In this document: positions 1-64,000 of the stretch, piece after piece
Layout of the letters: each line of letters begins with the position of its first letter
How positions within the stretch are numbered: position 1 is the stretch's first letter
NCBI GenBank assembly: GCA_965649765.1
Contig: OZ287751.1
Coordinates: 21,762,001 to 21,826,000 of the forward strand
Reading direction: 5' to 3'
DNA from: Bispira polyomma
Lineage: Eukaryota
Length of the DNA: 64,000 nt
The notes under the pieces: model-generated
What the model was told of the DNA's origin: nothing
Databases searched by the model: none
The model's input: only the letters and a program-made list of their open reading frames with translations
Program-made: the position numbers and the translations under genes

Positions 1-684
1 CGATATTGTTTTCAAAGGCGAAAGTTGCACCAGAGCGACGGAAAGCATGAAAAGTGAATGCTGAGGGATTAAGCTGAAGTTTTATTATAATTTGTCTAAG
101 GACGCTTCTAACTTTATAAGCAGTAAGCGGAACATTGTCAATAGAAAACAATAGAGCAGAGAGTTTTGGCTGATTCAGTTGTATCATTACCCGTAATGGT
201 ATTGGTTGTAACGTTGGAGATTTTTTGCCCATCTGATAATAATATGCACTCCAGGATGTCCCCATACTAAATCTTGCACTGTAAGGTGCCTGTGTGCGTA
301 AGAAGAGGAAGAAGAAGGAACTAGATTTGATAATCTAAAGAAGCCGAAAAAGGCAGTGAGAAATAAAGCTTGAAATACGTGTGCATTTTTAAAGTGCCCA
401 CACTGAGTAATTATAGAGGTAAGAATGGAGATTGAGATGATTGATTTCAGTTTTGGGTTATAGGGGTGGTAAGGGATAATGATTTTAAAAACAGTCTGAT
501 ATGGAGGTGGTGGAGCGGAGTAGTGGAAACACCCCATAATTTTATAGAGGACAGGTAATTTGGAATAGATACATTGAAGATAGGATTGCTGTGTCTTTTC
601 TGTAAAGGCTTGTGGTAACCTTTGTAATGCAGTAGAATATAGAGTTTTTTCTTGGGTAGTACCTGGAAAATTATTAAATATCAT
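1..684 (-). pseudogene. Tyrosine recombinase (phage-integrase family) of the retrotransposon, frameshifted and probably internally deleted
   Basis: ORF 684-187 has box I 'AFFGFFRLSNLVP' and 'RWAKNLQ', then stops at TAA TGA. Another frame from ~188 to 1 reads '...NPSAFTFHAFRRSGATFAFENNI' (HxxR catalytic motif). The usual intervening CPV segment is missing. Confidence 0.85.
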
Positions 685-2731
685 AATTCAGGGTGAAATC
701 ATTTTTTGTTATAGGCCACCAACATTTTTGCGACAATTGCTGCAACAGTGTTGGTGGGAATTGTTTTTGTGAAAACATACGGGAGAGGCAGTCAGTCATT
801 ACATTTTTTACTCCAGGTACATGTTTCAAGTGCAGCTTGATGTTACAAATAGCGACCTCAAGCCATATGGCTCTAGCAATCAATGAGAGGGCGTCATCCT
901 TTATTTTACCTGTGTTGAGTGTAAATACTACGGCTATATTGTCACACCATATTTGCAATACTGAGTTTTGACATAAATGACCCCATTTTCTTAGTGCCAC
1001 TAAAATGTTCCACATCTCATAGTGAACAATAGTGAATGTTGGAGGTGTGTTGTCAGGAAGAGTGGAGGCATATACATTGTTTTTGAAGACAGCCCCCACG
1101 CTAGTGAGAGAAGCGTCAACAAAGAATTCATAATTGGCCGTTGTTTTTGTGTGCATTTCGACTACACCGTTGAAAGACTGAATAAAAACTCTGAACCAAT
1201 TAAGGTCACGCCTGAAGTCTTCAGTAAGAGCAATATTTGTTCTAGGATGTGATGAACGCAGTAGTGCCAACATTCTATTTAAAAACAAACGTGCAGGCTT
1301 TACACACCGGTGTATATACAAGAGCTTTCCTAGTAATGATTGAAGCTGCCTGCGTGTACAATTAGTTTTGCCTTTCCACTGTTCACACATTTCTTGAATG
1401 TCTGACATTTTTTGTTGAGGGATTTTTAACACTCCAGTACGCGCATTAATAATTATCCCCATACATGTAATAGTTTCAGATGGAGTTTCCATTTTTGTTG
1501 GGTTTATGGGGAGACCCAAATGTTCGATTAATGAGTACAAAGTTTTAAAAGAGACTTTAGCTTTTTCAGGAGTATCTGCCGCTACTATGTCGTCGATGTA
1601 GTTGTAGATAAGATAATCCTTATCTCTCATGAGTCTACATATTGAATCAGTTACCTTTTCACAAAGAGCCGTGCCTTGCTTATATCCCATCATTACAGAC
1701 AAATCAATATATGTTTTATTTTTCCATGTTAAGGCTGCATAATTGTAATCAGCAGAATCTATCCTTAAGTTCGTAAATGCCCTAGATAAATCATTTTTAT
1801 ATAATAAGCAATTATCACCTAGCTCATTAATTCTGTCTACTACCATGTCAATATTAGGTAAAGTCAGACAAAATGGGTGGTCGTCATAGACGGCGTCTAA
1901 CACAGAATTGTTGACAGATGATTGATCATGTGGCCATGACAAGTCTACAATAATTCGACGGGTGTTGTCACTTTTTGGGCGTGTCATTACTGGTGAAAAG
2001 TGTATATTTTGAAAAGGGGGAGTGTGAAATGGGCCAGCAATAGCCTTGTGGAGGCGTTCAGTCACAAAATATTCGTCTACACTACTTTGGTGTTGGAGAG
2101 CAGAATCATGATTTTTTACAACATTATTAAATTTAAAACCTAGTTTTTCTATACAAAGAGGAAAGCCAAATTCCAGATATTCTGGCAACAACACATCATG
2201 GTCCTTTTGTAATAGATTCCTCCAGGCTGGGATATTTAACTCTGACGGGACTGGGAGTCTTGCTCCCATATAATTAGGGCCACCAACTTGGTTAACCATT
2301 TTATTGGCTAAGATGGCCCATTGTTCCAAAATTTTGTAATGAATTTTATTCCTAATTTTTGGAACAGTATATACTGGTTTGTATAGGCACATAAATCCAA
2401 AATTGTCTTTAGACTTATGGAATTTTGGTCGCTCATTGGTATTATGTAATTCCCGCTTTACACATATTTCACTTAAAGGTTCTGAAAGGGGGCTGCCCTG
2501 AATGTCATTTTTGTTGACAGAAGAAGAATGGCTATTTACCATAGACTGTGGGGACACAGAAGGGACAGCAATATCCCCCCCTTGTGAGGGAGGAGAATAG
2601 ACTTGCTGAATGATGTCACATACTTTCTGAACACTAACTTGTTTACATTGAGGTGTGGTTTTAATTGTTTTAGTTTCAATTGCAGGGGCTGTGGAGGGCG
2701 GGATTTGTATATTCTCACACACATCTCCCAC
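674..2731 (-). CDS. Reverse transcriptase / RNase H polyprotein of the YR retrotransposon
   Basis: 685-aa open frame. RT motifs: 'RRIIVDLS', 'KNDLSRAF', 'YIDD', 'LQSLLGKL'. RNase H motifs: 'FVDAS', 'HYEM', 'WCDN', 'HVPGVKNVMTDCLSR'. Confidence 0.92.
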   Translation of the reverse strand: MGDVCENIQIPPSTAPAIETKTIKTTPQCKQVSVQKVCDIIQQVYSPPSQGGDIAVPSVSPQSMVNSHSSSVNKNDIQGSPLSEPLSEICVKRELHNTNERPKFHKSKDNFGFMCLYKPVYTVPKIRNKIHYKILEQWAILANKMVNQVGGPNYMGARLPVPSELNIPAWRNLLQKDHDVLLPEYLEFGFPLCIEKLGFKFNNVVKNHDSALQHQSSVDEYFVTERLHKAIAGPFHTPPFQNIHFSPVMTRPKSDNTRRIIVDLSWPHDQSSVNNSVLDAVYDDHPFCLTLPNIDMVVDRINELGDNCLLYKNDLSRAFTNLRIDSADYNYAALTWKNKTYIDLSVMMGYKQGTALCEKVTDSICRLMRDKDYLIYNYIDDIVAADTPEKAKVSFKTLYSLIEHLGLPINPTKMETPSETITCMGIIINARTGVLKIPQQKMSDIQEMCEQWKGKTNCTRRQLQSLLGKLLYIHRCVKPARLFLNRMLALLRSSHPRTNIALTEDFRRDLNWFRVFIQSFNGVVEMHTKTTANYEFFVDASLTSVGAVFKNNVYASTLPDNTPPTFTIVHYEMWNILVALRKWGHLCQNSVLQIWCDNIAVVFTLNTGKIKDDALSLIARAIWLEVAICNIKLHLKHVPGVKNVMTDCLSRMFSQKQFPPTLLQQLSQKCWWPITKNDFTLNYDI

Positions 2732-2758
2732 AATTTTACCTTTTACATTAAATGGTTT

Positions 2759-3797
2759 TCATTTTCTTGTTTTTTCAAAAGCCTCCAGCCAAGCAGTGTT
2801 CCAAAAAGATCTTGTTTTAATTTTTACTACACTTTCTGTTTCTTCTAACATACACTGTAAATAACCTTGAAACCACATAAGTGGAGTAAGTTCATCATAT
2901 GCTGGGTACTTTCTACTTGAATTTACATAGCAATGCTCATGTGGCCAATTTATATGTTCTTTGATAGTATGCTCCCCAGTACGTAATAAACCTGATTTAA
3001 GTTTCTTACCATGTTCCTCTGGTGAGGAGGCCAGCCTGTTTTTATGGCGTTTGAGGCGTGCGTTGACTTGACGCTGTATGTGATCATTCTGGTGAAGAAA
3101 TTGCTGGCTCGGTAGCAGCAGATCATCTGAATTTTGACAGTTATAATGTCCTCGGTCAGCAGCTGGTCTGGTATCATCATGACAGCCCCGTTCGGCAGCA
3201 GCTCGCTCAGGTCGTCTGTTAAAAACAGGAAGGCCCCCTCTACACTCAGAATCTATGTTGTCCATCAAACGATCCCAGTCGTTGTCTCCCATCAGTGGCA
3301 TTGTCATTGGCAAGGTCATACCCAGCTCGGACAGGGGAATGTATGCGAGATCGACTGCCATTGGGGACATAACCGGCTCTCTCAGGGGACCAGATAGGGG
3401 AACGTCGGCGGGTTCGACTGCTGTCGGGAACATACCCGGACCTCTCGGGGGACCGACGGCGGTCAGCATCCAGGACGTTTTCGGTGCTGCTTCTGTTTCG
3501 CTGCTCACTCTGTACGTGGTTTACCTGGTCTTCTAACTTCTGTAGCTTGGAGATTATGCAATCCAGCTTATGTGCTCCAGACGAATCTGAGTGCGTTGGC
3601 GAATCAGGCACATTACTAGGATGTCCTCTAGCTCTGGCCGGCTGTGATCCTTTATCAGATACTGGCGATTCCACATTTTCTGTAATATTTAATACACAAT
3701 GCCTTCCCACAGGCCTTGGGTGATTTTTCCCGCACTTTTTACAATAAGCAGTTGGCCTAGCCATTTTACTTTCTAAACATAATACTTTATGTAACAC
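2759..3797 (-). pseudogene. Gag-like ORF1 of the YR retrotransposon, split over two overlapping frames
   Basis: Frame 3797-3246 has an N-terminal CxxC-H-C cluster ('CKKCGKNHPRPVGRHC'), a coiled-coil-like stretch and SR-rich repeats. Frame 3508-2759 has 'KSGLLRTG..INWPHEH..YDELTPLMWFQGY', resembling ORF1 proteins of invertebrate YR elements, and appears C-terminally truncated. Confidence 0.65.
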
Positions 3798-4285
3798 AAC
3801 TCTTTATATGACACAGAAGCGACTCCTTCCAACTGGGATACAATAATATTTAAACTTGCTGACACTTAACATTTGTTACAACTAAAATAAACTAAAGTCA
3901 CACATGATATTCTCCCAAAATCTGGTAAGTGCTGGAGTTTGTTGAAGTAGAAGGCCCCAAATGTGACCGTGATTTTCGACAGCACTTCCAGTAACAAGAG
4001 AATTTAGATACTTTATGCCAAAAAAACAGGGGTTTATATAGTAAGAGAGCTATGGTGGCAAGTTAGCAGTCTCTCAAGGGGGACAGGCAATCATTAGCTT
4101 GCCAGAAAGAAAAGGGCTAAAAGGGGGGAACTATTAATTAGTGTCACTTTCTTTGGACTGAAGCCTAGTGCTGTTAACACCAGAGCCTCCAATGCTACCT
4201 ATTATGAACTTACATGTACATTCATAATACCAAATGGTTGCTTCAAATATAAACAATGTTAAACTGACATTTAGTTGAATCCTAA

Positions 4286-4371
4286 AGGTCTAAACACACA
4301 CAGCTGCATCCGGATTTTATTTCGGAATGGGATTGAAATCCCATATGGGATTTATCTTTTTTGTAGCCATA
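4286..4371. mobile_element. Left end of an older Harbinger-related element, interrupted by the 4372-8507 insertion and resuming at ~8511-8580
   Basis: TAA followed by AGGTCTAAACACACACAGCTGCATCCGGAT resembles the inner TIR. Joined to 8511+ it is collinear with inner-element positions 4372-4530 (shared GGATTT, GAC.GAATA, ATCATG.G, TAAATTTACCGC). Confidence 0.65.
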
Positions 4372-5001
4372 AGGTCCAGACACACAGACCCGCATCCGGA
4401 TCGGGATCCGGATACGCATAATTATCCGAAAACGGATTTGCAATTATTCAATTCACACAGGACCGAATATCCGTCCGAATCATGTGTACAGAATGTGTGC
4501 AAAAATGATAAATTTACCGCGAAAATTATCGGTGATTTGCTATTCTGCTTATCAGTAATAGTCAATATTTCTTACATTTGTGGCTGTGTTTGTGTTATAA
4601 CTGCATAAAATTCATGTTGCTGAAGGTCTTAGGTAAGTTACATTTACCATTTGTTCAAAATAAAACAATTAAAACACTACATTTTGGATGTTTTTTTTCC
4701 CACACGTAAACAACTATTGGGAGATACTAAATTCCAAACTCCATGGGAGTATGTGTATAGTACATTTTTTGTGTGTGTGCACACATAAATCTTTTTTGTG
4801 TATGATTTGAGTTTTTATGTGTTAAAATATGTAAAAACACATGAATCAGTGTACTTAGAGAATAATTTGTTTTGTAACCCAAACATATGTGATTCTTTGT
4901 ATAAGATTTATTGAATTAAATTCACTTACCTTTAGCCATAATTTTCATGCTTGCACACAATTTTCAAATTTTTATTCTTTCTTTTAATTTACTTACAGAA
5001 T

Positions 5002-6255
5002 ATGGCGTCCAATTATTTATATAGTGAAGATAGTAGTGATAAGGAGGAGGAATTGTTGCTACTGGCATATTGTGCAAATATGGACAAATCTAGACTCTGG
5101 GTCCATGAGACCAATCTTTTGAGGCCACAACTGGGGGAATTTCACAAGCTAATACAGGAATTGAAAAATCATCCTGACAGATTTTTTGAGTATTTTCGTA
5201 TGGCCTTGGACCAGTACCAAGAACTGGTACAGAAGCTGACTTCAACCTTAGAATCAAAACACACAAATTGGAGGGCGTCTATCAGTGTAGAACACCAAGT
5301 TGCTGTTACTCTACACTTTTTGGCAACAGGGGATTCGTTCAAGACTATTGCCTTCAGTTTCAGACTTGGACATTCTACTGTACGGAAAATTGTCTTTGCT
5401 ACCTGCAAAGCCTTATGGGATGTTTTAAAAGATGAAGTATTGCCAATGCCATCTGAAGAGTTGTGGAGAAATAATGCCAGACTATTCGAGGAGAGAAGGC
5501 ACTTTCCCCACTGCATTGGCGCTGTTGATGGGAAGCACATTTTAATTCAGGCTCCTCCCAATTCAGGGTCCCTTTATTTTAATTACAAGGGTACCTACTC
5601 TATTGTCCTGATGGCAGTTGTGAATGTGGATTACTGCTTTACTGCAGTAGACATAGGTGCCTATGGAGGAAGAAGTGATGGGGGGATTTTGAAGAAATCC
5701 AACCTTGGCCAAGCCTTAGAAGCTAATGCAATTCATGTTTCGGATCCAGAAAGTCTGACAAATGCACCAGGACTAGGTCCATTACCATATGTTCTGGTCG
5801 GGGATGAGGCCTTCCCACTGAAAAAATACATGATGCGCCCCTTTCCTGGCTGAAATAATCCAGATACAAAAAGGATCTTTAACTACAGACTGTCAAGGGC
5901 TCGTCGGATTTCCGAGAATGCCTTTGGATTATTATCACAGAGATGGCGCATTTTTCAACGGGGCCTGAATCTGTTTCCTGAGAACGCAGAAGCAGTTGTT
6001 AAAGCAACTGTTATATTGCACTATTTCATTCAAAAAGAGAGACAAGTTAGCTTGGGAATGGATGACCATGGGATGCCAGCTGGAGTGCTACGGCCTGATG
6101 AAAGTATGGATGATGTGAGAGGTCTTGAGCATATCGATGTGGCATATCGAGGACACAGACCACGACAGGATGCAGTGGATGATAGGAACAAATTCACGAC
6201 CTACTTTAATTCGACGGAACAGGTTCCATGGCAAAATTCTATAATTCGACAATGA
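5002..6255 (+). pseudogene. Harbinger transposase (HARBI1-like DDE nuclease) with one in-frame premature stop (TGA 5851-5853)
   Basis: 'FFEYFRM', HTH-like 'VTLHFLATGDSF..IAFSFRLGHSTV', catalytic 'GAVDGKH' and 'VGDEAFPL'. The same frame continues past the TGA: 'RIFNYRLSRARRISENAFGLLSQRWRIF...ILHYF' to the stop at 6255. Confidence 0.92.
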
Positions 6256-8274
6256 GTTGGGGGAACATGTAATAATTTTATCATAATTACTATACCAGGT
6301 TTTGAACTTGAAGAGGTAGATAGTAACACATAAACAACAAATTCCACACAATAAAAGTTTACAGGTTTGTGTATGTCTTTTGTCCATCGAATAGACTGTT
6401 CTCTAGATTTCCTCTTAGAACCATTGTTAGCTTGACCAAACTCTTGACCAAAGTTTTGCACTCCTATAATCATGCTGTTTGAAGGGTGACTGTTGTATAC
6501 AGGAGGATACTGGTGCTGGTTGGTAGTGTGATGAATTGGCATATTTGCCGCACCTTCATATTGTTTTGCGACAGGAACGTTAATTTGAGAATTTGTTTCC
6601 TCAAATTGGTAACATGCATCTTGAATGGACCTCCGTAATTGGAACTTTCTTTGCCTGCTTTGTCCCTTAAAATGCAGCAACAGGGAGAGCAAAAAATGTC
6701 GATCATCAGCATCTTCTTCAGTTCGCTCCTCCCTGGCCTTTTTCTTGTCGGAGAGATAATTAAGAATCACATGATTAGGACTTTCATTTATCTTCCTCTT
6801 TCCTGGTTTTGGTGTCAGCATCAAAGGTTGGACCTCATTGTCCAATGCATCGGACTCCTCAATGTTTTCTAAAGGGGGAAACCTGTGGCTGCTCCATAGA
6901 ACTTTCCACAGTCGCAAATATAGGACTGCATATGCTTGATGTGGTCCTGAAAACATTACAAAAATCTTAGTTTTCACATATGAAAAAAAAGATAACAAGT
7001 GTATATTATTCAATTTATTCATAATTTATTTATTGACAATTGCCCCAGCTACAAAAAATAAAGAAGTGTGTAAATCAGTTTGGCTTCTGTTACAAAAAAG
7101 GTAAATATTGGTTTTTGTTTAGCAGCAATTCTTTCCTTTTGGGGAAATCTTAATTGACAGGAGTTGGTTTTAATCATTGACTACTATTTTGAGTAATTTG
7201 TTAAGGACTACAGAAAGTAAAGTACCGTTCTTGAACATAATCCTTATCATCCAAGAAAGACATTTGGATGTACCACTTCCACTTCTTGATCTTTGTGGCT
7301 GCACTGCCACTCTTCTTGGCATCCTCGTCCATCCGTTTGTAGCGGGTCCTGGTATCCCTCAATGAAAACCAACATTGCATTGATTCTTCCACTAAAGAAC
7401 AACAAAAAAGTACTATAAAATATAAAATAAACTAATAGCATTGGGGTGACTTGATTATAGTTTTGTATAAAATACAAGTCTTTAACATAACAAATCTCAG
7501 CCAGTAACAAATATATTGTACAGCTGTATAGTCTGTCAAACATTAAAATGAATTGCTTCTGAGAGCCAAAAAAAGGAACTTTAATGATTAAAATATGATA
7601 AGAGAGAACAAACATTAAAATAAAATGCCTCTATAAGCCAAAAAACGAACTTTACTGATTAAAATATAATAATAGAGAACAAATAGAAGATTATTTACAT
7701 GATATAGAGAATGTTCCTTTTTTGCCATTTTAAACACTGATAAACTGCTACATTTTAAAATATTAAATTCAAAGTTTCTAGATATATTTTGTACTTATAA
7801 AAATATGAACACTACAAAAATAATTATCAGTGAAATTGAGGTAATTAACTTTTTGACCATAACATTTTCCCTACTTCTCAATACTTCTAAAATGTATATT
7901 AATGAGATGTGTTTTGTGTCAAACAAAATGTATGTACTAATAATATATGCACTAATAAATATATGTGACAATGTTTTAATTTTTAATTAAGGACAAACTA
8001 TACACTAAAAAAATTATAGCATAAATTTTTTTTTTATTTAGATGGCTATTTTTTCAAACGGCTAAGAATTTCGGCTAGAGTAAAGAGTATACAAACCAGA
8101 AAGATCCAATTTTTCGGCAATTCCTTTCCAAATTCCCTCATTTTTCACTTTATCTCTGTACTCTCTAGTTGCCTTGTCGAAAAGAGAAGGGTAAGCACAC
8201 ACTTCCATAATTAAGTTCTCAATTGTGGTGTCTGAAAACGATCTTAAACCAGTTTTTTTTGACATTTTGTTCAA
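6201..8274 (-). pseudogene. Harbinger accessory DNA-binding protein (MADF/Myb-SANT-like plus C-terminal BESS-like motif); 3 exons: 8274-8097, 7391-7226, 6946-~6201
   Basis: Exon 1 'LIMEVCAYPSLFDKATREYRDKVKNEGIWKGIA'. Exon 2 'WFSLRDTRTRYKR..KSGSAA..KWKWYIQMSFL'. GT-AG sites have matching phases (1, then 2). BESS-like 'DDRHFLLSLL..RKFQLRRSIQ' is reached only through a frameshift near 6870. Confidence 0.8.
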
Positions 8275-8980
8275 TTTGACTTGTAAAAGGTACTCAAAAT
8301 TTCGCGGGAATTTGCAAGTGCTTGCTGGAGATCTGCTTGGCGGATCCCCTAAAATTAGAAATGAAATCTGTGTAAATTTTATACGGGCCGGATCGGCGGA
8401 TCCGCATACGGATCCGTCTTGTGTATATTAGCTTCTACTGTTTTATTTCGTTTAAAAAGATATGGTTCCGGATCCTGATCCGGATGCGGCTCTGTGTGTC
8501 TAGGCCTATACTGAGACGAATAATTCGGCCGGATCATGCGTAATGAAGATGTTTTTTTTTGTGTAAATTTACCGCAAAAATGATGAAAATATACATATCA
8601 TCAACGATAGTCTGTCAGTAGATTCAATATTTTCTTCTTTTTTACCTCTTTCAAGGTATGTGCATTTGTTATTTATGTTAAAACACAGAACTGATATAAA
8701 AGCACACTTAAACTTGCATACTTTGTGTAAACATAGACATTGAGGATACATTACACTGCCAGAAAAAAAATATGTTAAACAACTGTCACTACTTTTTTTT
8801 CACTGACTATATGCATTTATTTAACTGACTGTCAAAACAGTAAATTTCGGCAGGCCCTAACAAGCCAAAAAAAAATGTAAACAAACCTAAAATCTCAAAT
8901 TTCTCCAAAAATACACTTGTCTTTGGAAATCCGATTTAGAAAAAAAATCTGTGTAAAAAAAATTCGGGTGGGATCTATAG

Positions 8981-9272
8981 ATAAATGGCTACATAGTTAA
9001 TTATCCTAGTTAAAACTTAAAATGTAACTTAACTGTATGGTTAACTGTTATAGTGAAATTTAGTAAATGTTTGAAGTTATTAAGTGTAAATGGCTACATA
9101 GTAAAATTTCTTTGTTATAACTTAACCTAACTAACTGTAAAAACATAACTGTTAAAAATTATTAAGTGTAAATGGCTACATAGTTAAATTTCTTAGTCAT
9201 AACTTAACCTAACTAACTGTAAAAACTTAACTGTTAAAAGTTATTAAGTGTAAATGGCTACATAGTTAAATT
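8981..9272. repeat. Minisatellite with an 82-bp unit (about 3 copies including a degenerate first copy)
   Basis: AAATGGCTACATAG recurs at 8983, 9088, 9170 and 9252 (spacing 105, 82, 82). Confidence 0.85.
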
Positions 9273-10399
9273 TAAAGGTCACCTTCCTTACAGTTGCAAG
9301 CCAATGGCTTCAGTATGGACAAGAACTTTAATCTAAAGATAAGGTGACCTTAACAAATTCTAGTTAAAACCTTTATTATTATTATGTTATAGGTAACCTT
9401 AAGTTACTTTAGTTATGGTGACCTTAAGTTACCATAACTGTGTAAATACCTGTAGACTAACAACTTAGACTAATAATAAATGTTTTAAATCGCATCTTGA
9501 CATCATACTTACCTTTGTGTTTTGACTTGACCTCATCTTATCTGGGACACAGGGAAATGGTATGTTGGTGCATGTTGGTGGTATGTTGGTGCATGTTTCT
9601 TCCAAGTTCAAACCAATCCAATTTCAGATCATTCCACTCTCCTTCTTGGTGAATGTTATTAAATAGCTAATGCATACAGAGTTAGACTATTAATTTTGTT
9701 ATATGTTATCTTTTGTGCTGTACTAAAGGTCGGCTAAGTACTGGCCCTAGAAATCATATATCAAATTAAACATCTATCATAGCCTCACATTTCAGTATAA
9801 GTAAAAACATGTCTGAACTGTTGTTTTGTTTAGATATCTTGAAAATATATAGTATTGGGTGATTTCCTGTGAAGATGGCTGAACATTGCAGAAAGGCCCT
9901 TAAACAAATAGCTTCTGAAGCTTTCTCTTGGTGAATTAGCTTTTGGAATGCATTTAAAATTATTAAGTAGTCATTTCCCTTCAATATCTTTGAATATTCA
10001 ACAAAGTTATAATTGTTTACCACTTTTATAAATTTTAGTTGCAAGCCTATCCATTATTTTCGTGGCATAGAAACCGATAATTTAACAACACACTAGAAGT
10101 GTGCTGGTCTTCTGATGGGAATGGGATCCAGTTAGCTGATCAAATAAAAGCTATCTGGCCCAACACAAGGAAGCATGTGTAAATCATTGTAAATACATGT
10201 GTAGATTGTGTAAAATATCAAGCAAAGAATTAATTGAGCATGAAATTCTCTTTTTATGTGTCTGTGATTGTTATAATCTGGAACATAAAACATTGTATAA
10301 TAAAATGAGCATTACACTAGCATTATATGTAAAAGGTATCTGTAAGTAACTAAACAAAAAGGATTTTTTAAGCAACACTAACTAGTTAAACACAATTGT

Positions 10400-10932
10400 T
10401 TAGATTTTTACGATCTTGGTGATACCCTGCTGAATCCTTTGGACCACTTGCCGTGACAGGAAATATCTTGAACTTTAAAAAATGCTCCAGATAATCCTTG
10501 GGTACGCTAGGGTGATTTTGAAGGACCCAACGATTCAACTGCAAGAATCCATCCAGGTTGATCCTAACAATTGGGGAAGTCACTCAGGTTGATCCTAACA
10601 ATCAGGAAGGTCACCCAGGTTGATTATTACAACAATGAGGATTCCATTTTGTTGTTTTAGAGGGATGAAGGGAGAAATACAACCAGATCAACCTGGGTGG
10701 CATTAGGGTTACTCTGGCGCATTCCCGATTATCCTGGCCGAGAGGGGGATAAAATGTCAAATCGGGGCATTTTCTAAACATGTTTAGAAACTTTACGATC
10801 GCGTTATTTGATCCCTGGATCAGCAGGATTACGACCCTGACTACCCAGATAAATCCTGAAGACACAGGATTACGGCCGGGATGTCAAAAATCGGGTCTGC
10901 TCCCGATCATCCTTGACAGTGGAACAGGGGTT
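10400..10932. mobile_element. Probable non-autonomous DNA-transposon remnant with short internal GATCC/ATCC repeats
   Basis: GC-richer block with repeated CAGGTTGATCCTAACAAT, ending GTGGAACAGGGGTTTTA. Similar in style to the element ending GTGAACGCGGTTTTA at ~57880. No matching left TIR found. Confidence 0.35.
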
Positions 10933-12435
10933 TTAGCCATATAAATCATAGATTGTATTGTACACTGTTCCAAAGTAAAGCCTTGTTTACTCTACTAGGC
11001 CATAAATCTGACCACCCTTGTTTAATCAAACATCATATTGTATAGGACAATTGCATTTATTGCATTGCATAAAAATATTATCACAAAGTAACAAAAATAG
11101 TTTTTTGGTATTGTGTGCAAAGATCTTTGGCATCATGGTTGACATTACAAATAACCTGAATTAATGTTGTGAACTCACAGTGTCTATGACACGTGCATAT
11201 GGCATTATATATATTTTATTTATAAGACATGCAACATACTTTACATAAATAGATGTAATACAAAATAGCAAAACAAATGTTTTAGAATTCGAATGACTGT
11301 ATCTGACACGTTCACATGTTTAAACCTTGACTATTGCCCAATTTTCATATAATTTTCTTTGTGATTCCCAATTATTTGCATTAGTTATTTAAAAAAAATT
11401 CTTCCTAGCTATATTAAAAAATTCTAAAAATATGGGGAAATTTTATCTTTAGATCTACATTTTTTTTTACTATAAAACTGCATATAACAAGGGTTTTCGT
11501 GATTAATACTGTTTTCCCTGCGTAGTTATTGTTAATCAATCTCTTATGTGTAACAACATTACATTGCTGTAACCATATGCACAGTATATCTAAAAAGAAA
11601 AAACCCAACAACATTTACGTCCTTAAATAAAAACACTTGTCAACATTAGCACTTCCTTTCAAATGTTTGCTAAAATAAAAACCTTTCCAGGCTCTCAGCC
11701 CACTTTGCACTTATGGCATTGACTTGTTGGTGATAAACCTATTAACAATACATGCCAAAATGTATTAATTATCCAGCTCAACTTCTAAGCTGTGAATTTG
11801 GAGTTTATAAGAGATAGAATTAAGCATTAATAGGACACTCATCAAGGACAGTTTTGGCAACACCTATGTATTATTACTACAATGAAGGACACTTTTGAGT
11901 GAGTATGGGGATGTATGGATAAAAATGCGAGGAGATGACTTTCTTAGAAATCCGCCTAGCTGCTTTCCTTCATCCCACATCCTTGTCTTGAAGAGATACT
12001 GACACCAGCTTACCTCGGTTAATTATGACTTAAGCTCATTACTTGATTACCAAAGTATTTAAGTATGTCCTGTTAATAATAATTATTGTAATTACTTTTG
12101 AGTGTTAAAAGTTCTTGCTTAGAAGGTACTATATGGCTCTATAAGTATTCCCTGGTATATATATGCAATTGAGATTCAATCGGGAAAAAAACACACACAA
12201 GCATATGAAATAACACATATAAACACCAGCAAAGAGTTACCTTAAACTGGAAGAGTAACTCATTATACAGCTGCATTATTGAATGATGATGGTTTGAGGC
12301 GATGATTTCACAATCGAGATTCTCACTGATGTTGTGATATGCATCCAATCAGATCTCACCTTTATGATGTCATAGCCGGCCTCGTTTTGGCCTTGTTGTG
12401 TTTTTTTTTTTGGCGGGAAAGGGGAACCACGCTAG

Positions 12436-12472
12436 TATAAATATCTCTCCAACCAACCTTCTCCATTCAGTC
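12436..12472 (+). promoter_or_regulatory. Candidate TATA + initiator core promoter
   Basis: TATAAATA at 12436-12443. TCAGTC initiator at 12467-12472, with the +1 A 33 nt after the TATA start. CRE-like TGATGTCA ~70 nt upstream. Confidence 0.4.
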
Positions 12473-13789
12473 ACTCAACACAACTACCAAGCAGCCTGTT
12501 CTACATAGTGTAGATGGTTTAGAGTTTCGTGAGAGAGGGGAAAAACAACATACAGAAAGCACAGAACTAACAGGAGAGAAAAGTAGCAATAAAAAAGTAG
12601 ATAAGGGAAGCAAACAAGGAGCTATTTATTGTCTCGATCCGTCTCTGAAGAAGTGATCCAGAACTATAACAGCAGCGTGTCTTATGTGAGAACAACCTGA
12701 ACTGGTATAAGGACACTTATGATATTGTCAAATTGATATTGTATATGTAAATATATTTATTTTTTACACTACCTTCAAATTTAACCTTTAGATTTTATTT
12801 TTTTTATGAATATATAAAATAATAGAAACAAATCTTATAATATAAAAAGAGGCATACATGGGAATTACTTTCATGTAGGAGAATATAAGCGAAATTGCTG
12901 CTGATTATAATTGTGTATTGATTTCTCATAGATCTTTATTTCTGACATCAACGATCAATATAGAGTTTAAGACTAATATCTTAAACTACAATATTGCTCT
13001 CAAGGCATTTAAAATAAAGTTTGGTATCAATATTTTGCAACATATTTTCCATTGAAATACTTGGTCCGAAAAAGTCTGCATTTTAGGTATAAAACATGAT
13101 ATATTTATTATTATGGTGTTTGTAAATATTTAAGCGACTAAAAATCCATAGATTTGTTTTTTAATTTTTCAAATTTACCTAATGTAAGAGGCAATGTTTT
13201 TTGTGGTAATGGTTTTTTTCCGCCATATGACATCAAAACAAATCTGTTTCCAGTCAGAAAATCAGCAGACCTCATCAGTTAACAGCCAAGTGTGCCAGTC
13301 AAAGATAACATTGGGCAGCCACACAGTCAGCCATACAGGGAATCATACAGGAAGCCATACACCATACTCAGAGAGAGAAACTTGAGTAAGAATTTTCTAC
13401 TCCTGTATATATTGTGTAGAGAAATAATAACAAAAAACAACAACTCAACATAAGAGGGAATGAGAAAGGGGGAGCGCCAAGTGGTGGGGGAATAGGGGAA
13501 TAGGGGGTAGAGAGGTCAGACTTTAAGAGCCTCCTGGAGTATTTTTGTGTATGAGAGAAGCCAGTGTTGTGTGTAGCCATTCCACCACAGCCAAGCAAAC
13601 TACCTCTGTACAGTGTATATACACACTCGTAAAGATCCCTATACTCCCACAGCTGTACTAGTAGCCAAAATAATTTTTTTCATCACAAAAGAGCAAATAC
13701 ACAACTAGCCTAGTATTTAGGCTATAAAAGTTGTGACTAGAATTTGAATTTATTTGTGTTTTTTATGTTGCTTTTATAAAGCTTTGGTC

Positions 13790-13985
13790 ATATTGCGCAA
13801 AGGGCCAGGTTTTAGTGATAGTGGGAGAAACCAGTGCTAAAGTCACTGTGTAAATAACCAGCCCTTACGGCCAAGTACCCCGCAGAACTTTCTCACATGA
13901 AGAAGGATTCAGTGGGATTCGATCGCCAGAGGTAAGAGCCCAATGATTTAAAGGAAACGTTTATTATAACCACTATGCCACCGCA
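13790..13985 (-). mobile_element. Degenerate tRNA-derived SINE
   Basis: Reverse strand shows an A-box-like TGGCATAGTGG, a B-box-like GATCGAATCCC and a central GGTTTCTCCC segment. Confidence 0.5.
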
Positions 13986-15559
13986 ATACCCCATTGAATA
14001 GAAATCTATGACATGCAATAGCTTTAAACATTTTAAATTGTGCTTATATTTAAAACATTTGCTCTGTCATGACTTGTTAAAAACAAAAGGTTTTTATCAG
14101 GAGGAAGGTATAATTATAGAACTTTATCTACTTTAACTTGGAATAATACTTTGTGGCTATCGTAAAAACCTTTAATTTACCCACTTTTTTCTTGTGGAAC
14201 CCACATTTTATAAAATTGTACCGTGAGCTTGTCATCACCCTGAATATGGTAAAACTTCACCATTATTACACATAGACGAATTTCATCTGCCTTGTACTTG
14301 ATGCTCAGTGGACATAGTCCTTTCAATAACTTAAATATGCATTAATCACAGCAGGAATTTGTTGTGTTAAAATCGCAATAACACATTAAAAACCTATGAA
14401 TTATGGTAATCTTTACCACTCGTGAAGAAGAGAAACACCTAGACTTGCCCTTCGTCTTACTACGCCTCCAATCGTTGTAAAAAAATTACCACACATTATG
14501 GTTTTTCCTGTGTTATTCCTTAATGATTATATCTGTAAAACTTGAGCCTCTACCCCAGGCTAGGTATGCAGTTGTAGACATGAATATTTTCGTCACTGCT
14601 TAAGTAGCAACTGCACAGAGCAATATACACACTCGGCTACAACCTGCACTTACTCAACAATGGTTACTATACTGGCTTATAATGGTTTTATGTATACACA
14701 CTATGAGTTAAAGGCGTGCTAAAACTTTCAAAACTTATTTATTTATTTATTTTTGGTGGTTTTATTATAATTTGTCAAGAAGATGGTTTTTTTTTTTGTT
14801 TGTTTTTCAAAAAAAAAAAAAAAAACGATACTAGTGCAGATATAAGTGACTTGCTGTGAACTATCTAGAAAATAACATGAAATAAGACTTGGGGGTGAAA
14901 AGTTCTCAGAGGAATTAGAGTATAGACAATCGAATCAGTTGTCTGTGTCTTATTGGAGTTTATGGACATTTGCATTACTTCTCATTTACACTGGCCAGGA
15001 GTAAGGATAGTTTATAGTAATGTCATTCAGACAAACCCTTGGCTGACACAGAAAACTTTCTCACACTGTGGGTTTTTAGAGGAGAGGTCTGCTGAACACA
15101 CAAAAACAGAGGTGAGTATAGGTGTGGTTTCTATGTATAGAGTTGGAAATGAAGAGAAAGAGGATGTAATAGGGAAGGCTGGCCAATTACGGAGAAAAAA
15201 TATAAATCACAAATTTTATGGCAAAAAGTTTGGACATGGAGCAATGGAAATTAGAATTAACGGATATTATTGTTTTTTGTTGGTTCTAATAATCACTCGT
15301 TGTTGTGTTTTCCAGGCAAAATATTTGACCCGAGAATTACAATTGTTTTTTTAAAATAGATATGGATAGATTGGTTTTGTTATATACATTGAGCAGTTTA
15401 TTGGGACAATTAAGATATTCAAACTGGAATTGGTGTTTACAAGCAATGGTAAATGTTTTTTTGAGATTTTTTTGCGTATAAATTGTATATGATATTATGT
15501 GTTTATAATATATTACGAGATCGAGAGTCGATCTCACACAATAGTGGTTTTTAAAAGGA

Positions 15560-17165
15560 ACAAGAATAGCTTTTCAAAAAGGCGGGTCGAAGGGAGGTGA
15601 AGGTCGCTTTAAGTAAGTCTATTATTATACACACACAAGTGACATTCTAGGATTTAGTAGCAACTATTTTACACAGCGATTTGACCTACTTTCTAATTAG
15701 GTCAGCTATGACGTGTTACTAGACAGAGAATCCCAAAAATACAAAAAACAAAAGGTGTGTTAGGTTTTTAATCAGACGCTTGAGCATGCGCAAGCAGTTG
15801 GTTTTCCTTATCGAAGTTCTGGAATCTTGGGTAGGAACAAGTAAATCTCGGAACTGGTGGGGAGCTATGGTCTAAAATTTGCGTCGATCCTAGAGTTGGG
15901 CTTCTTGTGCTCCAAGATTTTTTCGGGGTCAATTCTAATAAAGAATCTGTGAATAATTGACTTTTAATTGATTTTACGTCATCTTTAGGGCCTCGCTATC
16001 GAAATGGTAGTTTGTAGCTGCAAAATCGCGTGCAACCGATGAATTGGTGTAGCAAATATATCCTGGAATATGGTGGTAGGTTTCTTAAATTTTACTGCAT
16101 TGAATGGCTCTATCTTCGCCAATATTCAACCTAAAATTTTCGTTTTTATATCACCACAAAGCTATCTGTGCTATTCGACAGTTCTAACTGTTTTTAACCC
16201 TATTGAATATTCTCTGAGATAATTGCATAAAGCGTTGTAAAAATCTTAAAAGTTTGGAGATAAATAAGCATTCATCAAATTATACTTTCTCTGTAATTAC
16301 TTAAGCTAAAATTTTGAGATTTATATGTCATGAAAGAGCAATTAATACACTTTTTGACTCTTTTTACAGAATAAAATTTCATTCAATATTGACTGAGATA
16401 GTAGTCTTTATATTATCCATACTTATTTCACTGTGAATTGTATTTGGTATTTTATTGTCGCGAGAAATCTGCATATCTATACAGTAGTCAGTGCAAAAGG
16501 AAAAATTGAACGTTTTGCAAAACAATTGCTTATATCTATGGCATTCGTCGTTAATAATGCAGTAAAATATGTGACAACACTTCACGACTTAAAAACCCCA
16601 AATAGAAGCAAGTACCCTTTATTTGTTTAATATTTTATAAAAAAAACGAGAGCAGTGAGCGATAATAGAAGTTTTTGTAAACCGATTTGATTTCGGAATC
16701 TATTTCATCGCTAACTAGTAACTGGTTCACTATTTTCGTAATTGATATACACGCATTCTGACAGCTAACGTCTGGTATGCGGCTGTTGGCCGCTTTTTTC
16801 GTGTTTGAACATAAAACATTGTATCTCTACATCAAATAATTATTTCATTTTTCTTATGAAATAAACTTCTCCAAGTCCACCTATGTAAGAGTAAAATATA
16901 TCAAATATAAATATGAGACAAATATAACATTAACCACAATATAAAACAAGATATACGTTTTCATGAATATTATCAATAAATCTACAACCCCGAAATGGTT
17001 CGTCTTAGACCCGTCATTCAACATAACAGCCCCCAGCTGATGCTCATGTTAAAAAGACTCTGACCTAAAAAATCTAAACAGACTTTAAAGTAATTAATTT
17101 TAAGTCTATAAAATAGATTAACATAAAGCCGTCTTCACCGCCATTTTGAAAAGGCTATTCTCGTT
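15560..17165. mobile_element. Unclassified TIR element (TIR ~AAC(A/G)AGAATAGC.TTTTCAAAA.GGCGG) carrying a ~1-kb internal segment (~15772-16790)
   Basis: Inverted ends at 15560 and 17165. Both arms are homologous, in reverse, to the copy at 41575-43151, which lacks the internal 1 kb. Confidence 0.65.
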
Positions 17166-17772
17166 TGCTGATGAAATAGTGAGACGTTGTGTACGTGTTC
17201 GTTATGAGTTTTAAACTTTTTGGGGGTACATTATGGGTGAAATTGTTTTAAATTTGAAACTTGAGGTGAATTCATGGGGTTTCAAAATTGTTTTAAAGCT
17301 CACCTAAAAGCACACATAAAATGTGTGAATATTTTGGGTGGAATGTTATGAATAAATGTTAAAGATATATGTAAAAAAACATCCATGATGTGTACATGTG
17401 TATATAAAAATATCTAGATAATAGTGGTGTGACATAATTTTGTGTAGCTATTGATCTTTTTTTCCATAAATATTTAGAATGAGAGTTCTGTGGAACATGA
17501 TTTGCCAGTAATATGTCCTATTTCCTGTGGCGAAAACCGCAGACGGTCGTCATATGGGGATATCCGTTAGGTAGTTTTTTCTCCTCAATAGCCGCTGGGT
17601 GGCGCTCTTTATGATGTTCCTAATAAGGTCATTATATGTAATGACGTAATTGTAACTATTGTAACCTTGTAGTTTTGGTTGACAGTAAAATTAGTGCCAA
17701 GTACGTCATAACGTAACAGTTAATCATCACTTTAAAAAATAATAAGACAATTCAGTAAATATGTGAACTTAC

Positions 17773-17804
<32 letters not shown>

Positions 17805-18124
17805 CCAAAGAAGTGAAACATAGTACAGTTTGATTAGTTGTGTAAATATAAAGCTTCGCAAACTGTTAAGACCTTAGGTTTCACTTACTGTAAAAACAGA
17901 AAGAACTAAATAGTTTTACAAGGAAATTTATTCACAAACCGATCCAATTTTAAGATAACTGGGATAAACATTTTTAGAAATAATAGTTTGTGTTAAGACA
18001 AAGTAGTTTGGCTCAATTCTACATTAACATCCAATTATAGGTATACCTAGAGTAAAGAGTGTTTCATAGTCTTTAATTTGCAGGTTGATGGACCTGTTCA
18101 ATTTCATAAACTAGAAGGACACTC

Positions 18125-18330
18125 GTTAATTGATTACGGTTTAACGTCGCTTTCAACACGTTGTATAGTTAATATGACAGACAGTTTTATTGGCGGAGGA
18201 AACCAGTGTATGCTAACTAGTTGGTCAAGATTCTGCGCTGTAACTGCCAACTTTTCAACATTATGTCGTGGTCAGAAATTCAAACCTTCGCCTCAGAAGA
18301 GTACTCGGTAGAACGCATACCTCTGCCACA
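18125..18330 (-). mobile_element. SINE/LINE 3' tail fragment (same family as 42855 and 50960)
   Basis: Reverse complement contains 'GTGTTGAAAGCGACGTTAAACC' and 'CTTGACCAACTAGTTAGCATACACTGGTTTCCTCC', shared with the other copies. Confidence 0.6.
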
Positions 18331-18484
18331 GTCGCAAAAGAAGAAAACAAAATCTTGGATATCGTATTTTTACCAAAATTTACTAGAACGCCTCATTGAT
18401 GCAAGACGTCTTATATAGAGTAACATTATTGACAAAGGTGTTAAAATTGTAGTCCGTTACCAATGCAAATTCTTTAAACAAGGG

Positions 18485-18770
18485 TCAAGGGATAAGTCTT
18501 GAGTTTGCTTTTAAAACCAGAGAGGGTTTCTTTGGATCCTTTATTGGTCGGTAAGTTATTCCATAGGGTAGGTGCTGCAACAGAGAAGGCATAAGATCCA
18601 ATCTGTTTACTGGTTCAGGTATCAGAGACTGAAATTCTGTTTCTCTTGTAGGCCTGCAGAAAGACAGCAACGAGGTAAGATATGGGGGCTGACAAAGGTT
18701 GACAGCTTTGTATGTAGTAATATTGGTCTTGAAAATGACACGGTAACTAGCTAAAAGGCATTTCATCTTA
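18485..18770 (-). mobile_element. L2/CR1-group LINE 3' fragment (ORF2 C-terminus)
   Basis: 'RVIFKTNITTYKA..QPPYLTSLL' and, in a shifted frame, 'AFSVAAPTLWNNLP..LSGFKSKLKTY', typical of L2-clade ORF2 ends. Confidence 0.75.
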
Positions 18771-19143
18771 CCAATGGCAGGAATCTAATTGAGTTGTCAC
18801 TTTTAGAATGGGTGGGGTGTTGGGGGAGCATTTCCAATCCCTAGTAATGCGAAGAAGTTCTATCAGGTAAAAATACAGCACTGAACAGGTCAACGCTCTG
18901 TTAATGAGTGTTTTGTAATCTACGAAGAAAACAGGAAGTCTTCACTGGCTGCCATGGCAACACATTGTGAAACATACTGGGAAATAAAGTAGGGAAATAA
19001 CAGGAGATACTTAAACTAATTAGTTAGAGCTTGTGGGCAGCAGTGTGTGTGGGTGTGGGGGGACTTGTCCCTTAAATAATAAGCTTGTGAAAAGTATACT
19101 TAAGGAAGTAAGAACGGTCAACTTTTTATTCATTATATATATA

Positions 19144-19372
19144 GAATAAGGAATCTAAAATTCGCTACTGTTCCTGAAAACTTGCCACCTAGAAAATGTT
19201 GTGTTTTAGTTAGAATTGTGGGTAATATTTACTCAAACTTTTTTTTTTTTTTGGACTACATTGCCTTACCTGCCTAAATTATATTTTCTGTCGCCTAGTC
19301 TTTATTGATTTGGCTTTATTATTAGGGGTGGTGAATTTCAGATATAATGGTGAATTTTAAGATTCCTTACTC
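19144..19372. mobile_element. MITE family A (TIR GAGTAAGGAATC.AAAA, TA-flanked); other copies at ~33853-34076, 39905-40074, 43318-43553, 51515-51678
   Basis: Terminal GAATAAGGAATCTAAAATTCG / GAATTTTAAGATTCCTTACTC with TA on both sides. Internal motifs (GGGTAATATTT, TTGCCTTAC, GGGGTGG) are shared among five copies. Confidence 0.8.
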
Positions 19373-21238
19373 TAACATATCATATTATAAGATTATCTTT
19401 TTATTGGTTTATATTTCATATATATGCATATACAGTACAATACATTGCAATGTATACAGACAAATACACACAGGAGCAAAATATCTTGATTCTGTCTAAG
19501 AAAAGAAAAGAAAAACAACATTTAGCGAATGACATTTTGTATTCGATTCACAAACCCGTCTTAAAGAATTAAACAGTATTTTTGAAAAAATGATTTGGGT
19601 CTTACAATAACAAAAAAAAAAAAAAAAATGTGGCTTAAGGTTTTCACTACTTTATTATTCACACATTTTTATTTGCAGAGGTTGTAGAGAGCTCCAGTTC
19701 TGTTTGTCAGTTGTATTAAAAAACAGAGTTGAATTTAGATTTATTCGAATTCTTGTTATTCAGGTACCATTTTCCAAGTAATATTTAAAAAAAAATAATA
19801 GATATTTTTTTACAGGTATACCAAATAAAACTTCACATATTGTAAAGTTAAATGTAATTTTAAGATTTTGACCAATCCAGTTTGTATAATATACTATATT
19901 TAATATATGGTGGAGATGAAAGAGAGTGGTAGTGACAAAGTGTCGTAAGGTAGTGACTAAGGTATTGTAGTGAATCTATAACAAGTGACTAACTGTAGTG
20001 CTATTCTAATCTCAGTATATATCAGCGCATTAAACACTCAGGCTTCTGGGGTTTCACCTTTAGCTCAACTGTTAATGTGCTGGACTATTAATCTCAAGAT
20101 CTGTGATAACCCAGGATTGAATCCCAGCAGAGGTGAGCCTCTTTATAACTTTAAAGCGGAGCTAGGTTATTGCATGACTATGGTTTGTAACCCAAACAGA
20201 TAGAACAAGATTCGTAGATAAGAACAACACTGACAGCTGATGTTACTAGATTTCCATAGTGCAAGGTTGTCATAAGAAAATCTAAGTATCTGTCAGTGTA
20301 GTCAGGGTATCTAGTGACTACAGTTTCGGACAGTACTGACCCCTTACTTTCATGATCCTCCTCCTTTCTGTACGTCCAACGGTTAAATGAAATGGTGATA
20401 ATTATTTTCCTATCTCCTGTGCCCCAGAATTCGTGAGTTGGGAGGTATATCCAAAATAGATATGTGTAAAATTTAACCAAATCTCACCACAGTATTCATT
20501 TTTCAAGATCAACTATTTGACCAAATAAACTTATACAAATAGTTAACTTATGAACTCATAGTGTATCCTGAAAGGTCAGTCGGTACAATTGTACTAGTTC
20601 TTCAACATATAAACTAGCTTGTTATTGACCCAGCAGCAGAAACACATCTATTGGCTACTGTTGTGACCTTTATAAACCAAAGTAAACAAGGTATATATAT
20701 ATACACACACGACTGTATGCTTCCAAATACCAAAAACATGACATACTTGGATAGGTTCGTATCAAGCTCAGCTTTACTTATATTGGGTACTTTATTAAAA
20801 CAAAATTACATTTTACTCATAAGTAATGTAACAGACCCTTCAAGATTTAAGGTTAAATGTCCTCATTTTTAAAACAGTCAGCGTGCATCAGCCAGCCTGC
20901 TCATCATCGATGTTGTTTCTCAGCAATCTCACTTGTTCCTTCTATGTCCTTTGTTTTACCAAAATGTTTCAGGGCTAGGCCCATAACTTACATAATTGAC
21001 AAAAGCATGCATCTAAGGAATCTGCTGAGATTAAGCACCGCTAAGGCAAGGAATTCGAAGACCACCTTTTCTATGAACCCTTATTCTAGTTTAATATTTA
21101 GCACCTCTATTACAATTCCTCTGATGTCTATATATTGATTGGGCTATTTATTATGGTTGTTTTACCTTGCATTCACACTGTCAAATTTACCTGGATTGAT
21201 CCGATTTGAAGCAGATAGGGTGTTATTCTGAATACTAA

Positions 21239-21516
21239 AGGTCCAGACACACAGAACCACATCCGGATTGGGATCCATATATTTATCCGAAAACAGATTT
21301 TTTTTTTTTTAATCCACACAAGATATAAAATCCGGACCAATGTTGGGCACAACATGTGCACAAAAACAGTAAATTTATCGCAAAAATTGTCTGTGATTTG
21401 ATTTTTTTTTAAATTTTAAATTACTTTGCAGGTGATTGTAGGGATCCGAATATGGATCCGTCAAAACTTGAAAATAAAATCTGTGTAAATTTGATCTGGG
21501 CCGGATCACCGGACCG
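21239..21516. mobile_element. Internally deleted, right-truncated derivative of the Harbinger family at 4372-8507
   Basis: TAA + AGGTCCAGACACACAGAACCACATCCGGATTGGGATCC matches the left TIR and subterminal region. The second half matches 8310-8400 (AAATCTGTGTAAATTT..GGGCCGGATC). Confidence 0.8.
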
Positions 21517-22679
21517 GAGGGTTGATCTAGATAATTTCTGACCTTCTGCAAGAGGTGGTTTCAAGCAGATTGAACCCTCCATGCAGCTCGAGTAGAGGGC
21601 CATAGTGGAAGGTACTGTAACGCTTTATGACATTTAAGCTGGAATGATGCTAGATTCTAAATCTAACAAACTGTGTTAAACAACCGAAATAACATGGCGA
21701 CAGTGAGAGAGATTTTTAGTATAGTGTCACCTGCTTCACATAGATTACACGAATATAGAATAACAGAAATACTGTACAGCCAGAACAACATAACTTGGGC
21801 TGAAGAGACACTTTATAACATGTACTATTTTACATTTACATTTTACATTATATATATTAAATATATACTATTTATACTTTACCAAAATTGTATACATATA
21901 AAAGATAATTGACAAACTATTACTGTATTAATATCTTAAAAGTGAAATATATTATATCCAACTACTGAGTGTCTTTAGTCGGTTAGGCCCCTAGCCACGG
22001 GCTATCAGGGACAAGAAGACATGCACAAAACATATAAAATATATACTAAAACGTTTTGTCAAATGGCGTTTTGGAAGATGGATATATATAAAAATATTAG
22101 CTTGACAATATTATTGCTTAGTGAGCGTTTTTGACACGGGCGATGTGGTTCAATTCCAGAATCAGGATCACTCGCGATTAGTCTGGACATCGTATTTGCC
22201 CTGAAGCCTGTTTTTATGTACAATTTTTCTTGTGGCTGTATCAATACAGAAGTGATACAGCATCTAGTGGCTATAACAGTTGATCGGTTCCTGCAGAATT
22301 AATAAGTGATTGAGTTACTTGACGGACTATTGGTGATTCCCAAAACAACTTGACCTTTCACTGCAGATTTAATGTCAATATAATAAGTAGAGTGATGGTA
22401 TTTACACACCTGTATTCCTGTGTTTACACAAAAATTTCCTTCACTGGAAGGAACTGTGTCAAATCATGACAATACCAAAATTTCAGTAAAGATATAATAA
22501 TAAAACTACCTGAGTGGTGTACATTGAAAATTATTTATGACGAGAGAAGATTAAATATTGCAATACGAGCCCGGTAGGGCGAGTTTTGTGTGTTTTACTT
22601 TTTGAGTCATATATATATATATTTAATACATTTAGGTCACAATATTACGGAAGCCTATAAGTGTCAGTGAAAGAAAAGC

Positions 22680-22810
22680 TATGCCGTCATTATCACATAG
22701 TAGTTCATTATTACCACATAGTAATTCGCAATTACCACATAGTAAGTCATATTATGACATAAGCTAAGTCGTAATTACAACAAAAGCTAAGTCGTAACGA
22801 CGACACAGTG
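22680..22810. repeat. Degenerate ~21-22-bp tandem repeat (ATTACCACATAGTAAGTC-like)
   Basis: Repeated CACATAGTA and AAGCTAAGTCGTAA units. Confidence 0.55.
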
Positions 22811-22860
22811 TATGTTGGTGATTAGAATCTGTGAAGAGGTTTTATTATAAAGAAAAATAT

Positions 22861-23054
22861 AGTGGTGTTTCCACACTCAGGATTTGGTTCCCGGCCTTTT
22901 TTAACTTTGTGAATGATAACAGGAAAAGCGGCGAAATGTATAGGTTGGGGGCCGAAAACGGGGTGGTCTGGAAGGTCGGAAAGAATATCAATCATGTTAT
23001 CGATCACAAAGTCGGGAAGGTCGGGAAACAAATCCTGAGTGTGGAACCACCACT
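22861..23054. mobile_element. 194-bp MITE with ~37-bp TIRs
   Basis: AGTGGTGTTTCCACACTCAGGATTTGGTTCCCGGCCT versus right reverse complement AGTGGTGGTTCCACACTCAGGATTTGTTTCCCGACCT. No exact TSD. Confidence 0.8.
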
Positions 23055-24389
23055 TTAGAATCCTCTAACAGAGATAACCACTGTAAAAATTAGATTACAT
23101 TAGTGATTAATGAAACATTTTGAGGACCTATAGCTCTCTAGTGAAATATAAGAGGAGGGCATATTTCCAGTAGATTACTGTGGTATAATTTTTTTCCTTA
23201 TCAGTTTTTTTCCCTCTTTCTACAGAATAAGCCCCAGGAGATACCTAGCTGGCCTTGGTGATGTAAACCTAATTATCACGCACAACCGAATTCACTTAAC
23301 GTTATTTTAAAGCTAACCACCTTGGTCAGTTTACTTCTGTTTGGCTTCTTGACAAAAAAAACAAAGATACACATGGTTTGAAACACCAAAACTGGGGGAT
23401 ATTAAACCTACTGACACTTCCTCAAAAACAATGATTCACAATGAAATGAATGACATGCTAAGGTTACTGTGTACTGATTAACTTTTGTCTTTATTTTTTT
23501 CCTCCTTTATAACTGTGTTCCTTAATATGTATATGTGATTAGACAAATTTAAAAAAAAAAAAAAAAAAAAAAATACTACCACTACTGCTATTTAATTATT
23601 AGTATATGACGATATTATAAAAGACAATCTAATAATCCAATAAAGGGCGGCGACTGAAACCCCATTTAATTATAAACTCATGGAATTCTCATATATTCAC
23701 ACACACACACACTTTACTGGCCATCTGTGCCTGCAGTTATCTGACGTCATCTGCCAAAGCTCTTCATAATACCATCTTATAGTAGTAGTATAATTACACA
23801 GTCCAAATGAACTTCATCTTCGACAAAATGTCAAACAGTCTTCACATGATTAATAAAAACTGGCATGATGTTCTCATTATATGTATATATATAAAGCTGT
23901 AATTAAATAGTAAATAGCTCACGTCACGAGGTCATTAGTAAACAAAACATCTTGTTGGCGGGAGAGAGCTTAAAATAGAACGCACTGATTAGCGGTCGAT
24001 GTGCACCTGTTCTGTACGTGCGTTTGGGATTTGATTTTGCAGAGGAATAATCGATTGGCAATAAATGATTTCTTTTTTTTTTTACAAAAGCCCAGGTTAC
24101 ATCTGAGATATTCATCATATGTATATACTGCTGCAGTACTCACGATGAACGACGCCATAAGCTTATATATATATATATTTGGGTTGGGGAGCTATAAATA
24201 GATTTAGTTGAGATCTTTAAACCAAACCATTCACTTTAGTTATTTTAAGGCAGCAATTATGATTTTTAAACTTTGTTTTATAAGTTGCATCATATTTTGG
24301 TTAAATTGGGGGTGTGGTGGGGGTGTTTTTTTTTTTTAATTTTTTTTTTAAATTTTTTTTTTCTTTCTTGTCATTAAATTGGTAACCCT

Positions 24390-24697
24390 GGGCGTACTGG
24401 CATTAATGGTAGCTACGTCCCTGTTTTAACGAATGCATGAAGGCCTTCCAAATTATTTTCAATATTGTTAACCAATTGTTCAGTCTCAGCTTTCTCAGGA
24501 GCCATACTAGCCGTGCTGCCACAATAGTGCACAGACTACGGCACGCTTTAGTGGCCAGATACCTGTTTATACACCTGGGTAAGGAGGGAAAGCCTTGTGC
24601 AAAGCACCTTGCCCAAGGGCACAATCACCAGGCCAGCATCGAGGATAGAACCTGAATCCTCAGATCCAAAGTTAGACACTCTAACCATTAGGCCACA
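24390..24697 (-). mobile_element. tRNA-derived CORE-type SINE; related pieces at ~31395-31600, 44085-44240 and 48190-48275
   Basis: Reverse strand: A box TGGCCTAATGG, B box GGTTCTATCC, CORE-like 'GTGCCCTTGGGCAAGG..CCCAGGTGTATAAACAGGTA'. Shared 'GAACAATTGGTT' tail. Confidence 0.7.
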
Positions 24698-25143
24698 AAT
24701 ATCACATGTGTGTGTAATTGGTCATCAAACGGTTATATGGAACTGAACCATTATAATATTAGTTCATAGTACTCTTAGAAATATATTACTGTGAAGACGC
24801 TTATTCAAGTTGGAAAATCTTCTGTATGTGTATGTTTACACTGCCCTCTTCCCCCTTTACCCCGCCTCTGTAAAGGTAGAGTCACGTAATTAAGCATCAA
24901 ACCTGGCTGTGTTTTTCATAAAGCCATTGTCTCATGTTGGCGGTATGGAGAGGCGGTTCGGGGTGGTACACATATCTCCCGGTAGCGGCGGTACTTTTAT
25001 CTCGACTGTATCAATACCGCATCTGAAATAACATAACCCTTTGTAACCGGCCATGTCAGGTGATGGATTTGAACATGTCCAAAGTTTCGACCTCCGCCAA
25101 AGCCTTGTGTTTTCGGCCGTTTCTGACTCATTTCGATATTTCC

Positions 25144-25144
<1 letters not shown>

Positions 25145-25225
<81 letters not shown>
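25145..25225. repeat. (TA)n microsatellite, ~40 units
   Basis: Direct observation. Confidence 0.95.
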
Positions 25226-25228
<3 letters not shown>

Positions 25229-27262
25229 TCACTAATGTAACTATCCCTGTAATTCCGTGCATTTTTGAGTATTTCTGATTTGCTACTGTAAGTCTAGTGT
25301 AATAACATCGTCTTTTCCCGTCTGTAAAACTTATCTAGAGTTTCAGGGGATATTGTACTTTGTATATTTGGAAGAGACAATTTAATAGGCGGTAGGACAA
25401 GTTACAGTATGTTCTGCTACCTTCTGGTACCGCTCACCATACCAGTAATATGTGACCGAGGCATTATTATATCCTTGAGTGAATATAATGAAGACTTCGT
25501 CATAAAATAATGATTGGGAGGGGAAATCAGCACACGCGGTGGTTCGTCCTGAAAAATCAATATAGATTCTACGTTCTCGTACAAATGTACGTAGTATAGT
25601 CTGTGTCACCTCAGAAGAGTAATTGAACAAATGCTGTGGAACACTACCAATTAAAGCCCATTCATCTCCATCCAATGGTCGGCCACAGCAATCCACAAAC
25701 AACACGAGACTTAGTTGTGAGGAAGGAGGGGATGAAAGTAGTTATAGGTTTGTGTGATTAATAAATAGACGTGGAAGAAAAAGCAGATTGCCTCTAGCAG
25801 TGGTAATTCGAGCAAATAACGGAGAAGATATATATGTCGTAATGCAAAGACAAATCACATAATGTAATAACTGCAAATGATTGGAATGTGGTTTGAATTA
25901 CTCCCTGTTTTATATAAATGACTTATTTGGTTTCTTGTTTTGTAATTTCTGCAGATAATGTGCTACTGTCAAAGCAAGAAAAAAAAACATCACAAAAAGT
26001 TGTTGTAGTAATTGATGGGGAAGATTTTATCAGCAAAATCTGAGTTAATACCAGTTAACAGATATTGTATTCACTCATATATTATCAAGACTGGTCTGGA
26101 TAGACTGTCTATATGTTGTACATACTGTTGTACATATTTTTTTAGGTGAGGGGGGGATAAAAATTTTGATTCTGGTGAAAATCAAGTTTCGACTCATACA
26201 TACATGAATTATAGGATATCAAAAGCTGTGTTATTGAAGTGTGTTAGTAATTACTGGCTATGATTACAGCTGATTGTAAAAGTAAAGGGCATTAACAAAA
26301 TACCTCTAGACTAGCTTGGAGGCACACACATCAAACAAAAGGATATCATTTCTTTGTGGCTCTCTCTTCAAGAAATTATAGCCTTACTCCTTTTTGGGGG
26401 CTATTTCTTTATGAAAAAGTGACGATATTTTATGCTGTGGACTTTTTGGACGGTAAGTTAGTTTTCTTGCTGATTTGAAACAGTAATGGGAATATTTCCC
26501 CGGTTCTTTGATTCTTAAGTGAGAGCTAAAATATCATTATTTACTTGTTCCTGTTCACTGCTCTTTTTTTTTTTTGAGGAGGGGGGGGGGTGGGGGTCGA
26601 GTTCCCCACCTTCCTCTGGATGCAGTCAAAGCAAATCAAATTTTTTTTGATACAGGACAGTTATATAAATTCTTCCTGCACATGTAAGTTTCTTGTTTAA
26701 AAGCCTTGTTAGAAATGAGTGCTGGCATGTAGACCGAGTATTCTGCCACCAGTGACAGCTTTTTTTCAACTAATGGATGGCCATCATCAAAATGATAGCA
26801 AGGAATCTCGCCAAATGGGACAGATTATTCGTTCTAGCTGATATGCTGACATCTATTTATTGTGGTATAAAGAGCTTTGCCTACTTGCAGTAGGTTGGTG
26901 GTTTACAATGACTTCAGCACGGGTTTCCTAAACCACTAAACCTGGCCATTGCAATATGACCAAACAAAACTGTGGAAAGCTACGTCAAAATCCAATAAAT
27001 AAAGAGCATTGACTAATACAGAGTTTTGCTGTCACATTTTGATTCACTGGTGTAGGTGTCTTTATTTATAGTTCTCAACATGATGATAATAATTCTCTCA
27101 AAATATCGCCTCTCTTGATCGAATATTTGATAAGCCTTAAACACTATTCAAGTTCTAAGATTATATTGTGAAATTAACAAATTCTGTTTTCCTATCCTTA
27201 AAACTCTAGCTAATCTAGATCAAGGTTTTACTAAATCTAGATCAAGGTTTTACTAACACAGT

Positions 27263-27799
27263 TATAACGCGTAGAGCTGCCAATGTTTGTTTTTTTTTGT
27301 TATTCTAAATTTTTTTAAATTTAATTGACTTTTATATTCAAGTTAATAAAACGTATCTCCAATTTACTAACTTGAATTTTCAAGTAAATAACTTGAATAT
27401 TAAATTTACCTAATTTGTATTATCAAGTTATCTAATTTAAATATTCAAGTTATTTAACTTCAATATTTAAGTGATCTATAACATGTATATTTAAGTTAAT
27501 ACCTTGTATATTCAGGTTACCTAACTCATATGCAATGTATATATATTCAAATTACAGGTAACTTGAATTTAACAGTTAGGTAACTTAAATATACGACTTA
27601 GTAACTTGAAGTTAGATAACCTGAATAAATGAGTTAGATAACCTAATGAATATATAAGTTACTAACTCAAATATATGAGTTAAGTAACCAGAATATATGA
27701 GTTACTAACTTCAATATATGAGTTACTAACTTAAATTTATGAGTTACTAACTTGAATATATGAGTTAGCTGACTTAAATATTCAGCTCTACGCTGCCAT
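27263..27799. mobile_element. Foldback-like MITE with short TIRs and internal ~20-bp repeat arrays
   Basis: Ends TATAACGCGTAGAGCTG / CAGCTCTACGCTGCCATA. Interior built from TAACTTGAATAT / ATTCAAGTTA / GAGTTAC units. Confidence 0.7.
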
Positions 27800-28875
27800 A
27801 GTTTATGATAGTTTTGACAGAGCTAATTTAGGTATATCCCTTATAAACAGGTCAGGGTCCTGTAAGACTAGAACACAATTAAGCCTTTGGCATTTTCTTC
27901 TGACGTAGAAAACTACACAGGCAGTCGTAAATACTAATCAGGGTTATAATGCCAGTTGACAGATGATACGATTGATTTTTGTAGCACGCCCTAATTGATG
28001 CCAGGCACCTTTTAAGATGTATCTTCATCGACAAAGTTGTTCAAATCTTAGTGTGTTTCCAATGCAAAACATACATTTTTATTGACATGTACATGGATAT
28101 CGCTGAAATAACTTTAGATAAGTGACATTTCTGTGTAGGTAGTATTAGGAAGGCCTATGTTATACTACACTGCTATATTGTGGACAAATTATTTGTAAAG
28201 CAATATAGCCCCTGATTGTTAGCTTTATCAGTAATATATTTCCACCCCAAAGCCAGCTTCATTGCCATGTAGCTCTTAAGTTTGTTTTTGCTTTTCCTTC
28301 TCAGCTATAAAGTGTGATCAATCACCCTTTTTTTATTTGAAAAAAAAAACACACACAAAAAAAAAATTTTTAACAACAAAACTGTTTTTATGTTTCTTTA
28401 TAAAAATGCTACTTGTCGATTTTATGTTTCTTTATTAGAATGCACAGTGACAAAACGTTCATATCCATTAAGCAGTTTTAGATTCATAAACATTTTTCTC
28501 TGTTATGTGCTTGTGGGGAAAGTGCCACTGATGGAAGCCAAGTGCTTTAAAAGGTAAGGCTTCTGTTTTCATTGCTTCCATCACCCCTGGATGGAGTGGG
28601 AATTTTCTTCTTTTTACAAAGGACACACGTTGCCAATCAAAGGCCAGGATTTATTGACAAATGCGGTATTAAATTGCACTGTTCAAAAGATCGCCCGCCC
28701 CAACCCCCCCTCCTCTCATGCCACAGAAGTGGACGGAATGGCTTGACAGCACCTATATATAAATGTACAGAAATAGAAAACCCCAGACTGGATTTTAGGA
28801 GAACATGTTTTATTTTGCTGTGCATGGTTTTTATACATGCATTATATCAGTGGCAAATCTCTGTTTTTCTAGATA

Positions 28876-29046
28876 CAGTGAAACCCTGTTAAATACAATC
28901 TGAGGTGACCATAACAAATTGTTCTACTTTACAGAAATTCTACTCAGCAGGGTCAATTTTAATTAGAAATATAGCAACACCTTACAGTAGCTTCTGCTTA
29001 ATAGGTAATTCCACTTATCAGAGTTCTACTTCAATGATGTTGACTG
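28876..29046. mobile_element. Tc1/mariner-pogo (Tigger-like) MITE, family B; related copies at ~37975-38130, 44778-44935, 46726-46880, 47673-47829, 47900-48032, 55260-55400, 57200-57300
   Basis: TA-CAGT(G/C)AAAC...TTGACTG termini with repeated internal TTCTACTT/AAGTAGAA and TTCCACTT/AAGTGGAA motifs. Confidence 0.7.
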
Positions 29047-30783
29047 CATATGCTTATGGTTGTCAGGGATTAGATAGTTAGCTTTAGTAATATGTGTTCC
29101 ATTAATATGATCTGTTGGAAGTATTTTAATGTCTAAAACAATGGCAGTAATAGTAACATGAATCAAGGTATTAGAGCATTAAGTGAAGATTTGGACACTG
29201 CTCGTGACTGGCCATAATGTGTTGAACTGGGACAAAATGATAAATCTTGGTACTCAAACTCCCTGAAATGTTCAAACCTGTACTTTCTCCTACTTTTTTT
29301 GTGCGTGTCGTGGTTTGATCTGTATTTTATGTGCCTTTACATTTAAAAAGACTAAGACTTAGTAAATAGTAGATTTCAGTAGATGTCAATTGTCCAAATA
29401 ACCCACAAGCTTTGGTTCTACTTAGTTATTATAGCTCACCTAACTACTTATAGCTAATTTATAATTAGTATTGTTAATGGTTAACTAGGACCAGACAATT
29501 GGTTTTATGTTTTGGGGAAATTAGACTTATACTGGTTCTATACTTACAAAAAAACAACCCCAAAAACACAATTCCATGGTATTTTATTCACAATCTCTTG
29601 TGTAGCCCTGCAAAAAAAGTTTCTTGAGATTCCAATTGAAAATCTGTAGCTAAGGCGTCAATTCAGTAACCCTGCTATTGCTGTTTCCCCCATCTTTAGC
29701 AATCCAGATCACTTGTCACGCACACCAGTCCCCCATTTGTTTTTTGCCTTCCTAACAAAATGGTTGACGTGTACTTTGGGCCTGGTTGAATTGCCTTGCC
29801 AAGGTCACCTTGGTTTTTTTTTATAGGAAGTGGGTACTTGTTCTCCAACTTACGGGTTGGTGAAAAACTCAGGAGGAGGGGAAGGGGGGGGGGGGGGGGG
29901 CGAGGGGGGAGGGGTTTGTATGTGTCGTGATAGAAATTCCAATCTGACAAGATTTCAAAATTCTGTGGACAGAAACTTGACAGAAACTCTAATCTTAGTT
30001 TATTCTTTACTAGCTGCATGATTAATCAGGATTTGAATTAATGAAAGAAAATAAAAGAATCTATACTGCTGAAATTCCTGTATAAGATGTACTTTAATGG
30101 ACCCAATAATAGCCGTCTATTTCAAACAGAATTTTTTATTTGCTGATGGTCGCTTGTTTACAGTGTAGAATCTTGACTAACTAGTATACATTACACTGGC
30201 TACCTCCATCAGTGAAACCGTCCATCATGATATGACCTATACAATGTACATTGAAGATATGAATTTTTATGGGTTGACAAACATTATTTAGCCAATACTG
30301 TTATTCAAACTTTTTTCTTTGGGTGTAGAATTATTTGAGTCTATGAATCTATTATCCGAGAAATATTCTTGCTTACCTAATGTATTTTATGATGGTGGCC
30401 ATTTGTCTGTATATTTGGACAATAGATAACTTAGAAAGCAGAGGATTCTGTCGAGCTTTCATTCTTAGAGACTGTGACAAAGGGGTCTCTGATTCGTTCT
30501 TTATGACGTCTCAACTGTTGTTCTCTAAATTTCTCACACCCTCCCTCACGTCATCCTTTTAGAAGTCACTTTCTTCTGTAAAGTCACAGAGAGAGCCAGT
30601 TTTTTTCAGAGGGGAAGGCTGGAAGATTTTGTCTGTGTGTGTGTGTGGAAATCTGTTAAAAAAAACAATTCCAGAGTGACTATATATTGAGTCACACAAT
30701 TCACAGTCCCGCATTTATATATGTGTACAAGAGATTTTCTTATACACATAAAGAATAGATGTACACATACTGACATACCAATA

Positions 30784-30819
<36 letters not shown>

Positions 30820-31864
30820 TACAGATACAGAATTAATACAAATATAGTTGTATATACATTTACTGCATGGGCATTATAAAAGTGATGATTATTTGAATTC
30901 CTAAATTCAAACTTCCAGTCAAATGTGTGTGTGTTTTTTTTTGTTTTTGCAAAGCTGTGTACTTTAAGTTTTACACACGTCAAGCTTCCCTCTCGGAAGT
31001 TCCTGATTCATCACACTTCCTACTTCTATTCCTGAGTAGCTTAGTATTATTTTTTCTTGCTACTTGCCTCATTTCTGTTTTTCTCACCCATTTGTGATTG
31101 GATCTTTGCAGAAGGCTTTGCCTTAAGAACTAATGATTCTAATAGGAACTGATTTCAGTCTTGGTAATAAGAATGGGGGGGGGGGGGACAAGTCTGATTT
31201 AAGGTAATGGCAAGGGACAGCATGCTGTATTCACGCTAATTTAGCCTATCATTGCTGCTGGGCTAGCTCTTTTAAGGGGGGATTGGAAAGTTAGGAGGGG
31301 GAGGGGGGGGGGCGGGGGGGGGGGCGCAGAAGAGAAGGTTTTTGCCAATTTTTACAACCATAAAATAACCAACTGTTCTTTTTATTCAGTAGAGTGTGTT
31401 CTTGCGCCAGATTGCCATTGTCAAAGTACTTTACACAAAGTACTTTACACAAAGTTGTACCTCTCTAACCAGGTGTATAAATGGGTACCTGGTCAGCTAA
31501 TAGGTGTTAGAGTGAACAATTAGTTGACAAGTGGAAGAAACCCGGGCTTGGGGTGTAAACGGTGTACAGTGCTTTGAAAAAAGTGCCATATAAATGCAGA
31601 TTTGCAATTTACATTAGTTTGCGTGCAATCCGGTAAAAAGCAAGCATAATCTCCTTGCTGGGGGTACAAAATGGTTATATATCTTCTAAATATTGATGTC
31701 TAGGTATTGGTGTAGCACTGGGCTATTGTTGTGTACATGAAACCATCATTCCGACGGGTAGCCACTGTGAAAATGATTTGTATTAAGTAGTATCATATAC
31801 CAAAACACAATATTGGTTCGGTTGTATGTGGCTGATTTTATTTATTTAGAGATACCCAAGAAGT

Positions 31865-32090
31865 AGGTCTGTAATAGCCTAGTAGTTAGAAAGTTGGTCC
31901 GGTGATCAGAAGGTCCCCCTGTTTAATTCCCAGTGTGGTCTGGTGATTGGAAGTTCCTGGGTTCAACTCTTACTGAAGCCGCAAGAATAACTTCCTTGGG
32001 CCAGATCTGAACACGGCAACACGCCATTGCCTACTGATGACCCAGGCTATGTTGTAGGACTATCCTTTTCTGAGAATAAGTGCTTTAGAA
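31865..32090 (+). mobile_element. tRNA-derived SINE, with what appears to be a duplicated B-box segment
   Basis: A-box-like TAGCCTAGTAG; two B-box-like motifs (TGTTTAATTCCC, GGGTTCAACTCT); 'CCTTGGG' and 'GACCCAGGCT' central motifs. Confidence 0.5.
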
Positions 32091-34549
32091 GATGAAATTT
32101 ATGTTTAAAATTTATTTTTTCCCCCATTAAAAAAAACAGTAGTCACATACCTAACTATTGTAGTATATTATATCTTTCTTAAGGCAATCGCACAACAAAT
32201 AATGTGTGTATTTTGAATACTTTGAGCTTTTTCTGTTTGTAATGTCAATGCAACTTTTTTTTAATTTTTTTTTTTCCTCAGAAAAATAATAAACACAATA
32301 GGACCAAAAGTGTCTGCATACTTTTAGGACTAAATTCAGGACTGAATCCTTGTCAAGAAGTGAACTATAGTACAGCTGTATTCTTTCACCAAAGGATACA
32401 GCGTTGGAAAGTGAATAGTGTTAATCGTGGTAATCATTTGTGAATTACACAAGGTTGACCCAATTGTGCCGCTGAAAAATGGACGTCTAAGGGAACAGTT
32501 ATACTGTTTATTGATGGAAAATGACTCCATGTCAATTTGATGAGGTTCATATTTCAGTTGAGGTGAATGCTCTCTTTGTTGAAGCTCAGGGTTTCTTTTT
32601 TCTCAAAATCCATCCAAAACTTATAATTGCCAAACATAGGCTCATATTTGTATAGTTAAAATTGTCTTATGCAAGTTTAATTCATTAGATAATGAATTAA
32701 AGTTTTTATGATTTTGACAGTTTCTTGTGAAAAGTATTATTGTGATCCAATATATTGCAATAACTAAATAATAATAGAATATATCTGGAATATCGCAGCA
32801 TATCACAATACGATTATTCAGTACATTCATACACACCCTTAATATTAACTGCTTTATAAATCTCTTGCTCTAATTCAAGTTTGACCTCATTCTGAAAAAA
32901 AGAAAATGCCTCATTTCTCAGCTGCTGTGGACACTGTTACAAAATGTGCACCTGTTACATCTGATCTAATTAGTCTAGTTATAAGTGTGGAATTTCAGTA
33001 TGAAATCTGTGCCTATAAGACAGAGGAATGGAAAAAGTGTTTGAGTGGCAATATAGACTGATCCATATTCTGCCACTCAAGTAAGAGAAGTGGATAAACA
33101 GGAAAAAAATGTGAGGGCCTACAAACAGTGTCTACTTTGGGACTGACCTCTCCTATGTCTTTTGATGGCAGTAAATGTGAGGGCCTAATTGCATATAGTA
33201 ATTAGAAGGATCTAGGAACGGTTTGTACTTTGAGACTCCTCTCAGTGATGTCTTTTGATAGCTGAGTAGAAGGCTATAACGCCAATGTTATTGAGCGTCG
33301 GGTTGTCTTACACTCGTGTGTAACGTTAGACAGCATTTAAAATACTCAATACAACTGATGGTACATAATATAGGAGATTTTTTAATGTATGAATCGTTAT
33401 AATTCATTAAGTGTGTCAATTAATTTGGATGTGAAAACACAACAATAACAAGGGTTTGATGTAGTTGTTTTATTATCATCATTATAATACAACTTGTTTT
33501 TGATCTCAATTAAGCACAATGAGAGCAACGCAGTGTTTGACATCTTAATAGAAGCTTCATAAAATAGAAGAGGCATTTATTTAGTGTATATATAACAACA
33601 GAAAAATAGTAATTTGTGTGAAAGTGAGTTCGTGAAATTGGGATTCATAATGGACAATAGATAATCTAGTTAATGCATGTCTCTACCTCAATTGAAGTTG
33701 GATATTTCAGATACAAATGGCTTCATTATACATTTGTCACTACATATAAGCTGCTCACTGGTCAGATATAAGCCATGTTTGTCCTTATTCTCAGATCTAT
33801 ACCCCTGTAGCAGCTATCTAGTATTAGGAAATATTAAAATACAAAACATGATCAGTAAGGAATCTAAAATACACCACTCTATCTAAATTTCGCCATGCCT
33901 AAAATTTAAGCCAAATCAATCAAAACTGGCGAAAAATAAGTGGAACTTAAGTACGTAAGGCAGAATAGTAAAAAAAATATCAATTTCAGCAAATATTACC
34001 TACAATTTGACACCAAAAACACATTTTCTTTAGGTTGCGAATTTTAGATACAGTGGCGAATTTAGATTTCTTACACTACAAACATAATTATGAAGCAATA
34101 ATCTGCTGTGTAATTGAAAATATTTGTGTAAAATAGGAAATTTTTTATTTTACCCAATTTCCTTAGGTCCATAGGATCTTTGAGATGGTATATATTCCAG
34201 TCTCCCCATTTATAATAATAGTAATCTTTAATCTCGTATACATGAAACATGATACAGAAAGAAAAAAAAATTATAAACACAATATACAATTTAAACAGAG
34301 AAGTAGGGAAAAAACATAAAAAAACACCAATTACAATTTGAACAGAACGCAACACCTTATGACTAAACATTTTTTTTCTTACGGACACAGGAGATCATTT
34401 CATTTATCTCAGACAAAGTAAGCATAGTGTTTTTTGATTAATTTTTTTTTATTAATATTTTTTTTTAAATTATTGTTTTCACTCTGAAATATTTCTCACA
34501 CTATGTGCCTGTGTCTTTAAAAAAAAGGTAACTCTTGTTTTGTCAATGG

Positions 34550-34753
34550 GTGAAAATAAAGTGCAGGCCTTTAAAACAGACAAATCAGCTGCAAACTGAT
34601 ACCTTGCTTACCTGATTGGTTTTCTACACAAACAGACAAAAAAATAACAGAAATAAGAACAGAAATATTATACAGGGGAAATCAATAACCTAGATGAACC
34701 TGAGTCATTTCTTGTTCACTGTGGTTTTGATTTCTGTCAAGACTGGATTGTTC
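34550..34753 (+). repeat. Left arm of a ~200-bp inverted repeat pair flanking the first RGK coding exon
   Basis: GTGAAAATAAAGTGCAGGCCTT..AAACAGACA.ATCAGCTGCAAACTGATACCTTG..ATTGGTTTTCTACACAAAC... matches the reverse complement of 38210-38409. Confidence 0.9.
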
Positions 34754-34932
34754 AGCGAATGAAACAATGCCATCATTTTTACCGATTTGGTCATTATTTC
34801 AGTTATAGAATTTTTGTTATATAAAGTGATCACAAGTTTAACAGAGGTGGAATAGATCTTATCATTTGACATTTATAATATCAGTAAGAGACTAAGTAGA
34901 CACATGTCAAATATAAAAAGGATATTCATATG

Positions 34933-35116
34933 CAGTAGACTCAGTACGAGTGGAACCAGTGTAAGTCGAATTTATGTGTAAGTGTAACCTGAGTTCTGAG
35001 GCATCAACATCAGAAAATGCTGTATATTTGCAAGGTATAAGCGCAAGCTAACAAGCTATAACTAGAACCAAATCCTGTGGATATTTGAGGTTCTAGATCT
35101 ACATTTAGTCTGCTGT
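34933..35116 (-). mobile_element. Degenerate, inverted copy of the MITE at 45648-45820
   Basis: Shared ACATCAGAAAATGCTGTAT and TATAACTAGAACCAAATC segments in reverse orientation. Confidence 0.7.
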
Positions 35117-35742
35117 CAATTAGTGAATGTTTGGTAAATGGTAGCATATTGTTGTTACTTGTCAGTGAAAAAAACTGTCGGATGGTTTAACAGCAATCAG
35201 ACTTTGAAATTGTCAGGCAGACTAAAGACTTTCTCGGGAGTGGGTATAATCCACATTTAGAAAATATAGGTACTGTTGTGTAGCAACTTCTGCATGTAAA
35301 AAGATTCAAGATTTTTAAAAGATACCTAAATAGTTCTTAGTAATAAGTAATAAATGGTTTTTGTGTCAAGCCTGCGAGCGAATACTTGGTACTTGTACTG
35401 TTAAAAGTACTTACTTTATAGTATTTTTAATTTTAGGTATAAAGTACTGTCAATTACGTTCCAATTACACCGTACATCTAGATTTTAAACAGCAACAAAT
35501 TAGAATTTTATTTAAAGTTTATATTTGTAGAGAAAACTTTATAAAAATAAAAAACATTTTCTTGTCAAAGTGGATCTTTTTAAACTGGCTACAACTCTGT
35601 GGTTTCTAGTGACATTATATTGGACAGATATTAATAAATAAATTTAAGTGAACACTGTACACCTAGGGCCGGCCATATTCTTATATGTGAACTCTGCTTA
35701 ACTTCATACTCAACTCAAATCTGGATTATCTTCTAATGACTC

Positions 35743-35854
35743 AGGGCTCATATTCACGAAGAAACTTAGCCAGGTCTTAGGCCTAAATCTATCACAAAAG
35801 TATACTGATTTAAACCCAATACTTGGCTAAGTCTCTCCATGAATATGGGCCCTG
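35743..35854. mobile_element. Short hairpin-type MITE; similar element at ~46147-46430
   Basis: CAGGGCTCATATTCACGAAGAAACTTAGCCA ... TGGCTAAGTCTCTCCATGAATATGGGCCCTG inverted ends. Confidence 0.65.
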
Positions 35855-36093
35855 GATACAGTAAACATGTCTAAAATCTTACTTGTTATTTAAATTCAGT
35901 GTTTAAAAACCCTATTGAAATGAATGGTCACAAGTATATGTTATTTCCATGCACAACGATTTTCCTGTAGCCTACATTTCAGTTTAGTATGAGTTTAAGC
36001 ATGAGTTTATTTTGATAATACCAGCCCAGAAGTACATTGGAAGATTTAGACTGTTATAGTTTGTTTTTTTCTGTGTTGTAGCGTTACTGAGCA

Positions 36094-37159
36094 ATGAGGC
36101 TTGATGACCACAGTGACTTTAACATGACAACGTACCAAGATGAATTCGACTTATACTTTGCGCGGGCGAAGCTTGATGAGGAGATGGCCCGAGAGCAACA
36201 GGAAGTGTCCGCAGTAGGCGACGCCGCAAATCGCCGCGGAAGCCTGCCGGGAGAGATGGTAGTACAGTTAGAGGTGCCCACGCATCACCGTCGGGCTTTG
36301 TCCTGCAAGCTGCCTGCCAGGAAGAAGTCCAAAAAAGGCAGCAGCAAGTCACCCCGGGAGTCGACACCCGTTATCGACCCCCACCCACGAACGGAGCAGC
36401 ATGGGGGCAATAGGGAACAGTTAGGCTCAGTGTCGCCCAGGAAGTTATCGGTGGACAGACTGTCCGTCACAGCCACCGGTGGCGGCTGCGGCAGGGGGGA
36501 TGAAGATGAGGAGGATGAGGAGGTCCAACAACAAGGGATCAGCATGAACTATATCACCGAGACCACACTGAGAGCGCCCAGTCCACGCATGATGGGCAAG
36601 TGCCAGTCTGCACCCCACAGCAGGTCCAGCTCCTGGAAGAACCAGCGCCGACCCAGTAGGAGCCTAAAGCAGAAGACCTCTAATACTACCACAGACTACT
36701 CCCAATACAACAACGGCAACAACGGAGAAGACTCGCCGGGGGGCGGCTCCAGCGGACACGGCAGCGTGACACATTTCGAGGAGGAGGTCACCAAAAAACT
36801 AGAACAGTTAAAGCTGCTACAAGCCGAAGATGTGTGCGTGGTGAGGAACTTCAGTACGTCGTCCAGAGGCCTCATCAACAGGGGCGACTCCTTCAAACGC
36901 AAACCCAGAAGCTCCACAGCCAGCATCACCTCGGACGGAGGTGGGAGTGGTGGTGCTGGTGGGGGTGTTGTATCCCCTGGTGGTGGTGTTGGTTGTGGTA
37001 GGGGGCGCCACTTGAGTGTGGGCAGTCAGGGATCGTCCGCGGAAACTCCTCCGCCCATTCAGAAAGTGCTGGTGGTGGGAGACCGTCGAGTGGGGAAGAC
37101 TGCCTTGCTGCAACAGTTCATGACCTCAACCTATATGGGTGCTGTGGAGACTAGTTTTG
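36094..37159 (+). CDS. Rgk: RGK coding exon 1 (long low-complexity N-terminus plus P-loop); exon begins at 36082
   Basis: Acceptor TTTTCTGTGTTGTAG|36082; in-frame TGA two codons before the ATG; donor TTTG|GTGAGT. Confidence 0.9.
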
Positions 37160-40100
37160 GTGAGTGTTTTTATTTACTGCTTAGTTACACTATTTATTTG
37201 TCAACAACTTAATCTAATCTCGTCAATTCAGTACTAGTGAATGCTAACTACTAACTAAATCGAATCCCCGAATTGCAGTGTTGACCAATGACATGACACA
37301 AAGACCTCAATAATGAGGTTACTCAATGCAAAGCAGTGTAGAAAATACTTTTGGATTTTGTTTTTAATTACTGCTTTTATTATATACCATTTAATTGTCA
37401 ACAACTCAAACAGCCCCAGTTAAGTCAAACTCTTTTAATGTGTTGAATTTCTAACATTTTATGTAAAGGTTGTGCATTTGTACTTCCTTTTGTGGAAAAT
37501 GTGACCCTTGTTAACTAAATGTTCTGCTTAAAATATTTTATAATGGTTGTCCCTAGGATATTTGACCTTTAACAGTGTAGTCCTAATGGTCATATCCAAA
37601 AGAGACTTATTCAACTGATTCTATTGGGATAAATTAAGATAGTAAGTAATAAATAAGGCTTTTATAAGCATTGGATCAGAGTGTATATTTTTTGATAAGG
37701 TTACTTTGTTCAATGAGTGAAGACCTATTGGTCTTGATGTTTGACTTGCGAACTGCGAATCAATAACAGGATTTTATAGGGTTACCTAGAGGTAAATTGG
37801 TGGTTGTGTACGATTTTTTTAAATAGATTTTTTTACAGATCTTGTACATAACTAGGGCAAACTCATGGAATGGTGTAATAATATACTGCATACTGGGATT
37901 TAACCTGGGTAAAGCTCAGTAGGTTTAAAAAAAATACTTGCCCGTTTTATGGTAAACAAAGTAAAACCACTTTATGTAGAAGTTTGTTAGGCAAGCCCAT
38001 TTAAGTAGAGCTCTGTAAAGTCTTCTTTTTTTGAGACACATTTGCTATCCCAACAAAATTACCCTGTTAAGTGGAAATCCTGTTTATGTAGAGGTCTATT
38101 TCTCCTGGTTTCTTGAGGTTTCGACTGAAAGGGAGCTTAAACTTCTAAAATAAATTCAATCTTAAAGATATATAAACATAATAAAAATGAAGATTTAAAG
38201 TAACAAGAAGAACTATCCAGATTTTACAGAATCAAACCCGTGTAGTGAACAACAAATGTCTCAGGTCACCTAGGTTATTGTTTCCCCCCTGTATGATATT
38301 TCTGCTCTTATTTCTTTTGTTCTTTTTTTGTTTGTTTGTGTAGAAAACCAATCAAGGTATCAGTTTGCAGCTGATCTGTCTGTTTATAAGGCCTGCACTT
38401 TATTTTCACTGCTCTGTGAGAAATTCTAATTCTGTTGATGAGCTTAGACCAGAGGAAGCCAAATATTTACATAGAAGTTAATTCAAATGTATCAAGCTGA
38501 GCGAACTAACTGATAAGTTATTTTTTTATATAACCTGTGTAATGCTGCTTACAATCCTTTTTGTGTGTAGATAAATGTCTGTGATAAGGGTGATTGACTG
38601 AGATTTTTTGGACAAGTGACATTTTTCCCTTAATATATCATAATAAAATGTCAAATCCCACTCTTTTTTTATCAAACTTTCTGTGTAATTTTCATTCATT
38701 AAAAACACCAATATACTCTGTAGTCAGTTCATTTAAACAGTTGGTATAAATGAACTTTGTTGATCTCAAAATAGTACTTAGCATATGACCTGTGATGATA
38801 AAAAACGTCAGGTAGCAAATTGACAACACCTTTGGCGTAGAGACACATGAAGCGTGTATAAGAGTGTGTCATATAAAGAGAGAAAGAGAACAAAGACTTC
38901 TTTGAAGTCCTAAAAATAGAATTCCAATATTCTCCAAAAATATTCCAGCTTGAACTCATACCCTCCTTCATTCCATTAAAGGGCAAAAGTGAAACTTTCT
39001 GTTGTTGTTTTGAAAAAAAAACAACGTGTGACCATTTGGTTTAGTTAGTAGAGCTTTTCAGCACTGAATTGAATATACATATATTTAGTCAACAAAGTTG
39101 AGTTTAAGTTTGACTGTGTATTGTTAGGGCAAAAGTAAAATAATTTTGTAGTATTGAGTGATATTGTAATTTGTGAGCTTCATATTAACAGCATTGAGTA
39201 CTTTGTAGTTAGGTGCTATTTAAAAAGGCGTTTTTTTGTTTTCAAGCGTGGTCCCCTTGAATATAACCGAGTCCCTCCAATATAATTTTTGTCAGTTAGA
39301 TTCTATCTTAAAGCATTAGGGGAATATTTTTTTTAAATACTTGGGCTTTAACATGGTGACCTAATTATTAAAGGTCACATGATCCTGTTGGTTTGTTTTC
39401 TCAGACAGCATTAGTCAAAGATCAATGAAATTTGGCATGAAAATTGTCAAGGCAAGTGTCCGGACGCCTATCTGTCTATTTTACATTTTTAGTTTAAAAC
39501 AAAAAAATTTACATTAAAAACTGAATATAAACAGAGTTTGTGGAAGAGATATAATAACTTGGCTGTGTTGTGTAAACAAAACTGATGTATCTTACATTAT
39601 GTAGCCCCCCCCCCCCCCCCCCACCCCCCCACCCCCCTGCTCACCACCATTATATCACAAAAGAAAACATCTCCATCTGCCAATCATTACACCAGATCCC
39701 AGTAGATTATGCTCCATTGCAACATTGTTGTTGTATTTAGGTCAAAGTCACACTATGTTTTATTGTTTGCTACCCAATTTATGTGTAATCTGATATTTAT
39801 ACATTTTGATGATGCCTAAATGTAAATGTAAAAGTTATCATTGTTTATAGTCAGTTGCCTTGAGACAAGTATTAAAGTGTATGAAAGTTATTCTTTAGTA
39901 TCAAGAGTAAGGAATCCAAAATATTGCCAATGTCTCTGGAATTTAGGTAAGTAAGGCAAAGTAGTCACAAATATCTCAATTTCAGCAAATATTACCCACA
40001 ATTCTACCTAAAACATAACATTTTCTAGGTGGCGAATTTCAGATATATAGTGGCAAATTTTAGATTCCTTACTCTAAATATCGTTGCATCTTTCAAATGA

Positions 40101-43100
40101 CCAAAAATGTTCAATAACTTAATAAATGTTTTGTCCAGTTAAGTGAAGAACTAGTTAAAAAGGATTCCACTAAAGAGAGTGGTATATTCTGGTTCCTCTA
40201 TGAGGTCTGATGCAATCCTCCTGTATTCTAGTCTATACAACATTGTGTTTCGCACAGTTAATAGTAGTAATCAACATCTATAATGATTGAACATACCAAT
40301 CACTGAGAGCAAGAGAAACAGAGTAAATGTCAGCAAGTGAAGGAAATGCCGTGACAAAAACCATTTGCAAGTAAAGGGCATAAACTACTTAACAGGATTT
40401 GACTTGCAAAGTTAATACTTTTGCTTTAGAATCTGATGAAGTGACTTTTGAACAAGCTCTTTTCTCTTTTAATGGGAAAGAAAATGTCAGAAAGTTTCCA
40501 TAATTGAAGCAATGATTTGGAAGTGAAAAGAAGGCCATAACATGTGGAAGCAAAGCCAGTCTTTAAAGGTCCTTTTTGACACTTAACTCCCCCCCCCCCT
40601 CTCTGCCCCATTTGAGGGGGTAGGTAGTTGGTTGGGGTAGGGGAGGGGGGGGGGGTTTAGAGACCTCCCAATACAGTTTTTGTTTTCTTGGGTACAGGGG
40701 TTTTTAGTTGAGGAAGTAATAAAACATCTCGGCAGGATATAGCTGGCTTAAATACACAGTCCATTGCACCCTTGCCACACTCGGCTTTCAGCTAAAAAAT
40801 GAAAGAATCCTTTAATTTCTTTTACCAGTGATGAGGGGGGCCCGATGTAATAAATAGTGCCAGGGCATCCAATAATAGCCTTTTTCTTGGCTCACATACC
40901 ATGTAAAAAAACAATCATGTGCTTGTCATTAATAACTCCTTTTGAGGAATTCAATCACAAGATATGTAATTTAACTAGAAGTGTACTTAGTACAGTGCAT
41001 ACCTCTGCCACAATTCCTAAAAAGTTAAAAAACAAATTCTGCCCAAATCAACTCTAAATTTTTTTTAATTCTCTTCCTAATCTCATGCCTATCTCTCCAA
41101 TATCTTTTATGTTAATCAGTGTGAAAGCTCCTTCTTTTTTCTTAAATTTTTATTTCAATTTTTTTTTCATTATTTTTTTTTTTGCAAATTTTTTATGTCA
41201 TGTAGTACAAAAATAAATTATTTTTTAACATATTACAATTTTACTTTAAAACACTTATTGCATAATTTCATTAAATACAGTATTAAACTTTAGTTTTGTG
41301 TCTTTTTCCGCTATGTCTTCTTTAACATTTTAGATATCCCTAAATAAAGGCTCCCATCTCTCCCATTATTTAACAAATTGTCCTTCTGGATCCTTTAATT
41401 TGAATAGTGTCATTTAATCAAAATACTTACTTTGAACTTCTTTTGAAATAAATATTATTTAGTTGTATTTATCTTTCAATGTAAAATCTTTGGTATAATC
41501 ATGTTGACACACAAACAAACTAACTGAACCAGGTGAAATTGGTATACAGCTCCCTTTTAGGTTGAACGCCTTCTTAGCTGAGTCATATTGTATGACGGGT
41601 TGATTAACCATGTAGAGGATATAGATTTATAGATAATGTTCATGAAAACATATATCTTGGTTTGTATCGTGGTTAATGTCCTATTTTTCTCATATTTATG
41701 GTTAATATATTTCTTTAATATTTATAGGTGATAGCCTGATAGAAATTTATTTGAAAAGAAAAAATGAAAAAATGAATTGATACAGAAACAGGGTTCGCGC
41801 TTACGCCGTCCGAGTATCTAAAAACGCAGAATTTTTGCAAGCGGACGCAAATTAAAACATACAATGCATCTATTAGGACGCAGATTTTATTCAGAAGTAA
41901 AAAATCGCCATTTCCCCTTTTAATTTTTATATATTTTGAAGTTATTCACAGTTTCTAGCGGTCTCGGCAGATTTCGATGTTTTGATTTGGTGCTTCCGGT
42001 CATGGCGTTTTGGATTGGTAGTTTCTAAAACTCGTTAGAAATTCATTTAAAATTTCGTTAGGGCCTGGATGATACGAATTACCCAATTTATTTTACTTCA
42101 CAGTTCAAGTATATAAACTTTATTTTATATTATATTTATGAAACTTAATGGTCAAAAAGGCTTCACAATCGACTTATTTTATCCAATTATACCACTAAGC
42201 CAGAGATTTTTTTTTCTTTTTTAAGCTACAGCTGATTTGTTAGATGTTTGGTATAATTTCATAGGTAACATTTGTTTGTTTGGTGTTAAATTATATATTT
42301 GGATGTAGAAATATCAAATTTGTAGTGTTGACTTAAATTTTTAAATCTCATGGCTAACATTTGTTTGTTTGCAATGGTGTTAATTTATATATTTGAATGT
42401 AGAAGTATCAATATTAAATTTGTAGTGTTTGACTTAAATTTTCATATTCTATGTTATTATATTCTGTTGTTTGATCAGTGTAGAAATACAACAGTACATA
42501 TTTATTATATTAAAATTACTGTATTTGTCACTATAATGATAAATATCTATCGGATGCATGGAAGCTACTCCGGGACCCCACTTTTTATAAGAGGTGGGGT
42601 CCCAAAAACCCCACTTAAAAAAATCCTAGCGCCAACCCTGAGAAATACAATGTTTTATGTTGAAAAAGCTAACACACCTTTTTTACCTTTGGGATTCTCC
42701 TGTCTGGTGTTGTTTCACAGCTAACCTAATTAGAAAGTAGGGTCAAATCGCTATACAAAATGGTTACTACTAAAGCCCCCGGAATGTCACTCAGAACCGG
42801 AATAGACTTGCAAAAGTGTTATATAAAGCAGCATTTTACCTTTTTTTGAACCTAGGGGGCCGCGGTAGCCTAGTGGTTAGCAAGAATTGCACTTCACAAT
42901 CACTGGTGTCTCAGTTGGCGTGGGTTTGACTCCCGTCGATGCCTATGTGGAAAAGGTGGTAGTTCCTTACTGTGGGCCGCTGGTTTCAGTGTAGAACCTT
43001 GATCAACTGTATGCATTGTTTCCTCCAGTGTTTTCAATTGCCCGTCCCAATATAACCTAAACTATTGGTACTAGAGTGGACGTCAAATATCCCAATTCAA

Positions 43101-46100
43101 AAAGAAAAAAATTTCCTTCTAACCTGGCTTTTTTTAAAGGTATTCTTGTTCAGAATGACATCATTGGCATATGTTGCTGCAAGTGTTGGTTTTTTAGAAT
43201 CATAACTCTCTAATCATGTAATACGTACACTGCTCCAGTATTAATAGGATATTCTTGGAAAACCTTTTTTTGTAAATACCTGAGCAGCATTATAAGTGCG
43301 TGACGTTAGGTGAGTCAGAATTAAGGAATCTAAAAATTTGCCGCTGTATCCCAAATTCGCCACCCCTTAAAGTTTAAGCCACATCAATAAAAACCGGAGC
43401 GAAAAATAACTGGAATTTTGTAAGTAAGGCAAATAGTCACAAAAATCTAAATTTCAGGAAAAATTACCCATAATTCGACCAAAAAACAACTGATCTTCTA
43501 GGTGGCGAATTTCAGATACAGCATTTGGCTGGCGAATTTAGGGTATTCCTTACATCTAGCATGTGCTAGTTACTACAACTCCTGACGTAATTAACTGCCT
43601 AGTTCACAGAGCTTTAAGTAAGTAGTATGATGCCACACAGCTGTTAATAAAGCCTATTTATTAATAAAAAACACATAAAAGTTTTTGAATATGACTGCAT
43701 TAATGGGGGGGGGAGGGGGGGGGTGTATTAGAAATGTATTAGGTCCTTCAATTGCTTGCTTCTTTCAGGACGTGTGGTCTTCTAGGTATGTGAGCTGATT
43801 AAAGGACCACCCAATATCATCACGTCATTCAAAATAATCCTCAACCACTGGAAGTAGGACGTCCATAAATATCCTTATAGTGAGTTTTTTTGGGAGAGAC
43901 CACCCACTAACATTGATAGTTTGCGTGAAAATCTTTTAAGAAGCATGTGTTATATATGAGGTCCATGTGACTTGCAAAGAAAATCCAAATCGCAATAAGG
44001 TTATTAGCCTTTTTGATTTAGCAAGACCCTGCAGAAACAATGTAATAAAGAAACAAACATTAATGTGTCTGATATATATTATAATAATAATAATTATTAT
44101 TATTCCTTTAATAAATAAAGCACATTTTGAACATCACTGTTATTAAATGCGCTTTGACATTATTACTCCTGCCTGGGTTCTTCCAGTTGTCAACCAATTG
44201 TTCAGTCTCAGCTCCCTCAGGAAGCATACTATCCGTGATATGGGATGTTTTCATAACAACCAGAAGAAAATAGAATTGGCATTGAACTAAAACAGGAATA
44301 AATATTTTACATTATTAGTTACAATGAAATATTATTGATTCCCTTTGGAAAGTTAATATATCTATCTTGGCATATTTAGAATTTATGATCACAACCTGCT
44401 CTAAAAAGCTCTATAATATATTTCATAAATTGTTCATTTAATGCATAGCAGGTCATTGTTTTTGTTGGTGTTATCCAACTCATAATACTTCTAGTGTGCC
44501 TAATGACCATTACAACAATCTGAAAGGTATGATAGCCAACAGTATCCCAACTAGAAGTAAATCCATAATAAGTCAACCTGTCATTATATTAGAAGCTTGG
44601 ACACTAAGAGATGGTCAAATGTGTTCAACCTAAAGATAAACAAGCTGCTTTGAATTTTATCCAGAAAGCAAATATTAAATCTAATGTAATGGTCACCCAG
44701 TCAAAGGAAGTTGTTTTGCTGAAGGAGAAAGCTGCTTAGCGAAAGTTTTACTGAAGTGTTTACAGAAAAACCCATTTAACTCGAACTCTGTTGACTCAAT
44801 TCCCCCTTTTTATGTGGAGAAAAATCTGTAGTCCTACAAAGGCATTTTCTTTTCAAATCTCACCCTGTTAAGTGGAAACCCTGCTTTAAAGTATTTTTGA
44901 CTTGTCCCTCGAGGTTCACCTTAAGGGTTCAAATGTATTTTTTTTGTTTATTGGAAGCTTAAAATGTTAGGAACTAGCAAAAGCTTGACACAATTTAGTG
45001 GTTAGTTGATGACCAGTTTGTATACATTAAATATGTACCTAATCTGCTGAAAAAAGTACAGTAAAACCAGAGACCAAATAATCTGTCCCAGTTAGCAAGA
45101 TTCCTTGCTGTCATTTTGATGTCAGAATCGAGAAAAGGGACAGAACGGAAACCGCTACAAAAACGTAAATTTAGTCGGACGTGAAATGGCGGACAGATTT
45201 GTGTTGATGTTTGTGCTTGTAAATTTTGCTTCCGTATGATATACAACGAATAAGGATATGTATCTATTTCAACTAGATTCTATCTCTATAAATGATGCCG
45301 ATTTTGATTTATGTTTTGTCAGTGAAAGCTGCTCTGTTAGAGTGAGTCTGTCTGTCAGTAAGAAAAAGCCGTCATTAGCGAAGAAAAACCTCTATTATCC
45401 AAACTTGTATTTGAATATTTGATTTGGTGAACCCATTTGCACACTCCCAAATTGATGTTTTCCCTCTTTTGTTGTATACTAAAATGCCTCTTCTATATTA
45501 TATGATCTTTCTTAATTATCCAAACAAAATCTAGCTCTCCCAACAAATTCAGATAATAGAAGTTATACTATAATTTTAATTACATTTACAGCAGAGCTAT
45601 TATAGATGGCAGAGTTTAAGGCTGTTCCAAATTAGTCTGCATATGTACAGTAGACTCTGTATAACTAGAACCTCCAATATTCACAGATTTGGTTCTAGTT
45701 ATAGTTAACTTCCACTTATACCTATAAAAATACAGCATTTTCTGATGTTCGGACCTCGAAACCGATTCCACTTATACCTAAATTCAACTTACACTGGTTC
45801 TACTTATACAGAGTGTACTGTAAATAAGGCTCTCATCCATAAACAATAAACAGATGTTAGATTATTGTGGTCAGTCATCTTATAGTGTGTAGGAACAAAA
45901 GACTATACTTGACTGTGAAACTCTGGTAACCACAATCTTATGGTAGATGCTGCCATTCTGAGTCGAAATCTGTATCCGTTTGGCTTACAGTTAAAATATA
46001 TACTACATAATACAATACTGATAAATTTTAATGGTAAACAACAACAAAATTTCAGGTTGATGTGGCATATATTTGTTTTATTTGCCATAAATGACTTTCT

Positions 46101-49100
46101 TTTTTTTTTCGGTTGGATTAAGTCGGACAATTTTATTAAGAATGTACCAAGTGTTGTATTCACAAAAAAAAGGTCCTAGTCTTAACTTTTGAGTCCTAAG
46201 GTCAATATTGTAGTCTTTGGTTTTATCCAAAAAAAAAAGGTTAGATTCTGGTCTATATAAGTCCCAGTGACAAGTAAGAATAGGTCTGTGTTTAGTAGTG
46301 TTATTATTAACTTTAATTGCTCCTAACACTTTAAGACTAACACAGCAGACGATACGGTTAAATATTTTCGACAGAAATGTTAAGACTTAAGTTAACACTT
46401 TAAAGACTCCTTTTGTAAATACGGCCCCTGGACAATTAGTCTCTGGGCCCTCCGATCTCATTAATGCTCCCAATTGGTCAGTGATTGGGTTGTCCAGGGG
46501 AATAACGAGATCCCAATGCTAATGGTATAGACTAATGATCAGCTATCACATGTTTTCCCCTACCCCCCCCTACCCCCTACCCCCTCCCCAATTACTAGCA
46601 ATTAGGGATTCTCTTAGTACGTTTTATACTCTGGGAGACACTTCATTTTGGTGTCTTACTTTTAGTATTCGTACTGAAATGGTGTAACAAATCTGAATTA
46701 TGTTTATTGAGATATGGCTGAACTACAGTCAAACCCTTTTAAGTACAACTCTATTAAGTGAAATTACCTGTTAAGTAGAAGTCATTATAAGGTCCCAAAT
46801 TTACCATGTTAAGCAGAATTTCTGTTAAGTAGAACACATTTTTATGGCCCCTTAGTAGTCAATTTAACAGGGTTCCAATGTAAATTTTGTTCTTAAGTTG
46901 GCAGTAATCATTTCTTACCAGAAAAAGTAAATAATGCTCCAAACAACGAAGTACATTGGTGGCTGATATTAGGGGCTTAGACAGCACCAGCCAATATTGA
47001 GTGGATGTGACAATCAGGATATTGTGAATTGTGTAGGAGTCCATTCTTTCCTAATCAAATGACTTTTCTCTCAGTTTGACGAAATCCTTTGTAAATTGGG
47101 GATTGAGAAGAGGCTGGTTGGTGTCGTCATTTTATGAAATAAATCCCGGCTTATTATCTTCATTTCTGCAGATTTAGGCTCAATGGAATTGGGGGTGGTC
47201 TATATATATATATAGCCTGTACCACTGTTAGTGGAGGTTTCCATGCAGGCAATTTTCTGAGGAAATCAGCCGGTGGCAATTTTCGTTGATTTCGAAGTAC
47301 AATGTATCTGTTTCAATGTGAGAGCAAAGCTGATGGGCGGCGAGCAATACAAGGCAATTTTTTCGCTTTTGGTATCAGAAACATAAAATTGGTGGTTGCC
47401 ATTGCACATTGTTGACAATTGGAAACGTAGATTTAATTATCCAGTTTGGATATTTGTCTTCAGTGAAGACTCAGTTACTCGTAAATTAGGTATTATATTC
47501 GATTACCAGTAATGGTAATCAACAAATGTAACAATTGTATTTGCACTCATTTTCTTGGAAACATTTTAGTTTTTCTCTAAATTTAGAATGACACTTGATA
47601 TTTATCAAAATGTGAAGCTAAAATATCAGTAGAAAAGATTAGTAGAAATGCAAAAATGGCTATTACATTTTAGAGTGAAACTCTGAAGGGACCATAACAA
47701 ATTTGTTTACTTAACAGAAATTCTACTTAATAGGGTGCATTGTAATTAGAAATATATCAATAGGACACCTTACAATTACCTAACTTGTAATTCCACTTAT
47801 CAGAGTTCTACTTCAAGGGGGTTTGACTGTATATGTTTTCACCGTCTGACATAGAGGTTATTTTAAGGTGAACCTTAAAAAATCTCTTTTAGTCAAATTT
47901 AATGGGAACCAAAAGAAAATGAACCCCATAAAGTAGGACTCTGATAAGTGGAATTACCTGTTAAGTAGAAATTATGTTTAGTAGAACAAACTCTTATGGT
48001 ACTTTCAGATTCGACTTAACAGGGTTCCACTGTTCTCCACTTTTTAAGTTATCAGTGTAGATATAGAAAAAAAGACAAGAGCTTTGAGGTCATTATACAA
48101 TGGTACCGGCAAAGTATACAGTTTCATCCAAGATTGTGATCATGTTGATGTAACATTAAGGGACCAGTTAATATAGGGAAGACAGGGAGTGATCTGAGTT
48201 TGTCCAGTCCAGCAGCGAGGATAGAACCTTGGACCCCTAGGTCCGAAGTCATACATGCTAATCACTGGGCGATGTGAGAGAACACCTATATGACTTGATA
48301 TCATAGATTAGCTGATAATTTTGGACTTAGCCTATCTGTACTTTATTTGTAGATGTTAAATGTGTCTTCACATTTTTATAGTGTATATCAGATGTTACAT
48401 AAAGGAAACCCTCTCCAGATGCTCCTGTTGATGAAGTGTTTCTCTTATAGATAAAAATAATGTGCTCATCTTTTTGTGGATTATAAACTCTCTGCTAATA
48501 TGTGTACATTTTATTGCTGGAAAAAAAAATCATTTGATAACTTTCCTGGTATGTGTTGTTTTATCATTCTATCTCAACAGTATTTTATTACTCACTGACA
48601 GAAATATCTGTTTTTAAAAGCTTTCCAGAACAACATAAAAAGCACACAACTGCTTTCCACTGTGTAACCTCATTATTTAGGTCTTTGTGGCATGTCATTG
48701 GTTGACACTGCAATTCTGGGATCAGATTTACAGTAATTTATCACAGAAGTTTTGTATTTGTCATTTATCCAGATCTAAGCGCCCCTTTTTACTAGTATTC
48801 CATAGGGAAAGAGTGATAAAGTTGTCCTCAGAGTGATCAAGTTGCCCTCTGCCCCAACCCAATCTTTATGGTAGAGAACAGAAGCTACCGACATAAAGCT
48901 GTACCACCCTCATGTGTAATAATAATAAACTCTTCTAAATTTGAAAACATTTTCATTAAATATGTGTCTAGACTGATGTAGTTGTGTACGTTAGGCTCTG
49001 TGTGTAAGGCATGAAGCAGTCTGAGTTGATTCTTCAAAAATTTTACCTTTAATAAAAGGATACAACTAGTTGTTTAAACAATAAGTAGAATGAAATACTG

Positions 49101-52100
49101 CAAATACAGGACATTCGACATAAACATTTTAAGATTCTACTGTATTTTGTAATTATTTTTCACGACTTTCATATTTGCATAAATACTTTAATATAATTTC
49201 ACTGAGAGTATTCCTTTTGTATTTAATGATAGATTAGATTGATAATTTAATCAGCATTACCTTATTATACAATAAAAGATACTTTGATAGTATAAAAGAA
49301 TTGTCATTACATACATTAGCAAGTAGGCAGTAAGGGAGGCGATGGTGCGATCTATTTGAAAAGTCACAGACTTGATACAACAAATGCTACTGACCATCAT
49401 CTAAATGAGACCAGGCCCTAAAATTCCTTTAAAAACAATACACATTAGTAATACTGGCAGATGGCAACAGTGTCATTCCATTATCACCCAATGACAACTA
49501 TAGACTATACCTGGCAGTTGATCCAGTATAAGAGACCCTCCAAACACCACCAGACCATTACCCTCAACTACCTAAGATCACCAGAGACGTGCTAACAAAT
49601 GTTGCACTAAAATAGATTATAGTGGCCAAACAAATATCTATCTCACTTGTAAATTGTTACAGCTTTCAATGAGGCAGATGCTTAAAGTATAATTAGAACT
49701 AGGTCAATCTTTGGCCAGTGTCCATAACACCAGAGTGCTGGAAATTGGTTCATGTTTTAGGGCAGCAGCAGCAACCACAACATATTGCCATAGTTAAATC
49801 AGTGAACAGGGTACAACATAATAATACAAACAGTTGACAAACTCTTGCCGAGTCATAAAAAAATGGGCCGTTTTAAACCAGATATCCTGTCATTTACCAT
49901 AATGAGGTATAGGTGCAAAAGAGTTCTACTGGAAATACAGGGAGTTGGGTTGGGCAAGTGATTAAGTATACCAAATGTAACAGTTCAATGCCCTTCTCTC
50001 AGTCTTATATATCTCTGTGTTTTATGTACTATTATAATCTATATGATTCCCTGTTTGAGCATATATACCAATAATATAACAGTAAATAATAAGAAGTATT
50101 AAAGTGAGAAGGGATTAAATCAACAGTAAAGTTATGCTCATTTGTGGCTTTTTCTTTTAAAAAAATGCAAGGCTGTGATACTATGAAACTTAAACTCGGA
50201 CAGGGCCAGTTTTGATACAGCATAGACTGGCACATATCATGGAAAGTGGTGACAAGGGAGAGAAAAGGGGTGGGACAGGGAAATTCAATAGACTGCTTAC
50301 TGGGGCAGAACATACTCTGGCTAGGACTGTGGATAGAGTGTGGTGGCTATCTGAGCCTTCCTAAAGGCTCCATACTCTATAGTATTCTAAAGCATTGCAT
50401 TCCTTAAATCTGAACCACTGTTTCAATTTGGGATCAGTTAGCCAAAGATTTGGCTGTCTTAACCTAATCCTAATAGACTTTTATAGCGCTTAATCTCTGG
50501 AAATAACCAGATTCCTAGGAGCAAAAAAACAACTTTATAGACGACGATAATAGCTCAGGTATTCGTTAGACAGGCATATAGGGAAACACTTACCTAGAAG
50601 ATTTAATGACCTTAATTGTATTGTGTTTAAAATTTATACTCGTATAGCACATTTATCAACCTTTATCTGGCCTTCAAAATGATAAGTCACCTTTAAGGCC
50701 ACAGTGGCAGATAATAAATGTCGAACCATTGCAATCTCCACTTGAAAAAAGGATTTGTAAAAAAAAAAATATGATAATATTTATCGACATCAAGTTTCTA
50801 TCTTAACCTTTAAAACTTGGACCATTGGCTAGATTTTGTCACCATCCCACATGCGATACCTTGTTACTCTCCCTGGTCCACCAGGCAAGTGTCCATATTG
50901 AGTCTCCCTGTCCTACGTACCATGATATTGAAGTTTTGTTTTCACCCCTAGTTTCCTCACAGCCGCCATATGGTTATAGCTGGTTTACAGTGTAGACTCT
51001 TGACAAACTAGTGTACACTGGTTTGTTATAGCACTCAAACTGCCTGTTGTGATATGACCTATACAAATGTCGAAAGCGACGTTATACTTAAATCAAATAG
51101 ATAAGTAAATGTGTATGTAACTTTTGAAGTTGTTCCAGCACAAATAATGCTTGCCGACATAAGCCTAATGCAAGGCTAATAAGAGGCTGAATATATATTA
51201 TGTGCATCAGGCTAGACTCAGCTAGAGTTAAGCAATGGAACTTTTATATAGGAACTTTTAGCATTGAAACTCTTGAATATTTTAAGTTAATAATTTATGA
51301 TTATTTCTATAGGAAAAACAGCTTTCAGCCATACATACTCACACACACATACTCTGCCTCTAAATAGAGAGGTCTGTTGCATTCAAAAGGGATAGTTCAA
51401 CCATTTTACCATTTAACCCGCATACATGTTTTATAAGTATGAGTAAAAAAAATACACAAACTGCTATGAAGTGGTGTATATATAAATTCATCACCTGCTA
51501 AATGTTGTAATGTTTTGGTAGAATTTTGGGTAATATTTGCTAAAAATTGAGATTTTTGTGTCTATTTTGCCTTACGTACCTAAATTTCAGTTATTTTATC
51601 GCCTGTTTTTATTAAATTGGCATACATTTTAGGGGTGGCGAATTTCGTATACAGTGGCGAATTTTTGATTCCTTACTCTATAATTGTGCAGTGACTGGAG
51701 GGAATACAATAGTGCAGTTGTAATTGGTGTTACACTATACTTAGACCTTTTTCCCCCCACCCACCCTATATGAGCTTAAGTAAATCAAGTTCACACAATG
51801 AGCACCTCTAAGACTGAGTATTCTGCCGCCTATGACGGCTTTTTGACTGATGGATAGCCGATTGGTGACATAGCGGTTACCATTGACAAATGTTGTAAAT
51901 CAAAATCGGCATATATATATATATATATAGAGATAGAATCTGGTTGATGTTAAATACATACTCTTACTCCTTATAGATTTTATAGTAGCCGACGTGCGAC
52001 ATGGTATATATTAAGTATTACAAGATAAAAACTAAAACCACAAATTCCGTCGGCCATTTCACAGCGTTTCTGTAGCAGACTCCATTCTGTCCCTTTTCGC

Positions 52101-55100
52101 GATTCTGTTATCAAAGTACATGCAACAGCAAGAAATCTCACTAAATGGGACAAATTATTCTGCCTGTTAACCCTCCAACCCTATTGGAAAAAATGTGCTG
52201 CTCCATTTAGTTTTGCTGTGTCCTGAGTTAGAGACAGTTTCTACTTTGACTTTTGTTTGCAATTAAAAGTGTTCACTAATTTCAAAAATTTGTGTTGGTT
52301 AAGGCTTTAGTGACGTAAACACAAAAAACGATCGCCGCTAAACCACGTTGTGAAGGAATCACTGTCTAGAAACATACACTACATTGTTATAAAGGCCTCA
52401 AAGTCAATTTTTAAATACGATTTTTGCTTTATGAGTTGTGAAAATGATAGAGGACAGATTAAATAACAATTCAAGCTGAATTTTATAAATTTTAACACTG
52501 ATTTTAACAATTTATCAGCAGCAAATACTATGTATAAGAAGGTGTAAAATTGTAACAAAAACATCAATATTTGTCCAAGTACACCCTCCACAAACGTGAC
52601 ACAATACACATACCAAGAAGGTATTAATACTGAAATATTGTACATGACTAGAAAAAGGAAAACATTAGCAATATTTTGAATGAATTCGTTTTTTCATGAA
52701 AGTACAAAAACGGGGATAAATAGAAAAAACATTAAAGTTACACTCTTCTGAACAGAACGATACTTTGTATTCTTCGTTTAAAAAACATAAGGAAACATAT
52801 TTAAAAATGTAATTCATTCAAAACAATATACACGTTCTATAAAGTTGTGTAGTATATATAATATGTTTATATATGCTGGATCAATACTCGTATTGTGTCA
52901 CAATAGAAGGGGCTCTCTGCAAGAATTGTCTACAAATATGACGTTCTGCCACAGATTTAAAATTGTGTGACGTCACAATACAAGAATCATTATACGGCTT
53001 TTTTATTAACTATGCAATAAAATAATGAAGTTTTAAATAGTATTTGAATATAAAAATATGTAAAACGATCATTAAATAACCATTTTATGACTGCTGTAGT
53101 AGGTATATGTGCTAAAATTACAATTCGTAAATGCAATATGATTTATCGGCAACGTGTTTGTGTGTTTACGTTACTAAAGCCTTAAGTGTGTTTATACCTG
53201 TCTTCAAGTCAACTTTAGGTCATTATCTATATGATCCTGTTTACATGTAGATATTTGACAATAAGGTCCTAATTTGGCAGTGTGGCTGCTAAGCAAGTCT
53301 AATCTTATTGTTAATGCTTAATCTCTGTGCTAGTGGATTCTAAGGCACAACAATCCAAAAGTTGATTTTCACTGAAAAAAAACTGCACGTAAAAGAAAGG
53401 TGTTACCTTTTGTATTTAAGGGTGATTCAATGTCTTAAGACTTGATCCATCAAGAAGTATATAAAACCTATCAAAATTAGCAATTGAATATCACATACAG
53501 AAATTCATTTTTGCCGACGTTATAAAATACTCCTATTTATTGGACAGAAATCAGCATGTACAAGGCTTGCTTGTAAGTTAATTAAGATGTCAAAGATATT
53601 CAAATATCATGAATGACAAAACAAATCTATTTTTGCGTCTTTAAAATGTTATGTGGCAGTCAAACTGTCCCAAGTTCTCGCCCGGATGCTGGACGTTTAC
53701 TCAAGGACATTAGAACCGATTATGAGAGAAGGGGGAAAATTCTCTGTGACAATTCTCATTTGCAAATGATTAATATTGATGCAACTACTTCTCCAGTTTT
53801 CTCAAGTTCATGATAGCAAAGTGTCCGTAACTTTACAATAAAACCAATAAGTCCCCCAGACTTGAATGTTTTGAACGTTTTTTTTTTACAAAAACAAACC
53901 AAATCCCTATTTGTTTACCAACCATACAAAGAAAAGCCATCTTTTAAATTTATTTTTTTAAATGTATCAACAAAAAGTTGAATTAACTTGAAAGATCACA
54001 CACCTTTAAAGTACATGTGATATGTTTTTCTATTTAACATCTCACCTTTGAAATGTATGTTCTCTTTCACTCAAACAGAGAAAATACCTTTTCAGCTTTC
54101 TGCAGCTGTGAAATATGCTTCTCTTGTAGACCCACCCTGGTTGCTTCTCTTTGTATGTTTAAAACAAAATGCCCCAGCAGCTGTCTACATCTCTACAACA
54201 ACAGCAGCTAGTTGATGTAATCTGAGTATTCAATCTGTCGTCACCCATTTTTGTTGTTAATCCATTGATGTTTCAACTTGAATGACTAACATCTTCTGCG
54301 ATGGGGGGTGGGGGGGGGAGATGTTTCTATTTGACATGTCATCACTGTCACAGTTTAAGGTTAAAAACGAGATCTGACACACAAACAGCTAAGCGTGCCG
54401 GTTTGTGATGACAAGGCCTTTCAATTATCAATAAGAGATTTATCAAGGTTCCTTCATGTGTGGGGGGTGGGCGAAGCATATCTTTACCCCCTTGTTCGGG
54501 GGGGGGGGGGGGGGGGGGGGGAGGGTGTGTGTGTGTGTGTTTTTGACATGTGATCACTGTCACAGTTTGAGGTTAAAAGCCAGATCTGACAATCATAGAC
54601 ACACACACAGCTTAGCGTGCCTGTTTGTGATGACAAGGCCTATCAATTATGAATAAGAGATTATATCAGGGTTTCTTTGTGTGAGTTATGTGATCTGTGA
54701 CCTCATTGACTCGGGAAGTTCTTCCATAATAACCTATTGATGATGTATAATCTATATAGCCCCATTTATAGCCCAAAACCCCTCAGTTGATAAACTAAAC
54801 CCGTGTCAAAAATCGATGAAAACCTATCCATTGTAGCCTTGTCAGTACATTTAGTAGACCACCACTTCTTTGTATATTATAAGCAGAAATCAGTCATACT
54901 TCACCTTTTCCCTGAAGGTGAGTAATTTGTTCATTTTAATTAAAAGGCCACACTGTGATCAATCTTTCCATTCAAAGCATAGGACACTCTCTTTAATAAC
55001 ACTGTTAATGTTTCATTAATTTAAGGCCGTCAAAAAAGGGACTGTGGTTTTGAGATGTTACTCCATCTTCAACTCACAATCAAATTTCACATGGACGTTT

Positions 55101-58100
55101 TGTGGATATTCTCCAAAGTATAAGGAAATAAGCTGTACTTTATTTAACACTCTTTCTTCCTTGGCTTTAGGCTTTTAGTGTTCAATATTTAAAGTCCAAT
55201 TTTATTAAGGTCCAGTTAAAGCCAGTTTAGGTTTAAACTTCAAGGTACAAAGAAAATTCTTTCTACTACTTAAGCAGGATTTCCACTTGACAGGATGAAT
55301 TATACAACAAAAGGTCTTTGAAGGAGGAATAAACATTTCTTTCCAGATAAAAGGGAAATTGACTTATCAGCTTTCTACTTTAAAGGGGTGGTGTGACTGT
55401 ACTGTACGAACATATATTATCCACATTTCTGGTCCATCTGAATATATTTCATTTGATGAACTTATTTTCACTCATCTCAAAGTATTATCTCTTCCTATAG
55501 AAGTTTTGTACCAAAAAAGAGCCTCTCCTATTTTATTAACTTTCTATTAACTGAACAATGATACCAGTAAGTTTGGACAACACAGCTTCTACTGTGTATT
55601 GTCTGTTAAGATTAGATATAAATACCTTCATCTTGAGATGAATCCCCCCATGGGGTTTTCCTGATTGAATTGCCATTTTAAACTCTTACCCCCTTGGAGA
55701 AATATTGTTGTATATTTGAAAGAAATGTATGTTTACATTAATGGTTCAAAAATTCAGTTTTTAGTACCCGAGTATTTGGATTTTTGTGCTCAGAAATATC
55801 TGTGGTTTTTGGATTAAAAACAGACCTGTTTAGAGTTCAACACAGTTCCTTAATGTAATCAAGTTATTGTCAACTTTAAACATCATAGTTCTTTAAGGCA
55901 GCGAAAAAAAAAACAAAAAAAAAAAACACAAAAAATATCTGTGGGTTTATGAATAAAAATGAATCAGCTCAGACTTCAACAGAGTTAAATGTTATCAAAT
56001 TACATTGTTACGAGTGTTAACTTTTAAACATCATCATTATTAAGCCCTATGTTTGTTAAGGTTTAGACTAATAAATTCACTTATGTGGGTAATTACTTAA
56101 TGTGAAATATGTGGTTATAACGAATGTAGGTAATTTACAGTATACACTAAATTACTCAATATGTTAAAGATGTGGGTAAATTCCATTCATTTGTCTTAAT
56201 GTACATACAGAACATTTGCCTTAACATACATACAGAACAGGTATATTATACACCTTTTAGGTGATTAAGTTATTAGAGTATCACCAGAAAGCTAATGTTT
56301 TGTGCTGTTCGACAATTCCATTATTTTTATTTCTTACTAATGACTAATTTTGAAAGTATATATTTGCAAGCTACTTCTATGTATTAAAACATTTCCTTCT
56401 AAAATCGCCTGTAAAATTGCTTTACATGAAAACCTCAACAATTGCCAAGTGTTTTCAAACATCAGCTGATTGCTGTCGCCCATTGCCGACATTAAAGCCT
56501 AGACTATTTAAAGGAATTCTAGCTAATTTTTTCCAGCCTTGTGAAACTTGAATAGTTAAAACAATTATAAGGACATGAAAACATAGACTTAAACACTCAA
56601 TAACCAACACATGTTTTTATTCTTGTTGTTTTATCAGATGACGACTGTGAGAAAACTGTGACTGTCTTATTGGACGGAGAAGAAACAATGATCGATTTTA
56701 TTGACGTCCCCGTGGAGTCGGTAAGTACACTGTTGTGTACTTCATCAGAATATTCTATAGCAGTATATGTTTAGTTGAGTTCTAAAGGGGCAAATATACC
56801 TGTCCAATTTTATAGCGAAAATTGCCCTTACCATTTCCTAACAATAGCTTACGTGTTGGAGCCGTCCAATTCACTGGCCAACGAAGATAAACGTTTTATG
56901 CTACCTTAAGCATACCAGTTTTGCTTCTAAATCCTAAAAAAAAAATTAAATCAAACAAAATAGGCTACACCTGGTGGACGCCACCTCTGAATCCTGTTAA
57001 ATTTCGATTTATTTTCAAACAGCCACATTGGTATACAAGTCTCTCAATACTGTGGCCTACTAAAATACCTGTACTGGAAAATTATAACTCTGTTTTCGTG
57101 GTTCAAATCTTGAGCTGTTGTACATGTGATGACTTTTGATTTCCCTTTGTTGTGGAAAGAAAAATCTTTGATTTTAAAAAGAAAAAAAATTTTCCTTTAA
57201 AAAGTCTACCCTGTCGAGTAAAATTACTGCTTTTATAGTTAGGAAGAGGGATTTCTTCTGAAACACTTGAAGAGGTTCATTACTTAAAGCAGTTTGACTG
57301 TATTATAATAATAAATACCCTCCTTGCGGAATACGTAACACAGTGGATATTTGGAATGCAGTATTCGTGCTATCAAAATTTCAGCCACGTTTATATCAGA
57401 TCACCTAAGATCATAACATCTAGTGTGATCTGGATAGAATGGGTGAAAATGCTCATTTGCATATCATTCACCAGATCATGCCCAAGGTATGCCCTGTTTA
57501 TCCCAGGATGTGCCTAATTTTTACCAGATCTCACAAGTTTATCACCAGGCCATACCAGATTTAAGCATATAATTATTACACGTTTATGCAATCTTTGCTC
57601 CAGATAACACCAGTCCTGTCCAGAGCAGACAATATTGAGTAGTTTATGCCCCATTTATGCTCAGTTCAAGCCCCGATCACACCCGTTGTCACTAGTTCTC
57701 TTCAGATGTGCCTTTTTAGGGCCAACTTAATGCACGGAAGTTTTAAACATGTCCAACTCTTCTGTCTCTGACACTAGTTCTTGCTGATTTCTCCAGTTTA
57801 TGCCCATATACTCCAGATCACACTGGTTCTTGAAATCAGTAGTAAATGGCTCCATAGATCTTGAAGGTGTGAACGCGGTTTTAGAAACATAACAAAAATA
57901 TCTGCAACCTATCCCTCCACCCCCCTAGCTGTTTACATACTACAGTGGGGCAGTGTTGACCGTTTACATAACAGTTGAGTCACTTACTGTTAGATTGTAC
58001 ACTCATTTCCACAGACAAGTTGATGGTAATTATTCCATTCCGTGGGGGGGGGGGGGTGGGGTGCAAGAACTGTGTCACAAGATAACAAACACGCCATGAG

Positions 58101-59819
58101 TCCGCGGCGCAAATATTGACTCATTTGCTTGAAGCTGTCATTCCAGTAAATAAAGCCGGCTGTTAAAAACAAAACAGAGAACGGTTTTAAGAACTTCATC
58201 GTCTTGTATGATGAGTCAGTATATAATGTTGATGATTTAATAGATGCACCAGAATTTTACTGTTGAATATATGAATTTAATATATAAACACAGAACAAAT
58301 CAAGATTTAACTGTATTTCTTGTGATTCATACAATTGGATCTATTTAGTAAATTTACCAAAACGCTTAAAAGCCCGGATAGTTTTAGGTCAGCTTAGACC
58401 CAGAAAAATAGTTATAGTGTCTATTTTCTTGTCAACTTAGTATTGTTTATTGTGACAGTTGTTCACTGTGCTGGCCCCCCCATATTACTTCACAGAATAT
58501 AACAGTTATTCAGTCTTTGGTCCAGTTCTAAGCAATGAACTCTATTGTGAAACATCAGCCGCTATGCAAAGAAACAGTTCAGTTATGCAAGAATAGGGCG
58601 GGGGGGGGGGGGGGGGGGGGGGGTTAAATAATTGCCCCTACTTTATAACACCTTTTATCTAATGACAAAAACCCTTGTGATCTCTAACAAAGCATTATAG
58701 CCTTGAATTGAACCTTTGCTGGGTAAATAAATAAAAAAACATTTGCATTTTGTTTCCATATTGGCAATTTTTGGGAGGTGATTAGGAAACATTTATTGAC
58801 CTCTTGTTATTTTTCTCTTTTACTAATTTTTAACCGAAGAGTATTTACGTGACAGTATGCCAATAGGCAACTGCTATATTTCAGACAAGAGCTAAGAAAT
58901 TTCTGGTCATCTTTATTTTAAATGTTACTAGTGATTTGGAATTTACTGCCTTTATTAACATTACCGTAATCATCATGCAAAAATTGCCCTGTAACATTAA
59001 CAAAGAGGGCCTCAATTAACAAGATATGATAGATTTTTAACACGCCTAATTGATGCCAGGCATCATCTCAAGCGCAACATTATTGACAAAATTGTAAAAA
59101 TCATTGTCCGCTTCCATGGCAAATTCGTGATCGGGGTAACATGGAGGAGAAAGATGTTTGAGGAGGGTAAGCGAATGTGAAGATATGGGTCTTAAGGTTA
59201 CTTAAGGTTACTTCTAAAGCAAGTAAAGTTATATGGTCATCTTACTTCAAGAAATAGAGCAATTAGGAGATTGGAATTAGATTCATAAACTTGAATTTTT
59301 TGGCGAACTTTTAGAAAACTTAAAGCCTATCTCTTCAAACTCACTTACCTCCCGTTTATATCCCCGATCACGAATTTGCATTGGAAACTGACTACAATTT
59401 CAACAACTTAGTCAATGGTGTTGTGCTTTAGAAGATGCCTGGCATCAATTAGGCACGTTTAAAATCTGTCATATCATGTCAATTCCCCTCCCTGTACACC
59501 CCCACATCCTTCCTTACGATGTGACTGTATTTTTTCTCTTACTTTTCGATTGGTTAATGGATTCTGTTGCACTTTAGAAGATGCCGCACATCAATCAATA
59601 AGGTGCGTTAATCAATAAAGAATACTACACAGGTTGTACATACAAGTACAAACTTGTCTGATGTCATAAACTTGTCCACCTTTTTATGGGTTACATAAAA
59701 ATGTTATCCTAAATGTTAGCTACGATAAAATATAGTCAAAAAAAGATTTACTTTACTTGAATCAAAATTCACTTAAAATTACCAAGGATTTAAAATTTTT
59801 CCTGGCATTTAAAACACTC

Positions 59820-59850
<31 letters not shown>

Positions 59851-61839
59851 AAAAAAAATAAATAAATAAAGTTTATTACTTGGGACAATTTTATGACAAC
59901 TTCAGTGTACTATGATTGTAATTTTAAACATTATAAAACAATGATTTTTATTGTTATTCATATCTGTGTCTCTTTCCATTTCAATCTGTTCACAGGATCT
60001 GAGCCAATATGGTGCTGTTGACGGATACCTCATGTGTTTCTCTATCACCAACAAGCCTTCATTCCACTACATGAAAGATGTCCTAGAATCGGTGGTGAAA
60101 ACCAATGCAGCATCTCCGCCCGCTCTCATCGTGGTGGCCAACAAGAGTGACCTTGTCAGAAAGAGAGCTGTGTCTGAAAACGGTGAGATTTGGTCAGAAA
60201 GAATGAACAAAATATAAACATTGTTGTGACATACAGTCAGTGCTTCCACTGGCCACTGTTTTTGGGTCAATTTTGGAGGTCATGCGCAAAATTAAAATGG
60301 TTGTACAACAATGGCTAAGAACGGTGTCAAAAAAAAAAAAAAAATATCTGCCCAGATTTGGCCCCTCAATCTTTTATTTGTGTGTATCTCATGAAATTTA
60401 TGCTTGAATTCAAGCACATATGTGCATAAACGGAATCACTTACAGTAAAACTTGTGCTGGCAACCACTCTCAATGGTGAGTTGTGACCATTCTAAAATCT
60501 CCCCATGATTTTTGCATCAAAATTGGCCATGTATACAGAAAAGTAATACAGCCACTGATGTTCAAAGTCAATCAGGAGTAGTGAATTATAACAAACAAAT
60601 CTGAACATTGTTAAGACAAGGTGTGAGACTGGGGGCTCGGTTACTCGATTATGGGCCAAATTTTTGTGAAATTCGCTATTCGGGGTATTGAAAATGTTTT
60701 AAGTTAAAACTGTTAATTTTTTATTGCTTGTATTTATTATATAAAATAACTTCATCAAAACAATAATGTATGTCTAATTCCTGCAGGTAATATACGTTTT
60801 CCTCTTAATTTCCAATATTCCCGAAGAAATTTGCCTTTATTTTTCGCTAGATTATGTTTAAATCAGCCGCCATATTGCTAGACTGGTATCTGAGATTGGT
60901 GCATACTAAATCCACGGGTACCCGGTTTCAAAATGGTTAGACCGTAGCGATTTCTCGGATTAATGTTGTAGGTAAACTGCAAAAGTTGATACAGAATACG
61001 GTACATGTCTCATTAATTTCTCCTAAAATAAATATTTGTGTTTAAATTTTGTATTCGTATTTTTTTTTTTCCTTTAGATTAATTTATGTTATTTTAATTC
61101 TCTATCAGTTGGTTATTTCACTTTTACTATTGTGTAATCTATACCATTTTTACATAAAAAAATGAAAACTAATGTGCTTAAGGGTTTTACAAACCGCCGA
61201 GTACACGTCACAAATGTACACTACAGTACAGGGGACGACACGTCACTGCACAACAGTTACATTCGCACCAACCATGATACAGCACCACAGTTTCCATATA
61301 AACTACATCTCCATGACAGGGAGGGAAGGTGAAATAATCAATAAATCACATGCACAAGCATTATAGAAATACGCAACAACACAAAATAGTTTTTAGAGAT
61401 TTCTTCCAAGTAAAATTGCAGTGTAGTGTTGTGTGGTATAGGAGGCAGTCTGAATAATCAATATAATATATTGTCTTATTTCTATTTATTTGTAGTGTCG
61501 TGTTGTGTCATCAGCAGTCTGTAAGGCCCTTTACAGTAGGGTCAATAAACTTTATTATAATTATTATTATAATACTTTTTTTCAGAAGCCCGACTGCTTT
61601 GTATCAAGAATGGGTGTAAGTACATCGAAGTGTCCGCAGTTATCAACCATAAAGTGGACGATTTACTGGTGGGCATCACCACGCAGGTCCGCCTCAACCC
61701 CAGACGCCACGAGAGCAGAAGGAACGCCAAAGACGCCCAGAAGAACGTGTCTTGTGTGTCTGCAAAGGGACTAATGCAGCTGATCTTCAAAAGGAATCAC
61801 CAGACGTCCAAGTCGTGTGATAACCTCCTGGTGCTTTAG
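36094..61839 (+). CDS. Rgk: RGK-family small GTPase (Rad/Rem/Gem/Kir-like), 4 coding exons, 529 aa
   Basis: join(36094..37159,56638..56720,59996..60182,61586..61839) = 1590 nt, in frame, all GT-AG with phases 1/0/1. G1 GDRRVGKT, 'EKTVTVLLDGEE', G4 NKSD ('NKSDLVRKR'), G5 EVSA. C-terminal RGK signature 'SKSCDNLLVL*' with Cys at -7 and no CAAX. Confidence 0.92.
38210..38409 (-). repeat. Right arm of the inverted repeat pair (partner of 34550-34753)
   Basis: Reverse complement aligns with 34550-34753 along its length with a few indels. Confidence 0.9.
41789..42640. mobile_element. 852-bp non-autonomous DNA transposon, 13-bp TIRs, 5-bp TSD AGAAA (hAT-like termini)
   Basis: CAGGGTTCGCGCT ... AGCGCCAACCCTG. 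AGAAA at 41784-41788 and 42641-42645. Empty site seen in the paralogous host repeat at ~16810-16835. Confidence 0.8.
42855..43110 (+). mobile_element. Near-complete tRNA-derived SINE; relatives at ~26860-27003, 30140-30250, 50960-51105
   Basis: GGGGGCCGCGGTAGCCTAGTGGTTAG (A box), GGGTTTGACTCCC (B box), conserved 'CAGTGTAGAACCTTGA.CAACT' body and A-rich tail. Confidence 0.8.
45648..45820. mobile_element. Tc1/mariner-pogo-type MITE, 25-bp TIRs, TA TSD
   Basis: TA|CAGTAGACTCTGTATAACTAGAACC ... GGTTCTACTTATACAGAGTGTACTG|TA (2 mismatches). Confidence 0.85.
52303..53181. mobile_element. 879-bp non-autonomous TTAA-target DNA transposon (Kolobok-like)
   Basis: TTAA|GGCTTTAGTGACGTAAACACA ... TGTGTTTACGTTACTAAAGCC|TTAA. 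GG..CC termini fit Kolobok better than piggyBac (CC..GG). Confidence 0.8.
54330..54685 (+). repeat. Local tandem duplication of a ~130-140-bp unit, each copy preceded by a G tract
   Basis: TTTGACATGT.ATCACTGTCACAGTTT.AGGTTAAAA...TGTGATGACAAGGCCT.TCAATTAT.AATAAGAGATT at ~54330 and ~54542. Confidence 0.85.
56638..56720 (+). CDS. Rgk: RGK coding exon 2 (not in the ORF track): (D)DDCEKTVTVLLDGEETMIDFIDVPVES
   Basis: Acceptor TTGTTGTTTTATCAG, donor TCG|GTAAGT; beta2/beta3 strands of the Ras fold; phases fit the neighbouring exons. Confidence 0.9.
57375..57882. mobile_element. Probable degenerate non-autonomous DNA transposon with short CCAGA/AGATC repeats
   Basis: Dense CCAG(A/T) repeats; right end GTGTGAACGCGGTTTT; left end only weakly complementary. 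Confidence 0.35.
59014..59484. mobile_element. Foldback MITE with ~135-bp inverted arms; fragments of the same family at ~18370-18475, 27955-28070, 59560-59610
   Basis: GCCTAATTGATGCCAGGCATC / GATGCCTGGCATCAATTAGGC and GCAAATTCGTGATCGGGG / CCCCGATCACGAATTTGC are perfect inverted segments. Confidence 0.85.
59996..60182 (+). CDS. Rgk: RGK coding exon 3 (contains the G4 NKxD motif)
   Basis: Acceptor CTGTTCACAG, donor AACG|GTGAGA; 'DGYLMCFSITNKPSF..LIVVANKSDLVRKRAVS'. Confidence 0.92.
61586..61839 (+). CDS. Rgk: RGK terminal coding exon (G5 motif and C-terminal tail)
   Basis: Acceptor TTTTTTTCAG; 'EARLLCIKNGCKYIEVSAVINHKVDDLLVGITTQVRL...SKSCDNLLVL*'. Confidence 0.92.
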
Positions 61840-61924
61840 TGCTATATATATATATATATATATTATTAACTCTTCTGAGCCCAAAGAGAAAACCCAGGAA
61901 CTAAAGGAAATATTTTGTATATTC

Positions 61925-62001
61925 TGTCTTTCTGCTGAGGGACTAATGCAACTGATCTTCACCAGACGTTCAAGTCTTGTGGTAACTTCCTGGTACTCTA
62001 A
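61925..62001 (+). pseudogene. Degenerate duplicate of the RGK C-terminal coding tail, lying in the 3' UTR
   Basis: Aligns with ~61753-61839 (GGGACTAATGCA.CTGATCTTCA...CCAGACGT.CAAGTC.TGTG.TAAC.TCCTGGT.CT.TA.) with a 10-nt deletion. Confidence 0.8.
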
Positions 62002-64000
62002 TAACTATTATCTGCGCCATTTTAACACCACCAGGTGCCAGTTTAAATTGGTGCCTAAAAGGGGGTGGGCCGCTTCGACACATCTAGCCCCAGTGTTAAT
62101 ACATGTTAATACACCAACCACACTGAGGAATAAATTACTAAGATTTGATAAAATTAATATTTTCTAGCTTATCGTTTTAAAACTTACAACATTTGAATAT
62201 TACATAATATACAGCTGGTTTTGTTGAATAAAATACACAGTAAATTGCTATTAAAATAAATGTAACAACCTGTTCATTAAATAAATTTCAATAGCCAATC
62301 ACACATTAAATCGCTATTAAAATTAATTTATTAAAGCTGTTTTACTGTAAATATGTAATATTTAAATTCCCTGTGTTATAAGCTTTAAAAATGATACCAT
62401 AACCAGTGAGTGTGTTGAAACGGCCTTAAAGACTATATGTTACAGCTTTTTAGCTCAAGAGAAAACTATCGCCAGGAGCTGAATGGAAATATTTCCGGGT
62501 AATAGGTTAGAGAAAGCTAAAACATAACATTGTTGGGGTTGTAGAATGCGTGCCGACAGACATATAGGTGTGGAGAGTGATGTAATGGCGTCGGCTGCTA
62601 ATCGAAAACATAGGGGTCAAAAATGTCATGTTACTGTTCAAGTGTACAAAAGATTAGTTATTCTCAATTTTGTTTTTTATTTCTTTGTCAAAAGAAATGG
62701 CATGCTGGCTTCGTTAGAAGCATAATGGAGACAATATGATTTGGTTAACATTTAAAATTTGATTAAGAGTTTAAACTTTTAAAGAGCAGTTATAATTGCC
62801 TTTTGTGGGAAATATGTTGACAGAAGTACACATGTAATGGCTGATAAAGAAAACATGGAAGAACAAAAAAAAACCCAGAATAATTAGTAAATTTGAATAA
62901 TTGTAAAACTGTCACATGTGTGTTTTGTATTAATTAACTATTATTAGTTATAAGTATCAACTATAACTGTCACATATGATGTAAAAGAAAACAGCGAAAG
63001 AGTACTAAAATATATTGTTTGCTACCATTGAGATTGGCGCACATTCTAAAATGGGAAAAAAGAGTTACCCAAAGGAATTGAATGTTGGTTCATTTTGAAC
63101 TGTACACACATGAATCTTAGGCTAAGTTCTGTGTGTACAGTGTCACTTATTTGTCACATGTTCTATTTCTGCTAATATATTCAAGTATCACTTAAACTTG
63201 TGAGTTCTCAGTGGTTTCATTTGACAGATTTTGACTGTACACGTGTATAAAAAGTCTGTATGACTGTACAGCTAGGTCCCTTGGGTCCAGAATACTCGCA
63301 TATTGGCTTGTTCCTGTATTTGACATGTTTATAATTGTTTATTTCACCTTAGTTGGCGTACACCACTCTGCTACGATGGCATATGGACTGTTGTACAACA
63401 CAAATTGTAATGTTTACAGCAAAAGTTATTCTCTCGTGTAATTTTTGGAAAAAATATAATTTTTATTTATTTCAAAAATTTGTGTCTCATAAGCCTATTA
63501 TAGGTTTGGTGTTAATATTTATATGATTAAAATATCATTGTACTGAAATTGTATTTTAACATGTGTACACATATAAATAAAAAATATTCTATATTCTATT
63601 CTGTAAATCTGAGACACCCAATGTTAAAATCCATAGTGTGGTCTGTTAATTCATCAAATGATCTTAACTATAGTGCAGTAGTTTTAGTTTAAGTCCCCTC
63701 CTCTAACGCAACCGGTTTATTATGTCTCTAGACCCAGAGTTTTAATCAGTAACTTGTATGTACATCTGTTACCATCAATGTCGAATGGGTGTAGCCACGG
63801 ATAAAGACAAATGGGAGAGTATCTGGGGATAAAAAAAATAGGTGGTGATTTTTTCTGTCTACTTTGATTGGAACCTTGTTTTTGTATATAAAATATCCTT
63901 ACTTCTAAGTAAACATACATTTAACAACTGCTTCTCATTTTTTTTGCTAAGAAAAGGTTCTTTTGGGTGGATGTTTAAATGAATATACTTACCATTTGCT

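What the first reader, a model, noticed from the sequence alone, without database searches (positions are those of the whole stretch)
34550..38409. Inverted repeat pair brackets the AUG exon of the RGK gene: candidate circRNA / back-splicing module
Seen: 34550-34753 and 38210-38409 are reverse complements over ~200 bp, highly similar by eye. They lie ~1.3 kb upstream and ~1.05 kb downstream of the 1078-nt exon 36082-37159. I saw no other copy in the window, and the unit has no TIR or SINE hallmarks. A second inverted pair (34933-35116 / 45648-45820) also straddles this exon, and the downstream intron is long (19.5 kb). Known: flanking reverse-complementary intronic sequences plus long introns promote back-splicing or exon skipping, often of the start-codon exon. 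Inference: a circle would translate from ATG 36094 across the junction (TTT G|CG TTA CTG AGC AAT GAG GCT TGA) into a 362-aa product with the whole N-terminal extension and P-loop but no rest of the G domain; alternatively circularisation could down-regulate the linear mRNA. The unit also contains CAGCTG and ATTGG motifs, so a duplicated enhancer is an alternative.
Basis: partly seen in the sequence, partly recalled or inferred. Interest (0 to 1): 0.75.

Follow-up and report, generated by a model that had tools for sequence, protein, structure and literature searches.

The report
Private inverted duplicate flanking RGK exon
A 200-base stretch found only twice in this animal's genome sits in opposite orientations on either side of the start-codon exon of an RGK small-GTPase gene; it is likely an old local DNA-repair copy that could pair in the RNA, and no data here show that it makes a circular RNA.

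Summary
The inverted pair is real: 34550-34753 / 38210-38409, 83% over 210 columns, 175 of 194 ungapped positions identical. The second pair belongs to a family with 1,570 candidate copies, so its placement is ordinary. The gene model holds (529-aa RGK, 19,478-nt intron, 362-aa circle frame).

Size, spacing and sharp ends fit repair-mediated duplication of nearby DNA. A non-coding, genome-unique twin in direct orientation (164 nt, 84%, 2.1 kb apart) lies 70 kb away. No other lone, genome-unique inverted pair turned up in 1.86 Mb, so the layout is uncommon.

The arms would form a strong RNA duplex (-250 kcal/mol) if both are transcribed. Nothing shows selection for pairing: G-U wobbles versus A-C mismatches are 5:4, and distant relatives lack a matching pair. 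No RNA run was available, so back-splicing is untested. A microexon-like motif in the arms found no support in homologs. Earlier scan notes read similar pairs in other genomes the same way. Verdict: probably a neutral scar, with a testable circRNA side-case.

The parts
34550..34753 (+). Left arm of the two-copy inverted duplicate, upstream of the AUG exon (probably intron 1)
38210..38409 (-). Right arm, in the 19.5-kb intron after the AUG exon
36082..37159 (+). AUG-bearing RGK exon (ATG 36094; N-terminal extension and P-loop; phase-1 donor)
56638..56720 (+). Next coding exon (DDDCEKTVTV...)
59996..60182 (+). Coding exon, Ras domain
61586..61839 (+). Last coding exon, ends KSCDNLLVL-stop; whole protein 529 aa
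34488..34543 (+). About 55-nt end of a dispersed repeat (162 candidates; copies share a sharp end on this side, as in retroposed elements), 6-10 nt outside the left arm; not part of the duplicate
38054..38143 (.). Dispersed repeat fragment just inside the right arm; not part of the duplicate
34612..34623 (-). Microexon-like motif in the left arm, antisense to the gene: pyrimidine tract, AG, 12 nt, GTAAGC
38304..38362 (+). Sense acceptor-like site in the right arm (AG at 38342-38343); the 8-nt indel removes the strong donor, leaving 13 nt to a weak GTATCA
34933..35116 (+). Left member of the second pair: high-copy repeat
45647..45820 (-). Right member of the second pair: same high-copy repeat

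Best explanation
The two arms are one ~200-base stretch present twice, in opposite orientations 3.46 kb apart around the start-codon exon of an RGK gene, and the second copy was likely made once by DNA-break repair copying a nearby template and has likely drifted neutrally since. Shown: two copies only, sharp ends, about 10% substitution divergence, no family elsewhere. Inferred: synthesis-dependent strand annealing or a template switch as the route; which arm was the donor is unknown. Predicted: if the transcript starts upstream of 34550, the arms would pair and could favour some back-splicing or skipping of the AUG exon, as a by-product and not as a selected switch.
For: Two copies and by read-contig depth. 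Length (~200 nt) and spacing (3.46 kb) lie inside the range for proximal repair-mediated duplications: mean 162 bp, maximum 619 bp, 824 of 1,136 within 5 kb, with one opposite-orientation example inside a gene (PMC2671141, passages). A lone, non-coding, genome-unique twin of the same size and age exists 70 kb away in direct orientation (164-165 nt, 84%, 2,130-nt gap), so this genome makes such doublets where no RNA pairing is possible. Two older multi-kb local inverted duplications were also found in the 1.86-Mb sample. There is no strand bias toward pairing: 5 G-U wobbles versus 4 A-C mismatches, and the sense duplex (-250.1) is no stronger than the antisense (-255.5 kcal/mol). Homology does not extend past the arms (inner score reached by 243 of 1,500 random flanks). 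The arm has no hit in 79 related loci and no Rfam match at E<=1.
Against: The layout is uncommon. Only 32 of 4,948 random exon-sized blocks (0.6%) have an inverted pair of >=200 bits with both arms within 2 kb. Of 5 lone two-copy inverted doublets (100-620 nt, >=80%, gap <=5 kb) in the sample, ours is the only genome-unique one; the other 4 are repeat families. The arms are near-symmetric around the exon. The outer half is somewhat better preserved (5 versus 14 mismatches, Fisher p=0.051; KS p=0.13). No target-site duplication or flank microhomology is visible at the junctions, and the empty site could not be checked. The G-U test has only 9 informative sites, so its power is low.
Confidence: 0.65

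Rival explanations
1. Selected reverse-complementary match: the arms pair in the pre-mRNA and are kept because they drive circularisation and skipping of the AUG exon, lowering RGK output.
For: Genome-unique, tight, near-symmetric bracket, rare in the null. 179 of 204 left-arm positions pair across in a fold of both arms with their flanks and the spacer removed. The downstream intron is long and the exon carries the AUG. Such matches promote both back-splicing and skipping in C. elegans (10.1101/2021.02.28.433292, passages). An acceptor lies before the ATG here and in 5 of 7 relatives.
Against: No G-U bias. Of 14 related loci with enough flank, 2 had a long bracketing pair, both multi-copy within their own contig and farther out, and 1 had a 38-nt pair; these relatives are distant, so the test is weak. 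The position of the first exon is unknown.
Confidence: 0.13
2. Orphan transposon ends or two local insertions of an element whose family is otherwise lost.
For: In this genome, 5 of 7 other sample-private inverted pairs tested proved to be repeat families, and in several the hits recur as opposed pairs, as transposon ends do.
Against: No third copy in the assembly or read contigs. No target-site duplication. The enclosed DNA is a conserved host exon in its normal orientation.
Confidence: 0.08
3. Duplicated DNA regulatory element: both copies are kept as enhancers (E-box and CCAAT box), and the orientation does not matter.
For: CAGCTG and CCAAT/ATTGG lie in both arms, in the better-preserved outer half. 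Both motifs occur together in 1.3% of 6,844 random unique 204-nt windows.
Against: The motifs were picked after the fact. Keeping 11 bases at 90% identity happens about 3 times in 10 by chance (own arithmetic). The conservation gradient is borderline. No chromatin data.
Confidence: 0.07
4. Fossil microexon: the right arm once held an in-frame 12-nt exon (adding ENQS after the P-loop exon); the left arm is a backward copy made before an 8-nt deletion removed the donor. The remaining acceptor could still give a truncating 13-nt or terminal exon.
For: The motif is expected 0.011 times per arm from its density in the sample (99 in 3.7 Mb of strands). Its length fits the phase-1 intron. One tubeworm gene model is 4 residues longer at this junction.
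Against: Junction lengths in 29 full-length homologs run continuously from 11 to 16 residues (3, 7, 14, 2, 2, 1) and none carries ENQS. No such motif was found in 94,984 downstream bases of related loci. The window holds 9 such motifs on both strands, one of them at a real acceptor.
Confidence: 0.04
5. Remnant of a larger inverted duplication, or the breakpoints of an inversion.
For: Two such old inverted duplications occur in the sample, one 48-61 kb upstream of the left arm.
Against: No further homology on either side, also beyond the flanking repeats. An inversion between the arms would flip the exon out of the gene. A contig spans the right arm with both flanks in the reference orientation.
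Confidence: 0.03

Closest known systems
Repair-mediated duplications of proximal DNA (Pace et al. 2009, PMC2671141; abstract, passages and section 14 read), and the 'doublets' of Thomas et al. (known here only through that paper)
   Same: Short (<620 bp), low-copy, donor and copy within 5 kb; can carry splice sites; can land in the same gene in the opposite orientation.
   Different: Described in vertebrates and found inside transposons, where the empty site shows direction and junction scars. Here the host is probably an annelid, the direction is unknown and no junction scar is visible.
Reverse-complementary matches flanking circularised and skipped exons (C. elegans zip-2 and others; bioRxiv 10.1101/2021.02.28.433292, passages read)
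   Same: Complementary intronic arms on both sides of an exon, not derived from a repeat family.
   Different: There the circles, the skipping, the deletion effects and (for zip-2) conservation across five species were shown. None of these is shown here.
AUG circRNAs (bioRxiv 10.1101/328104, passages read)
   Same: Start-codon exon next to a very long intron.
   Different: AUG circRNAs mostly lack close inverted repeats and showed no translation in human and mouse data, which weakens both the need for the arms and the 362-aa product.

Membership tests
Proximal repair-mediated duplication | 50-620 bp, two copies | tested here: met
   204/200 nt; 2 copies
Proximal repair-mediated duplication | Donor within 5 kb | tested here: met
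   3,456-nt gap
Proximal repair-mediated duplication | Junction scars (microhomology, filler, deletion) against an empty site | tested here: inconclusive
   No flank microhomology or duplication seen; no empty site available
Proximal repair-mediated duplication | No poly(A) tail or retroposition marks | tested here: met
   Junction sequences; the adjacent repeat end is a separate family
RCM-driven circRNA locus | Complementary arms able to form a stable duplex | tested here: met
   -250 kcal/mol duplex versus -37/-33 self folds
RCM-driven circRNA locus | Both arms inside the pre-mRNA | tested here: inconclusive
   Acceptor at 36081 and in 5 of 7 relatives; one weak donor-like site between arm and acceptor; strand skew uninformative
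RCM-driven circRNA locus | Back-splice junction reads | not testable with these tools
   No RNA holder listed
RCM-driven circRNA locus | Conservation or compensatory change in the arms | tested here: inconclusive
   G-U 5 versus A-C 4; only distant relatives available
RCM-driven circRNA locus | Loss of circle on arm deletion | not testable with these tools
   Needs an experiment
Terminal inverted repeats of a DNA transposon | Further copies in the genome | tested here: not met
   the same search found 26-294 candidates for control families
Terminal inverted repeats of a DNA transposon | Target-site duplication | tested here: not met
   Outer flanks differ; age could have erased it
RGK small GTPase (host gene) | Ras domain, long N-terminal extension and RGK-type C-terminus shared with proteins named RAD/GEM/REM-like | tested here: met

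The most novel reading that the evidence does not exclude
A one-off local duplication created a private, non-transposon RNA stem around the whole N-terminal and P-loop exon of an annelid RGK gene and was then kept by selection as a switch that diverts transcripts into an AUG circle or a start-less skipped message, tuning a likely calcium-channel inhibitor. The sense acceptor inside the right arm would offer a competing, truncating exit when the stem is open.
Probability: 0.1. Interest if true: 0.65.

Novelty: new member of a known kind. Interest (0 to 1): 0.3.

Why it matters
If neutral, it is a clean invertebrate example of a repair-type local duplicate that happens to bracket an exon, and a reminder that 'unique in the genome' does not imply function. 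If the stem is used, it would show how a single repair event can create a back-splicing signal without transposons. The gene family regulates voltage-gated calcium channels (own knowledge; search listing only), so removing the start-codon exon would be a direct dose control. One divergent-primer RT-PCR decides the first step.

Tried and rejected
No RNA holder listed: three runs from one study, which cover introns evenly and behave as DNA. This is no evidence on expression. The first metagenome scan with the single exon found no relative among 595 stretches; the alignment scan gave 79 loci, all distant. Strand skew as a sign of transcription: positive at 24-34.5 kb (z 2.8 and 4.3) but absent in the known intron (z 0.7 and 1.4) and present downstream of the gene (z 4.4), so uninformative. 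An apparent inward extension to 34819/38146 under lax scoring was not significant. Rfam found nothing. The microexon idea failed the homolog test. Direction of copying could not be settled. The wide read-laying run was swamped by repeats and could not test an inversion allele properly. The doublets paper could not be fetched. Paper searches 'short paired duplications'+'inverted' gave 0, 'RGK'+'microexon' gave 1, not read, and 'circRNA'+'annelid' gave 23, with none of the 10 listed titles on RGK. No supplements were read. Controls left untested genome-wide: 9 of 15 direct doublets, and 2 of 8 relaxed inverted pairs (both pieces of the two larger duplications). No structure or complex prediction was run, as it does not bear on the question.
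Full report
Observation. A self-comparison of the window finds 34550-34753 against 38409-38210 at 83.3% over 210 columns. A global alignment gives 175 matches, 19 mismatches and 16 gap columns, including one 8-nt indel, a corrected distance of about 0.105. The arms lie 1328 nt before and 1050 nt after the 1078-nt exon. The second pair is also present, at 78.8%.

Host gene. The exon encodes the N-terminal extension and P-loop of an RGK small GTPase. Three more coding exons (56638-56720, 59996-60182, 61586-61839) complete a 529-aa protein. The closest named homolog is from a tubeworm, so the host is probably an annelid (inference). The intron after the P-loop exon is shared with many homologs, whose genomic frames run out at the same place.

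Copy number. The window lies on contig C4 of a 1.035-Gb genome. Each arm finds only itself and its partner, and so does a 30-nt pattern with 3 mismatches. The tool warns that it skips very common words, so I checked independently. Contigs from three runs of one study, laid at 80% likeness, give depth over the outer half of the arm equal to the left plus the right contig only, and only the left contig over the inner half. The second pair has 1,570 candidates. Dispersed repeats abut the pair at 34488-34543 and 38054-38143 but are not part of it.

Null. I fetched 1.8 Mb from nine places in the genome and compared everything with everything. There are 93 inverted pairs of at least 150 nt and 80% with a 0.5-10 kb gap; 4 have no distant copy in the sample, ours included. 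A random exon-sized block is bracketed by a pair of at least 200 bits in 32 of 4,948 draws with arms within 2 kb, and in 1,763 of 4,928 with arms within 20 kb. So loose brackets like the second pair are routine, and the tight one is not. Thirteen inverted pairs bracket this exon, and 12 have distant copies in the sample.

Controls. Of 7 other sample-private inverted pairs searched genome-wide, 5 are repeat families and 2 are two-copy; those 2 are pieces of old multi-kb inverted duplications. Among lone doublets of 100-620 nt within 5 kb there are 5 inverted, ours included, and 15 direct. The 4 other inverted ones are all families. Of 6 direct ones tested, 4 are families, 1 is full-length only locally though parts match elsewhere, and 1 is strictly two-copy. 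That one is non-coding, 164-165 nt, 84% identical, 2,130 nt apart and isolated: a twin of our pair in direct orientation. Private local doublets therefore arise in this genome at roughly one per megabase (a rough figure from one or two cases), which means hundreds genome-wide, some of them inverted and around exons (inference). Against this, I found no second lone inverted example.

Origin. Pace et al. describe repair-mediated duplications averaging 162 bp, up to 619 bp, mostly within 5 kb, sometimes carrying splice sites, with one case copied in opposite orientation inside its own gene (PMC2671141; abstract, passages and section 14). Our pair fits the size and distance. Its ends are sharp: no significant extension inward (243 of 1,500 random flanks score as well) or outward, nor beyond the flanking repeats. 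No target-site duplication or flank microhomology is seen, so the junction hallmark is unproven and the donor arm unknown.

Function as RNA. The arms would form a duplex of -250 kcal/mol, far beyond their self-folds, and 179 of 204 left-arm bases pair across when both arms are folded with flanks and no spacer. Any 90%-identical inverted copy would do the same: the antisense duplex scores -255.5. Mismatch types show no preference for sense-strand wobble pairs (5 versus 4; low power). Whether the left arm is transcribed is open. An acceptor precedes the ATG here and, by eye, in 5 of 7 close relatives, and only one weak donor-like site lies between arm and acceptor. In 79 related loci the arm has no match. 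Of 14 with enough flank, 2 have long bracketing pairs that are multi-copy within their contigs and 1 has a 38-nt pair; these relatives are too distant to refute conservation. In C. elegans such matches promote both circles and skipping (10.1101/2021.02.28.433292, passages). AUG circles in mammals mostly lack close inverted repeats and showed no translation (10.1101/328104, passages). My guess is a 35-45% chance that some back-splice reads exist, and about 10-13% that the stem is a selected switch.

Splice-like motif. The left arm, read on the minus strand, holds a pyrimidine tract, AG, 12 nt and GTAAGC (34623-34612). In the right arm the same acceptor is in sense at 38343, but the 8-nt indel removes the strong donor. 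Use of that acceptor would give a 383-aa or 360-aa truncated product. The motif is expected 0.011 times per arm, but it was noticed after the fact, 9 such motifs occur in the window, and 29 full-length homologs show no plus-4 class or ENQS at this junction apart from one longer gene model. I keep it as a minor lead.

Earlier scan notes. None lies near this place. Several notes on other genomes describe inverted pairs around exons and mostly reach the same neutral reading; I did not test them and had this reading before seeing them.

Verdict. A real, genome-unique inverted doublet, best filed as a new member of a known kind (local repair-type duplicate), with the anatomy but not the evidence of a back-splicing module. 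Interest 0.3.

Noticed in passing
G000:C4 about 14-26 kb upstream of the window (L023-L024; C4:21735600-21747900): Old local inverted duplication with arms of several kb, nested decayed matches of 66-86%, and repeat-derived DNA between them; the one segment tested is two-copy genome-wide.
   Followed up: partly
L030:316-479 and L030:2610-2774: Lone non-coding direct doublet, 164-165 nt, 84%, two copies in the genome; used as a control.
   Followed up: yes
L192-L194 (C7:20162000-20183500): Old inverted duplication with roughly 10-kb arms; the segment tested is two-copy.
   Followed up: partly
window 187-3803, minus strand: Retrotransposon with a 693-aa reverse transcriptase frame (Pfam RVT_1, weak RNase H) and neighbouring frames, DIRS-like by recalled layout; a related copy lies about 70 kb upstream.
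   Followed up: no
window 4942-6255 (+), 6201-7025 and 8062-8427 (-): DDE_Tnp_4 transposase frame broken by a stop near 5853, with opposed frames that may be its partner gene; Harbinger-like by recall.
   Followed up: no
window 59014-59484: Palindromic element with 123-nt arms (82%), related to 18388-18472 and 27987-28071; MITE-like.
   Followed up: no
window 37143-37212 and 37337-37409: A 70-nt direct copy (77%) of the exon end and donor region lies 190 nt downstream, with no distant hit in the sample; overlaps an 82-nt match to 48649-48730.
   Followed up: no
window 61753-61838 and 61925-62000: The end of the last coding exon is repeated about 170 nt downstream at 76%, a second small local duplicate in this gene.
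   Followed up: no
L021, window coordinate about -54245, minus strand: A 935-residue open frame with no distant hit in the sample; probably a neighbouring gene, not identified.
   Followed up: no
P0057 and P0061: Two chiton RAD-like isoforms differ by one residue at the same P-loop exon junction, suggesting tandem acceptors there.
   Followed up: no
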